From positions 1,751,849-1,815,848 of the forward strand of contig CBDBLX010000002.1 of assembly GCA_965207445.1 (NCBI GenBank): 64,000 bases of DNA, in the 5' to 3' direction. The position numbers and the translations under genes were made by a program. Below the pieces are notes generated by a model, which worked only from the letters and a program-made list of their open reading frames with translations, ran no database searches and was not told the DNA's origin. This DNA comes from Nitrosopumilus sp. (GTDB lineage Archaea; Thermoproteota; Nitrososphaeria; Nitrososphaerales; Nitrosopumilaceae). The first letter of the stretch is position 1, and each line of letters begins with the position of its first letter. Below are positions 1 through 64,000 of this stretch, one piece after another.

Positions 1-18
1 CATCACCATAATATGACG

Positions 19-237
19 TTATAGAATCAACGTCTCGCTCTCTTTCTGCCGTAAGGGGATTCGTTCAAACAGAGGAGTCCGCCCGTCTGCCACCTTTGTC
101 GCATCCCTGTAGACCGCTTCGAGTCTATCCCCTGCTGCAATAATCTCAGAGTCCAAGACTGCGATCCACTTGCCTGCATACTTCCCCTTGTTTTGCAAAA
201 GTTTCAATACGAATTCTGATTCTTCACTGCTGCTCAT
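19..237 (-). CDS. DUF5678-like small protein
   Basis: 72 aa with KYAGKWIAV..EIIAAGD motif typical of DUF5678; the next gene lies off the window edge. Confidence 0.65.
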   Translation of the reverse strand: MSSSEESEFVLKLLQNKGKYAGKWIAVLDSEIIAAGDRLEAVYRDATKVADGRTPLFERIPLRQKESETLIL

Positions 238-320
238 ATGTCACAATCTATCGTGACCATTATATCAATTTTTATGATCATGTAGATGGATTCCGTCATA
301 ATATGCTGCATACTGATATG

Positions 321-410
321 ATTAAAGATCCGATATTTTGATTGATATTCATCTCGAAGTTGAGCATATATTATGAATACAAAATATTAGAAAAATATCG
401 GATCTTTAAT
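321..410. repeat. 90-bp inverted-repeat-bounded element (family A), copy 1
   Basis: Perfect 19-bp IR ATTAAAGATCCGATATTTT (321-339) / AAAATATCGGATCTTTAAT (392-410); near-identical copy at 48580-48669. Confidence 0.85.
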
Positions 411-625
411 GAAACTATTATGCATAGGATATATTCAAATGGTACAGAATCATTGTATATGGTAGGAGTCACAAATCACATTGGTATGCCAGATGATGAA
501 ATAGAAGTCACTTATAATCAGATTCGTAATAATGATCTCCATCCGTTTTTTGGTAAATGGGTAAACGCACACAATATCGAATTTACAGATATATTGCATC
601 CAATAAACCATGGAATAGATGAATT

Positions 626-773
626 GTGTGAACCAATTTCCATGATTGGTATGATCATTCGAAAACAACTCCTAGCCAAATGTATCGCATGCACGATATT
701 CGATATATAGATAGGAATATAACCAAATACAAGTATGTATTTCATTGTTGTGTCCAATGAGCTTGGTTCACAC
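626..773. mobile_element. 148-bp MITE (family B), copy 1
   Basis: TIR GTGTGAACCAA/TTGGTTCACAC; flanks GATGAATT/GATGAATG (7 of 8 match, putative TSD); homologous to 36694-36841 and 7764-7908. Confidence 0.85.
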
Positions 774-1083
774 GATGAATGCAATATATCTGAACTGAAG
801 AAGAACTATTCACAAGAATTTGTATTAAAGATAAATAATGATGGACGCATAACATATGTGTGAAACGATACAAAAATACGTTTGGGCCGCCCCACTTGAC
901 AAATGAATGGATTACACTTGAACAAATTCTACACGGAATACCGTTAGGTGTATTCAAGTATGAAGATCTTCCAGACGTGATAAAAAATGACTTAGATGCA
1001 CATTTGGAAAAAATGAAAAATAAACAAAAAACAGTTGTGTAAAAGTATTCGAAAAAATAAGTTCAGAGTAATTTAATAAACAC

Positions 1084-1505
1084 GTAAGCGTTCAGGTCTA
1101 ATTATTAATAATCATAAATAGGCACGTCTGTTCCGACCACAGAGTATGATATTAAATATACAGATAACGGGCTTTTAAAGAGATATCGCTATTTGTCATT
1201 ATCTGACAAAAATGACAAATAGAAACATCAACAATGCAATATTGCACAATGGAATTTAACCATAACACATGCGATCAGATAGGAGATGCAAGTGTGATGC
1301 CTTTGGATATTGATCGCATACGCGCCGAAAGAGACGCGACATACTGCAAGATTGGTGAATTAAACGACAAGTTTGCAGTATTGTCCGATACGATTGGCCA
1401 TATGAAAGAGAAAGTAGTTGCATTAAATCAAAACAGGATTCTTTTGCGCAATGATAATGCAAAGTTAAATCAAGAAAAGACAGCAGTTGGGAATTTGTTC
1501 GAGTA
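1084..1505 (+). mobile_element. Truncated IS66-family end with 5' part of the transposase
   Basis: Begins with the TIR GTAAGCGTTCAGGTCTAATTAT; ORF 1234-1575 matches the N-terminus of the 29894-31903 transposase (ASVMPLDIDRIRAERDA...). Confidence 0.9.
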
Positions 1506-1536
1506 CAATAGAGGTGACGGAGGAGGCCATGTCCAA

Positions 1537-1619
1537 GTAACCGTTCAACCCCCGGTTACCTGCACAAGAAGTTAGACTGTGAATCTGTGCCTAAACTTGA
1601 GAAGGGGTTGAACGGTTAC
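1537..1619. mobile_element. ~82-bp MITE (family C, IS66-like ends)
   Basis: TIR GTAACCGTTCAACCCC/GGGGTTGAACGGTTAC; six more copies in the window. Confidence 0.9.
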
Positions 1620-1883
1620 TACAATAACAATATCAACAACGTGCCGAACATTACAATTGTAGACTACTATCTAAACAAGCAAAGCATCAAGAACAAGCCT
1701 CCCTCCGAATACATGTCAGAATTCCATCGGACAAACAAAGATCTTGCAATCTCAATGAAGATGCATCTGATACATGATCTTGACGACTTTGGGATATGAA
1801 ATAACGACTTTAATAGATTTTTGAAATGGCACGCTAAAGTTGTAAGTAGAGAGATCAAAAGTCAGATGACAAAAAACGCCTAA
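1620..1883 (+). pseudogene. C-terminal remnant of a DUF262/GmrSD-type protein
   Basis: NITIVDYYLNKQSIKNKPPSEYM..HLIHDLDDFGI*NNDFNRF resembles DUF262-protein C-termini; internal TGA; 5' part missing at the MITE junction. Confidence 0.5.
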
Positions 1884-1918
1884 CAGTCAACTATCTTGTT
1901 ATTTTGCAGAGTTTGACT

Positions 1919-2571
1919 TTACATATGTTTTTCTAGTCCAGTCTTTTTTGGTTTCCAGTTTTTAGGTTCAAATTCTTCAGGTAGTTGGGAAACCAGCCGA
2001 TCGGATTCTGTACCCACGTATGCTAACCTCTCTATAATGACGCGCACTTCTTTACCGGGCACGTTCTGGAGCGGCCAGTTCTCAATCCCACTCTCCTTGT
2101 CTATTGTTTGGCCATAGCGGTCTACAAACCATTCCAATGGTGTCCTCCCATTCACACGATACTCACACACAGGCAGATCAGCATACACAGTCACATCATC
2201 AATTATCAGTACGTGTTGATTCTGACTACTTGTAATGTTCTCGATTATGTCTTTCTTCTGGCGCCCCCATCTAATCTTGCGCGGTGAATCAGGTATTGTA
2301 TTTACAGGCTTTCCTAGATCGTACCGCTTGCAGGTCTCGTATGATAAGTGTAGATCGGTCAACTTTTTGCCTGTCTTTGAGAATGCCCAAAAGTCAGGGG
2401 CCATTGGAATGTGTGGCAATTCACGTGAGAGGTTGTTTGCATATTTTTTACGGTAGGCAGAATGATGTAACAATCCATAAACGTAATAGAAAATATCTTC
2501 CTTAGAGATCGTGTTGTCATTATAGTGTACTTGGTATTCTTCCAGAGCGTAGTCTGTAATGTTGTCTACCA

Positions 2572-2575
<4 letters not shown>
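1919..2575 (-). CDS. Type ISP restriction-modification enzyme, C-terminal portion (separate frame in the current repeat state)
   Basis: DNITD..DIFYYVYGLLH..YRKKY..LPHIP and YRVNGRTPLEWFVDRY match the LlaBIII-like C-terminus; its ATG overlaps the upstream TGA (ATGA). Confidence 0.9.
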
Positions 2576-6801
<4,226 letters not shown>

Positions 6802-7123
6802 GTCTATTGTTGCACAAACAACAGTGTTTTTAACTCTTAATGAATGAATTTGCACGGAGTACAAGTCGTTTTGTATGTTATGATTAGATAGTTTTCCATT
6901 GGTTTATCCAGTTTGTGCATGTACACGTCCGTATACGCTTTGAGAAAAGCACCCACCATCATTATGCAATGAGTTTGGTTGCATATCTGGGCGTCTTGTG
7001 ATCTTGTGTTCATGTCAATACAAGATATGTGTGCGCCGCTCTGAAGGCATATATGACATACAAGAGACAAATGTCCATGATTAAAACGCGATATGGTAAA
7101 TATTGTAACCTGTACTACACGCG

Positions 7124-7666
7124 ATGATGTTGGTGGTGTTGATTATGGTGGACCAGATGAGAATTCCTAATATTGTGGTGCCAATAGTGTTGGTGTGCTT
7201 GGCCATTTTGTTTATGCCAATAGTTGCAGTCTCATACATACCACTACCATTCACCTCAGGGATAATTCCTACCTTTAGCATGTACCCAAATATCATCCCA
7301 GGTGACGTCCTCTATGTGGATAGGACAGTAGATTTTTCCAAAGTTGCGGTGGGCGACGTTATTTTGTTTTGGGGAACCGAAGGTCATCCAATAAGCCACC
7401 GTGTAATCGTACATGATGGTGTAGAGGTAATAACTCGAGGTGACTTTAATGACAGCAATGATCCGCCTGTAACAGCAGAGATGTATTTGGGCAAGGTGTC
7501 AGCAGTAATTCCTCTGCACGTGCTAGGGCCGCAATTCGGATCAATTGTGGGATTCTTTCTTACGTTTTCTGGCATCATGTTTGTATCAGCAGTCCTCTAT
7601 GTGTTAGTGCACATAAAATGGCTACGTAGCCAATTTGACGGTGTTAGACACATCAAAACTACATGA
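7124..7666 (+). CDS. Signal peptidase I (S26, SEC11-like)
   Basis: N-terminal TM helix, SMYP..GD, SHRV and TRGD.N motifs, C-terminal TM helix. Confidence 0.85.
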   Translation: MMLVVLIMVDQMRIPNIVVPIVLVCLAILFMPIVAVSYIPLPFTSGIIPTFSMYPNIIPGDVLYVDRTVDFSKVAVGDVILFWGTEGHPISHRVIVHDGVEVITRGDFNDSNDPPVTAEMYLGKVSAVIPLHVLGPQFGSIVGFFLTFSGIMFVSAVLYVLVHIKWLRSQFDGVRHIKTT

Positions 7667-7763
7667 TCATTGTTCGTTAAACTTAAAATGGAGCAAAAAT
7701 CTGTACGATTGTCAAAAGTAGATTTCGCATCGCTGTAACGAATCAGGGTAGAAGAGAAAAGTT

Positions 7764-7908
7764 GTGCATGTCAAGCTTTATGACTATACAATCATTCAAA
7801 ATAACTTTTAGGCAAATATATCGCATCCATGATATTTGATATACAGATAGGGATGTGACCAAATACAAGTATATGATTTAATTATTGCACTCAAAGATTG
7901 GTTTACAC
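7764..7908. mobile_element. Degenerate family B MITE
   Basis: Internal similarity to 626-773 (AAATATATCGCAT..CCAAATACAAGTAT) and end TTGGTTTACAC; boundaries approximate. Confidence 0.65.
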
Positions 7909-7967
7909 CAAAATTTTAACCAATCACAGAGCATCATGCAAATTATCTTGTTTTGCACACATACAAA

Positions 7968-9776
7968 CTATGATTTTTTGACAATTGTAGCATTATTAGG
8001 ATTCAAATCCTGCCATATCACATCATATCCCAAATGTGACAGTAAATCTGCATGAGATGAATCAGATATGTCAGCATCAGACATTATTTGACACGCATCT
8101 ACAAAACTAATATCAGAGTCAAACATTGCATGTACACTAGATACTTTTTTTGTAGAAATCATGTATGGTCCTGCTTTTATGTACAAATTCGGTGCATCAC
8201 GCTCAATCATTGCACGTATAGAGTTCTCAGGAACCATATATTTTACTGCCAAGTCGCGCAACAGTATTACATCATCTTGCAAATCATCATGTGTAATACT
8301 AGTAATATCTATAGCATTATTTGCAAGGATAGAATCAATCTTCTTTAGATGATCAAGTATTGGCTTAACTGATATGTGCTTGTCAAAGAAAAATACACCA
8401 GGCATGTTGCGAATTTCAGAGAATTGAGAGCACAAAAGAGCAGAGTCGATTCCAACTAGCATGTCAACTGTGGGAGGTGGTGGAGGATTTGATGCATCAT
8501 TCTTATTTTGGGTGTCATGCACATTATTAGAAAAACATCCCATATCACATAGTTTGGCGATTTTATGCTTTATGTAATCAGCAGTCCAAAAACCCACAAT
8601 CTCAAGATATACTTTGCATCCGAGCCTTTCAAATACAAAATCAGGTAGCATTGCCTTGTTTCCTGCAATCAATGGCTCCGGCTCCCTGCGCATGCGCCAC
8701 CCAAGACAGTCATTTTGTCCCAAGTGCTGATGCAATATTTGTGCAAACTTTTGCTCAACTGAACTATCATAAATTTGCTGAGAGTCGTTTTGATCATGTG
8801 TGTTGTTGATTGTTTGTCGCAGATACTTTTGTGTAGTTTTATTTGAGATCTCAAATCGATATAGTCGATCCACATCCCCGGTTTTTTTTGATATCGTAGC
8901 ATCAATATCCCAAACAGGTGTACGAGTTATTATCGGAAGTAGTTGTGCAAATGCAGTACCATATTTGTTAGTTAGTTTAAAGATGCTAAGTGGTCCATCG
9001 ATTATGCAACGCATTGAGTGGTCTTTTGGATTATGCTCAAGGACATACATCATGCCATGCATCTTTACAGCACGCAAGACATTCTTCCAATGCGCACCAT
9101 CATTGTCAATGTAAAAGTTCAATCGAGTGCATTTGAAGAGCAATGTTTGGGCAAGTGACATGTTGTACCACAAAAGCAAGTCATGTACAGATAGTGTATC
9201 AAATCGCTCCAATATGTGATTCTCATCAAGGTCAGCCCAAATCACATCATACACATCAGTATCTGAGATGTGACACAATTTTGCAGTCTTTTGTATAATC
9301 ATTTTTCGCTTGGCATCAGTAGTAGCAAGTCCGGCTTGTGAGGACTGTGTGAATAAAATCTGTCGTATAGTAGATGAGGATACATCAGGTGAGGACTGGG
9401 CAGTTTTAATTACAAATGAGGATCGTCGTTCTAGTAATGCACGAAATCCACGTACAAGTTTATAGTCATAATCAGGTTCAATGTCAGATAAAATATCATG
9501 TATCTCACCCTTTGTTCTGTGTAGTTTTTGTGACGTCTCAAATTCTGATATTAATTTAGATGCAAGTTCGTGCTCAACTGAAGCTTTGTCAGTAGTAGTG
9601 TTTGTTTTATGGCTACTGTTACTAGTGCCATTATTACTATTACTAGGATCAGTATTGCTACGGCGGCGACTATTATCATCATCATCATACAAATCAACAT
9701 TACAAAATTGAGGATATATCTTACCCTTACTTGTACGAGTGCGTAAAAGCTCAGATGATAACATATCAAACACCAC
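7968..9776 (-). CDS. DUF790 family nuclease (Bax1-like)
   Basis: YDSSVEQKF, REPEPL, PDF and YLEIVGFWT motifs; overlaps the upstream XPB gene. Confidence 0.88.
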   Translation of the reverse strand: MVFDMLSSELLRTRTSKGKIYPQFCNVDLYDDDDNSRRRSNTDPSNSNNGTSNSSHKTNTTTDKASVEHELASKLISEFETSQKLHRTKGEIHDILSDIEPDYDYKLVRGFRALLERRSSFVIKTAQSSPDVSSSTIRQILFTQSSQAGLATTDAKRKMIIQKTAKLCHISDTDVYDVIWADLDENHILERFDTLSVHDLLLWYNMSLAQTLLFKCTRLNFYIDNDGAHWKNVLRAVKMHGMMYVLEHNPKDHSMRCIIDGPLSIFKLTNKYGTAFAQLLPIITRTPVWDIDATISKKTGDVDRLYRFEISNKTTQKYLRQTINNTHDQNDSQQIYDSSVEQKFAQILHQHLGQNDCLGWRMRREPEPLIAGNKAMLPDFVFERLGCKVYLEIVGFWTADYIKHKIAKLCDMGCFSNNVHDTQNKNDASNPPPPPTVDMLVGIDSALLCSQFSEIRNMPGVFFFDKHISVKPILDHLKKIDSILANNAIDITSITHDDLQDDVILLRDLAVKYMVPENSIRAMIERDAPNLYIKAGPYMISTKKVSSVHAMFDSDISFVDACQIMSDADISDSSHADLLSHLGYDVIWQDLNPNNATIVKKS

Positions 9777-11403
9777 CCTTATTTTGTGAAATTGATCTAT
9801 CTGTTACATTATGCGCGTCAGTCTTTTTATTTTTACTTCTGACAATACTGCGACGATGACGATGACGGGCACCTGCATTTTTACGTAATGCCGCAGAGCG
9901 CCTTGCACTACTACCCACTTCACGAGTAGCATCAGATATCATCTCAATGAGTAGTGCTCGGCTGCCATCTTTTTTAGGACGCAACAGTCTACCCAATCTT
10001 TGAACCATCTCTCTTCCACTTCCAGTACCACTCACAATGATGCCAAGTTCAGCATCAGGTACATCTACACCTTCATCCAAGACGCGAGACGTAACAACTG
10101 ACACGTACCTGCCCGTCCGAAATCCATCAAGTATCTCCTTGCGCTCAGACTTTGAGGTCTTGTGCGTAATTATGGGAATAAGAAAAGTATCAGATATCAA
10201 GTATGCCATCTTGTTGTTTTGTGTAAATATGATGGTTTTTTTTCTAGATGTGTGATCAGGCAACAGCGTATCATTGTCATATATCGTGTCATTGTCACCA
10301 ATACTGCCACCACAATTCTCAGCTAGTATTTTCCGCAGATGTGTAATTTTAGCAGATGTATTGAATGCAATCTCATTTGCTCTGTTTCGAGCAAGTAGTG
10401 CTTTTCGTGCATTTTGATTTCTATTTGACATTAGTATCAAACGTTTCAAATTGTACATGGATTCATTCTTCATGCCAAGTTTGTTTAACCCTACAAGAAA
10501 CTCTGATCTGCATTTGTCATATTCTGTCTTTTCTTCAATGCTTAGATTAACTCGTATCTTTTGTATTTCATATTTGGCAAGATGTTTCTTCTCTGCCAGC
10601 TCTCTAGTGCCACGACTATACACCACACCACCAACAAGTCTTGGAATTATCTTGTGCAGTCCGTCTTCGCGCTCAAGTGTTGCAGTTAATCCCAAACGAA
10701 AAGGAGCCATACATTGTTCTGCTATGAGTTTGTATCCAGGGGCAGGTAAATGATGCACCTCATCAAATATCAATAATCCAAATCGGTTTCCAATCTCAGG
10801 TGCCCTCAGATATGCCGAATCGTATGTGGCAACTGTTACTGCACAAATCTCATCTGAGCCGCCGCCAAGTTTGCCTATCTTTATCAAATTATTATCTGTC
10901 TGATCATTTATGATTGCACTCTTTTCAGTAAGATTATCATTTGCATATCCGACTATTCTCAGATGTGTTTGTAAAAAATCAGCCCACTGTTGTAGCAGAT
11001 CAATTGTAGGTACCACCACAAGTGCAGATGTATTTGCCTCACATATTGCAGACATTCCGATTGCTGTTTTACCCGAACCAGTCGGGAGTATGACACACCC
11101 CCTCATAGAGGCTTTTTTCCATCTTGTTATAGAGTCACGTTGATAGTCGCGTAAAACGACATCAGAGAAGAGTGCAGGCACAGATAAATAATTTGGAACC
11201 GAATCAGTATACAAAATCTCACTTTCAACAAGATACTCTACAATACTCGCATAGTACATGCCAAATGCTCGAAGTGTTTTACTGCGCTCATCATATTTAG
11301 TATTAGGTATCTCCAACATACTAGCATGTGTAATGTTAATGGTACCATGATCAAATGACATTTGTGGTTGTGACAGTTGCAATACAATGATATGCACGAT
11401 CAT
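9766..11403 (-). CDS. xpb: XPB/Rad25-family SF2 helicase
   Basis: LRDYQ, LPTGSGKT, DEVHH, GLTATLERED, LDEGVDVPDA and QRLGRLLR motifs; paired with DUF790. Confidence 0.9.
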   Translation of the reverse strand: MIVHIIVLQLSQPQMSFDHGTINITHASMLEIPNTKYDERSKTLRAFGMYYASIVEYLVESEILYTDSVPNYLSVPALFSDVVLRDYQRDSITRWKKASMRGCVILPTGSGKTAIGMSAICEANTSALVVVPTIDLLQQWADFLQTHLRIVGYANDNLTEKSAIINDQTDNNLIKIGKLGGGSDEICAVTVATYDSAYLRAPEIGNRFGLLIFDEVHHLPAPGYKLIAEQCMAPFRLGLTATLEREDGLHKIIPRLVGGVVYSRGTRELAEKKHLAKYEIQKIRVNLSIEEKTEYDKCRSEFLVGLNKLGMKNESMYNLKRLILMSNRNQNARKALLARNRANEIAFNTSAKITHLRKILAENCGGSIGDNDTIYDNDTLLPDHTSRKKTIIFTQNNKMAYLISDTFLIPIITHKTSKSERKEILDGFRTGRYVSVVTSRVLDEGVDVPDAELGIIVSGTGSGREMVQRLGRLLRPKKDGSRALLIEMISDATREVGSSARRSAALRKNAGARHRHRRSIVRSKNKKTDAHNVTDRSISQNKGGV

Positions 11404-11925
11404 GGATATAGATGTGATTGCATCAAGTGTTTGTGTACAATTGTGTAAAATTTGAGAAAAGCAAACAGATACCCATAGTAATTACCATATACAACACTAA
11501 ACAAATAGCTCACTTGCAAACTCAGTTTAGATGCAGTGATCTGGTCATATTATTAAATTTTGATAGAACAAGCAACACAACGCAGTAATTTTATTAATCG
11601 ACATATACGGCCATACTCACCACAAGCAGTGCAAGCAGACGTATGGTAATTAAAACAATGATCCAAAAGTTTTTGGTCTTTTATATTCATTTATTGTTCT
11701 TGATAGATAGATGTTGGTCGATGGAATTTTCGATTCTTTATTTGAAATACTACATACACATCCACACTCTGCATAGCCTCTATTGGTGTCACACTATACG
11801 TGCTGACATTTAGATAAATAAATAATCTTATAGTTCTGAATTAAATATGTGATTCCCTAAAATGTATACAAAAACTTTATATACTACTATTTGACAGTAT
11901 GATATATAGTTTTGGGTGTATAAAT

Positions 11926-12849
11926 ATGGTAAAATCACTAAAAGAAAAATGTCCTAGATGTGGACACGGCACAATGATAACTGATGGTAATACTGGTGAG
12001 AATTTTTGTGGTAGTTGTGGTTATGTGATATCAGAAAAAGTAGAAGAGTCAGGTCCAGAGTGGCGTTCGTTCTCAAATGAAGGTGAGAATAAGAGTAGAG
12101 CAGGTGTTCCAACATCACTTGCTATGCATGACATGGGACTAGCAACTATTATCAATCCTCAAAATAGAGATGCAACAGGTAAACCACTAACTGCATCAAT
12201 GAAGAGCACCATAGAGCGATTACGTACATGGGATAATCGTAGCCAAGTTCATGAGCCCGTAGACCGTAACTATAGACAAGCATTCAGTGAACTTGACAGA
12301 CTAAAAGATAAACTAGGAGTAGGAGATGCCGTAATTGAAAAAGCAGCTCACATATACAGAAAAGCCCTAGAAAAGGGGCTAGTTAGAGGAAGATCAATAT
12401 CTGCATTAATAGCATCTGCATTATATGCAGCATGTAGAGTGACAGAGACGCCACGTACACTCAAGGATATCGGACAAGCAAGCAACATAAAACGCAAGGA
12501 CATTGCACGATGTTATCGATTGCTTTTAAGAGAACTAGAGATTACAATGCCAGTAGTAGATCCGATAAAATGCGTCTCAAGAATTGCAAGTAAGGCAGAG
12601 TTAGCAGAGCGTACAAAACGATATGCCACAAAGATATTAGAACTTGCAGAAAAGCACAAGATATCAGCAGGAAAGGATCCAATGGGGCTAGCAGCAGCTG
12701 CACTTTATGTAGCATGTACTGAATGCAACGAGAACAAAACACAAAGAGATGTCGCAGAGGCAGCAGGGGTGACGGAAGTTACGATACGAAACAGATACAA
12801 GGGATTAAAAACCGAGCTAGATGCTTTGGACATTACGATATCTATATGA
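11926..12849 (+). CDS. tfb: Transcription initiation factor IIB
   Basis: Zn ribbon CPRC..CGSCG, GPEWRSF, cyclin repeats, AGVTEVTIRNRYK. Confidence 0.97.
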   Translation: MVKSLKEKCPRCGHGTMITDGNTGENFCGSCGYVISEKVEESGPEWRSFSNEGENKSRAGVPTSLAMHDMGLATIINPQNRDATGKPLTASMKSTIERLRTWDNRSQVHEPVDRNYRQAFSELDRLKDKLGVGDAVIEKAAHIYRKALEKGLVRGRSISALIASALYAACRVTETPRTLKDIGQASNIKRKDIARCYRLLLRELEITMPVVDPIKCVSRIASKAELAERTKRYATKILELAEKHKISAGKDPMGLAAAALYVACTECNENKTQRDVAEAAGVTEVTIRNRYKGLKTELDALDITISI

Positions 12850-13893
12850 TATAATCATTGCAAGTATAGACATAATTCCACATGCAATTAGTATGATCTC
12901 AATTGAAGATATCATAGCATGAGAGAATGCATTCTCAATTGGAATCAGATGTGTTTGTGATATAAAATGTGCATGTGAGAATACAAAATAGTTAGCAGCC
13001 CAGTGTATGATTATGGCAGTAATGAATCCATATCGTATGTATGCCCATCCAATTATTATCCCACTTGCAGTAGCTTGGGCAAATTTCCCATCACTCCAAG
13101 GCTCACCTAATGCAATGTGTGAGAATCCAAACATAATAGCAACCATAACAATAATCAAAAGAGCTTTTTTAGAGTTGTATGAGATATCCAAATATGCAGC
13201 AGGGCGCCACAGAGATCTTGCAAAATATCCAAATGAGAATTTTGTAGCATAAAGCAAGAATATAGGAATTCCAACAAATAAGAGTCGAAATCCTGTTTCT
13301 TCTAACAATGGAGCAAGTGTAATATAAAAAAACTCGACAAGACGATTATCTGGCTCTGGGGGGATTGTGTGAATTCCAATTGAATCCTGAGTTATGGTTA
13401 TTATAATTGAGCATAGTACAAGTATAGAAAACCACATTATGGCACCGGACATGTAATTTGTAACATTTTTGTGGGGTGGTGGCGGTTGTTGTTGTTGTTG
13501 CATCTGTTGTGTCGGCTGCAAAAAGTGACGGCCCGTCACGATCTGATTAATGATCGTGCCAAATCCACGTACAGGTCCCAATGCTGCTAGAGTAAATATA
13601 ACCAAATAAAATACCCACAATACAACAAAGACATCACCGATCGTCACCTGTGATGCTGTCAGATACAGAGCAGTATTATCAAAGAGCGAAGTATGTGTTA
13701 TTGGAAGATTATAGTTTATCTCGTTGCCAAGATCAGTTGAGAAGACTACAAATATGCCCATTGGAAAAGAGGCCAAAAATAGACCAAACACTACAGACAA
13801 AACGGCCGCATGTGGCACACCAAATATTGATAAAAATCGTTTACGATTATGTGAGATGTGCATTTTAGTGCAGCTCGATACTCTCTTCTGCAA
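12817..13893 (-). CDS. CPBP family (CAAX-type) intramembrane metalloprotease
   Basis: Multiple TM helices; APLLEETGFR, FGFSH and IIIHWAAN motifs. Confidence 0.85.
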   Translation of the reverse strand: MQKRVSSCTKMHISHNRKRFLSIFGVPHAAVLSVVFGLFLASFPMGIFVVFSTDLGNEINYNLPITHTSLFDNTALYLTASQVTIGDVFVVLWVFYLVIFTLAALGPVRGFGTIINQIVTGRHFLQPTQQMQQQQQPPPPHKNVTNYMSGAIMWFSILVLCSIIITITQDSIGIHTIPPEPDNRLVEFFYITLAPLLEETGFRLLFVGIPIFLLYATKFSFGYFARSLWRPAAYLDISYNSKKALLIIVMVAIMFGFSHIALGEPWSDGKFAQATASGIIIGWAYIRYGFITAIIIHWAANYFVFSHAHFISQTHLIPIENAFSHAMISSIEIILIACGIMSILAMIISYRYRNVQSI

Positions 13894-14179
13894 AGCCTAG
13901 TGAAACAAGAGTGTCTTTTATAGTGTCACGGTGATCACCTTGCAAGAATATGTATCCATCTTTTGCAGTACCGCCGCACGCGTACTTGTTTTTGAGATCC
14001 TTTGTTACAGTTTCAAGACTATTGAGTTTTGGATCAAGTCCTTCGATCATGGTTCCTTTCTTTTTAAATCGACGCGTCTCTAGTCGAATTATAATCTTGG
14101 TGCTGTCTTTGGCAAGCTCACCACATGCACAGAGGTCTTCAGGTAAGCCACATGTATTACAAATTACTGCCACGTTCAT
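13865..14179 (-). CDS. Translation initiation factor SUI1/aIF-1
   Basis: CNTCGLPEDLCAC; LKNKYACGGT; LQGDHR. Confidence 0.93.
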   Translation of the reverse strand: MNVAVICNTCGLPEDLCACGELAKDSTKIIIRLETRRFKKKGTMIEGLDPKLNSLETVTKDLKNKYACGGTAKDGYIFLQGDHRDTIKDTLVSLGFAEESIELH

Positions 14180-14702
14180 TATTTGTGCATAGTACACACT
14201 ATTAAGGTTTAAGATCAAAAAATGGGGAATTGTATACTGGATTCACAACCATCTAGAGGTTGTACCGAATTACGGCATTCGGTGGTGCTGTAACGGCACA
14301 GAACGGGTCTTTTTACCTCCCATTTCACGGCAGATCATACCCAAGCCCGACAATCTTGCATGGCACATACTTGCAGATACGTACGACAAGGTTTGTGATG
14401 AGGGGATTTCACCAATGAGCAATGCGGACGATCCGGTACGGGTAATGATTGACGATGCGACAGCCAAGGTACTTGGCGCAGAGCCGGAGGTTCTGACTAC
14501 GCGGGTGCCGCGGCCGGGGCGTCAGGGGTTCGGCACCGGCACCGGATTGAACGATCCCGGCATGCGTGTGGGCGCAAAGCCTACACGAGGATGCGAATTA
14601 TCGCACCGAGGGAGTATCACACCTCAAACTACTGGTGAATTTATTTAATTGTTGCAGGGTTTCATTGCTTTTATTGGTTTCAAGGTAGGATGTTGGAACG
14701 CG

Positions 14703-14830
14703 ATGAAGATTACAGAGGAGGAGTATGAGGACGGGGTGAGTGTGACGGACGCGGCCCCGCTTGACCTGTTCAGGCAGGGCATCAGGGCGGAGGCAACCCG
14801 CGCCTTTTGCACGCGTACTCTTGGACGCAC
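14703..14830 (+). pseudogene. Putative integrase N-terminal fragment
   Basis: DLFRQGIRAEATR..TRTL resembles the N-terminus of thaumarchaeal tyrosine integrases (from memory); no catalytic domain follows. Confidence 0.45.
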
Positions 14831-15065
14831 GACATCACGCTGCTGTGCTACGAGCACACCGGCAGACCGTGCCACCTACACTTGCTCAAAAAGATCATAG
14901 AGGATCCCGCATTGTTGTGGTGGTGGGAGGGGGGGGGTCCTGACGGCGGCCAGTCCGCGAGTGGCTCAGGCTGGCGTGATCCGGTCGGGAGACAGGCAAA
15001 TGAACCCGGCTGATGTTGAAAAACGTCCAACTCCTGTTCTACATGCTGTACGTGTTGTTTATGGC

Positions 15066-15361
15066 TTATCCGCGCCCGTATACTTCCTTGTGGTCTCCTA
15101 TTGGCGACCAGAAGTATTTTGTGCCCCCTGTAGTTTATCGTGTACAACTGGCGTACCGATTTTGTGATGTTGATGCCATACGTGTTGCGGTACGGTGCGT
15201 GTTTCTTGTCCCCAAGCCGGGCAGGTTCAGAGGCCGTCCTGAGATCCTCTATGCGCGAGTTTACAGTATCCACCACATTTGTGACTTTGGCGTATTTTTT
15301 TGTACAATTTCCGAAAGATTGTATTGTCTTCAATGCTCCACAGATGAGCTGCATCACTCAT
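15066..15361 (-). pseudogene. RelE/ParE-like toxin with two +1 frameshifts
   Basis: Removing one A from an A7 run (~15295-15301) and one base near 15091 gives a 97-aa ORF MSDAAHLWSIEDNTIFRKLYKKY...LYTINYRGHKILLVAIGDHKEVYGRG*; its ATG overlaps the 3' end of the upstream gene. Confidence 0.7.
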
Positions 15362-16328
15362 GTTGTGCCGCCATTCTGACGGTGACAACTGGTTTGCAGT
15401 CGTACCGGTCCTGATGAAGTATGACATCCTCTATGTCCGGATGCAGCTTGCGGGTGTCTGTAACCGACTCAAACTTTCTGATATATCCAATGATGTCGCC
15501 GTCAAGTGCGCTCATGTGATCTTTGTAGTCTGTTATCCATTTCCCTACCTTGTCATTATAATATTCGTCATGGTGTCCTATGCGAGCAATTTCCCCGAAC
15601 CCATTCCATATCTCCTTGGACAGATTCAAGAGTACTCGAAGCATCTCCATGCGAATGCCATGATCCGCGTCGTCAGAGTGTAGGAACGCGTTTAGCATTT
15701 TTGAAAAATCCATAAAGATCATCTTGTGATCGACGAACTCCGGCAGGGTTGGGTATGCAAGTATCGCTTCATCCAGCAGGTCTTCAATATCCTCGTTGGT
15801 ATACCTGCTGTCGCGTTCCTCCAGGATGGACTTGCAGTATGACTCAAACTTGGCCATAAATTCAGACTTGTACGCCCTGTACCATGCATACGGCGCATGC
15901 TCGTAGATCTCTTCAACTGCCGCCTCTATGCTCAAGAACGCGTCAGTGGCGCGCCTGATCTCCACCTTGGCGGCATCCACATGCTCTGCAGGATCCGCGG
16001 CCTTTAGCGGTGCCATGGCATGTCTTGCTACAAGCGTGTATGTCTCATAGTTTGTGCTTTTTGTAATTATTCCGGATTCACTGAGCCTGTCTATGTTGGC
16101 ATACACAATTTCGGAGAACGGTCCGTCTCTGTACCAATAATACGCCAGCTTTTGCCTGACGGGATTGTCAGCAGACATTTGCGCTCTTGCGTTAAACAAG
16201 ACCTTTAGGATCTTTTTCTTGCTGATGCCCCCCTCCATGGGCCGCTTCTTTGAGAGTCCCTGCATGGCGGTGCATATCATCTCCTGTATGGTTGCGTCAT
16301 ACGAAAGGCCAAAATCAACCAGAACCAT
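15354..16328 (-). CDS. Putative Panacea/SocA (DUF4065)-like antitoxin with helical C-terminal extension
   Basis: ILKVLF...YYWYRDGPFSE motif; directly upstream of and overlapping a RelE-like toxin; GC-rich. Confidence 0.55.
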   Translation of the reverse strand: MVLVDFGLSYDATIQEMICTAMQGLSKKRPMEGGISKKKILKVLFNARAQMSADNPVRQKLAYYWYRDGPFSEIVYANIDRLSESGIITKSTNYETYTLVARHAMAPLKAADPAEHVDAAKVEIRRATDAFLSIEAAVEEIYEHAPYAWYRAYKSEFMAKFESYCKSILEERDSRYTNEDIEDLLDEAILAYPTLPEFVDHKMIFMDFSKMLNAFLHSDDADHGIRMEMLRVLLNLSKEIWNGFGEIARIGHHDEYYNDKVGKWITDYKDHMSALDGDIIGYIRKFESVTDTRKLHPDIEDVILHQDRYDCKPVVTVRMAAQHE

Positions 16329-16453
16329 GGCAGACGATACGCAGACGAGCCATATAGATTTGGCGCTGTTAGATGCGTGCCTGATTCGTATGAGTCAGGG
16401 TCAAATCAGCGCCTGGCGTGCGGTAACGACCCGGCCACCGACGGTTTCCATTT

Positions 16454-17143
16454 CAGTAGTTTAAAAAGTAAAGCAGTGTTTGAGTCCGGATTCTGGTACA
16501 TTGTCACTATGTGTCGTTTGTAAGGTCAGTGACACGATTGCAAGGTAGAAAATACATGTATCGTACAGTTGATCAGGCGGGTTTGCAAGCCCGGTTCGGC
16601 GCGCCACAACATGGCGTGTGCAGGCGGGGCCCGGTTTTTATCTTCTTGTGATTTGGCATGTCGTATTTTGTATTGTGCTTGCAGTATTTTTGAGGCAGGA
16701 CATCACCCGATGTCTTCCAAAAAGAACTGGCGCGAGGCGACGTTTCTGAGTATCATTTTCTTGCACGTGCCGTAGATTTTTTTAAGCATCCGGTATAGTG
16801 TCAGCGGAGGACACACATTAGAGCTGTCGGGAATCTCTTTGTGTATGAATCAGTTTGTCATGTTCCATGCGTTATATATGATCATAGTAAAGTAAAACAG
16901 TACCAGTCTGACAGACGGGTTTCTGCTACATGTGAGCGGCCTGCACTGCTTTGCGCACCTGTATCTAGTTTCTATTCCCCAGTGTTTTTTGTATATCTTT
17001 GGTATGTTTGCAAGTATGCTTTTGGCTCTGTGTCTATCTGCGTTGGTTACAAATACCAGATATTTTTTTCGCAGAGGAGTACTTACAACACTAGCCAAAA
17101 TGCAACAAAAGTGTATTTTTAATCTAAAACCAAGTCGTAGCAC
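16454..17143 (-). mobile_element. ISH3/IS4-type transposase remnant (3' end)
   Basis: FVTN...YKKHWGIETRYR...RLVLFYFTMIIYNAW; candidate terminus CAGTAGTT at 16454, like the 40165 element. Confidence 0.75.
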
Positions 17144-17185
17144 ATGTTTGTTAGTTTACATTAAATATATACATATAAAAGTAAA

Positions 17186-17614
17186 ATGATAAGAGTTTTT
17201 TATACGTACAAAATACAGACAGTGTTGTCTGATGAACAAGATCGACTCAAACGTGCAGTAACAATGTTGCTAAATGGTGCCACACTACAAAGTCACCCGT
17301 GTCCATACTGCAAAGGTGTCAGAGTGATCAAAAACGGTAATGCATTTTGTGTTAATTGCAAACAGGAACCAGAAGAAAGACAGATACCGCAAGAGTACAA
17401 CAACACAATAAATGACACAATAAAGAATTCCAATTCAACCCAAATACAACAACAAAACAAAGATGCAAAAAGTAACATAATTGATACATTAGAGGATGAA
17501 CTTGTCACACTTGCAGAAGAGCTAAAAACAGAAACCAATAAACAAAAAAAGATAGAGACATTAGATGCAATAAACAAAATACTAGAAACACTAGACAAGG
17601 CAAAATATAATTAG
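17186..17614 (+). CDS. UPF0148/SSSCA1 (autoantigen p27-like) zinc-ribbon protein
   Basis: MLLNGATL..CPYC..FCVNC followed by a coiled coil; true start probably a few codons downstream. Confidence 0.8.
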   Translation: MIRVFYTYKIQTVLSDEQDRLKRAVTMLLNGATLQSHPCPYCKGVRVIKNGNAFCVNCKQEPEERQIPQEYNNTINDTIKNSNSTQIQQQNKDAKSNIIDTLEDELVTLAEELKTETNKQKKIETLDAINKILETLDKAKYN

Positions 17615-18268
17615 AATATAATTTACAGATAATACATACCAACATTTAGTAAAAATAATACAAACATTATAGCACCCAAAAATTATGTGTAGACATAAAT
17701 AACTCACCATAACCATACAAAAAGTACTAGTCACGCTACATGAGCAAGTAATGTCAAAGAATTATATGATTATGTTATATATGACTAATTTAATGCAAGT
17801 ACATCATTTGTCAGGTTTGTCAAATTAATTATCAAAGTACAGATTATGAGACTCTACTCCCTACAAGGTTTACATGGTTGTAAAAAGACATACTAGAGCA
17901 AATACACAAAATACTTTGATTTATTTACATTAAAAGAGCAGTAATATCACTACTGCAAAGTAGAGCAATATAGATTCAAAAACACAAATCAGATGCCAAA
18001 AAAAAGTACTAAAAATGATTTTCATATTGGAAATTATAATATGTGAGGCGTGTGTTTATACACGTTTGATTCAAAACAGCAGAAACCATACAAATAAGAT
18101 ACTCTAGTGTTTAACCAAATAATATGTGGCACGAGTTGTACATACAGCAATTAAAAGTAATTAACAAACAGTCAAAAATTGTTCATTTACAACATACAAA
18201 CATACACGATAAAAAGTGACAGGGAATTTGCACACCCACATCAAAAAAAAAAGAAAAATAGCAGAGAG

Positions 18269-18403
18269 TTAATGCTCAGCGTCGTGACATAGACTGGTAG
18301 TACAGTCACATGTTGCATCGCAAAAACATTCGTCTTGCATTTGACAGTCGCATTCACTGTCGTTTTCTGCTTGCGCGGCACAGCCGCATGCTGCATCAGA
18401 CAT
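18269..18403 (-). CDS. 44-aa Cys-rich metallothionein-like peptide (not in the ORF track)
   Basis: MSDAACGCAAQAENDSECDCQMQDECFCDATCDCTTSLCHDAEH*; 9 Cys, four CxC; higher GC than the surrounding AT-rich DNA. Confidence 0.75.
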   Translation of the reverse strand: MSDAACGCAAQAENDSECDCQMQDECFCDATCDCTTSLCHDAEH

Positions 18404-18562
18404 ACATAAGAGTAAGTGACGCGTGATTTAAAAGTTTAGATCACGTTTTTGTTTTAATCAGAAAAAACACGATATAAAAATCACATAAAATGATCATTAT
18501 TGTATTAAAAAATATTTCTAGTTGTAGTCATATATCTTACAAATGTATAAAATTTGTACTGG

Positions 18563-19738
18563 TCATCTATCAGATAACAACTCAAACAATGTACTGCATG
18601 ATGAATGTATAGTATCTATGTTTTTCAACAGTGTGGAATAGTCAATCTCAATATCAAAGGCCACTTTTAGAATATGATATAGTTCTGGGTGTCTATGGAG
18701 TGTGTTTGATACAGCAAGTAAGTTTTGTGTATTAATATATCCTAAATAAAAGTAACAATCAGATACAAGTGAATTGGATAGCAAAAAATGATATTCTTTA
18801 GATATCAGATCAGAATAAGGACAAACAACAGCAATTGACTCTGTAAAGATAGGTGAATTCACTACACTAGATGCATCATTTACATAATTATCAAATCCTA
18901 CAGTAGATGAGACCATGCGTGAGAGTAGTGTAGTAGTAGCCCTCTCAATTCCTATTGAATCTGTGACTGTTGAGACATGATTGTTCATTGAATTTTCAGG
19001 CAAGTTACGTAAAGTATCTAACATATGAGTCGGTTCAACACATTTCTCATTTAATGCACACAGCGCATCTGCCAAGTAAAATGCCGCGCACTTTTGCCAA
19101 CAAGAAGAAAACACACCAAGGTGTGCAGTATCATTATCAGTATCAACAATAGCACCATTAAGGAAATTGGGTTTATTTTCATCATGGTTAACGACAAGGT
19201 TATTGTCATTATCATTGTCAGTATCATTGTCAGTATCATTGTCAGTATCATTGTCAGTATTATGATCAGTGTTATTGTCAGTTGTATGGCCAGCATTATG
19301 GCCAGCATTATTACCACTATCAATACCACCAACAGCATCAAGTGCATCTTTGGCATTTTGGCAACAAAACATTGATTGTAATAATGAGTTTCGAGCATGA
19401 TCATGATACAAAGCTTTACGCTTTGCAGAGATCTTTTGAAGGAACATGTACAAGTTCCACGACGGATCACGCAATACTTGCATCATATCATATTGCAACA
19501 GTTTACCAGAGTCCGACTCGTGCAAAGAAGCATGATGCACTATAACAAAAGTACCATCACACTCCAATACAATATCATGACAAGAAGGATTTTCATCAAA
19601 TACAACCACATCATACACATAAGATTCAGACGTTTGTGCTCCCAAAGATCTACACCCAATCAACCCAATAGGATTATCAATGTCATCAAGTTTACCTAGA
19701 ATTTTGTGTATGTTCACAACTACAAGTAAATAGTACAT
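18563..19738 (-). CDS. Hypothetical protein (possible nucleotidyltransferase-like N-terminus) with DNDT repeat insertion
   Basis: 391-aa ORF; GLIGCRS..YDVVVFD; 12-bp tandem repeats around 19200-19290. Confidence 0.65.
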   Translation of the reverse strand: MYYLLVVVNIHKILGKLDDIDNPIGLIGCRSLGAQTSESYVYDVVVFDENPSCHDIVLECDGTFVIVHHASLHESDSGKLLQYDMMQVLRDPSWNLYMFLQKISAKRKALYHDHARNSLLQSMFCCQNAKDALDAVGGIDSGNNAGHNAGHTTDNNTDHNTDNDTDNDTDNDTDNDNDNNLVVNHDENKPNFLNGAIVDTDNDTAHLGVFSSCWQKCAAFYLADALCALNEKCVEPTHMLDTLRNLPENSMNNHVSTVTDSIGIERATTTLLSRMVSSTVGFDNYVNDASSVVNSPIFTESIAVVCPYSDLISKEYHFLLSNSLVSDCYFYLGYINTQNLLAVSNTLHRHPELYHILKVAFDIEIDYSTLLKNIDTIHSSCSTLFELLSDR

Positions 19739-20052
19739 ACTATAAAGAGATCATCGAAGGCAACACTCAACATAAAATACAGTTTATTGTCAAGATTAAA
19801 GTCAATTGACACCATTATAGAACAATACATTTGATTGTAATTCGGAGTTTGTATAACATCTGCGTAATTGAGAACATGCAGACAGGCACAAAGTGGATGA
19901 ATGTAAACATAAAAAAATTGATCATATGTTGGTCAAAAATAATTGATAATTAGAATTAATTGGATTGTGCCTATTTTGGGTAGGAATAGATACTATAACT
20001 TAAGATTAACAAATACATTTATTTAAATTAAAAGAGTTTAATTTTAAATCTA

Positions 20053-20130
20053 GCTCCCATAGTGTAGTCCGGTTAAGCATACTGCCCTCTCAAGGCAGTG
20101 ACTCGGGTTCAAATCCCGATGGGAGCACCA
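20053..20130 (+). tRNA. tRNA-Glu(CTC)
   Basis: GCTCCCA acceptor stem, anticodon arm CTGCC-CT-CTC-AA-GGCAG, GGTTCAAATCC T arm, encoded CCA. Confidence 0.97.
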
Positions 20131-20135
20131 TTCGA

Positions 20136-20190
20136 CATCATCATCATCATCATCGTCATCATCGTCGTCATCATCATCATCATCATCATC
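20136..20190. repeat. Imperfect (TCA/TCG)n microsatellite just after tRNA-Glu
   Basis: Trinucleotide tract read directly from the sequence. Confidence 0.9.
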
Positions 20191-20399
20191 ACAATAATGA
20201 GTATGATTTGACCATACCGTAATCACAACGAGCATCACACATAATCATTATCACAACAACAGTACAGCAAGCAATAGTACAAGCAATGGCACGAATATCA
20301 TCCGGGGCCATGACTGAATAAAATACCATTCATCACCACAACAACAATGGTACAAACAACTCAACAATATTTTAAATATCAATCACACACACAACAACT

Positions 20400-21056
20400 A
20401 TGACATCTCTAAAGGACATCAAGATTAAAGAAGAATATCATTCATATGAAGAAGACATCATAAACGGTTTTTTCATGCCATGTTTTAGCAAATGTATAGA
20501 ATATGATAGATGTGTAGAACACCTGTCAATTGATATGCTAAAGAGAGTGTTTAACAAATATGATAACTTTAGGAATGGGAAAGCAAAACTGCGGCTAGTC
20601 ACAGGACACAAGTTCAAATCAATTGATCTGGATTTGATCGTAATACTACTCTCAAGATCAAGAAACCCATTTGAGAAAAGAAAGATCAAAGATGACAGCA
20701 TTAAACTCATACGAAAGGCATATGAGAGAGGACAGATCGAGATCAAGATTGCCATGACAAATAATATGGTAGAAGAGGACACAATTACAGACAATTTTGG
20801 CATATTCAAAGACATGCACAAAAATAGCACAGTGTATATTAGCACATCAAGAAGTTCATTCACCACAAAAGGAAGATTATTTGAATCAATAGACGTATAC
20901 ACGTCATGGAAAGAAGCAACAAGAGTTCAAAATAAGATTGCATTGTTTGAAAAGTTGTGGTGTAACGAAATTCCATATGTAGATGTATATGAGTTTGAAT
21001 ACGCCGCAAAGAATGGATATCTAAAGTATTGGACAGAATGGGTTATGCATGAATAA
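20400..21056 (+). CDS. Stand-alone PLD-like domain related to the N-termini of PLD-helicase fusions
   Basis: FFMPCF..YDR, IEIKIA, FGIFKD, FESIDVYTSW and FEKLW pattern; no HxK motif. Confidence 0.55.
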   Translation: MTSLKDIKIKEEYHSYEEDIINGFFMPCFSKCIEYDRCVEHLSIDMLKRVFNKYDNFRNGKAKLRLVTGHKFKSIDLDLIVILLSRSRNPFEKRKIKDDSIKLIRKAYERGQIEIKIAMTNNMVEEDTITDNFGIFKDMHKNSTVYISTSRSSFTTKGRLFESIDVYTSWKEATRVQNKIALFEKLWCNEIPYVDVYEFEYAAKNGYLKYWTEWVMHE

Positions 21057-21071
21057 CAAAAAATACATTGT

Positions 21072-21638
21072 TTACAATGCATCATAGCGTTTGTTCTCAC
21101 GTAGTTCAGTTATGTTGATTTTGTAGTAGATTATCTCACCGTGCCTATCGACAACTGCAACTATGGGTTCTTTTCCCATCTTCATTATCTCACGAATCTT
21201 TTTTTGTAACTTGCCCATCTTTTCTGGTTGTCCTTCTACAAGCCCAAACACCAAAAGTTTGGCACCCTTTTGCCCAAACTGTCCACGTTCATACACCCTA
21301 AAATCAACACCAAATCCAAATCCATCCTTTGCAACATAACCACGTGTGCGCAAATCACGATATATCAAAAAACGCGTAAGTATTTCTGGGTCAGATTTTT
21401 TACACAAACTCAAAAAAGAGTCAAATGTAAGCACTTGTTTACCACGTAAAAGAGTCAATCGTCGAGTGTGTAATAAGAACAGAGCTTCAAATGACTCTAA
21501 AAACAGACCATTGACAGCATCATCAGCATACCCAAATCCTTTTAGTGAGAGTTCGTGAATTGAATCAAGATCAGTTATACATGGACGTGATGACACCATT
21601 GTGCCGCAGAGGTCATTCAACTCATCATATTCAGTCAT
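21072..21638 (-). CDS. endA: tRNA-intron endonuclease, catalytic-type subunit
   Basis: IYRDLRTRGYVAKDGFGFGVDFRVYERG; AVVDRHGEIIYY. Confidence 0.92.
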   Translation of the reverse strand: MTEYDELNDLCGTMVSSRPCITDLDSIHELSLKGFGYADDAVNGLFLESFEALFLLHTRRLTLLRGKQVLTFDSFLSLCKKSDPEILTRFLIYRDLRTRGYVAKDGFGFGVDFRVYERGQFGQKGAKLLVFGLVEGQPEKMGKLQKKIREIMKMGKEPIVAVVDRHGEIIYYKINITELRENKRYDAL

Positions 21639-22024
21639 TATAAAATAAAGTATACAGATTTAATATAAAGTCTATCTTTGTAAAAATAGTTACCCATAGA
21701 TTTACTTTATAATATAGTATTATTTTCGTATCAAAACACCCTTTTGCCAATAGAACAGAATTTGTCATAAATAATATCAAATGTCAAGTCACTCACATAC
21801 ACTAAAATCAACTCGTAGAAAATTCAGTAAAGCAAAAAATATCACAGGTATGTAATGGTTAGATGTTATTCATTCACACTCATATTCATACTCATGTTCA
21901 CACCCATATTCACACAAGTATTCTAAACCATAAAAAATCCACAATAACACCACGATTACCATGATCAGTCATTGCAGTACCCATCTGCCAACCGTTAAAA
22001 TATAGGACAGATGTTATAAAAAGT

Positions 22025-22534
22025 ATGCACGGGGCAAACTACCGTAATGGGACAGGACAACCATTTACACGTAAAGAGTACATAAAAGGCAAGCCACAGA
22101 TCAAAATTGCAAAATTTCAAGGTGGAAAGAGAGACACATACGAATACTGTGTACAATTATTACTAAATGAAAGTATGCAGATCAGACACATGGCAATAGA
22201 ATCTACTAGACTAGCAGCAAACAAGACACTTGAAAAAACTACGGGTGAATCTGGATACTATTCACGACTTAGGATATACCCACACAACCTGTTGCGCGAA
22301 AACAAGATGATTGCAGCAGCAGGTGCAGATAGACTACAAGAAGGGATGCGCAGAGCATGGGGAAAAGCAACTAGTCTAGGTGCAAGAGTAAAGCGAGGGC
22401 AATGCATAATGGAGTTGTATGTTAACGGTGACGAGCACAAGGAAGCTGCGAAAAAAGCGCTCAAGGGTGCATGTGTGAAACTTCCAGGCACACCCACCAT
22501 AAAGGTAATGTCATGGGATAAACCATCACCTTGA
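22025..22534 (+). CDS. rpl10e: 50S ribosomal protein L10e (uL16)
   Basis: RIYPHNLLRENKM..GADRLQEGMRRAWGK. Confidence 0.96.
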   Translation: MHGANYRNGTGQPFTRKEYIKGKPQIKIAKFQGGKRDTYEYCVQLLLNESMQIRHMAIESTRLAANKTLEKTTGESGYYSRLRIYPHNLLRENKMIAAAGADRLQEGMRRAWGKATSLGARVKRGQCIMELYVNGDEHKEAAKKALKGACVKLPGTPTIKVMSWDKPSP

Positions 22535-22542
22535 CTTTAAAA

Positions 22543-22579
<37 letters not shown>

Positions 22580-22581
22580 CA

Positions 22582-22836
22582 TTATACATGTGTTATAGAC
22601 TTGTCTACAAATTTGAGAAATTCTTTGAATTCATCAGGCGTCGGGTCCCTGCCCAATATACGCCTAGTCTGATAATAAAAGGTATTATACAACCTACCAG
22701 CAATTATTCCACTTATAGCAGCAGTAGCGTGTTCAGCATTCTGATCAACGACACCAGCCAAAGCTTCGATCTCTGTTGCATGAGTATCAAATTCTTTAAG
22801 TTTTTCAGATAACTTTACAAAAACTCCAGTATTCAT
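22582..22836 (-). CDS. Hypothetical protein
   Basis: 84 aa, coding-like, GRLYNTFYYQTRRILGRDPT. Confidence 0.65.
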   Translation of the reverse strand: MNTGVFVKLSEKLKEFDTHATEIEALAGVVDQNAEHATAAISGIIAGRLYNTFYYQTRRILGRDPTPDEFKEFLKFVDKSITHV

Positions 22837-22952
22837 ACAAACAATAATCTACACATAGATTAAAAGATTAGTTTCGCTTGTGGTCCGCGTACGAGTGTAT
22901 GTTCTACAAGTTCCGCATCATATTATTGCGCGGCCCTAGGTACCAAAGTATC

Positions 22953-23033
22953 GTAACCGTTCAACCCCCTCTCAAATTTAGGCACAGATTCACCGTCTAA
23001 TTTCTGGTGCAGGTATGAGGGTTGAACGGTTAC
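22953..23033. mobile_element. Family C MITE
   Basis: GTAACCGTTCAACCC...GGGTTGAACGGTTAC; directly upstream of rpl30e. Confidence 0.9.
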
Positions 23034-23081
23034 ATGGACAATTCTCAAACTATAAATCACCTATACAGAACTAAAATACAC

Positions 23082-23402
23082 ATGAGTAAAGTATTAGAAA
23101 AGTCTTTAAAAGATGCACGTAAAGAAGACAAACTCATACTAGGTGCAAAACAAGTTCACAATTCTATAAAAGATTCAAAGTTAATAGTCATGTCACGATC
23201 AACACATAATAATAAAGTCTCAGACCAGATAAAAATCACTGCTAATGAAAATAATGTACCACTAGTGCATTTTGAAGGCACATCCGTTACACTAGGTAAG
23301 ATCTGTGGATTGCAGTTCCGTGTATCTACAGTATCGTTCAGTTCACTAGAAGACACCAGTATCAATGCAATAGTAAATGACGCAAAACAACAAGGTGAAT
23401 AA
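23082..23402 (+). CDS. rpl30e: 50S ribosomal protein L30e
   Basis: LILGAKQV..FEGTSVTLGKICG; first gene of the L30e-NusA-S12-S7 cluster. Confidence 0.9.
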   Translation: MSKVLEKSLKDARKEDKLILGAKQVHNSIKDSKLIVMSRSTHNNKVSDQIKITANENNVPLVHFEGTSVTLGKICGLQFRVSTVSFSSLEDTSINAIVNDAKQQGE

Positions 23403-23547
23403 AAATGACAGATCATATAACTAACATCCATACATATATCAATACTACCATTTTGGGCATATTGATGACCACAACAATGATAATGATAATAAACGATCAA
23501 GATTTAAATAGCAATAAAATTGCGGAGTTAAGACAGGTATTATCATA

Positions 23548-24012
23548 ATGGCACAATCAATAAAATTATCCACAGATCAGATGAGAATGATATCACTGTT
23601 TCAAAACGTCACAGGTGCCACTGCAAAAGATTGTATTGAGGATGAAAGCCAAGATCGCATAATGTTTATCGTAAGTCATGGCAAGATGGGACTAGCAATT
23701 GGAAAGGGCGGAATGCACATAAAATCACTGCAAAATATAGTAAAGAGAAATGTAGAGTTAATAGAGTTTAATGAGGATCCAACAAAATTTCTTGCAAATC
23801 TTTTAAACCCAAAACTAGTCATGGAAGTCAAACTAGCAGATCGAGCAGATGGAACAAAACAAGCAATAGTGACAGTAGATCCGAGCAAGAAAGGAATCGT
23901 GGTTGGTAGAGATGGAAAAAATGCACAAAAAGCACGTATGTTAGCAAAGCGATATTTTAACATTACTAATGTTCTGATAAATGGACCTGAAAAGGTAGTC
24001 ATGGAGTTTTAA
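23548..24012 (+). CDS. nusA: Archaeal NusA-like KH-domain transcription factor
   Basis: GLAIGKGG and GIVVGRDGKN KH motifs; synteny. Confidence 0.93.
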   Translation: MAQSIKLSTDQMRMISLFQNVTGATAKDCIEDESQDRIMFIVSHGKMGLAIGKGGMHIKSLQNIVKRNVELIEFNEDPTKFLANLLNPKLVMEVKLADRADGTKQAIVTVDPSKKGIVVGRDGKNAQKARMLAKRYFNITNVLINGPEKVVMEF

Positions 24013-24015
24013 ATC

Positions 24016-24453
24016 ATGAGAAAATCACCGCTGGGATTATTTGCAGGAAGGGTACTGACTACCAAAAAGAAGAAACAGAGGTGGGCAATATCCACATACA
24101 AACGTCGTGAATTAGGAATCGACAAAAAGGCAGATCCTCTTGGTGGATCACCGCAAGCACGTGGAATTGTGCTTGAGAAAGTAGGTATTGCAGCAAAACA
24201 ACCAAACTCTGCAGTTAGAAAGTGCATCAGAGTACAACTGATAAAGAACGGAAAGACAGTCACAGCATTTTTGCCACGAGACGGTGCGATGAACTTTATT
24301 GATGAGCATGATGAGGTCCATATACACGGTATGGGTGCTACACAAGGCGGTGCTATGGGCGATATTCCAGGTGTCAGGTTCAAAGTATTCAAAGTTAATG
24401 GTACATCATTACACGAACTAGTAATTGGTAAAAAAGAAAAGCCGAGGAGATAA
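24016..24453 (+). CDS. rps12: 30S ribosomal protein S12
   Basis: [20 protein letters not shown]. Confidence 0.98.
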
Positions 24454-24456
24454 GTA

Positions 24457-25131
24457 ATGGTCGCATCTACAACACAGATAAAAAAGAAGACTAAAAGAAA
24501 AAAACGACTAAAGAACAATGACTACACATATGAGAGTAATATAGACAACCCGTTGCTCTTTCGTAAATGGGACATGTCAAATATTGGCATTGTAGATCCT
24601 GGACTGAAAACTGCCATATCACTCAGAAAACAAGTCATACCATACACACATGGTCGCTCGGCACTCAAACGATTCAACAAAGCAGAAGTCAATATAGTTG
24701 AACGATTAATGAACAAGACAATGCATTTTGGAAAAAAGTATGCAAAAAATACCGGAAGGATGGCAGGTAAAAAGACAAAGGTACTAAATACGGTAAAGAC
24801 GGCATTTGATATAATCAACATAAAGAGTGGAAAGAATCCAATTGAGGTACTAGTAAGGGCAGTTGAACATTCTGCACCAAATGAAGATACCACAAGAATA
24901 GTATATGGAGGTACCGTATATCACGTCTCAGTTGATGTAGCTCCCATACGACGTGTGGACTTGGCATTAAAGTTCATATCTGATGCAATAAAAGAGTCCA
25001 CGTTTTCAAATCCAAAACCTATCGAAGAACACATGGCAGAACAGTTATTGCTAGCAGCAGCAAACGATCCGAATGCACCATCAGTCAAGAAAAAGAACGA
25101 GCTGGAGCGTATCGCACAGGCATCAAGATAA
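24457..25131 (+). CDS. rps7: 30S ribosomal protein S7
   Basis: NPIEVLVRAVE; VDVAPIRRVDLAL; ELERIAQASR. Confidence 0.97.
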   Translation: MVASTTQIKKKTKRKKRLKNNDYTYESNIDNPLLFRKWDMSNIGIVDPGLKTAISLRKQVIPYTHGRSALKRFNKAEVNIVERLMNKTMHFGKKYAKNTGRMAGKKTKVLNTVKTAFDIINIKSGKNPIEVLVRAVEHSAPNEDTTRIVYGGTVYHVSVDVAPIRRVDLALKFISDAIKESTFSNPKPIEEHMAEQLLLAAANDPNAPSVKKKNELERIAQASR

Positions 25132-25203
25132 TAATCATATAGTACAAAAGATAGCACGTCAAATAAGTGACTTTAATGTGCATGTAATACTTGAGTGCAT
25201 TAG

Positions 25204-25284
25204 GTAACCGTTCAATCCCCGTGACTGCGCCAAAAGTTAGATGATGAATCTGTGTCTAAACTTGGGAAGGGGTTGAACGGTTAC
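25204..25284. mobile_element. Family C MITE
   Basis: GTAACCGTTCAATCCC...GGGGTTGAACGGTTAC. Confidence 0.9.
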
Positions 25285-25373
25285 TCTAGTATCATGCACA
25301 CGATACATATGGCTAGTAGTTATTTTTGAATGATCATATTAATTATGAATCTTGACTCACACTTATTATACAA

Positions 25374-25479
25374 TAGCCCGAGGCAGATTCGAACTGCCGT
25401 CTCTGCCTATCCACTCTTGAGATCCAGAGGGCAGAATCCTTGATCCAAAATTTGTTTGACCGAACTAGACTATCGGGCT
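25374..25479 (-). tRNA. tRNA-Gln(CTG) with two introns (D-arm region and position 37/38)
   Basis: AGCCCGA/TCGGGCT acceptor stem, CTGCC-CT-CTG-G..GGCAG anticodon arm, GGCAG-TTCGAAT-CTGCC T arm; 106 nt, about 31 nt longer than a mature tRNA, in two inserts. Confidence 0.88.
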
Positions 25480-25714
25480 ACCACATAAACGAGAATACAA
25501 AGGCATATAATGTTTTTGAGATATCTCTGTACAAAAACCTAAAACTCACAAACAGATACACGTCATACAAGCAGTGTAGATGAGAAACAGTACACAACAC
25601 AATAAGATTGTAAACATGGTAAATATAAAATGATTATATTATAAACAATACATGTGTAAAATACAAGAGTAAAGGTAAGCAACCATTATAATATTATGAT
25701 ATGACATCATATGT

Positions 25715-26434
25715 ATGGATATTCAGCAACAACAACAGCAACGGCAACAAGAAGAAATTGAAAAATCATTAAATCTGTTAGAAAAAGATTGGAAGATAGA
25801 TCCCCTACTACGAGACTTTGTGCTTGGAAAGATAAAAAACGTCTCAGACCACATAGTCATTAGAGGAGATGTCACATTTCATATACCACAACTCAACGAT
25901 TCATCAAAGTACCTACTTTGGAAATGCTTGTGGCCTGATTGCCACAACTGCTGCGAGAGACAGGGCAGACTGCCGCTAACAAGTGACGACTTGATAACCA
26001 TAGGTGAGGGTCTAAAGTATACAAAGACATCAGAGTTTATCAAAAAAGAGACAGTGTTGGCCACATACAAACCAGAACAAGGCACTACAATGACTACCAT
26101 AAACCTCAAACGAAGAGAAGACGAGACAGAATTACAAGATGGAACACACATACCATGTAGGTTCTTAGGAGATGGAGATGGAGGGTGCAGTATACATCCC
26201 GCCAGACCCGGAGTATGCTACATTTACCCATTTTCTACATGGACTCAAAATGATAAAGGAGTTGCACGCATACACGCAGGATATCAATTAACAGGAGACT
26301 GTCCAGGATTTTATTTTGCAGATGACATTAATCAGATGCAACAAGAGTTTGAAGATTACTCTACAATAATACGAGATTACAACTTGGCATACGCAAGAAC
26401 AGATCGTGAAATGTGGAGTCATACGAGCATGTGA
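25715..26434 (+). CDS. YkgJ family Cys-cluster (Zn/Fe-chelating) protein
   Basis: CHNCC, CRFL, CSIHPARPGVCYIYPF, CPG. Confidence 0.88.
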   Translation: MDIQQQQQQRQQEEIEKSLNLLEKDWKIDPLLRDFVLGKIKNVSDHIVIRGDVTFHIPQLNDSSKYLLWKCLWPDCHNCCERQGRLPLTSDDLITIGEGLKYTKTSEFIKKETVLATYKPEQGTTMTTINLKRREDETELQDGTHIPCRFLGDGDGGCSIHPARPGVCYIYPFSTWTQNDKGVARIHAGYQLTGDCPGFYFADDINQMQQEFEDYSTIIRDYNLAYARTDREMWSHTSM

Positions 26435-27490
26435 TCAGGCTTTTGCCACTTTGATCAAGTCTGCTATACGTATATCCATACCAAATCGATCTTCGTGTTT
26501 CTTCATATATCGAAATATAGACAAAAAGTCAGGCAGTGATCTTAAAAAGCTAAAGTCATTTTGTATCTTTGCATGCACAAAATTAAACACTTTGCCGTAC
26601 ACCTTGTAATGCTCATCAACTGCCTTTTCATACATTGCAAAATCATCCATATGATCTAAAAATATATTCACACATTGCATTGAAGGAATTATACCTTCGC
26701 CCAACAAGGCATACACTGTTCCAATTGACTCGCCAACTCCAACCACCTTGCCACGGTAAAATGGCTTGCATTTGTTTGGTGTTGCAAGGCGAATAGGCCT
26801 ACCCTTTGTCTGGAGTATAGTACCACCATGCTTTTCAAAAAAAGATTTTGTTGCTTTGATGTGATTCTTGTTATAGTCTCCTGCACCTATGTGTGCCCAT
26901 TTTTCACCCAATGGAAAGTACCAAAAATAACCAGACATGCCTGGAAACGGCTCTATGTAAAAATCATCATATGGCACACCATTCTCATACTCCACTTTGT
27001 ATTCGAATGTTGGTAGGAAAAAATCTTTTTTGAGTTTTGGAAGGTATGCACGGTTAAACCCAGTACAATCAACGATTATATCATATTCTTCATCAAGTTG
27101 ATCAAATGAGGGAGGCTTGCCATATTGTACATCGGCATCTTTGATAAATTCTTTGATCAATCCCAATTTGTTATATGTGCATAATCCATGTAATCCAATA
27201 TCAAATTTTACATTGTTGTTCATCGTAACGTGCATATGTTTGCCATCATGTATCAAAAACTTATCAAAGTCAACTCCAACTTTTTGGCAAAAGTCAGCCA
27301 ATACAGATTTTATAGTTCCCCAAGCACAAATGGAGTCATGTCGATCCTTTGACATTAATTCATACCCAACTACATTATGCTCAGTGTGCGCTAGACGAGC
27401 CATTAGATAAGAGCCTGCAACACCCATTCCCATAATAGCAATATTTTTTTTCAAGATATTGTTATCATGTAAAATACCCAATAAATACAA
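26435..27490 (-). CDS. FAD-dependent oxidoreductase (geranylgeranyl reductase-like)
   Basis: GMGVAG dinucleotide motif, GYFWYFP, VGESIGTV..GEGI. Confidence 0.85.
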   Translation of the reverse strand: MYLLGILHDNNILKKNIAIMGMGVAGSYLMARLAHTEHNVVGYELMSKDRHDSICAWGTIKSVLADFCQKVGVDFDKFLIHDGKHMHVTMNNNVKFDIGLHGLCTYNKLGLIKEFIKDADVQYGKPPSFDQLDEEYDIIVDCTGFNRAYLPKLKKDFFLPTFEYKVEYENGVPYDDFYIEPFPGMSGYFWYFPLGEKWAHIGAGDYNKNHIKATKSFFEKHGGTILQTKGRPIRLATPNKCKPFYRGKVVGVGESIGTVYALLGEGIIPSMQCVNIFLDHMDDFAMYEKAVDEHYKVYGKVFNFVHAKIQNDFSFLRSLPDFLSIFRYMKKHEDRFGMDIRIADLIKVAKA

Positions 27491-27697
27491 TTATGATAGA
27501 TATTGTGTTTAGAGTATGGTGTAGACAAATAATTTTTATTATAAATATTCATATACAAAATGTAATTTTAAAAATGAGTGCGAGGTACAAATCTAATACA
27601 GAAAAATAAGAAAGACTTTTTGAATGGTTTAGTGAATATTTAATTCAAAAATGATGAATTGTATTAATTAATTAAATTTAGATTCTCCAATCTGATG

Positions 27698-28405
27698 TTA
27701 GATTATTTTTTTGCGCGCCGCATCAACTCGCATAATTGCAATCTTGTTTTTAGGTCCACTAAGCCGTGCCTCAAATATCGGTACATACAACTCTTCAATA
27801 CGATCCAGATCAAACTGCTCACTCAGGTTTTCAATGTCATCTTCTAGTGGACTCTTCAAGTGCTCCTCCAAAATAGCAACAGCGTCTGCACGATCAATCT
27901 TTTGTTCTTTAACAGAAGTTGCATTGTCAAGTACCTCAGCAGGATTAATCTCAACAGTTTCAGATTTAATCTTGTATTTGGGAGCACTTGTTTGATTCCC
28001 ATCAATATCAAATGTCAAACTTAGAGATGTATTAGTGTGTACATGCTCTTTTAGGGTAATTGGAATGCTTACAGAGCCACGTCTTACTGAAAGCGCCCTT
28101 GCAATACGTGATTTTTTTTGGACATTAAAAGTAGTATTACCAATAATTATACTATGTACAGATTTATCTACCTTGAGTGCATGTGTAGCATTACGTAGAT
28201 AGTCCGCAGAGTACGAGCCAGATACGGTCCTCAAACACTCATATGACAACTCAATGTTTTGTATATGAACATTATCTTTAGGGTGAGAGAAAGAAGAACC
28301 AAATGCAGTATGTTTTTTTTGATCCACAAATTCGTGTGCAGATACAACATCAAGTGCACAACGCAATACTGCAATTTTTGTAGATGAGTCATAACCTTTT
28401 GTCAT
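27698..28405 (-). CDS. Hypothetical protein
   Basis: 235-aa ORF ending ELYVPIFEARL..RVDAARKK. Confidence 0.7.
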   Translation of the reverse strand: MTKGYDSSTKIAVLRCALDVVSAHEFVDQKKHTAFGSSFSHPKDNVHIQNIELSYECLRTVSGSYSADYLRNATHALKVDKSVHSIIIGNTTFNVQKKSRIARALSVRRGSVSIPITLKEHVHTNTSLSLTFDIDGNQTSAPKYKIKSETVEINPAEVLDNATSVKEQKIDRADAVAILEEHLKSPLEDDIENLSEQFDLDRIEELYVPIFEARLSGPKNKIAIMRVDAARKKII

Positions 28406-28445
28406 GATAGTACAGCAAGTATCTCAAATATATTTTATTATTTTG

Positions 28446-28526
28446 GTAACCGTTCAATTTCTTCTCAAATTTAAGCACAAATTCACCGCCTAACGTCTGG
28501 CGCAGGTACGGAGGTTGAATGGTTAC
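28446..28526. mobile_element. Family C MITE with 9-bp direct repeat flanks
   Basis: ATTATTTTG at 28437-28445 and 28527-28535. Confidence 0.9.
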
Positions 28527-28731
28527 ATTATTTTGTTTTAAAAAAAATATATGCTAGTCAACAATATCAAAATTCGATCAGTGTTTGTAAAATTTTTACA
28601 ATAGCACATAATATGTGATACCACACTAATATTAGTGATAGATGTAAAATAGCACACCAACAAAGTGTAAAAACATTCAATGCAGATAAACAGGCGGCAT
28701 TTTAGACTCAGAATATTTACATATATCAAAC

Positions 28732-29511
28732 ATGGCAATTATTTTTAATATAGAGAATATAACAACAGTCATGAATATGCATCAAGCTTTGAGAATACTT
28801 AATGTAGATAAAGCATCATCACAAGAAGAGATCAGGGCGGCATATCGTAAGATGGCACTTGAATTACATCCTGATAAGAACAGTAGTAATGGTGCAGAGT
28901 TTAAAAAAGTCACAGAGGCATACAATTATCTTAAATGCAATCAACATGAAATAAACAATACAGCAGAGAACACAGACAACAATTATGATAACAATTATGA
29001 TAACAATTATGATAACGCAAATAACAATAAAACAGAGAATAACAATTACGACGACACATTTTACGCAAATACAAAAAACAGAGCGCAGTGGGGTGCCGGG
29101 CCACAAGACGGCACAATCCCCGAACAGGATTGGGGTAAATTTACAAAGCATGTAGAAGACGAAGATCCAAACTTTTGGAAAGAGTATGAGAGAAAATTTT
29201 GGGAAGAATACAATGCAAGAGTCAACACAGACGGTAAAAATGGAGAATATGATAAAGCAGCAGAGCCAAATGACCAACCAAATCTCTTTGTAGATGTAGA
29301 CAAGAGTTTGTGTATTGGGTGCTGTAGTTGTGAGATAATAGCACCAGATGTCTTTGAGATTAACAAGGAGAGTATGATGAATCCAAAATCATCTGTGATT
29401 AATCAGATGGGTGCTGGCATAAACAAAATAATGAATGCTGCTGAAACATGCCCTACAAAAGCCATCAGAGTAGAGAATACAGATACAAAGGAGAGGCTAT
29501 TTCCGCATTAA
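28732..29511 (+). CDS. DnaJ-ferredoxin fusion protein
   Basis: J domain with HPD plus C-terminal CIGCCSC...CPTKAI ferredoxin motif. Confidence 0.93.
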   Translation: MAIIFNIENITTVMNMHQALRILNVDKASSQEEIRAAYRKMALELHPDKNSSNGAEFKKVTEAYNYLKCNQHEINNTAENTDNNYDNNYDNNYDNANNNKTENNNYDDTFYANTKNRAQWGAGPQDGTIPEQDWGKFTKHVEDEDPNFWKEYERKFWEEYNARVNTDGKNGEYDKAAEPNDQPNLFVDVDKSLCIGCCSCEIIAPDVFEINKESMMNPKSSVINQMGAGINKIMNAAETCPTKAIRVENTDTKERLFPH

Positions 29512-29579
29512 ACTGACAATCAAACATTAAAATCAATTTAATTAAAATATCACATATACAATTAAAATATCATATATAC

Positions 29580-32099
29580 GTAAGCGTTCAGGTCTAATTA
29601 TTGATGATCATAAGCAGGCACGCCTGCACGGGTCAATTAATGATATCACAGAGTATAATCCAGAATCGAGTGTGTCTAGATGAAAGGTGATGGGTGCGAT
29701 AATCCGAATTGTAAGTCATGTAAATTTTAGTAGTTGATATGATGTAAAATTTTAGGTGTTGTGATTAAATGATGCAGGTAAGTTGACCATGTAGATGAAT
29801 AAATTTTTGTTATTTAGTCATATTATGACATGTCGTGCGGCAACGTAGAGTCCGCATGAAACCGTGAAATTCCTTGCAATCATACTTTGATAGTTACGGA
29901 CGTATACTGTCTTCAGTAGATTGCTTTGTGTTTATCATTATCGGCGGAGGTATTCCAGAGGTAAAGATGTCCCAAGATTTATCTGCAGACATTTTAATGA
30001 TCGCGTCATATGCAGATGTTCCGTTTTTTCTACAAGTTCTAAAGAATGTCTGTAATCTGCCAAAGTTGCGTGCTGCAGTCCAGTTTGGAAATGGTCCTTT
30101 TCTTTTACTTTTGGACACAAGGACATCGCGTACATTATGCTCTGTATCATTGTTGTGTAGTGGGACTCCGGGGTATTTGATGCCTGTAAATACATGATCT
30201 CTTGCATTTTTCATTGTTGTAGCAGCCGTGTCCTCTATCATGTTTGATGCTTTGTCATATTTTGCCAAGAGTTGGGTTATTTTTTGTTGTACGGATTGAT
30301 CCAATCCTTTTTCTTTTATGATGTTTAGGTCACATGCACTCTGCATTGGGCCCCCGGCATATGCGGTGAATAATTTTGCGTTTGCTTTGGCATCTACAAA
30401 TATCTCACTGAGAAGTATGTGTCTGGTGCATTCTGGAGAATCAAACTCATTGTCCATTGCAGCATCTTCTACTTTGCGCGATATGTGTACTGTACATCGT
30501 TGAAAATCAAAGTTGTGCCAAGAGTATCCTTGGTATCCGTCACGAACATTTGGTCTGTTTGTGCCCCACTCTAGAAACATCTGCATCTCAGCTGTATACT
30601 TGTGTTCTACTGCCTTGTAATGCTCTGTTTTGTTTGTATTGGCAGTTAGCATCTGTATGTTGTCTTTTTTGACTTTGTGCGGTGACTCGTCACTTTTACT
30701 GTATGGCTGCATGGATGCCACTTCCATGATATGCACGTTTTTTGGTTGTGTGACAGATGATGTCCAGACTGTACTGTAACGAGTTTGTAGTGCCTCACTT
30801 TGGGCATACGTGTTCTCTCTAGTACGGTCATCTGCATCATAATCATCTAAAATGTCTGCACCCTTGCCCACTTTCCAACCGCCTGCAGGCTCAATAGGCA
30901 TCCGACATATACGCAAGTCATCTTCATCGATTACAAGTGGTTTTTCAATTGGCGAGTGTATAATTCGACTATCAACTAAATTTGCAGTTGCACTGACACA
31001 GTTTGACATGGCACCGATCGATATGTGCAGGTGTTCTCTATCTTTGATGTAACCTTGTGCAGTACGTACACTAGTGCCGCCGTTGTTGTACATGTTTATC
31101 AATGCACGCTCATTTACCAAAAATGCAGATCCGCTGATTGCATCTGTATCAGGTACGTATTCTTGACCGCATTGTGGGCATATTTCATGATACCACACGT
31201 ACATCAGAGTACGCCATACTCCATCGATATCTTGGCCAAACACTCTTTTGCGCACACACGAACCCTGAATCATGTCTGCTCTGCCACAACATGCACTCAA
31301 TCCAACTTTAAAAAGTATGGTCTTCTCGCACTTGCCCTCACGTGACTTGCCAACATGACCTGGCTGACCTCCGGGGTTTTTTGGCAGTTTTTGTAACAGA
31401 TCGCTATCCCCACTTGTCACATCCCCACTGTTCGTGTCACTGCTGCTCACAGACTCGTTGCGCTTTTTGGTCAGATGAGTTGCAAGTTCTTTTTGAAACT
31501 TTGCACGTTTGTCACCATATGGCTTGGATTTGGATGGACTGCCATTATATCCATACTCTATTGCAAATTTTTGTTGCAGTCCTGATAATTCTACCTTTAA
31601 TCGCTCTGCCAACTCGTCTTTGTTTTGATTTTTTGCTACAAGACCTAATATGGTCTCCACTGCCACCTCCATTGCACTCTTGAACAAATTCTCAATTGCT
31701 GTCTTTTCTTGATTTAACTTTGCATTATCATTGCGCAAAAGAACCATATCTTGATTTAATGCAACATCTCTCTCTTTCATATAGCCAATCATATCAAACA
31801 ATTCTACAATCTTGTCGTTTAATTCATCAATCGTGCAGTACGCCGCGTCTCTTTCGGCACGTATGCGATCAATCTCTAAAGGCATCACACTTGCACCTCC
31901 CATCTGATCGCATGTATCATGGTTAAATTCCCATTGTACAATATTGCATTGTTGATGTTTCTATTTGTCATTTTTGTCGGATAATGACAAATAGCGATAT
32001 CTCCTTATAACCATGTTGTCTGTATATTTAATATCGTGCTCGAGGGTTGAAACAAACGTGCCTATTTATGATCATCAATAATTAGACCTGAACGCTTAC
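29580..32099 (-). mobile_element. Complete IS66-family element (single ORF, ISBst12-like organisation)
   Basis: 34-bp perfect TIR GTAAGCGTTCAGGTCTAATTATTGATGATCATAA; 8-bp TSD ATATATAC (29572-29579, 32100-32107). Confidence 0.95.
29894..31903 (-). CDS. IS66-family DDE transposase (TnpC-like)
   Basis: Coiled-coil N-terminus, GGQPGH, CPQC, DES, RDGYQGY, QRCTVH, NNDTEHNVR. Confidence 0.9.
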   Translation of the reverse strand: MGGASVMPLEIDRIRAERDAAYCTIDELNDKIVELFDMIGYMKERDVALNQDMVLLRNDNAKLNQEKTAIENLFKSAMEVAVETILGLVAKNQNKDELAERLKVELSGLQQKFAIEYGYNGSPSKSKPYGDKRAKFQKELATHLTKKRNESVSSSDTNSGDVTSGDSDLLQKLPKNPGGQPGHVGKSREGKCEKTILFKVGLSACCGRADMIQGSCVRKRVFGQDIDGVWRTLMYVWYHEICPQCGQEYVPDTDAISGSAFLVNERALINMYNNGGTSVRTAQGYIKDREHLHISIGAMSNCVSATANLVDSRIIHSPIEKPLVIDEDDLRICRMPIEPAGGWKVGKGADILDDYDADDRTRENTYAQSEALQTRYSTVWTSSVTQPKNVHIMEVASMQPYSKSDESPHKVKKDNIQMLTANTNKTEHYKAVEHKYTAEMQMFLEWGTNRPNVRDGYQGYSWHNFDFQRCTVHISRKVEDAAMDNEFDSPECTRHILLSEIFVDAKANAKLFTAYAGGPMQSACDLNIIKEKGLDQSVQQKITQLLAKYDKASNMIEDTAATTMKNARDHVFTGIKYPGVPLHNNDTEHNVRDVLVSKSKRKGPFPNWTAARNFGRLQTFFRTCRKNGTSAYDAIIKMSADKSWDIFTSGIPPPIMINTKQSTEDSIRP

Positions 32100-32231
32100 A
32101 TATATACAATTAAAATATAATATATACAATTAAATATTATAATATGAATTTAAAAAATAAATATTAGTTAATCTTTGATGTTGGCAGTACAACTAGTTGT
32201 AAAAACAAAAAAAAAGTTTGAGTACAACAGA

Positions 32232-32651
32232 TCAAAGTTTGTCGCACAATTTTGAGCATAAAACAGTAGCATCAGAATCAGACATCTTTGTTGCAGGGTT
32301 TGAGAAGAGTGCATGTATGGCTCCAGCAGAATCAGTACTAGTGCGTGGAACAATGTGGACATGTAAATGAGGCACCTCTTGTCCTGCATCTTTTCCATTA
32401 TGTATTGCAATCAAACTAGAACCAGTCATAGTAAAGTCAATTCGTGAGGTCATCTTTTGTACCATCGCAAACAAGTCTGCATTCTCATCAGATGTCATAT
32501 CTTGTATTTTTTGACAGTGACGTTTTGGCATCACGAGTGTATGGCCTGCGGCAAGAGGAAATGCATCAAGTATTGCAATAGAATATGTTGATTCTGATAG
32601 TCTTTTTGAAGGAATTTCACCGGATATAATCTTGCAAAAGATACAATCCAT
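32232..32651 (-). CDS. HIT family protein
   Basis: MDCIFCKII; GQEVPHLHVHIVPR histidine triad. Confidence 0.95.
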   Translation of the reverse strand: MDCIFCKIISGEIPSKRLSESTYSIAILDAFPLAAGHTLVMPKRHCQKIQDMTSDENADLFAMVQKMTSRIDFTMTGSSLIAIHNGKDAGQEVPHLHVHIVPRTSTDSAGAIHALFSNPATKMSDSDATVLCSKLCDKL

Positions 32652-32738
32652 AATAATAGCAAAATACACACAGTATAAAGTCATTGATGTAAAGTCTACT
32701 ATAATTTTCAAAACAAACAACGTGTACTCTACATTTAT

Positions 32739-32782
32739 TCAATGTGTACTCAATGTGTACTCAATGTGTACTCAATGTGTAC
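32739..32782. repeat. 11-bp tandem repeat (TCAATGTGTAC)x4
   Basis: Read directly; intergenic. Confidence 0.9.
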
Positions 32783-32813
32783 TCTACATCATCTTGAGAT
32801 AATTGTGTATTTT

Positions 32814-32890
32814 GTAACTGTTCACCCGCCCAAATTTAGATACAGATTCATAACTCAATGTTTGGTGCAGCATAGAGGTTGAGCGGCTAC
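32814..32890. mobile_element. Degenerate family C MITE
   Basis: GTAACTGTTCACCC...GGTTGAGCGGCTAC with the internal AAATTTAGATACAGATTCA core. Confidence 0.75.
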
Positions 32891-32954
32891 GTACATTTTG
32901 AGCAAAATGTTGATTAGAAATTAGCTTAAATCAGATGTCAACTCACATAATACA

Positions 32955-33311
32955 ATGCAATGGATTCATTTCCTTAAAGCGTCATGCAAAGACTTGGATT
33001 CTGATGCACCAAAGCTAAGAGACATATTAGATGACATGAAACGATTTACTCACTATACAAAAAAAGGATACAAGTTTGATGCACAGGCTCAATTTGCAAT
33101 GGGGTGGTGGTTTTTTACAATACATGTTCAAAAAGAGTTCATCGTAAATGTAGTAGAGTATATGCATGCAAAAAATCCAAAGATAAAAAATGAACATACA
33201 TTATTAGATTATATACAAGATAGATTAAAGGAGAGAAAAAGTACCATGAAACTCAAATTTCATAGCAACAGATCGATCTTTGCGCAATACTGGACTTGGT
33301 TGATGCGATAA
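32955..33311 (+). CDS. Hypothetical protein
   Basis: 118-aa ORF with QFAMGWWFF. Confidence 0.7.
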   Translation: MQWIHFLKASCKDLDSDAPKLRDILDDMKRFTHYTKKGYKFDAQAQFAMGWWFFTIHVQKEFIVNVVEYMHAKNPKIKNEHTLLDYIQDRLKERKSTMKLKFHSNRSIFAQYWTWLMR

Positions 33312-33443
33312 AGTATCAAACACATGATTGCTAAAAATGCCAAAAGCCAAATATGTTTTGATAGTGAGACGTACACCACTATTGCACTTTTAATTAATTA
33401 TATACCAAAGTTTGCATATCAATCCCAATTAAAAAAGAGATGC

Positions 33444-33611
33444 TCACCACATGCCACCATCACCTGCACCAGGATCAAGTTTTTTGGCAGGTACGTTTCC
33501 ATGTGCTTTTTTCATGTGTCGTTTGAGGCGCTCTGGTGCATGTAGTTCAGTTCCGCACACACTACATTTTGTCTGCTCTTCATTGTGTTTGCCTCGTTTA
33601 AACAAACCCAT
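33444..33611 (-). CDS. Small C2H2 zinc-finger protein
   Basis: CSVC..L.RHMKKAH. Confidence 0.8.
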   Translation of the reverse strand: MGLFKRGKHNEEQTKCSVCGTELHAPERLKRHMKKAHGNVPAKKLDPGAGDGGMW

Positions 33612-33665
33612 AGATAATACATATGTCAAATATTTTATAAAGGATACGTAGCAGATACCATCAAG

Positions 33666-34808
33666 TTGCAAAATATTACGATACTAGGCTCAGGTGTAAT
33701 GGGACATGGTATTGCACAAGTTGCCGCATCAGCAGGGTACGATATAGTATTACGAGATATTGAACAAAAGTTTCTTGATAAAGCAATGCAAAAGATCCAA
33801 TGGAGTCTACAAAAGATGGCAACAAAGGGAAAAATTACAAAGCAACAAGCAGATGATACGCTAGCAAGAATAAAACCAATAGTAGACTTGGCAGAGGCGG
33901 TAAAAGAAGCTCAAATGGTAATAGAAGTAGTGCCAGAGATAATGGAGTTAAAGAAAAAAGTCTATGCTGAACTAGATGCAGCCGTTACAAATGATAATAT
34001 CATATTTGCATCAAACACAAGTACATTGCCAATAACAGAGATTGCAAGCACAACTAGCAGACCAGACAAGTTCATTGGAATTCATTTCTTTAATCCTCCA
34101 CAGTTGATGCGGCTAGTAGAGATAATCCCTGGTAAAGAGACATCACAAGAGTCAATACAGATCACACAAGAATTTGTAAATTCAGTTAAAAAAGAGGCAG
34201 TCATGTGTAGAAAAGACGTACCAGGATTCATAATAAACAGATTGTTCATACCTATGGTACATGAAGCATGTTATGTTATGGACAGAACAAATGCTACCAA
34301 AGAAGAGGTAGATTCTACAGTAAAATTCAAGATGGGCTTTCCAATGGGAATATTTGAACTTGCAGACTTTACAGGCATGGATGTCATACACAAAGCAACA
34401 ACTGAAATGCACATGCGCGACAAAAAAGTGATTAGACCACACCCACATATACAAGAATTATTTGATGCAGGTAAATTGGGCCAAAAGTCAGGTGAGGGTT
34501 TTTACAGATATTCAGATGACAAATACGAGAGAGTTAGTCTCTCAGAGGAGATTGCAAACAGATGCAATCCCATTGGGTTGGTGGCAAATATACTAAACAA
34601 TGCAGCATGGCTTGTCACAAATGGAGCTAGTGATGAATCAGAGATTGAAAAGGCAGCAGTACTCGGACTAGGACTCAAAAAACCAATCTTTGAGACGGCC
34701 AAAGATATTGGAGTTCAAAGTATAGTAAACGAACTAGAAGGATTAGAATCAAGATACGGGGAATTTTACAAACCAGATCCATTATTGTATAAAATGAGAA
34801 CAGATTAA
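33666..34808 (+). CDS. 3-hydroxyacyl-CoA (3-hydroxybutyryl-CoA) dehydrogenase
   Basis: GSGVMGHGIA, ASNTSTL, HFFNPP, GFIINR, PMGIFELAD. Confidence 0.93.
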   Translation: MQNITILGSGVMGHGIAQVAASAGYDIVLRDIEQKFLDKAMQKIQWSLQKMATKGKITKQQADDTLARIKPIVDLAEAVKEAQMVIEVVPEIMELKKKVYAELDAAVTNDNIIFASNTSTLPITEIASTTSRPDKFIGIHFFNPPQLMRLVEIIPGKETSQESIQITQEFVNSVKKEAVMCRKDVPGFIINRLFIPMVHEACYVMDRTNATKEEVDSTVKFKMGFPMGIFELADFTGMDVIHKATTEMHMRDKKVIRPHPHIQELFDAGKLGQKSGEGFYRYSDDKYERVSLSEEIANRCNPIGLVANILNNAAWLVTNGASDESEIEKAAVLGLGLKKPIFETAKDIGVQSIVNELEGLESRYGEFYKPDPLLYKMRTD

Positions 34809-34909
34809 TCGTGCTATTATGATGTCTGTATGTCAAAACATAAAAAATAACAAATCAGATATTGAATATTTCCAATTTTTGACTAGCTCAGTATTAAAAT
34901 AAGAAATAA

Positions 34910-35422
34910 CTATTTTGCAACCAACTCTAAAATTGTGTCTACTGCTTCCTGAGCAGTATCCACTCCAACAATTTTGATGTTTTTTCTATGATCTAAATAG
35001 TTGTCAATGTATAATGCAACAGAGCCACCAAGATTCCTTATTGCGACCATGGGTTTTTTGTGCATGTATGCAGCACAAACTTCAGACAGTGTACCAGATC
35101 CACCACCAACAATAATAATTCCATCTGCGCTCAGTGCATTTAAAAAATCTCGAGTGAGTCCCATTCCAGTCGGAATTACTATATCACAATACTGATTTGC
35201 ATGAATTGGACTATCTTGGGGTATTATTCCAACACATAACCCGCCCGCATCATGTGCACCTTTTGAGGCAGACTCCATTATACCACCCATTCCACCAGTT
35301 ATCAAGACAGATTTAGAGGCCGCTATTGCAGTACCTACATCATACGCTACACGCTTGTGCAATGTGGTACACCCGTTATCATTGTGGCCGATTACTAAAA
35401 TTTGTAGTTTCTTTGATGACAC
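34910..35422 (-). CDS. LOG/TIGR00725 family protein
   Basis: TGGMGGIME; GGGSGTLSE. Confidence 0.9.
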   Translation of the reverse strand: MSSKKLQILVIGHNDNGCTTLHKRVAYDVGTAIAASKSVLITGGMGGIMESASKGAHDAGGLCVGIIPQDSPIHANQYCDIVIPTGMGLTRDFLNALSADGIIIVGGGSGTLSEVCAAYMHKKPMVAIRNLGGSVALYIDNYLDHRKNIKIVGVDTAQEAVDTILELVAK

Positions 35423-35482
35423 AGATACAAGTGTGTATTGCTAAAATATTATTATTCCCATCATGACGATTAAAGTTGAATA

Positions 35483-36549
35483 TTATCGGCATGTTTTGTT
35501 TGTGTGTGTTTGTGCGTTGTTGTTATCATTGTTGTTATTGTTATCATTGTTGTTATTGTTATCATTTGTATCTGTATTTGTACCCTGAACAGGAATTTGG
35601 TTGTTGTCATCTTGTTCTGATATCTTTAGTATACCCTCAAAACATGCAATCTCAGTTCCATTTGTAAATAATACAGAGCATTTTGTACCATCTGTTTGTA
35701 TATTGATGTTCCCATTTACACCTGTTTGTAGTTGTGATATACCACTTACTGCATATCTGTTAATTACATTATCATGTGGGTGGCCATGTCTATTTTTACC
35801 ATCATCACGGTTCGTGCTTACATCTGCTGAATGTATCACAAGTTCAGGTGACGTTGCAACTATGAATTCTGGTGTGCTAGATGTATCTCCACCATGATGA
35901 GGAGCATTCATTATATCTATATCCAATTTATCACTTGCCGTATTGGCAATTAACCACTGCTCAGTCGGTACAGTTGCATCAGCAGTGAATAAGAATTCAA
36001 GTTCATCATATTCTAATAATGTTATAATTGAGTTTGCATTATCAGTATCAAATTGCTGTGGTTGGTTTGGACTTAGTATCTCGAGTGTTATTTCTCCAAA
36101 TGTTTTTGTGTGTCCGGTCTTTGGGTATAATATTAGCCCATCAGCATTAATGTAAAAGTTCCTTACTGTTGCAGTATTGTTAGCTATCGGTTCGCTAAAC
36201 CATATTTCATTTATAGTATAATCCACATCTTGAGTAGATGATTGAATCCTCCAAGGTGATCTGAGTCTTTGTGGGTAGCTATTGCCAGATGTATCGTAGT
36301 TATGTTATTTTGCTCTAAAACACTTTTGAGTTCTTGATATCTAGAGTTGAATCTATCTCCTGCATCTATTAGGATATTTGTGCCATCAGGTAATTGTATC
36401 AGCGTTGAATCGCCAGATCCTCCAAATTGCACATATGTTATACTTAGTAAGTTATCAGTAGACATTTGTGCATTTACAGTACCAAAAGTCATCAAAGCTG
36501 TAAAAGCTGCGAGTCCTGTTATGATTGCTAGGTGTTGTTTGAAATTCAC
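35483..36549 (-). pseudogene. Secreted ComEC/Rec2-like metallo-beta-lactamase-fold hydrolase, frameshifted
   Basis: Signal peptide, GDSTLI..LIDAG and THKDSDHLGG in 36211-36549; FLFTADA, APHHGG and HGHPH in 35483-36226; frame changes near 36230. Confidence 0.8.
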
Positions 36550-36693
36550 ATTGATACGTGTGATGAGGATTATTTAAAAATTGATGGATAAAAAATACGA
36601 GTGTTGTCAAGTAGGTTGTGCTTTGGCAAATCTGATAGTGTATAAATCAGGATATTCCATCAAACCATATCATCACACACAAATGGTAAAATT

Positions 36694-36841
36694 GCGTGAA
36701 CCAAGATCATTGGACACAATAATGAAATACATATTTGTATTTGATTATATTCCTGTCCGTATATCGAGTATCGTTCATGTGATACATTTGGCTAGGAGTT
36801 ATTTTTAAATGATTATATCAATCATGGAGATTGGTTCACAC
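36694..36841. mobile_element. 148-bp family B MITE with perfect 8-bp TSD
   Basis: GCGTGAACCAA...TTGGTTCACAC; GTAAAATT at 36686-36693 and 36842-36849. Confidence 0.92.
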
Positions 36842-36866
36842 GTAAAATTCACAGGTGAATACAAGT

Positions 36867-37198
36867 CAGTAGTTCACAATGTGCCAATTTTTAATGATCT
36901 TATTTTTAATTATACAGTGTGGCAGATTTATGATGGCAAGTAACTACCATGTTTTAATTCCCATCAAAGCAATCTTCTGATCAATCCGACAATTGAATCC
37001 ATAAATCATCCATTGTGAATAATTTTCCACCTACAAGTCCGTCGTAATTTTCGTACCTTGCCATTGTTTACAAGCCATACAACAACATTTCAAAAAAATA
37101 TCAACAGTAATTAGACTTGCAAGGCGTTGTTAGTTGTTTTTGGAGTCATGTTTTTTATCACTAATCCAGTCTCTATTATCCAGCGCTTGCGATAAGTT
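36867..37198 (-). mobile_element. Truncated inverted copy of the ISH3-type element right end
   Basis: CAGTAGTTCACAATGTG terminus; reverse complement aligns to ~41224-41555. Confidence 0.88.
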
Positions 37199-37262
37199 GG
37201 GAATTACACACACTAGTTCACTTTGACCAGATGTGGGCAGTTAATTCGCCTCCGAGCTGCTG

Positions 37263-40088
37263 CTATTCGCGCGCCGCTAGCGCGTCTGCAATCTGTGGCC
37301 ATAGTGGGCTGCTGTACTTTTCGGCGTTAGTGCGGGCCTCTGCTGCGGTCATCGGGTTGTCGTGGGTAATCTCACCAAAGGCAGCTAGGACGCGGTTCCA
37401 GCGGTCCACGTGCGCATCGCCGTGCTGTGTCTGAGCCGCCTGCGCCCTTACCTTGGAGACGAGCTCCGGGTCTATGGCGGGCGGCGCGTCTGGCTCAGTC
37501 GGTACATCTGGTGGCGTCTGCGGCCCGTCTTGTTCTGCTGCCGCCTCTAGTAATGTCAGCACGTCTGCAATCAGGGGCCACAGTGGGCTGCTGTACTTTT
37601 TGGCGTTGTCGCGGGCCTCTGCTGCAGTCGTCGGGTTGTCGTGCGTGATGTACCCAAACGCGGCCAGTACGCGGCTCCACCTCTCCACGTGCGCATCACC
37701 GTGCTGCGTCTGGTTGGCCATCACAGTCACGTTGGCGACCAGCGCTGGGTCTATGGCGACTGCCGTCAGATTCTGAGCCTGGGCGAGCTTGTTGTACACG
37801 GGCGGTGGCTGCATCAGGCTTGACGTCGTCCCGGTGTCCTGGACGTCCACAGTCCAGCTTGCAAATTGTCCCAGCGTGTAGCCGGCGCCTGGGTTTATCG
37901 TGAGTGTAACATTGTTGACGTCTATGACGCCGTCATCTATGGTCGGGACCTCCAGCGTATACGAGCCGATCGGCGGAATCTCCACGATGCGCCAGCCCGC
38001 ATCAGAGGCGTTCAGAATCCCGCCGGCGCCCGAAAGGGTGACGTTGACTGGCAAAGGCGACAGGGGTGCGGGGGACGCGTTGATGCCAAAGGAGACGTGG
38101 TCACCCTCTGAACCACCGCCTGATATACCAATTGATACCTCGGGTGGTGGTGGTGGGGAGTTATTGACATGGGGGCTGTCTGCCACTGAGATCGTCACGG
38201 TGTTTGCAGAGCCGACCTGGTAGCCGGCCCTTGAATGTAACGTAATTTTGATGGTGCCGGCAGGGTTGTTGTCGTTGCCGTTGCTCTTTGTGACGATGCC
38301 GCCGCCGGGATTTTGATTTTTGCCCTGTGCAATCAGTACGTCATTGTTAAAGGAACTAGAAAATGAATTATCACTCGAAACGGCTCCGGTGATAGACAGG
38401 CTTACTCTAGGATAGATGTCAGAACAAGCCAAGTACTCTGATTTGACCAGTCCAGCAAGGTTGACCGTGTCGCCCTCTGTCACCGTGTCCGGAATGACAC
38501 TTTTATCAAGCCAGAAGACGGGGCCGTCAGGGTGCGGTTTGTGTTCAATCAGCGTCATCCTCTGCCAGTTCTCATCGCCGTCTCGTATCTGGTAGTCTTT
38601 ACTGGGTTTTAGTCTAAACTCTATCCAATTCTGACCAGAGGGGTTGCAATCCCTTACCGTCTCAGACTGAAAGTAGTCGACTCTGCCGTGCACACCAAAT
38701 ATGTGCATCATATTGTTGGACGCTTCAAGTATATGGCCACTGTCTCTAGTCTCGAACATTACTGGCAGCGCAGTGCCTGAGATGTGCGGCGGGTCCACGT
38801 GTATGGGTATCGACACCTTGCGGCCCTCAAAATAAGAGCCAGATGTGTCCAGTGTGACGCACGGTTTGTCTGTGGTGCAGGGAGGAGGAGGCGGTGGAGG
38901 TGGAGGCGGGTTGGGGTCCGGGTCGTTGTCTCGAATGGTAAATGTGACAGTCGACGGCTCACCTACGATGTAACCATCCCCGGGAAGCAGAGTGTACGTT
39001 ATAGTGCCGTCTGGTTCATGGACATTGTCATCATCTGTGACAAGTATCATTCTATTAGCTTGTACATCACCGGCGTTAATTGGATTTTCAAAAATAACGT
39101 TAGGTCCTACAGGCCTATACACAGGTATTAGAACGTCACCTAATTCAACAACAAAAGCTCTAACCGTTATATCAACGAGTGAGGGATTAGATAGATGTAT
39201 GTAAGTTCTAGTATTGCCACCCTCAGTCTGCTCCAGAGCCCGGGATGGAGATAGTGTAACAGTCGGTATGACATAAGCAGGCACATCCTCCGTGGTGACT
39301 CTGAATATTGGAGATATGCCATACGAGTATCTAGCGGCCTGCGTATACTTGCCGTGCTCGTTGCGGCTTTCACTTGACTCGCCAGGTGTGTCTCCTGCGT
39401 AAAAGTCATTATAGTTGTCAGCTATCTTGCTATTGCTACCAAGCCAGTATATCGGTACGTCTACTCCTTCTTGAGTGTAAGTGTTACTCCTGACGCTGTC
39501 GCGATCAGAGTGACCGAAATGCAGTACACGAAAGTACTCGGAGAACTCGCGCATCGCAGAGGGCTCTGAGTTTGCAACACTTACTGTCCGTTTATACACA
39601 TAATAACAATAATCACTGCTGTCTCCATTTATGTCAGTTCCCTCACCATTATTGTTCCTTTTAACAATATCCCAATAGACATCTGAGCCGACTGTCTGGC
39701 CATAATAACCATAACACTCAACATCAGGATCATCGGTTATATGATAGTACGTCGCCTTGCCGTACGTAAAGATGTTGGATGATTCAATCAGGTCCTGTAT
39801 CTTTGTATCCGTAAATGAATGGCCCTCGGATGGTGAGAACAGCAGTCTGAACGTGTCCCCGTCTGCCAGGCCATTGGGTGTATAATCCCAGTCAGCAGGC
39901 ACTGCAACTATTGTCTGGGCGTAGGCTTGCTGATCAGATGGTAAAAGTGAGATTGCTGTTACTGTTAGTATGGCTAGTATGATAGGTAATAAAACGCGAC
40001 GCTTGGTGTGTGATCTATTACTGCCTGCCTGCCTGCCCCCCCCCCCGAATGAGTGTGTACAGTTGAGTGGGTGGCGCGTAGTAATCAT
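37263..40088 (-). CDS. Large secreted/surface adhesin-like protein (Calx-beta-like repeats, Pro-rich linkers, duplicated C-terminal domain)
   Basis: Hydrophobic signal (VLLPIILAILTVTAISLL); DDNVHEPDGTITYTLLPGDGY-type repeats; twice QTQHGDAHVxRWxRVLAAFG; GC well above the backbone. Confidence 0.75.
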   Translation of the reverse strand: MITTRHPLNCTHSFGGGGRQAGSNRSHTKRRVLLPIILAILTVTAISLLPSDQQAYAQTIVAVPADWDYTPNGLADGDTFRLLFSPSEGHSFTDTKIQDLIESSNIFTYGKATYYHITDDPDVECYGYYGQTVGSDVYWDIVKRNNNGEGTDINGDSSDYCYYVYKRTVSVANSEPSAMREFSEYFRVLHFGHSDRDSVRSNTYTQEGVDVPIYWLGSNSKIADNYNDFYAGDTPGESSESRNEHGKYTQAARYSYGISPIFRVTTEDVPAYVIPTVTLSPSRALEQTEGGNTRTYIHLSNPSLVDITVRAFVVELGDVLIPVYRPVGPNVIFENPINAGDVQANRMILVTDDDNVHEPDGTITYTLLPGDGYIVGEPSTVTFTIRDNDPDPNPPPPPPPPPPCTTDKPCVTLDTSGSYFEGRKVSIPIHVDPPHISGTALPVMFETRDSGHILEASNNMMHIFGVHGRVDYFQSETVRDCNPSGQNWIEFRLKPSKDYQIRDGDENWQRMTLIEHKPHPDGPVFWLDKSVIPDTVTEGDTVNLAGLVKSEYLACSDIYPRVSLSITGAVSSDNSFSSSFNNDVLIAQGKNQNPGGGIVTKSNGNDNNPAGTIKITLHSRAGYQVGSANTVTISVADSPHVNNSPPPPPEVSIGISGGGSEGDHVSFGINASPAPLSPLPVNVTLSGAGGILNASDAGWRIVEIPPIGSYTLEVPTIDDGVIDVNNVTLTINPGAGYTLGQFASWTVDVQDTGTTSSLMQPPPVYNKLAQAQNLTAVAIDPALVANVTVMANQTQHGDAHVERWSRVLAAFGYITHDNPTTAAEARDNAKKYSSPLWPLIADVLTLLEAAAEQDGPQTPPDVPTEPDAPPAIDPELVSKVRAQAAQTQHGDAHVDRWNRVLAAFGEITHDNPMTAAEARTNAEKYSSPLWPQIADALAARE

Positions 40089-40164
40089 TATGTTATAGTT
40101 ACAAAGTACATATTATTAAAAGTATCGAATATATTAACGTGTTGTATAATTTAGTTAATCAAGT

Positions 40165-41555
40165 CAGTAGTTCGCAATGTGTTTTATATGATTTTATTTG
40201 AATAATCTACAATGTCGTTAAATGTTAATGATCATACTTGATCAGATCAAATAGAAAGTGTAATATATGGGAATATTCTAGTACCTCTGACTAAGTATGA
40301 AAAATGAGATACTAGAACATCAATATGAATTAGGACAAGTAAATTATAAAGTTTTACGAAAACGATTCAACGATCTCGGACTAGACATATCAACTAGATA
40401 TAACAGCAAATATGGTGCGGATGATTATCTTGGCACACTTGCCACCATGTCACTTGACAACATGTGCGTAAATGCAGCAACACACAAAAGAAAATGCAAT
40501 GAGGCTAACTATTTTAGAAAAGGCGAGCGCATAAACATACCATCTGAAAATACTGTGCTCAAGCCTAAAGAGTGCAGATCTAGAGAAAGTAAACCAATGG
40601 GGTGACAAGAACGTCAAAATAATGCTCAATAATGCCAGAAAACACAACATGCTCAAAAAAGGCATGGCACTATTGCAATTGATATGACCGGATGGGAATA
40701 TTATGGCAAGGCACTCAAACCTGAGATGCTAAAAACAAAGCCCAAAAATGGTACTGCGAGATTTCATTCATTTATGACAGCACAAATGGTAAATCAAGCC
40801 AGGTAACATACCTTTGTTTGCACATCGTGTGACCAGTAAGGATAAAATGGTCACAGTCATGCGTAAAATCATTGAAAAATTAATTCGAGAGGATACACGT
40901 CCGGAACTTGGACTCTTTGATCGAGGTTTTTACAATGTTGCATGCATAGATGAACTTTTGCGCTTGCGCCTGTCTTTTATAATGCCGGCAATTAAAAATA
41001 AGCGCATACAAAAATATATTTTAGAAGTTCACAACAAAAAGAGAAAAACTGCACCCGTCATTGAGATGCGTGATAAAAACAAAAAAAGTAGCAAGTTCAC
41101 ATTACTTGTCGTCAGAAAAAATAATGCCAAAAAAACTGATGAAACAGTCGATCAGTATGTAGCATTTACCACAAATATGAAAATCACTAACAAAAGCAAA
41201 CTCATCAAAACCATCCCAGAGACTTATCGCAAGCGCTGGATAATAGAGACAGGATTATAGTGATAAAAAACACGACTCCAAAGATAACTAGCAACGCCTT
41301 GCAGCTTTGATTACTGTTGATATTTTTTGGAATGTTATTATATGGTTTATGGGTAATGGAAGGGTACGAAAATTACGGCGGACTTGTAGATGAGAAATTA
41401 TTCACAATGAATGCGTTTGTAGATTCAATTGCCTGTTCAATCAGAAGACTGCTTCGGTGGGAATTGGAGCACGGTGGTTCCTTACCATTGTAAATCTGCC
41501 GCACTGCATAATTAGAAATAAGATCATTAAAAATTGAGCACATTGCGAACTACTG
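40165..41555 (+). mobile_element. ISH3/IS4-type insertion sequence with pseudogenised transposase
   Basis: 17-bp TIR CAGTAGTTCGCAATGTG/CACATTGCGAACTACTG; AAGT on both flanks; fragments AIDMT, FDRGFY, YRKRWIIETG interrupted by stops and frameshifts. Confidence 0.92.
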
Positions 41556-41642
41556 AAGTAACCATCATTAGCATCAACATTGTACCATCATTAACATCAC
41601 AATTAGCATCATAGCCACCAAAATCAAACTACAAGATGTAAT

Positions 41643-44600
41643 TTATTCAACCAAGATGGCAGGTTTGAATGGCCTAGCATGTCTGGCCTTTGATTTTGGA
41701 TCATACATATCTGGATCAGATTCAGAATACACATCTACCTGAGCATTAAATGTGGCAGATACAATATTTGGCAGCTCAGATCTGAGAAACGCCGATTCAG
41801 TAAAATTATCCATAGATTCAAGACGTGCATTTCTAATTGCAACTGGATCAGAGAGGATATCCTTGATTGTCTTTTGCACAAAGTCAGGCATTTTTTTAGC
41901 ATCAGTTGTCTCTGGATTTGCAACAAGACGCTTCATTACAAGCCCCATTGAAGTATCACCTTTTGAAATTGCATGTAAAATATGTTTATATATTATACGC
42001 TTTGAGGCAGTATTAGAATTAGTATTCAAGTCATCAGATACATACAATGTTATCTTTGATGGGGTCATTTTTGTCACTTTGAGAATACTTGCAATGTCAT
42101 TTATCGTTGATTGTAGCAAGTCCTCTGCTTGTAGTGCAGATTGGTTGATGTGAGTAGAGTTTAGATCTGGCCACCTATGCGTATCCCACATTTTATGAGA
42201 ATAACCAAGTGATGTCCACATTAAAGATGCCACGTGAGGTGCAAATGGTTGTAATAGCGTGACTCGAATAGTCATTATTGCGTGCAATATGTGCGACATG
42301 TCACGTGTTGAGCGTTGCTTGGCAGATGCGCGGCGAGTGTGCCAAGATAATACAGAATCTATCTCAAACAAGATCAGATGCAAAGCCTCACGAAGTCGCA
42401 TCTTCTCCATTGCATCACTTGTTGCAATAACCATCTGGGAAATCTTTGAGAGCAGCCACACATCCTCTGCAGTCAGCAAGTCAGATTTGCCAAGGAGTAT
42501 TTCATGTATGTTGACAAGTACATCTTTTTGATCATGGTTATCAGCACCATCAACACAGTTATTATTATGATCATTGTAATTGTTGCCTCCATCAATATCA
42601 CAAATGATAGAATTAGTGTTTTCTTTGTAAAAAGAGTACAGTTTTGTACACTCAAAATATAACGCCTCAAGTTTGGCGCGCATTCCATATACAGAATCCA
42701 TATTAAAGTCAGCATCTTGTAATAGTTCAGCAGATATTATTATTGCTAGTCTGATCGGATCTGCTCCAAACTCCAATATTGCCTTTCTAAGTGGGATGAT
42801 ATTTCCCATACTCTTTGACATTTTAGATCCGTTCATCAAGACAGAACCATTTACTACAATACCACATGGCCACTTTTTCTCATCAAATATTGCAACGTGA
42901 TTCAACACAAAAAATGTCAGATGGTTTGGTACAAGATCTCGTCCTGAGTGTCGATAATCTACAGGGTAGAAATAATCAAATTCCTGTTGTATTTGTTTCA
43001 GAGTAGATTCAGGTATGGTGGTTTTTGCACGCCATTGGGCCATTGAATCGTTGTTGTGGTTGTTGTGGTTGTTGTTGTGGTTGTTGATATTGTTGATAAG
43101 ATCATCTGAGTTATCTACGGTATCTTTACTTGCAGTATTATTCCACTTGCCAAGCAGGACATAATCAAAGAATTCAGGTGTCATCTGTTCTGGTGCAATC
43201 ATACCATCATGAACAAACCGCGATATCACATAGTATGCCATATAGATCACAGAGTCCGAAAGACTCTCAACTATCCAATTTCTGTCCCAGGGTAGTTTAG
43301 TACCCAATCCATGTTGTCGTGCACATGCACGCTCATGAAGCCAGTCAACTACATGTCCAAACTCTTGTCGAATATCATCAGGTAAAATACTCATATTAGT
43401 AAGGCATTTGTGAGTTTTTTTCTTCCACTCCATATCACCATAATTCAAAAACCATTGATTATCAAGCATCTTAACTGTAGATTTAGAGCCACATCTACAA
43501 AATACGGGTCCATCAGTAATCTCAAGGAATTGCTCTGCATGACCATGTTCTGCAAGCCACTTTCCTACTTGATCTTTTGCATCTTTGACTTTTTTATCTG
43601 TAAACTGGGCAAGTGGAATATTTGATTTCATAACACCTTCATAGAACTCTTTTGAGTAGAGTGTTTTTGTAGCATCCTCAAGGCGCGGGTCTGATTGGCC
43701 TGTGCAACCATCTATTTCAGATATTACACTAGCAGCAGGAATACCATCATATTGGGCAGTATCAATTATAACAATTGGTTTTATCTCAGATGCAACAGCA
43801 ACACATGACGATTCATCTAGCTTGTCATGGACTAAATCTTGCAGTGCTTGCCAATCATATGGCGCATGTGCAGGAACCGACATTACAATACCAGTGCCCG
43901 TATCAGATTCTACAAACAGTGCAGGAAGTATGGGTATGCTACGAGTGCCACTAGCATCATTATCACTATACGAAATACGTGCATTATTTCCAACAAGTTC
44001 AGATCCTGCAATATCACCATCAATAGTGATATCTTTGCCAAGAAACTTTAACTTGTAAGCGCACTCGGAACTGACAATCCACTTTTGCTCATCTGGCATG
44101 ACGGTGATCTTTTTGTATGATATGTCAGAGTTAACCCATAGATTCGTCACACCAAATATGGTCTCAGGACGCAACGTTGCAACAGGAATAACATAATCAT
44201 CAAACGTTTTGAATTTAATCATTACATATTCTGTAAATGCAGGTTCCACATCACCCAACGTATCATGTTGAGACACAGGATTTTGACATTCGGGGCACCA
44301 TCCAACAGGGTGAGATCCACGTATAATCAACCCTTTTTGTTTTAAAAGAGATATCTGCCATTCTATGAACTTTGAGTATCCGGGATCAATTGTAGTAAAC
44401 TCACGACGCCAATCAATTGAGTAGCCCATCTCTTTCATTCCAAGTTTGATCTCTTTGTGAAAATAGTTTGCAATTGCAAGTGGGTCAACGAATGTAGAGA
44501 TATCTTGTTCAGAGACACCATATATGTCACGTAAATTATTTACGATCTCATCTTCTTTGTTTTGTACACGTTGTGCCATTCCTAAAATTGGAGTGCCCGT

Positions 44601-44936
44601 ATAGTGAAATCCCATAGGAAATAAGACATTGTAACCTTTAAGACGCCAAAATCTAGCATGCACATCTGCAAGTGTATACGTTCTGCCATGTCCGATATGT
44701 TGAGGTGAATTAGGGTATGGATATGCCACTGTGATAAATTTTTTTGGTCTTGTATCATCAGGATACGGCTCAAAAAGTTTGGCATCAGACCATCGTTTTT
44801 GACAATCACGCTCAATTGATTGCCAATCGAGTTTGGGAGGTTCTGAAGAATCGGTGTTGTTGTTAGTGTTGTTGTTAGTGTTGTTGTTAGTGTTGTTGTT
44901 AGTGTTGTTGTTAGTGTTGTTGTTAGTGTTGTTCAT
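41643..44936 (-). CDS. leuS: Leucine--tRNA ligase (archaeal type)
   Basis: AYPYPNSPQHIGH, ATLRPET, KMSKS; N-terminal (NNNT)n repeat. Confidence 0.97.
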   Translation of the reverse strand: MNNTNNNTNNNTNNNTNNNTNNNTNNNTDSSEPPKLDWQSIERDCQKRWSDAKLFEPYPDDTRPKKFITVAYPYPNSPQHIGHGRTYTLADVHARFWRLKGYNVLFPMGFHYTGTPILGMAQRVQNKEDEIVNNLRDIYGVSEQDISTFVDPLAIANYFHKEIKLGMKEMGYSIDWRREFTTIDPGYSKFIEWQISLLKQKGLIIRGSHPVGWCPECQNPVSQHDTLGDVEPAFTEYVMIKFKTFDDYVIPVATLRPETIFGVTNLWVNSDISYKKITVMPDEQKWIVSSECAYKLKFLGKDITIDGDIAGSELVGNNARISYSDNDASGTRSIPILPALFVESDTGTGIVMSVPAHAPYDWQALQDLVHDKLDESSCVAVASEIKPIVIIDTAQYDGIPAASVISEIDGCTGQSDPRLEDATKTLYSKEFYEGVMKSNIPLAQFTDKKVKDAKDQVGKWLAEHGHAEQFLEITDGPVFCRCGSKSTVKMLDNQWFLNYGDMEWKKKTHKCLTNMSILPDDIRQEFGHVVDWLHERACARQHGLGTKLPWDRNWIVESLSDSVIYMAYYVISRFVHDGMIAPEQMTPEFFDYVLLGKWNNTASKDTVDNSDDLINNINNHNNNHNNHNNDSMAQWRAKTTIPESTLKQIQQEFDYFYPVDYRHSGRDLVPNHLTFFVLNHVAIFDEKKWPCGIVVNGSVLMNGSKMSKSMGNIIPLRKAILEFGADPIRLAIIISAELLQDADFNMDSVYGMRAKLEALYFECTKLYSFYKENTNSIICDIDGGNNYNDHNNNCVDGADNHDQKDVLVNIHEILLGKSDLLTAEDVWLLSKISQMVIATSDAMEKMRLREALHLILFEIDSVLSWHTRRASAKQRSTRDMSHILHAIMTIRVTLLQPFAPHVASLMWTSLGYSHKMWDTHRWPDLNSTHINQSALQAEDLLQSTINDIASILKVTKMTPSKITLYVSDDLNTNSNTASKRIIYKHILHAISKGDTSMGLVMKRLVANPETTDAKKMPDFVQKTIKDILSDPVAIRNARLESMDNFTESAFLRSELPNIVSATFNAQVDVYSESDPDMYDPKSKARHARPFKPAILVE

Positions 44937-45204
44937 AAAAATTCACATTTTTTTGTTATATTAAATTCTCTTGTCACAAGTGTTGGCAAAAATAACACCA
45001 GGTATCATCATTGTTGTTAACATCATTATCATAATCATCACCATCATTATCAGGGTAATAACAATTATGTACGTGATCAGTCCATGCTTGATATAATCAC
45101 TTGCATTTTATAATAAATTGGGCCATGTGGGAGGTATCACAATGCTAAAGGTGAAAATCAAGCTTCATTAGTCAAAAGGTGATCATATGCATAATTATCA
45201 ACCA

Positions 45205-48093
45205 TTACAGTGACAGAATTTGCATTATCTCAGACTTTACAGATTCAACTGCCAAGTCCCGTTTATCAGAGTTTGGACCACCTCCTTTAGAGAGTGACAT
45301 ATTATTTCCACTAGAACCACCACCAAGTATATCCGCGGCCAGTGCAGTAAATTTAGACGCATCAATACCACATGTTATTGCCTTAGGCCCTACATAAGAC
45401 ACGACACGCGTGGTAGGCCCTGATGTAAAAAAACCCACGTATGCTGAGTTTGGTACATGTTTTGTCAATAGTTTACCAAGACTCATGTGAAAGCGTTCAT
45501 CACGATCATAGTCTGTTAACATACAGATCTTGATGAAGTGCGTATTTGTAGTGTTTGTAGATTGATTGCCAGTTGTTATATCAGCAGTAGCAACATTATT
45601 GTCATTGTCATCATTGGGGTGATGGGGGTAGTTGGTGTGATTGGTGTTGTTGTTATTGTTATTGTGATTTGTATCACTATTACTAAAAGCATCAACATAA
45701 GATACAAACACAGCAACACCACCTACATCATGTATACCACTTGCAACATTTGATATACGATTTACTAGATCAGGTACAAGTTCGCGAGTAGTCTCTCTTT
45801 CTAGTTCACGTCGTTTGAGAGTCTCCTCACGTTTTGTTTCTGCTACTCTTTGTTCCTTTGCTACATATTTTTGTTTTTCATCATATAATGTGGCAACATC
45901 ACCAGAAACAAATTCAATTCTCACTACACCATCTTGAATGCGCTTTGTACGAGTGATTCGAATCTTTTGTATCTTGCCAGTACTCGATACATGTGTACCA
46001 CCACACGCTTCGATATCCTTATCAGATATTGATACGATACGAACTGCCTTTACAGGGACTATACCTCCCTGATATATGCGAAATCCATATTTCTGCTCTG
46101 CATCACCTCGCTCCATATACTGTATGGAAACTGCAAGATCATCGCGTATCATCTGATTTGCAGTATCCTCAATCTCCTTTACTTGTAATGTAGATAAAGG
46201 TGAGTGGTGTGTGATATCAAGTCTAGCGTGATCAGCATCTTTGAATGCAGAGTGCTGCCATACCCACGACCCTAATACGTGACGTGACGATGCATTGATG
46301 ATATGAGTTGATGTATGATGTTTTGTAATTGCATCCCGGCGACTCTTATCAATTATACAGTGTACGCGCTCACCTACAGATACTGTACCGCTTTTGAGAA
46401 TATGTACAATTATGTTTGCGTGTTTTTCCACATCAATTACATCAAAATTGGCAATCGTCCCATGGTCTGGTTCCTGCCCACCACCGCGTGCATAAAATGA
46501 CGTACGGTCAAGTACAACTTTATTGTTCTCATACCACAGTACAGTAGCATCAAATTCAAAGGGGTCACTATTATAAAAGAGAAGTTCTGTATCAGGTATA
46601 TCATCAAGTGCAATCTCAGCAAGTGGTGCAATTTTACGTGATTGATGCAGTTCTGATATACGAGTATAAAACGCAGATGGCACCTCAGACAATACACCTT
46701 CATCTACCAAATATTCAGGTGTAATACCATCTGATTCATACAAGGTGACTAGTGTATTCATGTCCGGTGTTTGATTACGCTCGCGTACACGTGAGATCTT
46801 TTTTTGCATCTGTAAACGAGATTCCAAATACCTGTCACTTTCTATATGCAATATTTTTTTGACATCATCACGCTTGTCAATCAGCTCAGGATATGTATTA
46901 GCAAGATATGTAATATGTGCATCTACTATATCATCTACATCAATTAAATGTGATGCGGCACGTAGTTTATGAATACGCTCATTTACTCGTCTAATCATCA
47001 TGCGCAAATTATACCCACCACCCACATTGCTTGGTAGAGCACCATCTGCAATTGCAAATATCAAAGTACGTAAATGATCAGCTATCATATATACATCCTC
47101 AAGGGGCGTTATGATATTTGATGCCATCTGCTCTGAGATCCCAGTAGTGCTCAATGATTTTTTCCTAACAGTCCACAAGTCATCAGAGCGCTCCAGCATC
47201 TTTGCCACACCAGTATAGTACTCTTTTAGCATATGTGCATCAGCATCAAAACCTATGGCATCCTTGAGGAGAGTATCGACTTGGTTGCCAAAACAACAGT
47301 CGTATGCAGTTGGCGTTCCCATCGTAATCCATGCAAAACGTTCCAACCCAGCACCCATGTCAATTATACGATTATCAAGTGTTGTATGATTCTCTAGCGT
47401 TCCTTGAAACTCGGTAAACACTGCATTTCCCAACTCTAAACCACGCACAAAATACTCTAGTGATGGTCCAAACGAGCCACCGCCTGCCCACACATCCTCT
47501 ACAAATACGATCTCAGCAGGGTTTATGCCAAACCTACGTGTCAATAGTTCATAGTCAAGTCGTATACATTCGTCTTTCCAGTATCCACCTTTTATGTCAG
47601 GAATACAGTGTTGTCCTACCATACAAAAGCTCGAAAAGTGACGTCCCGTAACACCCACATTCTCCAAATCTTTGAATCGCAGACAGGTCTGTGGTACCAC
47701 AAGTGGGTTTGCAGGAAACTCAAAGACTACCTTTGATCCCATTACTCTCTGAAAGTCTACAATCGATGCAATGGTAAAATATAGATCATCACGCCATCTA
47801 CACACAACAGGATATCTTCCAATTATGTCATGTTTGTTTTCTGAGAAAAAAGAGCTTATCTGCTTCCATGATTCAGTATAGTCAAATCGTTTTTTAGTCG
47901 GTGGATCACCGATAAATGAATATGTGTCAGGTGCATCATCAGGACAATCAACTCTATCAGGGTCAAGTGTCCAAAAGAAACGACCACATGTACGGCAAGA
48001 CTTGCGCGTGAATCCAGAGTCCTCAAAGAGATCAACAGTATAGTAACGTTGTGGTTCTGATGAGAATTTTTTGAGGATTTCGTTTTTTTCCAA
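45205..48093 (-). CDS. alaS: Alanine--tRNA ligase
   Basis: GLELGNAVF, IDMGAGLER, IADHLRT, HTSTH...EACGGTH editing site. Confidence 0.97.
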   Translation of the reverse strand: MEKNEILKKFSSEPQRYYTVDLFEDSGFTRKSCRTCGRFFWTLDPDRVDCPDDAPDTYSFIGDPPTKKRFDYTESWKQISSFFSENKHDIIGRYPVVCRWRDDLYFTIASIVDFQRVMGSKVVFEFPANPLVVPQTCLRFKDLENVGVTGRHFSSFCMVGQHCIPDIKGGYWKDECIRLDYELLTRRFGINPAEIVFVEDVWAGGGSFGPSLEYFVRGLELGNAVFTEFQGTLENHTTLDNRIIDMGAGLERFAWITMGTPTAYDCCFGNQVDTLLKDAIGFDADAHMLKEYYTGVAKMLERSDDLWTVRKKSLSTTGISEQMASNIITPLEDVYMIADHLRTLIFAIADGALPSNVGGGYNLRMMIRRVNERIHKLRAASHLIDVDDIVDAHITYLANTYPELIDKRDDVKKILHIESDRYLESRLQMQKKISRVRERNQTPDMNTLVTLYESDGITPEYLVDEGVLSEVPSAFYTRISELHQSRKIAPLAEIALDDIPDTELLFYNSDPFEFDATVLWYENNKVVLDRTSFYARGGGQEPDHGTIANFDVIDVEKHANIIVHILKSGTVSVGERVHCIIDKSRRDAITKHHTSTHIINASSRHVLGSWVWQHSAFKDADHARLDITHHSPLSTLQVKEIEDTANQMIRDDLAVSIQYMERGDAEQKYGFRIYQGGIVPVKAVRIVSISDKDIEACGGTHVSSTGKIQKIRITRTKRIQDGVVRIEFVSGDVATLYDEKQKYVAKEQRVAETKREETLKRRELERETTRELVPDLVNRISNVASGIHDVGGVAVFVSYVDAFSNSDTNHNNNNNNTNHTNYPHHPNDDNDNNVATADITTGNQSTNTTNTHFIKICMLTDYDRDERFHMSLGKLLTKHVPNSAYVGFFTSGPTTRVVSYVGPKAITCGIDASKFTALAADILGGGSSGNNMSLSKGGGPNSDKRDLAVESVKSEIMQILSL

Positions 48094-48277
48094 GTGTTGG
48101 ACAGTTTGTCAATGTCATTATCGTCAATTTATACGATTCTTGTTTAAAGTAGTGTGTTGTATGGTATCAATTCAGGTCAAATCGGCAGTCAGAAACGGTA
48201 CCGGGATTTTGCTATGGGCGGCAAAACGAAAGATGTATTAAACTAAATGCGCGCTTAATTTAATCCTGAAACGAAAA

Positions 48278-48423
48278 GAGCCTGGCAGGGTCTCACTTCT
48301 TTCTGCTACTGTCAGTCCAAAAAACAAGGCCAGATTGTCTACAAGATTCTTCGTGTGAATCGGTTTGTCATCCGACAGGGACTTTAACGGTAGGAGCATT
48401 ATGTCAAACAGTGAGGGAATCAA
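48278..48423 (-). pseudogene. Mrr N-terminal domain fragment truncated by the left inverted repeat
   Basis: IPSLFDIMLLPLKSLSDDK..LVDNLALFFGLTVAERSETLPGS resembles Mrr_N; the frame runs into the IR. Confidence 0.7.
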
Positions 48424-48579
48424 GTAACGCGCATTCCGGATTGGGTGGTTTTAAATTATTCTAGAGGTTTGTGACTATGGACAGATATTGAATACTTGTA
48501 TTCCGTGATTCGTGTTTGGCAGATGGTCTCAAGAGTTTACAAGCGTCCAACCTCTTGCGACACTAAGCATATCGATATG

Positions 48580-48669
48580 ATTAAAGATCCGATATTTTGA
48601 TTGATGTTCATCTCGAAGTTGAGCACATATTATGAATACAAAATATTAGAAAACTATCGGATCTTTAAT
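48580..48669. repeat. Family A 90-bp element, copy 2
   Basis: Near-identical to 321-410. Confidence 0.85.
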
Positions 48670-48684
48670 GAAACTATTAAACAT

Positions 48685-50139
48685 CTAGATCTTTGCGATG
48701 ATCTCGTCGAGGCTTATCGGGACATATCCTATATACTCGGAGCAAACGTTGATCGTTTTGTTTCTTCTGTTGATGTGAGGGTATGTAACAGGATGGGTGT
48801 TGTGCTTGGCCCCGTGTATGATCCACCCGTCCCAGTATGGCGGCCTGTAAGGATCGTGCATCAAAAGAAATTCGAAGCCTCTGTACCTTATGGGAAATCT
48901 GTCCTTTATCACCTCTGCTTTCGTAATAGCGTCGGTGTCGCGGTTTCCTCGTATGAAGCGCACTTCGCCGTTTAGCTTTGAAAGCCAAAAGTCTATGGAT
49001 CTTCTTTTTCTCCCATGTGTAATATCGCCTAGGTAATACACTCTGTCGCCCTCCCCCACTCTACTGTTCCAGTTGTCGACCAGTATGCGGTTCATCTGCG
49101 GAGTGGACGAGAATGGCCTCCTGCAGCGCCTTATAATGCTTGTATGATCGAAATGCAGGTCACTAAGCACGAAAACAGTCCCATGGCGTCTGCTTTCGTC
49201 TGTGAAACGCAGACGTTTTCCTGCATTTGTGGCAGATCTTTTCACCATCTTCTCAAAAGCCAACATCGTCTCCTTGAATAATGTCATGTCGAGCGCCTCG
49301 CGCCTGCTGAGCATTCTCCGGAGTATCAAGTCATACTCGCATACTATCGTCCGGTTTTTACCGATCACGCTTACCCGCAACGCGTGCTGTTTATGATCTG
49401 GTAGCTTCCAACTTTCCAAAAATTCCAGTATTCTACCAAATTCTCTCTTGATTCCGTCCTCTGTTTTCTCCGACAGATCCGTGTCGAGGCATATAGTAGC
49501 ATGGGGTTTAAAAGATCCTTTCAGATCGTATGCTTTGAGCTCGCAGAATCTACGAAGACTCTCGACGAGTTTTTGCTGCATTTCCTTCAATTCAGCTGAT
49601 GGAAGTACACGCGCGTGTACGGCACGTCCCGGAAACTCACCAAAATCGCCAAGGCGGAAGCTCACCAGATCATAATCTTTTACTACGTTCTGCACGGTGT
49701 CTATGAGATCTTTCTGGTTCGATGTACTTAATTCTCCCATTATGGTGATATGTGGGACGTACCTGAATTTGCTTTTGATGTCAAAGTTTATCTTTATGGC
49801 CTTTACAAGATCCCTGAGTTTCTCGTTTAGTCGCCCTCCGACCCGGATCTCTACCAAATATTTTTCGGATGTGAGATGGCCGCCGTCGAGACTATTTCGG
49901 GTACCGTTCTTGATCGCGGTTCTAGATTTTCTAGTCCTTACACGCGGACTGGTGCCTGTTGTTTTGGATGCTGAAAATCGATCGACTTGTTTTCTGTTGG
50001 CGCGAGTTTTCCGTGTGTGAACATATGAAATATGGCGCTTGTGTGTAGTCCGCACCGTGCGTTTGTGTCCATATGTTGCACTTTGAGAATGATTTGGATC
50101 CGTGTGATGTACATCCATATCTGTGCTGATGAATGACAC
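48685..50139 (-). CDS. 2H phosphoesterase (LigT-like) fused to calcineurin-like metallophosphoesterase, paralog 1
   Basis: PHITI and PHATI 2H motifs; SDLHFDH, LGD, GNRD (GNHD variant), HDP, HGAKH; start uncertain. Confidence 0.88.
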   Translation of the reverse strand: MSFISTDMDVHHTDPNHSQSATYGHKRTVRTTHKRHISYVHTRKTRANRKQVDRFSASKTTGTSPRVRTRKSRTAIKNGTRNSLDGGHLTSEKYLVEIRVGGRLNEKLRDLVKAIKINFDIKSKFRYVPHITIMGELSTSNQKDLIDTVQNVVKDYDLVSFRLGDFGEFPGRAVHARVLPSAELKEMQQKLVESLRRFCELKAYDLKGSFKPHATICLDTDLSEKTEDGIKREFGRILEFLESWKLPDHKQHALRVSVIGKNRTIVCEYDLILRRMLSRREALDMTLFKETMLAFEKMVKRSATNAGKRLRFTDESRRHGTVFVLSDLHFDHTSIIRRCRRPFSSTPQMNRILVDNWNSRVGEGDRVYYLGDITHGRKRRSIDFWLSKLNGEVRFIRGNRDTDAITKAEVIKDRFPIRYRGFEFLLMHDPYRPPYWDGWIIHGAKHNTHPVTYPHINRRNKTINVCSEYIGYVPISLDEIIAKI

Positions 50140-50514
50140 ACTTCTTAAAAATACCTAATTCTGTAGTGCAGTCTCGAAACGATTGAGGATACGGGTATCG
50201 AATTTACTCCCATAATGAGGGCCGTTATTATGAGAAGGGTGAATAGGAATTGGCGCGGAAGCCTCTCTGACGGGGACTAGGTCTGCTATTAAAAAAAGAC
50301 ATTTGCATCTAATTGATTTTTCATTAGATGGAGGAAAGTGTCGACGATATGCATACGTTGTGGGACAAACCACTGTATGCTGCGGCATGTGTGAATGCGC
50401 CCCGGTTTGTTCTCCACATTTGACGCGTCGGAAATACATTCCTGTATGTTTGCGCCAATTCTGTGCCTCATCCAGTAGCGCACGTTGCTATACGTTGCCT
50501 AGTTCATCCACGGG

Positions 50515-52878
50515 CTACGCGGCTTTTCTCTTCGATATCCGCGCTATCTCTTTCCGTATGATGTCTTGGTCAATCGCGTCCAGATCCCGGTTGACTGCGA
50601 GCCGTGCGGAAGCTTCAATCGCGTCCTTGATGATGTCGGCGCATGAAAACCCGTCGGTTAGTTCCGCCAGCTGCTCAAAGTCGACGCTCTTGTCGTACGG
50701 GCGGTTCATCAACCCTATCTCAAACAGTGACTTGCGGGCCTCAAAGTCCGGAGGGGGGACATATATTTTCTTGTCAAATCTGCCGGGCCTCAAGGCAGCA
50801 GGGTCCATCCTGTCGACGTAGTTTGTCGCGCCGACCACCAGTATCCTCCTCTCGGCTGCGTTGTTGAGCTGCATGAGAAACTCGTTGACCTCCTCCTCCT
50901 TGTAGGTACTCATGTGGAAAGTCTTCGACCTGCTGGGAATCAGCCCGCTGATCTCATCAAAGAAGATTATTGCAGGCGCGCTCTCTTGAGCCGTCGAAAA
51001 CGCGCGTCCTATGTTGCCGACTGCACCGTGTATGTAGGGCGTTGCAAGATCCGAATGCGCCACCTCAAAGAAATTATAGTTTAGTTCCTCGGCCAGCTTT
51101 CTGACCATAAACGTCTTGCCGCAGCCAGGTGGGCCGTATAGGAGTATGCCATTGGGTATGGTAACCTTGAATTTTTCAAATTTCTCCGGGTGCTTGAGCG
51201 GATTTATCACGTCGGATATCAGGAGATTTTTTAGTTCCTTCATGCCGGCGACGCCTTCCAAGCCCCTTGAACAGGCATCATTACTACCGTTTTCCGCGCG
51301 CGGCCGGGATCGTAGCGCGGGTTGTACGTGGTGGCGATTCGCACTTATTTTTTTGGATATCCGCGCTATCTCTTTCCGTATGATGTCTTGGTCAATCGCG
51401 TCCAGATCCCGGTTGACTGCGAGCCGTGCGGAAGCTTCAATCGCGTCCTTGATGATGTCGGCGCATGAAAACCCGTCGGTTAGTTCCGCCAGCTGCTCAA
51501 AGTCGACGCTCTTGTCGTACGGGCGGTTCATCAACCCTATCTCAAACAGTGACTTGCGGGCCTCAAAGTCCGGAGGGGGGACATATATTTTCTTGTCAAA
51601 TCTGCCGGGCCTCAAGGCAGCAGGGTCCATCCTGTCGACGTAGTTTGTCGCGCCGACCACCAGTATCCTCCTCTCGGCGGCGTTGTTGAGCTGCATGAGA
51701 AACTCGTTGACCTCCTCCTCCTTGTAGGTACTCATGTGGAAAGTCTTCGACCTGCTGGGAATCAGCCCGCTGATCTCATCAAAGAAGATTATTGCAGGCG
51801 CGCTCTCTTGAGCCGTCGAAAACGCGCGTCCTATGTTGCCGACTGCACCGTGTATGTAGGGCGTTGCAAGATCCGAATGTGTCACCTCAAAGAAATTATA
51901 GTTTAGCTCCTCGGCCAGCTTTCTGACCATAAACGTCTTGCCGCATCCAGGTGGGCCGTATAGGAGTATGCCATTGGGTATGGTAACCTTGAATTTTTCA
52001 AATTTCTCAGGGTGTTTGAGCGGATTTATCACGTCGGATATCAGGAGATTTTTTAGATCCTTCATGCCGGCGACGCCTTCCAAGCCCCTTGGACCGGCAT
52101 CACCACCGCGTATTTCAGTACGCGTCAGAGACTGTCGGGATCGCCGCTCTTGCGGGCCCGTGGCGTCTCTGCGACCTTTCCTGTGATTCCGGTCCAGTTT
52201 TGTGTGCGGGCGCGGGTTGCGCCGGCGTGTCTCTGGGCCGGCATACAAATCTCTGGGCCTTGTGGGTGTGACGCCATGCCCTGTCAAATACGTGAAGACT
52301 GGTTTTTTGTCACGATATAGAACCAGTTCGGGTGTGGTATCTTCGTGTTTCATCTCCAAGGATTCAATATCTCCGCTTATATCCTTGAATCGCTTACCGG
52401 TGTTGCCGACAGCCAACGTAACGTAAAACTCAAAATCATCCCCGCTACTGTGATCGTACTTTGTTGCTTGGGCGTTAGGAAGCAACGCCTGTGCAATGTC
52501 GTATCTCATCTGCTTCAATGATTCGTTGGGTTTTATTTTGATGGTTATGGCACCGCGGTCTCGTGCAAGTCGCTTGCTATGGACGCGTGATGATAACCCG
52601 TCTGTTGAGAATCTTGCATCGGGGTGTGTCTCAATCACTGCAATTATCACATCTATTATCTGTCGTTCCATCATACGCGTTGAGAACGGCCCGAATAGGG
52701 AAATGTATGGGAACCTCCTTTCCTTGTCTGAAAGAATTTCTTGAACGTATTGCATGTGTCTCTGCGCATCACGCCGCAAGTCACCGCGCAGTCTGATTCC
52801 AACTAACCAGGGTACTTCTCTTGTGGTTTGCACGGTCAATCTATTCGTATGACAATAATTAATGTTTATGAGTAGCAC
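50515..52878 (-). CDS. Degenerate 2H domain fused to two near-identical classical AAA+ ATPase domains
   Basis: N-terminus paralogous to the neighbours but with PYISL and FYVTL; twice GPPGCGKT, FFDE, ATN..DPAALRPGRFD. Confidence 0.9.
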   Translation of the reverse strand: MLLININYCHTNRLTVQTTREVPWLVGIRLRGDLRRDAQRHMQYVQEILSDKERRFPYISLFGPFSTRMMERQIIDVIIAVIETHPDARFSTDGLSSRVHSKRLARDRGAITIKIKPNESLKQMRYDIAQALLPNAQATKYDHSSGDDFEFYVTLAVGNTGKRFKDISGDIESLEMKHEDTTPELVLYRDKKPVFTYLTGHGVTPTRPRDLYAGPETRRRNPRPHTKLDRNHRKGRRDATGPQERRSRQSLTRTEIRGGDAGPRGLEGVAGMKDLKNLLISDVINPLKHPEKFEKFKVTIPNGILLYGPPGCGKTFMVRKLAEELNYNFFEVTHSDLATPYIHGAVGNIGRAFSTAQESAPAIIFFDEISGLIPSRSKTFHMSTYKEEEVNEFLMQLNNAAERRILVVGATNYVDRMDPAALRPGRFDKKIYVPPPDFEARKSLFEIGLMNRPYDKSVDFEQLAELTDGFSCADIIKDAIEASARLAVNRDLDAIDQDIIRKEIARISKKISANRHHVQPALRSRPRAENGSNDACSRGLEGVAGMKELKNLLISDVINPLKHPEKFEKFKVTIPNGILLYGPPGCGKTFMVRKLAEELNYNFFEVAHSDLATPYIHGAVGNIGRAFSTAQESAPAIIFFDEISGLIPSRSKTFHMSTYKEEEVNEFLMQLNNAAERRILVVGATNYVDRMDPAALRPGRFDKKIYVPPPDFEARKSLFEIGLMNRPYDKSVDFEQLAELTDGFSCADIIKDAIEASARLAVNRDLDAIDQDIIRKEIARISKRKAA
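50534..52091. repeat. 736-bp direct duplication (50534-51269 and 51356-52091), period 822 bp
   Basis: DNA nearly identical with a handful of substitutions. Confidence 0.95.
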
Positions 52879-53338
52879 GAATGCATGATCAAGCCGGAGT
52901 CATTCAACGCGGGATAATTTGACTAATCCACCCGTTGGAATGACCTACAATCTCTAAATTTTGTCCTCTGACCATATCTGTATACAATACACGGGCGTGG
53001 CTTCTGTCATTAGGGTGGGTTGAGCAGCCCGGCCAAATATTGGACACCTGCCAAGAATAATCAGGACGCTTTCTAGAGCACGAACAGACGTTGTAACCAT
53101 CAAGATTTAGAGCCGGATCTCGTAGTGACATCTGGGAGGGAAAGACATGGCAAAGGACACAGATAAGAAATTGCGGATAAGATTGCCGTGCCTGTGAGAG
53201 TGGTCTCAGTTTTGAAGTACACTCTCACGTAGTATTCTGCGTATATCAATAGACTTTATGGCATGGTCTACATTGGAGTGTCGCGTCATGTGACATGGTT
53301 TTCTGTGTAAAAAACTGGCCCATGCAATTCACGCACCT

Positions 53339-54589
53339 TTATTCGGAGATCTTTGCAATGATCTCGTCAAGGTTCATTGGAGCGTATTTGGTATATTCTA
53401 CACAAACGTTCACCGTCTTGTTTCTTTTGTTAATGTGGGGGTATGTAACAGGATAGTTGTTGTGCTTGTCTCCGTGTATGACCCACCCGTCCCAGTCCAG
53501 TGTTCTGTCAGGGTCGTGCATCAAAAGAAACTCGTAGCCGTCATACTTTATGAGAAATCTGTCCTCTATGACCTCTGCCTTTGTAATGACGTCAGTGTCG
53601 TGGTTGCCGCGTATGAACCGTATCTCGCCGTTCAATCTAGAGAGCCAAAAGTCAATTGGTCTGTTTTTTCTTCCGAATGTCATGTCGCCTAAATAATATA
53701 CCCTGTCGTCTTTCCTTACCCTGTCATTCCAATTACTGATCAGTGTGTGGTTCATATCATAGACGGATCTGAACGGCCTGTCACTGTATTTTATGATGTT
53801 TTTGTGGTCAAAATGCATGTCACTGACCACAAAAATACTTCCTCTACGCCCACTCTCGTCTGTGAATTGGCGAGCATCGTAACTCGGCTGGTTTATCTTC
53901 AACAGACGCAGGAGCCGCCCCAGATTCGTGGAGCGGAATTGGCGAGCATCGTAACTCGGCTGGTTTATCTTGGGATCGTCATATAAATTCCGAGGCCTTA
54001 CTGGCGTAACATCATGTCCTACAAGATATGTAAAAACCGGGGACTGCTCACTATACAAAATCAGCTCCGGCTCGATGTTTTCGTGCTTGAATTCATGCGA
54101 TTTGAGTTCTTTGTTTATATCCTTGAAGAGTTTTCCTGTCCTGCCGATCGCTAACGTGGCGTGAAACTTGAAGGCGTTCTTTCCATCCCGATCATACTCC
54201 GACGCTTGAGAGTGCGGCAACAGTTCTTGCGCAATGTCATACCGCATTTGTTTTAGATCTTCATTGGGTATTATTTTGACCATTATAATGCCACGGCCCT
54301 CAGAAAACAATTCACTATTATCAAATGATGAAAATCCGTCTGTTGAGAATCTTGCTTCTGAATATTTCTTGGCCATGCTGATTAACGTGTTTATTATATG
54401 TCGTTCTGCCATGTGCGTAGAAAATGGCCCGAACAGTGTAATGTGTGGAAAACGCCTCTTCTTGTCACGAAAATCATGCTGAACTTCTTTCATGTAGTAT
54501 CGTACATCGGATCGAAGGTTGCCGCGCAGTCGTATGCCAATCAGCCACGACTCTTTTCCTCTACTGGCGCGCATACCAACATCATACAT
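53339..54589 (-). CDS. 2H phosphoesterase fused to calcineurin-like metallophosphoesterase, paralog 2
   Basis: PHITL and FHATL; SDMHFDH, LGD, GNHD, HDP, HGDKH. Confidence 0.9.
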   Translation of the reverse strand: MYDVGMRASRGKESWLIGIRLRGNLRSDVRYYMKEVQHDFRDKKRRFPHITLFGPFSTHMAERHIINTLISMAKKYSEARFSTDGFSSFDNSELFSEGRGIIMVKIIPNEDLKQMRYDIAQELLPHSQASEYDRDGKNAFKFHATLAIGRTGKLFKDINKELKSHEFKHENIEPELILYSEQSPVFTYLVGHDVTPVRPRNLYDDPKINQPSYDARQFRSTNLGRLLRLLKINQPSYDARQFTDESGRRGSIFVVSDMHFDHKNIIKYSDRPFRSVYDMNHTLISNWNDRVRKDDRVYYLGDMTFGRKNRPIDFWLSRLNGEIRFIRGNHDTDVITKAEVIEDRFLIKYDGYEFLLMHDPDRTLDWDGWVIHGDKHNNYPVTYPHINKRNKTVNVCVEYTKYAPMNLDEIIAKISE

Positions 54590-54618
54590 GCATCAATAAT
54601 TAACATTTAGGTACAACC

Positions 54619-54771
54619 GAGGTTGGTGCGTAATTGACATTAGTCCTGCCTGTGACCCTTCTATGAGATTATTGAATAATTTAATTTATACATATAAAAC
54701 TCTGGTGATATTTGCAGATGACTTTGCAAGTACGATGCAGGTGGCGATTTGATGAATTACGCACCAACCTC
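54619..54771. mobile_element. 153-bp MITE (family D)
   Basis: 17-bp TIR GAGGTTGGTGCGTAATT/AATTACGCACCAACCTC; perfect 9-bp TSD GGTACAACC (54610-54618, 54772-54780). Confidence 0.92.
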
Positions 54772-55150
54772 GGTACAACCATAGTAACTGTTCATCTCAT
54801 GTGACCGCATCCAGAGATGGACGTATAAGATGTACTTGGATTCGGGAAGGTGAACAACTGCCAATCCCGTACACAAAAGACAACCACTGGATCCGCCAGA
54901 ATCGCGCTGGTGTCAAAGGCCGTCACAGGTGACCCAAACTGTTTATGCAACCCCGCAGACCGCCTCTGGCATTGCTTCACCAGACCTCTAACCTGCCCGA
55001 GATTTTGCCGACGTGGTTGCCATCATACATAAAGCAGATCTTAGGTCCGGCTACGGCCGACTGCAAGGCGTGATTGTCGCGGACAAGATTTCAAGTTGGG
55101 GTTCTGATGAGTGTCTAACACGTTGGTCACTGCTGTGTTGTGTTGCCATA

Positions 55151-55900
55151 TCATTCACCGGGTCGTCCGCTCCAGTACGCTTCCCCCTCTGCGGCGGTGG
55201 CGCACTTGGCCCCGAACAGGTCGTTATTCACGCCGAGAAATATGCATACACCACCGTCGCACGCGGTTGCCCCTCCGGTGTGTGACGGGTACAGTAGATT
55301 GAACCTGTGGCCCTTGCTGTCCATCCAGATGTCTGTCGCCTCGTTGGGTCCCATGTGGTCTACACCTTCTACCCACGCCAAGTTCTCCGCCACCTGCTCG
55401 TGCGTGGCAAAGCCGTATTCGCCTTTCATGGTGTATGGACAGGTCCCGGTGTACGGGTTCACGTGGTCGTGGTAGTCGTACTCCAGAGTGTCGTGGACAC
55501 GGGCAAGTGCAAGATTGTATGCCCTTGCATCGAACGCGATCTGATGTCTGTCATGTTCCGCGCGTATGCCGTTGATATATTCTAAGTTGGCCCTTGATTC
55601 CTCCTCTGCAGTGTAGAATACGGGATCAAGTATTCCGGGCCATTCCAGTATGCCACCTACTCCTCCTGTCTCGGAAGCGTTGTCAGCCGTGCCGAACATG
55701 TGAGGCTTGTATCGGTCAGAGAACCATTCAATTCCATACATGATACCCCAAATTACAGCAGTGGCAATTATACTAAATATGATGAATTTGCCGATCCCAG
55801 ACATGATGCCGCGTGTGCGGCCGCCCCTACGATATCGCCGCCTCCGTGGCTTCCCGCGTCTGTTGCGCCGTGGTTCTCCCCCGAAAGTGTTGCGACGCAT
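55151..55900 (-). CDS. Membrane-anchored CAP (SCP/Tpx-1/PR-1) domain protein
   Basis: Arg-rich N-terminus and TM helix; INGIR, AENLA, WMDSKGHRFNLL. Confidence 0.85.
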   Translation of the reverse strand: MRRNTFGGEPRRNRRGKPRRRRYRRGGRTRGIMSGIGKFIIFSIIATAVIWGIMYGIEWFSDRYKPHMFGTADNASETGGVGGILEWPGILDPVFYTAEEESRANLEYINGIRAEHDRHQIAFDARAYNLALARVHDTLEYDYHDHVNPYTGTCPYTMKGEYGFATHEQVAENLAWVEGVDHMGPNEATDIWMDSKGHRFNLLYPSHTGGATACDGGVCIFLGVNNDLFGAKCATAAEGEAYWSGRPGE

Positions 55901-56388
55901 GGCCCCTCATTTCAGGCAGAATCCTGAGTTATTGTCATAATACTGATGACAGAATCTTGTCATGTCACACCTCTCGGAGTCTTCGATAAATGCCTTTGGG
56001 GGCTTTGCACCTGATAGTCTGCGCCACGGTCGTGCGCGCACACTATTCATGATTACTTTGGACCGTTTTCGTTTCAGGATTAAATTAAGCGCGTACTTAG
56101 TTTAACACATCTTTCGTTTTGCAGCCCATAGCAAGGTCACGGTATCGTTTGTGACTGCCGATTTGACCTGAGTTGATACTGGTGTATAATTCGTAAATTT
56201 AGACTATGAGGTCGTGTCCATGTGCTGAGCCGTATAACTTAGACACTCTGCTATTTGAGCCACTTACACACCAAATATTTTTCATTTATTTTGGAATTAT
56301 AAATAATGTGTTTTAGTTTGTTAATGTTGAGAGTCAAATAACTATCATACATACTCAACATATTAAACATAGAACAATTTACTATAGA

Positions 56389-56901
56389 TTGATGTTTAGT
56401 AAGAAAACAAAGTTAGATGAGGGAACCAACATATTCTCTGTAAAGAAGAATGATGGGTTCAACGACTTTATCTTTGGAACCGTAACAGGAATCAAAGGCA
56501 GAAAGGTAGGAGTCAACGGCATAATTGTAAATCCTGTGGGACTCAAAAACAAGCTTGCTCAAGGAAAGACTGGCCAAAGATCAAAAGAGATACTAGAGAA
56601 TCCAACACCAGACAACATAGTATTGGCACTCATATACAGAGTTGAGTATGAGAACTTTACAGACATACTAGACCTAGATGAAGATAAATGTGACATAATT
56701 CCACCGAGAATATATCTAATGTTAGATGGTTGGGTACGTGAGTCCTTGCCAGAATTAATCAACAAAGTTCTCTCATTGCCACCAGGTCCAGAAAGGGATG
56801 ATGCAAAACGAGTATTGCGACTCAGAATGGACACATTAACAGACAAGCATCTAAAAAGAACACTATATTCAGTATGCAGAAGTCTCAAGATACTCAACTA
56901 G
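56389..56901 (+). CDS. Hypothetical protein
   Basis: 170-aa ORF with backbone-like composition. Confidence 0.75.
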   Translation: MMFSKKTKLDEGTNIFSVKKNDGFNDFIFGTVTGIKGRKVGVNGIIVNPVGLKNKLAQGKTGQRSKEILENPTPDNIVLALIYRVEYENFTDILDLDEDKCDIIPPRIYLMLDGWVRESLPELINKVLSLPPGPERDDAKRVLRLRMDTLTDKHLKRTLYSVCRSLKILN

Positions 56902-56918
56902 AAATCATAATTTTGGCA

Positions 56919-57158
56919 GTAACCGTTCAACTTATTCCCAAATTTAGGCACAGATTCATTGCCTAACATCTGGAGCAGGTACGGGGATTTAACGGCTACA
57001 TTTTGGCTCCGGGGCAGGACTACATATGACCCTCCTGCGTAGGAGTGGGTACGGGGATTTAACGGCTACATTTTGGCAGTAACCGTTCAACTCATTCTCA
57101 AGTTTAGACACAAATTTATCACCTAACGTCTGGCACAAGTACGGGGTTTAACTGTTAT
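56919..57158. mobile_element. Tandem cluster of family C MITEs (56919-56999, partial end ~57048-57069, 57079-57158)
   Basis: Units delimited by variants of the 9-mer ATTTTGGCA. Confidence 0.85.
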
Positions 57159-57207
57159 TTTTGGCACTCGCATAGTTTTATATTATCTACATAAAGTGCG
57201 TTGATAC

Positions 57208-57516
57208 ATGGAATACGTCTATGCTGCACTATTACTTCACAAACTCAAAAAAGAGGTTAATGAGGAAAGTGTTAGTTCCGTCGTAAGGGCATCAGGTGCA
57301 GAGGTCAACGAAGCACAAGTAAAGTCCCTAGTTGCAGCACTAGCAGATGTTGATATTGATGAAGCCGTAAAAGCAGCACCAGTGGCTGTGGCGGCTACAG
57401 CAGCACCAGTGGCTGACGAATCTGCTACAAGCGATGCACCAAAAGAAGAGGAAAAGAAAGAAGAAGGTAAGACAGAAGAGGCCGCAATGGAAGGACTCTC
57501 ATCACTCTTTGGATAA
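57208..57516 (+). CDS. rpl12: 50S ribosomal stalk protein L12 (aP1)
   Basis: MEYVYAALLLH; acidic hinge; GLSSLFG. Confidence 0.97.
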   Translation: MEYVYAALLLHKLKKEVNEESVSSVVRASGAEVNEAQVKSLVAALADVDIDEAVKAAPVAVAATAAPVADESATSDAPKEEEKKEEGKTEEAAMEGLSSLFG

Positions 57517-57788
57517 GCCCTCACATATTACCACCGTTTAACACGGCATTATTTCACAAATTACATAATGCTTGAGTATGGTTACAGAGATATCTGTAGT
57601 TACAGACATATATAAATAAAAAATCATACAGAGAAAACTAGACGACGTGATTAAACACGAGGCATATAGACATTAGTGAACATATTAGTATAATTTATAT
57701 CAAAACAAAAAACCAAAACAAAATATCAAAACAAAAAAACAATACAGAAAACCAAAACATCAAAAATAACATCAATTGTTACAACATT

Positions 57789-58214
57789 GTGAAAACAGAG
57801 AAAAAGAGATGGATCTTGTCAATTACACCACAAATCTGGAACATTACAGAAAAACGAAAAATGTATGCGGCCACAACAAAAACAGAAGTTTTGCGTGTCA
57901 AAAACAGAGACTTTGTGATATTTTACATACTTGGCACAGGCAAATTCAACGGCACATATGAGATCAAATCAAAATGGCGTGAACCATCTAAGAAATGGCC
58001 CATTCGTGTCACAGATGAAGTAGACTTGTCAGTCATCAAGATTGGAACTGTAAATGCACGTAATTTAGCGCCATCATTAGAATTTGTAAAAAAGAGCAAG
58101 TGGATTGGACTACACCTGCACAGTGGATTGGCAAACTATGGAAATCCCATAACTGCTAAAGATTACAAAACAATATCAAAGAATATGAAACACAATCCAA
58201 AATTATTTACATAA
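57789..58214 (+). CDS. EVE/PUA-like domain protein
   Basis: WIL..WNI..RVKNRDFVIFY; LEFVKKSKW; ITAKDY pattern. Confidence 0.7.
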   Translation: MKTEKKRWILSITPQIWNITEKRKMYAATTKTEVLRVKNRDFVIFYILGTGKFNGTYEIKSKWREPSKKWPIRVTDEVDLSVIKIGTVNARNLAPSLEFVKKSKWIGLHLHSGLANYGNPITAKDYKTISKNMKHNPKLFT

Positions 58215-58330
58215 TTATATAAAACACATGTACATATCTTATTTTAAAATATTATATATACATATTTTATTTTCATGCACAAATTTCCATACTCAATAAC
58301 ATTACAAGTCACATTATAGTAGGAATTGGC

Positions 58331-59200
58331 TCAAGAAGGTTTGTAGTCTTTTGTACTATCAACAATTGATCTTGCATGTGCATCGGCTCTTTGTAATATT
58401 GCCTCTATTGTATCATCAGTGATAAATCCAGACTCAACTGAGAGTGAGCGGGCATGTTGAGAAGCCTTTGTTAGTATGGCAGATACATTTTCAGGTGTCA
58501 CAAATGCAGCTTCTATTGAGAGTGATACTGCCTCTTGGTGTGCAAGTGAGATGGCATCTCTGAATGAATCCACATCAATAGTCAAGTCATCAGCAGTGTA
58601 AAATATTCCATCCTCTAGCGCCACATATAGTGATATGCCAGCCTCAACAGGTTTTATGTCAATCTTGCCAAGTATAGATGCCAATTTCTCGTTGATGACC
58701 TCACCCTTTTGTACAGGCGTTGTGTCACGAGATATCCATATTGTGCCTTGATCAATTTTAGTTGGTATTCCTGCCTCTTTGAACTCTGTTAGCATTGGAC
58801 CAGGTGCAATACCAGTGTTCATCTCTGGCACAACTACATCAATACTAGAAACATCACCACCACGAGCAGCCATCATTATCTTGTTTTTTGCAAGCAGTAT
58901 GTTGAGTTTGAACGGTGACATATCAGTGAACATAAACATACACTGGCCAGCAAGTTCCTTTGAGATATCCGGTAACCCCCGTATATCACTTAACCCTTCA
59001 AATGCTTTTTTTGCCACCTTGTCTTTGATATTTACAAACAGTACCGTATCTTTGAGTGTCTTGCGCAACGGCAGTATCTGTACACCACGAACTTTGTCAA
59101 GTTTTACCAAGGCCATTACTTTGTGTTTTTTTGGTAGTGCCTGTAGCTGCTGATACATCTGAGTCTTTTTTGGCGAATATCGCGTTCTATTCTCATGCAA
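58331..59200 (-). CDS. rpl10: 50S ribosomal protein L10 (P0)
   Basis: NTGIAPGP..GIPTKIDQGTI; follows rpl1. Confidence 0.96.
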   Translation of the reverse strand: MHENRTRYSPKKTQMYQQLQALPKKHKVMALVKLDKVRGVQILPLRKTLKDTVLFVNIKDKVAKKAFEGLSDIRGLPDISKELAGQCMFMFTDMSPFKLNILLAKNKIMMAARGGDVSSIDVVVPEMNTGIAPGPMLTEFKEAGIPTKIDQGTIWISRDTTPVQKGEVINEKLASILGKIDIKPVEAGISLYVALEDGIFYTADDLTIDVDSFRDAISLAHQEAVSLSIEAAFVTPENVSAILTKASQHARSLSVESGFITDDTIEAILQRADAHARSIVDSTKDYKPS

Positions 59201-59861
59201 ATTTCTTCTTAACCTCTTGTACTTGTTTTACAGGTTTGCCCATAGTAGTCTTTACCATGACACGCTTTACATTTTTCTCCCCATTAGGTAGCTTTCGCTC
59301 AACAGAACTCAATACAGTATGTGCATTTATTGCCAAGTCAGAATCACTCATAGTTTCATCTCCAATCTTACAAGACAGTGAAAGAGACGCCCTAGTCCTT
59401 ACTCGAATAGATGTTTTGAATCGTTCAAGAAAAGACTCTATTGGTGCATTAAATGGAACAGGTGTTGGCATCTTGCCACGAGGACCTAATAGTTGCCCAA
59501 GTGTCTTTCCCACAACAGGCATCATTTTAGTATCTGCCAAAAAGAAATCATATTTATTAATAAATTTGCGTGACTCTCGTTTGTTTGTTACAAACTTACC
59601 TAACTCATCATCACCCACTACAGCATCTGCATTTGCCTGTTTTGCCTTTTCACCCATATCACCACCTGCAATAACACACACAGTGGCAGGTGAACTTGTC
59701 TTTGGTAGTTGTACAGTCTCATTTAATGCAAATCCTTTTTTGACATCAATATCCTTAAATGATACTACCAATTCTACTGATTGTTTGAAATTTCGCTTCT
59801 TTTTTTCAGTAGACGCTTTGGCATCTTTTATCATCTCAGAGAGTTGTGATTCTGTAATCAA
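59193..59861 (-). CDS. rpl1: 50S ribosomal protein L1
   Basis: RNFKQSVEL; LGPRGKMP; KTTMG. Confidence 0.97.
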   Translation of the reverse strand: MITESQLSEMIKDAKASTEKKKRNFKQSVELVVSFKDIDVKKGFALNETVQLPKTSSPATVCVIAGGDMGEKAKQANADAVVGDDELGKFVTNKRESRKFINKYDFFLADTKMMPVVGKTLGQLLGPRGKMPTPVPFNAPIESFLERFKTSIRVRTRASLSLSCKIGDETMSDSDLAINAHTVLSSVERKLPNGEKNVKRVMVKTTMGKPVKQVQEVKKKFA

Positions 59862-59935
59862 TACGAGCAGTTGACATTGTACCTATTAAAAACCCTTGAT
59901 TAGTAATAAATAGATCACATAACAGATTTATAGTA

Positions 59936-61306
59936 GTGTGTAGTCGAGATTTTGTGGAAAAGGGTGCAAAATATGGTGCCATTATAGGTATAATTGCAGT
60001 GATAATAGGTATCGGAATAACAGCATCAATACTAACTCCTGGAGACGATAGTATGGATACGACACCAGTAGGAATAGTGGATGATAATATGGATACGACA
60101 CCAGTAATGAGTGGTGGTGATGATAATAATGATAATAATGAGGCGGTTATGCCGGACAATGAAACAACACAGATAACAGAAGTCAATGTAGGTGTGTTGG
60201 TTCCTATAACAGGTGATCTTTCAAGTTATGGATTTGACAACAAGATAGGATATGAGATGGCTCTAGAAGATCTTAATTCCCATTTGTCACAAAAGGATGC
60301 AGATTGGCGTATGAAACTAGTAATTGAGGATACACAAACAGATCCAATAATTGCACTTGAAAAGACTCAATCGTTGGATTCTAAAGGGATAAAATACATA
60401 CTAGGTCCAGCATCAAGCGCCGAGATCCGTAACATGATGGCATATGCAAACTCAAATGACATACTCATACTCTCACCATCATCAACATCACCAAAGCTAG
60501 CAATACCTAATGATAACATATACAGATTTGTCTCAGACGACAGTAGACAAGGTGGAGTAATTGCATCATTGCTAGAACAATCAGGTATCAAAGTAATGGT
60601 AACCGTATACAGAGGTGACATATGGGGTGATGGAATGTATGAGAATACAAAAAGAGAATTCGAACAAAAAGGTGGAATTGTAACAGAACCAATACGCTAT
60701 TCACCAGAAGTGACTATATTCTCTACAGAGACTGATGTGCTCTCAGGTATAGTTGATGATCTACTCAAAGAATATGACGCAAGTGAGATTGCAATATTCT
60801 TGGTCAGTTTTGATGAAGGTGCATTACTCTTTAATTCTGCTTCCCAGTATGAGAGTTTACGTGCAGTGCAATGGATAGGATCAGAGGGACTCACGGCATC
60901 TTTTGCAGTTATTGACAACAAACAGGCATCGAATTTTGCAACAGATGTCAATCTCTTGTCAATACAATTCTCTGCTGCAGATAATCCCATATACCACAAA
61001 GCAAGTGAGAGATACAAGGAAATGGTAGGTGATGTACCAGGCAACAACTACATGTATGCTTCATACGATAGTTTGTGGGTACTAGGGCTTGCAATGGATG
61101 AGGTTGGATTTGAGTCACAAGACATCAATATGCAACTCCCACAAGCAACTATGCAGTATGTAGGCGCACTTGGCAACATAACCCTAAATGCAGCAGGAGA
61201 TCTTGACATTGCAAATTATGAATTTTTAACAATTAAAAATGACAAATGGATACCATCGATCAAATACGATGCAGAAACAGATACCATATCTGTTATTGGG
61301 CAATAA
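59936..61306 (+). CDS. ABC transporter substrate-binding protein (branched-chain amino acid/ANF type)
   Basis: N-terminal anchor, VGVLVPITG, LGPASS, SPSSTSP, YASYDS. Confidence 0.88.
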   Translation: MCSRDFVEKGAKYGAIIGIIAVIIGIGITASILTPGDDSMDTTPVGIVDDNMDTTPVMSGGDDNNDNNEAVMPDNETTQITEVNVGVLVPITGDLSSYGFDNKIGYEMALEDLNSHLSQKDADWRMKLVIEDTQTDPIIALEKTQSLDSKGIKYILGPASSAEIRNMMAYANSNDILILSPSSTSPKLAIPNDNIYRFVSDDSRQGGVIASLLEQSGIKVMVTVYRGDIWGDGMYENTKREFEQKGGIVTEPIRYSPEVTIFSTETDVLSGIVDDLLKEYDASEIAIFLVSFDEGALLFNSASQYESLRAVQWIGSEGLTASFAVIDNKQASNFATDVNLLSIQFSAADNPIYHKASERYKEMVGDVPGNNYMYASYDSLWVLGLAMDEVGFESQDINMQLPQATMQYVGALGNITLNAAGDLDIANYEFLTIKNDKWIPSIKYDAETDTISVIGQ

Positions 61307-61435
61307 TAGTACAACAACGTTTTGCAGTAGTACTGTTAATAATAATAACAACAACATATGAAAGATGAAACATATGTACATTGTAAATCAATCCAAATGA
61401 CAATAGATTTATTCACATAAAAGACACCACACATA

Positions 61436-62029
61436 ATGAAAAAAGACGAAATTGCACTAAAATATGTAAAAGTAGAACTAGATCACATAATGAAAGTTTT
61501 TGAGGATAATCATGCAGACCGAGAGGCCCTGATCAAAGATATCAGACAGACACTAAACTTGTGCAGTCGATCTATCATATCAGTACATAGAGGTCAAATA
61601 GAACAGGGAATCAAACAATTCCAAAAAGCACAAAAGTTATTAAAAGAACACAAAAAAAAGTCTACAGCAGACCAGAGTACACAAATTTCAATAGTAGAGC
61701 AAGAGATAACAGAAGCCGCATGTATACTGGCAATTATTCAAAAAAAGAGCATTCCTACATCAAAGTCATTGCAAGTCTCCAAAACAACATATGTGTTAGG
61801 GTTGCTTGATGCAATAGGAGAATTAAAACGACTGACACTCAATATGATACGAACAAAAAAGTATACAGAGGCAATACGAATATTTGACATTGCAGTTGAG
61901 TTGTACGATGAGCTAGCAGGCTTTTCAGTTTATTCTAATAGTGTCAAGGACATTAGAAAAAAAGTAGATGTTGCAAGGATTGTAATAGATGGGATGAGTC
62001 CAACAATTGTATCGATAGATACAGAGTAG
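61436..62029 (+). CDS. Translin-family RNA-binding protein
   Basis: EQEITEA; YVLGLLDAIGELKR; RKKVDVAR. Confidence 0.85.
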   Translation: MKKDEIALKYVKVELDHIMKVFEDNHADREALIKDIRQTLNLCSRSIISVHRGQIEQGIKQFQKAQKLLKEHKKKSTADQSTQISIVEQEITEAACILAIIQKKSIPTSKSLQVSKTTYVLGLLDAIGELKRLTLNMIRTKKYTEAIRIFDIAVELYDELAGFSVYSNSVKDIRKKVDVARIVIDGMSPTIVSIDTE

Positions 62030-62138
62030 ACAACAAAGAGAATTACAAAAATCATAATAATGTAAGATAGAATATTGAAAATTAATTAATTTTGTTGTAA
62101 AAACTTAGATATATTAATACATCATACCATATCAAGAT

Positions 62139-62654
62139 ATGAAGCACTTTGATGATTTGGATATGAAGTTATTGTACGAACTTACAATTGATAGTTCGAT
62201 ATCTGTTCCAATCTTGGCAAAAAAGATCGACATTAACACTTCAGTGCTGTATAGTAGAATAAAGCGTCTTGTTCGAAAAGGATTGATCAAAAAGTTCACC
62301 ATCGTAGTAGATGACAAGTTACTAGGCATAGGTGTAAAGGCATCAGTTGGTGCAAAACGAGATCCAAAGTTCAAAGATGACATACACAAAGAGTTGATGA
62401 AGACTCAAGAAGTCACATCAATATCAGAGGTCACTGGGAGGTTTGATATTATGATCAATGTACATGCAAAGAATCTTGAAGAGTTACACTCTATAGTAAT
62501 AAGAAAGATAGGAAAGATACCAGGCATACATAACACAGAGACGTTAGTTGAGTTGCAAAATACAGAAAAGGCTCCTAGTTATTTATTAGATCATACAAGT
62601 GATTCAGTAAAACAGAGAGATAAAGAAGAAGAAGAAGAAGAAGAAGAAGAATAG
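62139..62654 (+). CDS. Lrp/AsnC family transcriptional regulator
   Basis: DDLDMKLL..HTH..RIKRL..GLIK; VTGRFD; poly-E tail from (GAA)n. Confidence 0.92.
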   Translation: MKHFDDLDMKLLYELTIDSSISVPILAKKIDINTSVLYSRIKRLVRKGLIKKFTIVVDDKLLGIGVKASVGAKRDPKFKDDIHKELMKTQEVTSISEVTGRFDIMINVHAKNLEELHSIVIRKIGKIPGIHNTETLVELQNTEKAPSYLLDHTSDSVKQRDKEEEEEEEEE

Positions 62655-62685
62655 TGGTAGTGACAGTAAAAAGAAGAATACATTA

Positions 62686-63174
62686 TCAGTCACTAGACGC
62701 AAACTTTGCATCCCATGTGCCATCATTAATCTCAGATGTAATCTCCTTTGGTGTTTTGCCCTCTATCTTTATACCTAATGCAAGACATGTGCCAACAATA
62801 GTTAGGGTGACTGATTTCAGTGAACTTGCATATGATGTGTCAAGTTTGGTTTTTGCGACTTTGATTACAGAATCTATTGTAATCTCACCTGCCCACTCAG
62901 TACCAGATGCACCTGATCCCTTTTGAATACCTGCTTCTTTGAGTATCAATGCAGATGCAGAAGGTATGCCAATCTCGATCTCGTACTTTTTAGTATCACT
63001 ATCAACAATTACCGTCACGGGCACCTTCATGCCTTCAAAGTCTTTGGTCTTTTCATTTATTGCGCCTATCACTTCCATGATATTGACACCAAGCGGCCCC
63101 AATGCAGGTCCAAGTGGTGGTCCTGCAGATGCCGCTCCTCCTGTAACCAATGAAGAAACTTTTTGCTCACCCAT
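62686..63174 (-). CDS. rpl11: 50S ribosomal protein L11
   Basis: GPPLGPALGPLGVN; VGTCLALGI. Confidence 0.97.
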   Translation of the reverse strand: MGEQKVSSLVTGGAASAGPPLGPALGPLGVNIMEVIGAINEKTKDFEGMKVPVTVIVDSDTKKYEIEIGIPSASALILKEAGIQKGSGASGTEWAGEITIDSVIKVAKTKLDTSYASSLKSVTLTIVGTCLALGIKIEGKTPKEITSEINDGTWDAKFASSD

Positions 63175-63207
63175 TATTGCATCACCATATAGGAAAAATT
63201 TAACTCT

Positions 63208-63672
63208 TTATGAACCCACAGCCTGTGAGAGTTTTAGATAGTTTGCATCAACTGTGACGGGTAGTTGATATGCAGCATCAAGTAGTACTACAGTGGCTTC
63301 CTCTTTTTCAACATCTAGTCTTGTGATAGTAGCCTTCATACCCTTGAATGGACCGCCGGTTATCTCGATAACATCATCTATCTTGAGTTGAGATATGGTG
63401 GACTTTTTGACCAAATATCCTTCAATGTCTTTAAATTCAAGTTCACCTCTCAACTGGCCTCGTATATGTCGGATACCGTCAACTGCCATAAATGCATCTG
63501 ATGGCTCAACTGCCTCAATTACAACATATCCCTTGAGATTATCAACCAATAAAACTGACTGTACATTGACCTTGTTTGCATTAACTTTGGCCTCCAATAG
63601 ACGCATTACCATCTTTTCTTGACCACCGGTTGTTCGGATTGCAAATAAGTGAGGTTTGTTTTCATCAGACAT
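63208..63672 (-). CDS. spt5: Transcription elongation factor Spt5/NusG
   Basis: TTGGQE, LKGYV, KOW motif GGPFKG. Confidence 0.96.
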   Translation of the reverse strand: MSDENKPHLFAIRTTGGQEKMVMRLLEAKVNANKVNVQSVLLVDNLKGYVVIEAVEPSDAFMAVDGIRHIRGQLRGELEFKDIEGYLVKKSTISQLKIDDVIEITGGPFKGMKATITRLDVEKEEATVVLLDAAYQLPVTVDANYLKLSQAVGS

Positions 63673-63675
63673 TTT

Positions 63676-63855
63676 TTATCTACCAAACGTAATTACTGAA
63701 AATACAAACTGTATTATGAATCCTATAGTACCAACACCTGCAATACCAAGTAAGACAAGTCTTAGATGTTGTTGATACTCGTCTTTGTCAGGCTTTTTGG
63801 CCATCTTCATGGTATTTGCCATATTTTTCAAAGTCACACGTGGATTAAATCTCAA
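63676..63855 (-). CDS. secE: Protein translocase subunit SecE/Sec61-gamma (not in the ORF track)
   Basis: 59 aa, KKPDKDEY followed by a TM helix; upstream of spt5-rpl11. Confidence 0.9.
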   Translation of the reverse strand: MRFNPRVTLKNMANTMKMAKKPDKDEYQQHLRLVLLGIAGVGTIGFIIQFVFSVITFGR

Positions 63856-64000
63856 TGCAGTAAATTAATAGGGTTTACTTATATCTCTTGTTTATGGAGT
63901 TGTTGATTGCATTTGATGGTGATGATGCGGCAAGTCGCATGGCAGCACGTATGGCATTGCATATGGAACGTGACCATATTAGTGGTAGCAGTGGTAACAA

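Follow-up and report, generated by a model that had tools for sequence, protein, structure and literature searches.

A 2H-fold domain with tyrosine at both catalytic histidine positions, fused to tandem AAA modules in a Nitrosopumilus genomic island

In the window, by which we mean the whole 64,000-nt stretch of DNA analysed here, one gene encodes an N-terminal 2H domain followed by two AAA modules (Table 1), and both catalytic histidines of this domain, hereafter called 2H*, are replaced by tyrosine, in the motifs PYISL (Tyr58) and FYVTL (Tyr152), just as the first-pass annotation had described. From the sequence and its relatives we favour, with moderate confidence, a reading in which 2H*, retained in non-catalytic form, serves a classical-clade AAA+ unfoldase as its recognition domain, with binding of the paralogues' ligand in a Tyr-lined cleft as its likeliest mode of action. 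The loss of activity, the ligand, the coupling to the ATPase and the cooperation with the neighbouring genes are points that we infer. In a full-text literature search, no 2H domain came up that has both His replaced and is fused to an AAA motor.

Residue numbers throughout follow the 787-aa frame of the fusion ORF. Translation probably starts at the GTG at 52833, which would give a protein of 772 aa, because the database copy P0002 is 772 aa long and the orthologues P0005 and P0006 begin MQTTR/MQIKR. The linker that follows 2H* (dN/dS 0.26) is presumably disordered, judging by its composition. Among the sequencing runs listed, there was no RNA run containing the fusion gene.

Table 1. Features of the fusion gene and the surrounding island, in window coordinates
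Feature	Position	Strand	Remarks
2H*-AAA-AAA fusion ORF	50515..52878	-	787 aa from GTG 52878
2H-fold domain, both catalytic His replaced by Tyr	52264..52815	-	aa 22-205; PF13563, AF2, Foldseek
Tyr58 codon TAC, motif 1 PYISL	52705..52707	-	paralogue: His CAC
Tyr152 codon TAC, motif 2 FYVTL	52423..52425	-	paralogue: His CAC
Basic linker	52093..52263	-	aa 206-262; 17 K+R, 7 D+E
AAA module D1	51343..52092	-	aa 263-512
Inter-module linker	51271..51342	-	aa 513-536; unique junction of tandem repeat
AAA module D2	50518..51270	-	aa 537-787; 98% identical to D1
Upstream paralogue, intact 2H (PHITL, FHATL) + calcineurin-like metallophosphoesterase	53339..54589	-	
Downstream paralogue, basic N-terminal tail, intact 2H (PHITI, PHATI) + metallophosphoesterase	48685..50139	-	
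CAP/SCP-domain protein, Arg-rich N-terminus + hydrophobic segment	55151..55900	-	
GC-rich island, 8.3 kb, between alaS and orf170	48094..56388	.	
Inverted repeat left arm, 114 nt	48164..48277	.	dispersed element, 6 genome copies
Inverted repeat right arm, 114 nt	56066..56179	.	91% complementary to left arm

Tyrosine substitutions in the 2H domain

By sequence, the N-terminal domain of the fusion is a 2H homologue: it matches the Pfam family PF13563 (2'-5' RNA ligase / 2H) above threshold with an E value of 1e-6 and, as noted earlier, remains alignable outside the two motifs with the upstream paralogue (56% identity, E 2.9e-71), which is its closest apparent source. The AF2 model of the domain (pLDDT 88, pTM 0.85) predicts the bilobed alpha+beta architecture of 2H proteins and places both motifs on central strands, and a Foldseek search with this model returned 11 matches at E ≤ 0.001 with TM scores of 0.45–0.65; its matches include Usb1 (E 1.7e-5), YjcG, VP3, AKAP18, CPDase and 2H-like mitoribosomal proteins. 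A sequence comparison of 2H* with the PDB gave nothing at E ≤ 1. The PF13563 score of the domain barely exceeds the family cut-off (29.3 versus 27 bits), a point against the favoured reading.

2H* thus resembles the 2H phosphoesterases (LigT/ThpR/YjcG, PF13563) in sequence, in predicted fold and in the placement of the motifs on equivalent strands, but it lacks the two His-x-Thr/Ser motifs that define these enzymes, carrying Y-I-S and Y-V-T instead, its motif-1 Ser/Thr is not conserved, and it is joined to AAA modules rather than being standalone or linked to a metallophosphoesterase. Both paralogues in the window keep the histidines, the upstream one with PHITL and FHATL and a third family member, absent from the earlier annotation, with PHITI and PHATI, and each Tyr replacement corresponds to a single CAC to TAC transition. 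For E. coli ThpR, the variants H43A, T45A and H125A are reported to be inert (PMC4201822). A full-text literature search, with the 2002 classification of Mazumder et al. lying outside its scope, turned up no 2H protein that has Tyr at these catalytic positions.

The homologues were checked for His retention or free variation at the two sites, and the proposal of a pseudoenzyme withstood this check, as Tyr proved fixed in the AAA-fused orthologues found. In this set, consisting of the window copy, P0003–P0007 and P0038, Tyr is present at motif 1 in 6/6 and at motif 2 in 7/7 sequences, and His stands at each motif in 27/27 other aligned family members having the motif. The conserved Y-x-S/T pattern that had been anticipated does not hold at motif 1: the orthologues read Y-I-[S/V/A] and Y-V-T, and four of the six motif-1 sequences have S as third residue, one has V and one A, so that two of them have no hydroxyl residue at this position. 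Such variation makes it less likely that the phosphate site is intact on the motif-1 side. The Tyr conservation itself adds little over background, since only seven orthologues are known and these share 68–85% identity; the clade is very narrow, with one other match among 185,579 species representatives, and a sequence search of JGI metagenome contigs revealed no relative of the 2H* domain.

When the fusion clade (n=6) is compared with the nearest His-bearing clade (n=4), fixed differences occupy only 9 of 182 ungapped columns, both catalytic His among them. The chance of finding both within nine such columns is 9*8/(182*181) = 0.002, and their co-occurrence therefore exceeds chance. The near-invariant residues of the family, R29, P57, G63, G94, R125, F149, T154 and F164 (alignment positions plus 20), are all retained in 2H*. 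Between the window and L013, a Nitrosopumilus MAG, dN/dS amounts to 0.150 for 2H* at a dS of about 0.6, to 0.159 for the 2H domain of the active paralogue and to 0.138 for each AAA module; 2H* is hence under purifying selection, with a ratio much like those of the active 2H domain and of both AAA modules, and the reading frame is intact in all seven fusion sequences.

Tandem AAA modules and their relatives

The fusion satisfies the signatures of the classical AAA clade, with PF00004 at E 5e-66 and PF17862 at E 4e-15. Both modules contain GPPGCGKT, IIFFDE, GATN and RPGRFD (at residues 308, 363, 409 and 423 of D1), which we take to be Walker A, Walker B, the sensor-1 Asn and the second region of homology with the Arg fingers, respectively, and PYIHG at the pore-loop position is in our reading a variant of aromatic-hydrophobic-Gly. 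That these motifs are intact in both modules, as had been stated before, is true and yet trivial, given that the DNA itself is repeated in tandem here: 50529–51281 recurs at 51351–52103 with a period of 822, the 753-nt copies differing at 12 positions.

The number of AAA modules is labile: five of the seven orthologues have two and two have one, although both of the latter come from short-read Logan assemblies, in which a collapsed repeat is possible. An assembly artefact as the origin of the double AAA was rejected, since in runs X1 and X3 the short-read contigs include a repeat contig at about 1.6–2.5 times the flank depth and a junction contig of 146 nt whose depth matches that of the flanks, and since 5/7 orthologues are double; contigs of relatives in two sponge-metagenome runs from other studies also span the AAA-AAA junction.

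The earlier description as a CDC48-like double-ring ATPase is not supported. CDC48, VAT and p97 likewise have classical-clade AAA and AAA_lid_3 and place two tandem AAA modules behind a distinct N-domain, and the best solved-structure matches are VAT and p97 D2 (E about 1e-84); in the fusion, however, a single D2-like module is present in two copies of 98% identity instead of a diverged D1 and D2 pair, and single-module orthologues exist. The module is 36–42% identical to CDC48 D2 versus 53–70% to a separate, uncharacterised single-AAA family of about 350–390 aa, and the fusion scores 342.8 against TIGR01243, whose cut-off is 802.65. Descent of the module from the host's own CDC48 was rejected (33–37% identity). 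The CDC48 N-domain (double-psi barrel plus beta-clam) is not among the best 25 of 46 Pfam families, and the N-terminal 205 residues are predicted to form the 2H fold.

The single-AAA family is encoded in metagenomic operons of the order GrpE-like / Hsp70-like (about 837 aa) / unknown / Yip1 / AAA / DUF6804. It has the module entry RG[LF]xxVAGM in common with the fusion but differs in having a single module and a beta-rich N-domain of ~95 aa where the fusion has 2H*. In the 359-aa AAA family this N-domain matched no Pfam family, and its identity as a kinase N-lobe was discarded, the Foldseek resemblance being weak (E at least 0.016).

The closest non-orthologous modules, at 69–70% identity, belong to the RSH-AAA fusions P0044 and P0046 (HD_4 + RelA_SpoT + TGS + AAA). 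Aligned to B. subtilis Rel, these proteins have HDVLRIT in place of HDVVEDT and VVQIRT in place of EVQIRT, changing residues that we take to be catalytic in RelA/SpoT enzymes, so that the RSH domain is apparently a second dead nucleotide enzyme on the same AAA motor. Because the closest non-orthologous relatives also appear to have lost catalytic residues, they support a non-catalytic recognition role of the N-domain. They differ from the 2H* fusion in the N-domain family, in the single AAA module and in the organisms (contigs of 37–38% GC); one of three RSH-AAA loci adjoins an Hsp70-GrpE pair, and no 2H-metallophosphoesterase neighbours were seen at these loci.

Neighbouring genes and the island

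The fusion gene and the two 2H-metallophosphoesterase genes flanking it are paralogous, adjacent and co-oriented, and they are kept in two genomes: the order 2H-metallophosphoesterase / 2H*-AAA-AAA / 2H-metallophosphoesterase with a CAP gene nearby is found again in L013, the CAP proteins being 90% identical. The island of L013 also holds an Hsp70 gene, which is only about 30% identical to the Hsp70 of the operons described above; there is no Hsp70 in the window's island. The operon context is absent from the window and in L013 no more than loosely echoed. In a predicted complex between 2H* (aa 18–212) and the upstream 2H-metallophosphoesterase (aa 12–416), the score was 0.00 (mark 0.32), which speaks neither for binding nor against it.

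The 8.3 kb island represents an insertion between alaS and its usual neighbour, orf170; these genes lie about 75 bp apart in two genomes of the same genus. The 114-nt inverted repeat flanks the island. Its G+C content ranges from 34 to 58% in 300-nt windows, with 44–56% for the four island ORFs and 36–41% for the flanking ORFs. Rfam models gave nothing credible over 47900–56600, and no tRNA adjoins the island. The PADLOC matches of the fusion were all of a generic AAA kind (IetA, TRIP13), pointing to no nameable defence system, and the 2H-metallophosphoesterase, CAP, Hsp70 and VWA proteins had none.

Possible roles of the tyrosine-bearing domain

Dead enzyme copies reused as sensors and AAA+ motors with exchangeable N-domains are both known in general. 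Of the conversion to a nucleotide-binding pseudoenzyme that the first-pass annotation had proposed, the part that finds support is a retained non-catalytic domain, which fits because the Tyr pair is fixed, the domain is under purifying selection and its 2H fold is predicted with confidence; nucleotide binding and gating of the ATPase stay candidate functions. In the mechanism we favour, the 2H domain of a neighbouring 2H-metallophosphoesterase would have been duplicated to become the N-domain of the fusion, and canonical two-histidine catalysis would have been lost through His58Tyr and His152Tyr with the domain staying folded and selected. The Tyr-lined cleft would keep binding the phosphorylated ligand that the active paralogues process, candidates being an RNA end that bears a 2',3'-cyclic phosphate or a 2'/3'-phosphate, or else a small nucleotide of related kind. 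This binding may direct the ATPase to its targets or switch it, and the same ends may be processed by the intact 2H-metallophosphoesterases encoded on either side. If the domain does read RNA ends or a nucleotide signal, RNA-damage or signal sensing would be tied directly to archaeal protein unfolding. The natural set of matched active and dead 2H paralogues in one island would suit dissecting binding without cutting.

A bolder extension, which we regard as distinctly doubtful, treats the three genes as a self-contained module that would both read and erase either damaged RNA ends or a nucleotide signal, within an AAA clade that repeatedly captures dead nucleotide enzymes as sensors. The dead 2H would read 2',3'-cyclic-phosphate or 2'-phosphate termini or a 2'-5' or cyclic nucleotide, the tandem-AAA unfoldase would be directed to proteins or ribonucleoproteins bearing the marked termini, and both flanking 2H-metallophosphoesterases would erase the mark; the AAA clade, native to atypical Hsp70-GrpE operons, would have captured 2H here and RelA/SpoT elsewhere. 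If true, this would be a previously undescribed coupling of nucleotide sensing to protein unfolding. The wider lead, an uncharacterised AAA clade of Hsp70-GrpE operons with an apparently dead RelA/SpoT domain, may be worth more than the single gene.

An analogy is offered by RtcR, the CARF-AAA+ regulator of the RtcAB RNA-repair operon, which likewise places an N-terminal ligand sensor (a candidate one in the fusion) on an AAA+ ATPase next to RNA-end-repair genes, and which is reported to respond to tRNA halves with 2',3'-cyclic phosphate ends (PMC7790460 and PMC10159003). RtcR, however, is a sigma-54 enhancer-binding AAA+ protein with a CARF and a DNA-binding domain, whereas the fusion would combine an unfoldase-clade AAA with a dead 2H as candidate sensor and has no DNA-binding domain.

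The strongest alternative, to which we nevertheless assign a small probability, is that the dead 2H binds protein instead of nucleotide, and that clients, cofactors or regulated partners, namely the flanking 2H-metallophosphoesterases or some other protein of the island, are thereby docked onto the AAA ring. The conserved, co-oriented arrangement of the three genes in two genomes and the apparent derivation of 2H* from the upstream paralogue would suit such docking, and a precedent in kind comes from the AAA+ regulator RtcR, whose CARF domain is reported to be bound by RtcA and RtcB (PMC9650030); docking leaves unexplained, however, why precisely the two catalytic His changed and almost nothing else.

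We consider it improbable that 2H* is still an enzyme in which the Tyr pair acts either in general acid/base catalysis or as a nucleophile that would form a phosphotyrosyl adduct. Such altered catalysis would agree with the same residue at both sites, kept in all orthologues with no drift, and with the conserved remainder of the cleft, and the scissile phosphate is contacted by a Tyr at another active-site position in both Cpd1 of yeast and CPDase of Arabidopsis (PMC4201822). ThpR, however, is reported in the same paper to become inactive when one of the His, or the Thr of motif 1, is lost. The change of the motif-1 Ser to Val or Ala in two of six orthologues, the outcome of the literature search for 2H members with Tyr at the catalytic positions and the apparent inactivity of the RSH domain in the sister fusion likewise count against it.

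Finally, it is highly improbable that the gene is a mere by-product, namely a chimera of recent within-island recombination with a decaying, roleless N-domain and a double AAA arising as an assembly or replication-slippage artefact, since the narrow clade, the labile AAA copy number and the mobile, GC-atypical island, which would all suit this, are opposed by the dN/dS of 2H* at its dS, by the intact frames and by the depths of the repeat and junction contigs in X1 and X3 together with the junction-spanning contigs of the sponge metagenomes.

Gene set and substituted 2H domain

Four genes of the same orientation occupy 48.7–55.9 kb on the minus strand of the window. They were assigned by Pfam and by an alignment of nine fusions of an intact 2H domain to a calcineurin-like metallophosphoesterase (2H-MPE), in which both histidines and the metal-site residues are invariant. 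One of the genes encodes a 2H-fold domain with tyrosine in place of both catalytic histidines (2H*), followed by two AAA modules; its start codon is probably the GTG at 52833, as the database copy of the protein has 772 aa and two orthologues start there. The linker of the upstream 2H-MPE holds a perfect 36-nt direct repeat (53864–53899 and 53936–53971, period 72) encoding the repeated peptide INQPSYDARQF, which is missing in the orthologue from L013, a Nitrosopumilus MAG locus.

Genes, fusion-protein segments (residues of the 787-aa frame) and flanking repeats in the window
Feature	Position	Strand	Remarks
CAP/SCP-domain protein	55151–55900	-	Pfam; first in order of transcription
2H-MPE, 416 aa (upstream paralogue)	53339–54589	-	intact 2H (PHITL, FHATL) + calcineurin-like metallophosphoesterase; Pfam and alignment; second
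2H*-AAA-AAA fusion protein, 787 aa	50515–52878	-	third in order of transcription
2H-MPE, 484 aa (downstream paralogue)	48685–50139	-	intact 2H (PHITI, PHATI), same metallophosphoesterase, basic tail; Pfam and alignment; fourth
Fusion: 2H-like domain (2H*)	aa 22–205		
Fusion: basic linker	aa 206–262		
Fusion: AAA module D1	aa 263–512		followed by a short inter-module linker
Fusion: AAA module D2	aa 537–787		
Inverted repeat, 114 nt	48164–48277		91 % complementary to the copy below
Inverted repeat, 114 nt	56066–56179		

The exchange of histidine for tyrosine at both motifs, noted in the first-pass annotation, was confirmed: the motifs read PYISL and FYVTL, with TAC codons where the paralogues use CAC. 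Six relatives of the fusion protein, the window's copy among them, came from a word-indexed search, and scanning one genome per species added a further fusion, that of L013 (82 % identity). Tyrosine occupies motif 1 in all six fusion sequences that include it and motif 2 in seven of seven, so the fusion homologues neither keep histidine nor vary freely at these sites. The Y-x-S/T signature proposed earlier was overstated, since motif 1 has S at its third position in four fusions but V in one and A in another.

An exhaustive phmmer search with the 2H* domain over 1.84 billion representatives gave only 31 matches at E≤0.001, of which 26 were aligned with the two window paralogues, leaving out the window's own protein (P0002) and four fragments or multi-stretch matches (P0024, P0030, P0035, P0037). 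At either motif, all 27 of the aligned non-fusion rows that include it carry histidine; the Tyr/Tyr pair therefore coincides exactly with AAA fusion. Fixed differences between the fusion clade (6 sequences) and the nearest His-bearing clade (4) are confined to nine of 182 ungapped columns: I26V, K53E, H58Y, F98R, G107D, H152Y, A153V, L171I and I186V.

The AAA modules and their relatives

The two AAA modules repeat in tandem at the DNA level (period 822; 12 mismatches in 753 nt) and are 98 % identical as protein; in the orthologues D1 and D2 share 88–96 % identity. In the module tree, sequences group by lineage and not by position, the two window modules pairing with support 99/96, while P0006, an orthologue with one module, branches as sister to the rest (100/100). 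Both repeated duplication and a single older duplication with later homogenisation through gene conversion are possible, but the latter would fit these sequences better, because a D2-specific loop, NRKNS, is common to three orthologues and all four orthologues with complete C-termini have the same C-terminal tail. Two of seven orthologues have a single module, both from short-read assemblies, where repeat collapse may occur. In short-read contigs of runs X1 and X3, possibly from the source sample, a single 736-nt contig represents the repeat at ~1.6–2.5× flank depth and a 146-nt contig spans the module junction at flank depth; junction-spanning contigs also occur in relatives from two sponge-metagenome runs of other studies. 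The AAA duplication is therefore real.

The earlier description of a CDC48-like double ring was wrong or overstated. The best solved-structure matches of the module are VAT and p97 D2, yet it is only 36–42 % identical to CDC48 D2 sequences and 33–37 % identical to the two CDC48 genes of the host, and its tandem copies are nearly identical; the fusion ATPase is thus a classical-clade AAA protein that falls outside CDC48 in membership tests. Single-AAA proteins (~350–390 aa) encoded on 27 metagenome contigs are 53–70 % identical to the window module. Eighteen of these contigs exceed 5 kb, and on them the genes lie in a conserved operon encoding a GrpE-like protein (9 of 22 loci analysed), an Hsp70-like protein of ~837 aa (16 of 22), a protein of unknown family of ~530 aa (16 of 22), a membrane protein that is either Yip1-like or of unknown family, the single-module AAA protein (~359 aa), whose N-domain is new and beta-rich, and DUF6804 (10 of 22). 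Pfam, NCBIfam and PADLOC hold no name for this operon, which was seen at metagenome loci L031–L054.

The closest non-orthologous relatives of the window module (69–70 % identity) belong to P0044 and P0046, RelA/SpoT homologue fusions at loci L028–L030, in which HD_4, RelA_SpoT and TGS domains precede one AAA module. Aligned with B. subtilis Rel, their hydrolase motif HDVVEDT is changed to HDVLRIT and their synthetase motif EVQIRT to VVQIRT. These substitutions presumably hit the hydrolase-site Glu-Asp pair and a Glu of the synthetase, and both proteins look like an unfoldase with a dead (p)ppGpp enzyme attached. Counting 2H*, at least two fusions have thus linked this AAA motor to a nucleotide enzyme of catalytically dead appearance.

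Selection, fold and possible role of 2H*

Comparing the window with L013 (dS ~0.6), dN/dS is 0.150 for 2H*, 0.159 for the 2H domain of the upstream paralogue, 0.138 for each of D1 and D2, and 0.256 for the basic linker. The 2H* domain is not decaying. AlphaFold2 on the family alignment modelled it with pLDDT 88 and pTM 0.85, placing both motifs on long central strands, and its best Foldseek matches in the PDB are the 2H proteins Usb1, YjcG, rotavirus VP3, AKAP18 and plant CPDase, along with 2H-like mitoribosomal proteins. By descent and fold 2H* is a member of the 2H superfamily, although the defining catalytic motif is missing. Mutagenesis of E. coli ThpR gave inert H43A, T45A, H125A and R130A variants but a fully active T127A (PMC4201822). 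With both histidines lost, and the motif-1 hydroxyl lost in two orthologues, canonical 2H catalysis by 2H* is very unlikely.

The pseudoenzyme reading of the first-pass annotation is plausible and withstands the homologue check proposed with it, Tyr/Tyr being fixed in the fusions; selection is retained. We infer that the 2H domain of the upstream paralogue, to which homology extends into the first part of the linker, was duplicated and joined to an imported AAA module that replaced the metallophosphoesterase. The product is consistent with an unfoldase carrying a recognition domain that does not catalyse, because the changes hit two specific catalytic residues and spared the rest of the cleft, selection matches that on the active paralogue in strength, and a parallel dead-enzyme fusion exists on the sister motor. 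Candidate ligands would be those of the neighbouring enzymes, namely RNA ends with 2',3'-cyclic or 2'/3'-phosphate and related small nucleotides, and the basic linker could contribute RNA affinity. The nearest functional analogy, from an unrelated family, is the AAA+ regulator RtcR, whose CARF domain reportedly binds RtcA and RtcB and responds to tRNA halves that end in 2',3'-cyclic phosphate (PMC7790460, PMC10159003, PMC9650030). That 2H* instead docks the paralogues as proteins is unlikely, though the most credible alternative. An altered, tyrosine-based catalysis in the retained cleft appears more doubtful still, and a functionless chimera, set against the dN/dS of 2H*, is highly improbable. 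Full-text literature searches, which did not extend to the 2002 superfamily classification, turned up neither a Tyr/Tyr 2H domain nor a 2H-AAA fusion.

Insertion site and distribution

Two same-genus genomes have alaS and the 170-aa gene (at 56389 in the window) as divergent neighbours ~75 bp apart; in the window 8.3 kb separate them. A third genome (G096) carries a different insert of 4.3 kb at the same spot (L020, 5685–9969). Judged by eye, that insert encodes a membrane protein of 533 aa whose C-terminus resembles histidine kinases, a secreted protein (410 aa), a protein of 134 aa and one of 321 aa resembling alcohol dehydrogenases. The site looks like an insertion hotspot. The four island ORFs have 44–56 % G+C, compared with 36–41 % in flanking ORFs. 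The inverted repeats flanking the island belong to a dispersed element of ~115 nt with six copies in the genome (85–94 % identical; the others at C2:750951, 853604, 1228851 and 1303979), which is without a match in Rfam and represents either a MITE-like element or a structured small RNA.

L013 has the identical gene order 2H-MPE, 2H*-AAA-AAA, 2H-MPE, within a larger GC-rich region (mostly 46–65 % G+C) that also encodes two CAP proteins, a 731-aa Hsp70 and a VWA protein. The Hsp70 gene (3969–6164), directly upstream of a 2H-MPE gene, specifies a C-terminal extension with a metalloprotease-like HExxH motif; the VWA protein (50–2026) bears a WING-49 domain, and a 276-aa ORF of 31 % G+C without a Pfam match lies on the opposite strand between the 2H-MPE and fusion genes (8017–8847). 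Among 101 genomes sampled from the family, the fusion occurs in the window's genome only. Two others have a 2H paralogue at 54–55 % identity, that of G039, a full-length frame of 403 aa, being a 2H-MPE.

The window's alanyl-tRNA synthetase (45205–48093) contains, near the C-terminal third, a low-complexity insertion rich in Asn, His and Asp and is only 65–66 % identical to those of five same-genus genomes. Further GC-rich ORFs without Pfam matches, at 37263–40088 (941 aa, 53 % G+C) and 14848–16328 (169 and 324 aa, 49–52 %), are possibly other imported DNA. A 1430-aa Type ISP restriction-modification enzyme is likewise encoded, and a DUF790 protein and an XPB-like helicase follow it as neighbours (2572–6864, 7968–11403). 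The window also has an IS66-like transposase (29894–31903) and a DDE transposase fragment (40814–41260).
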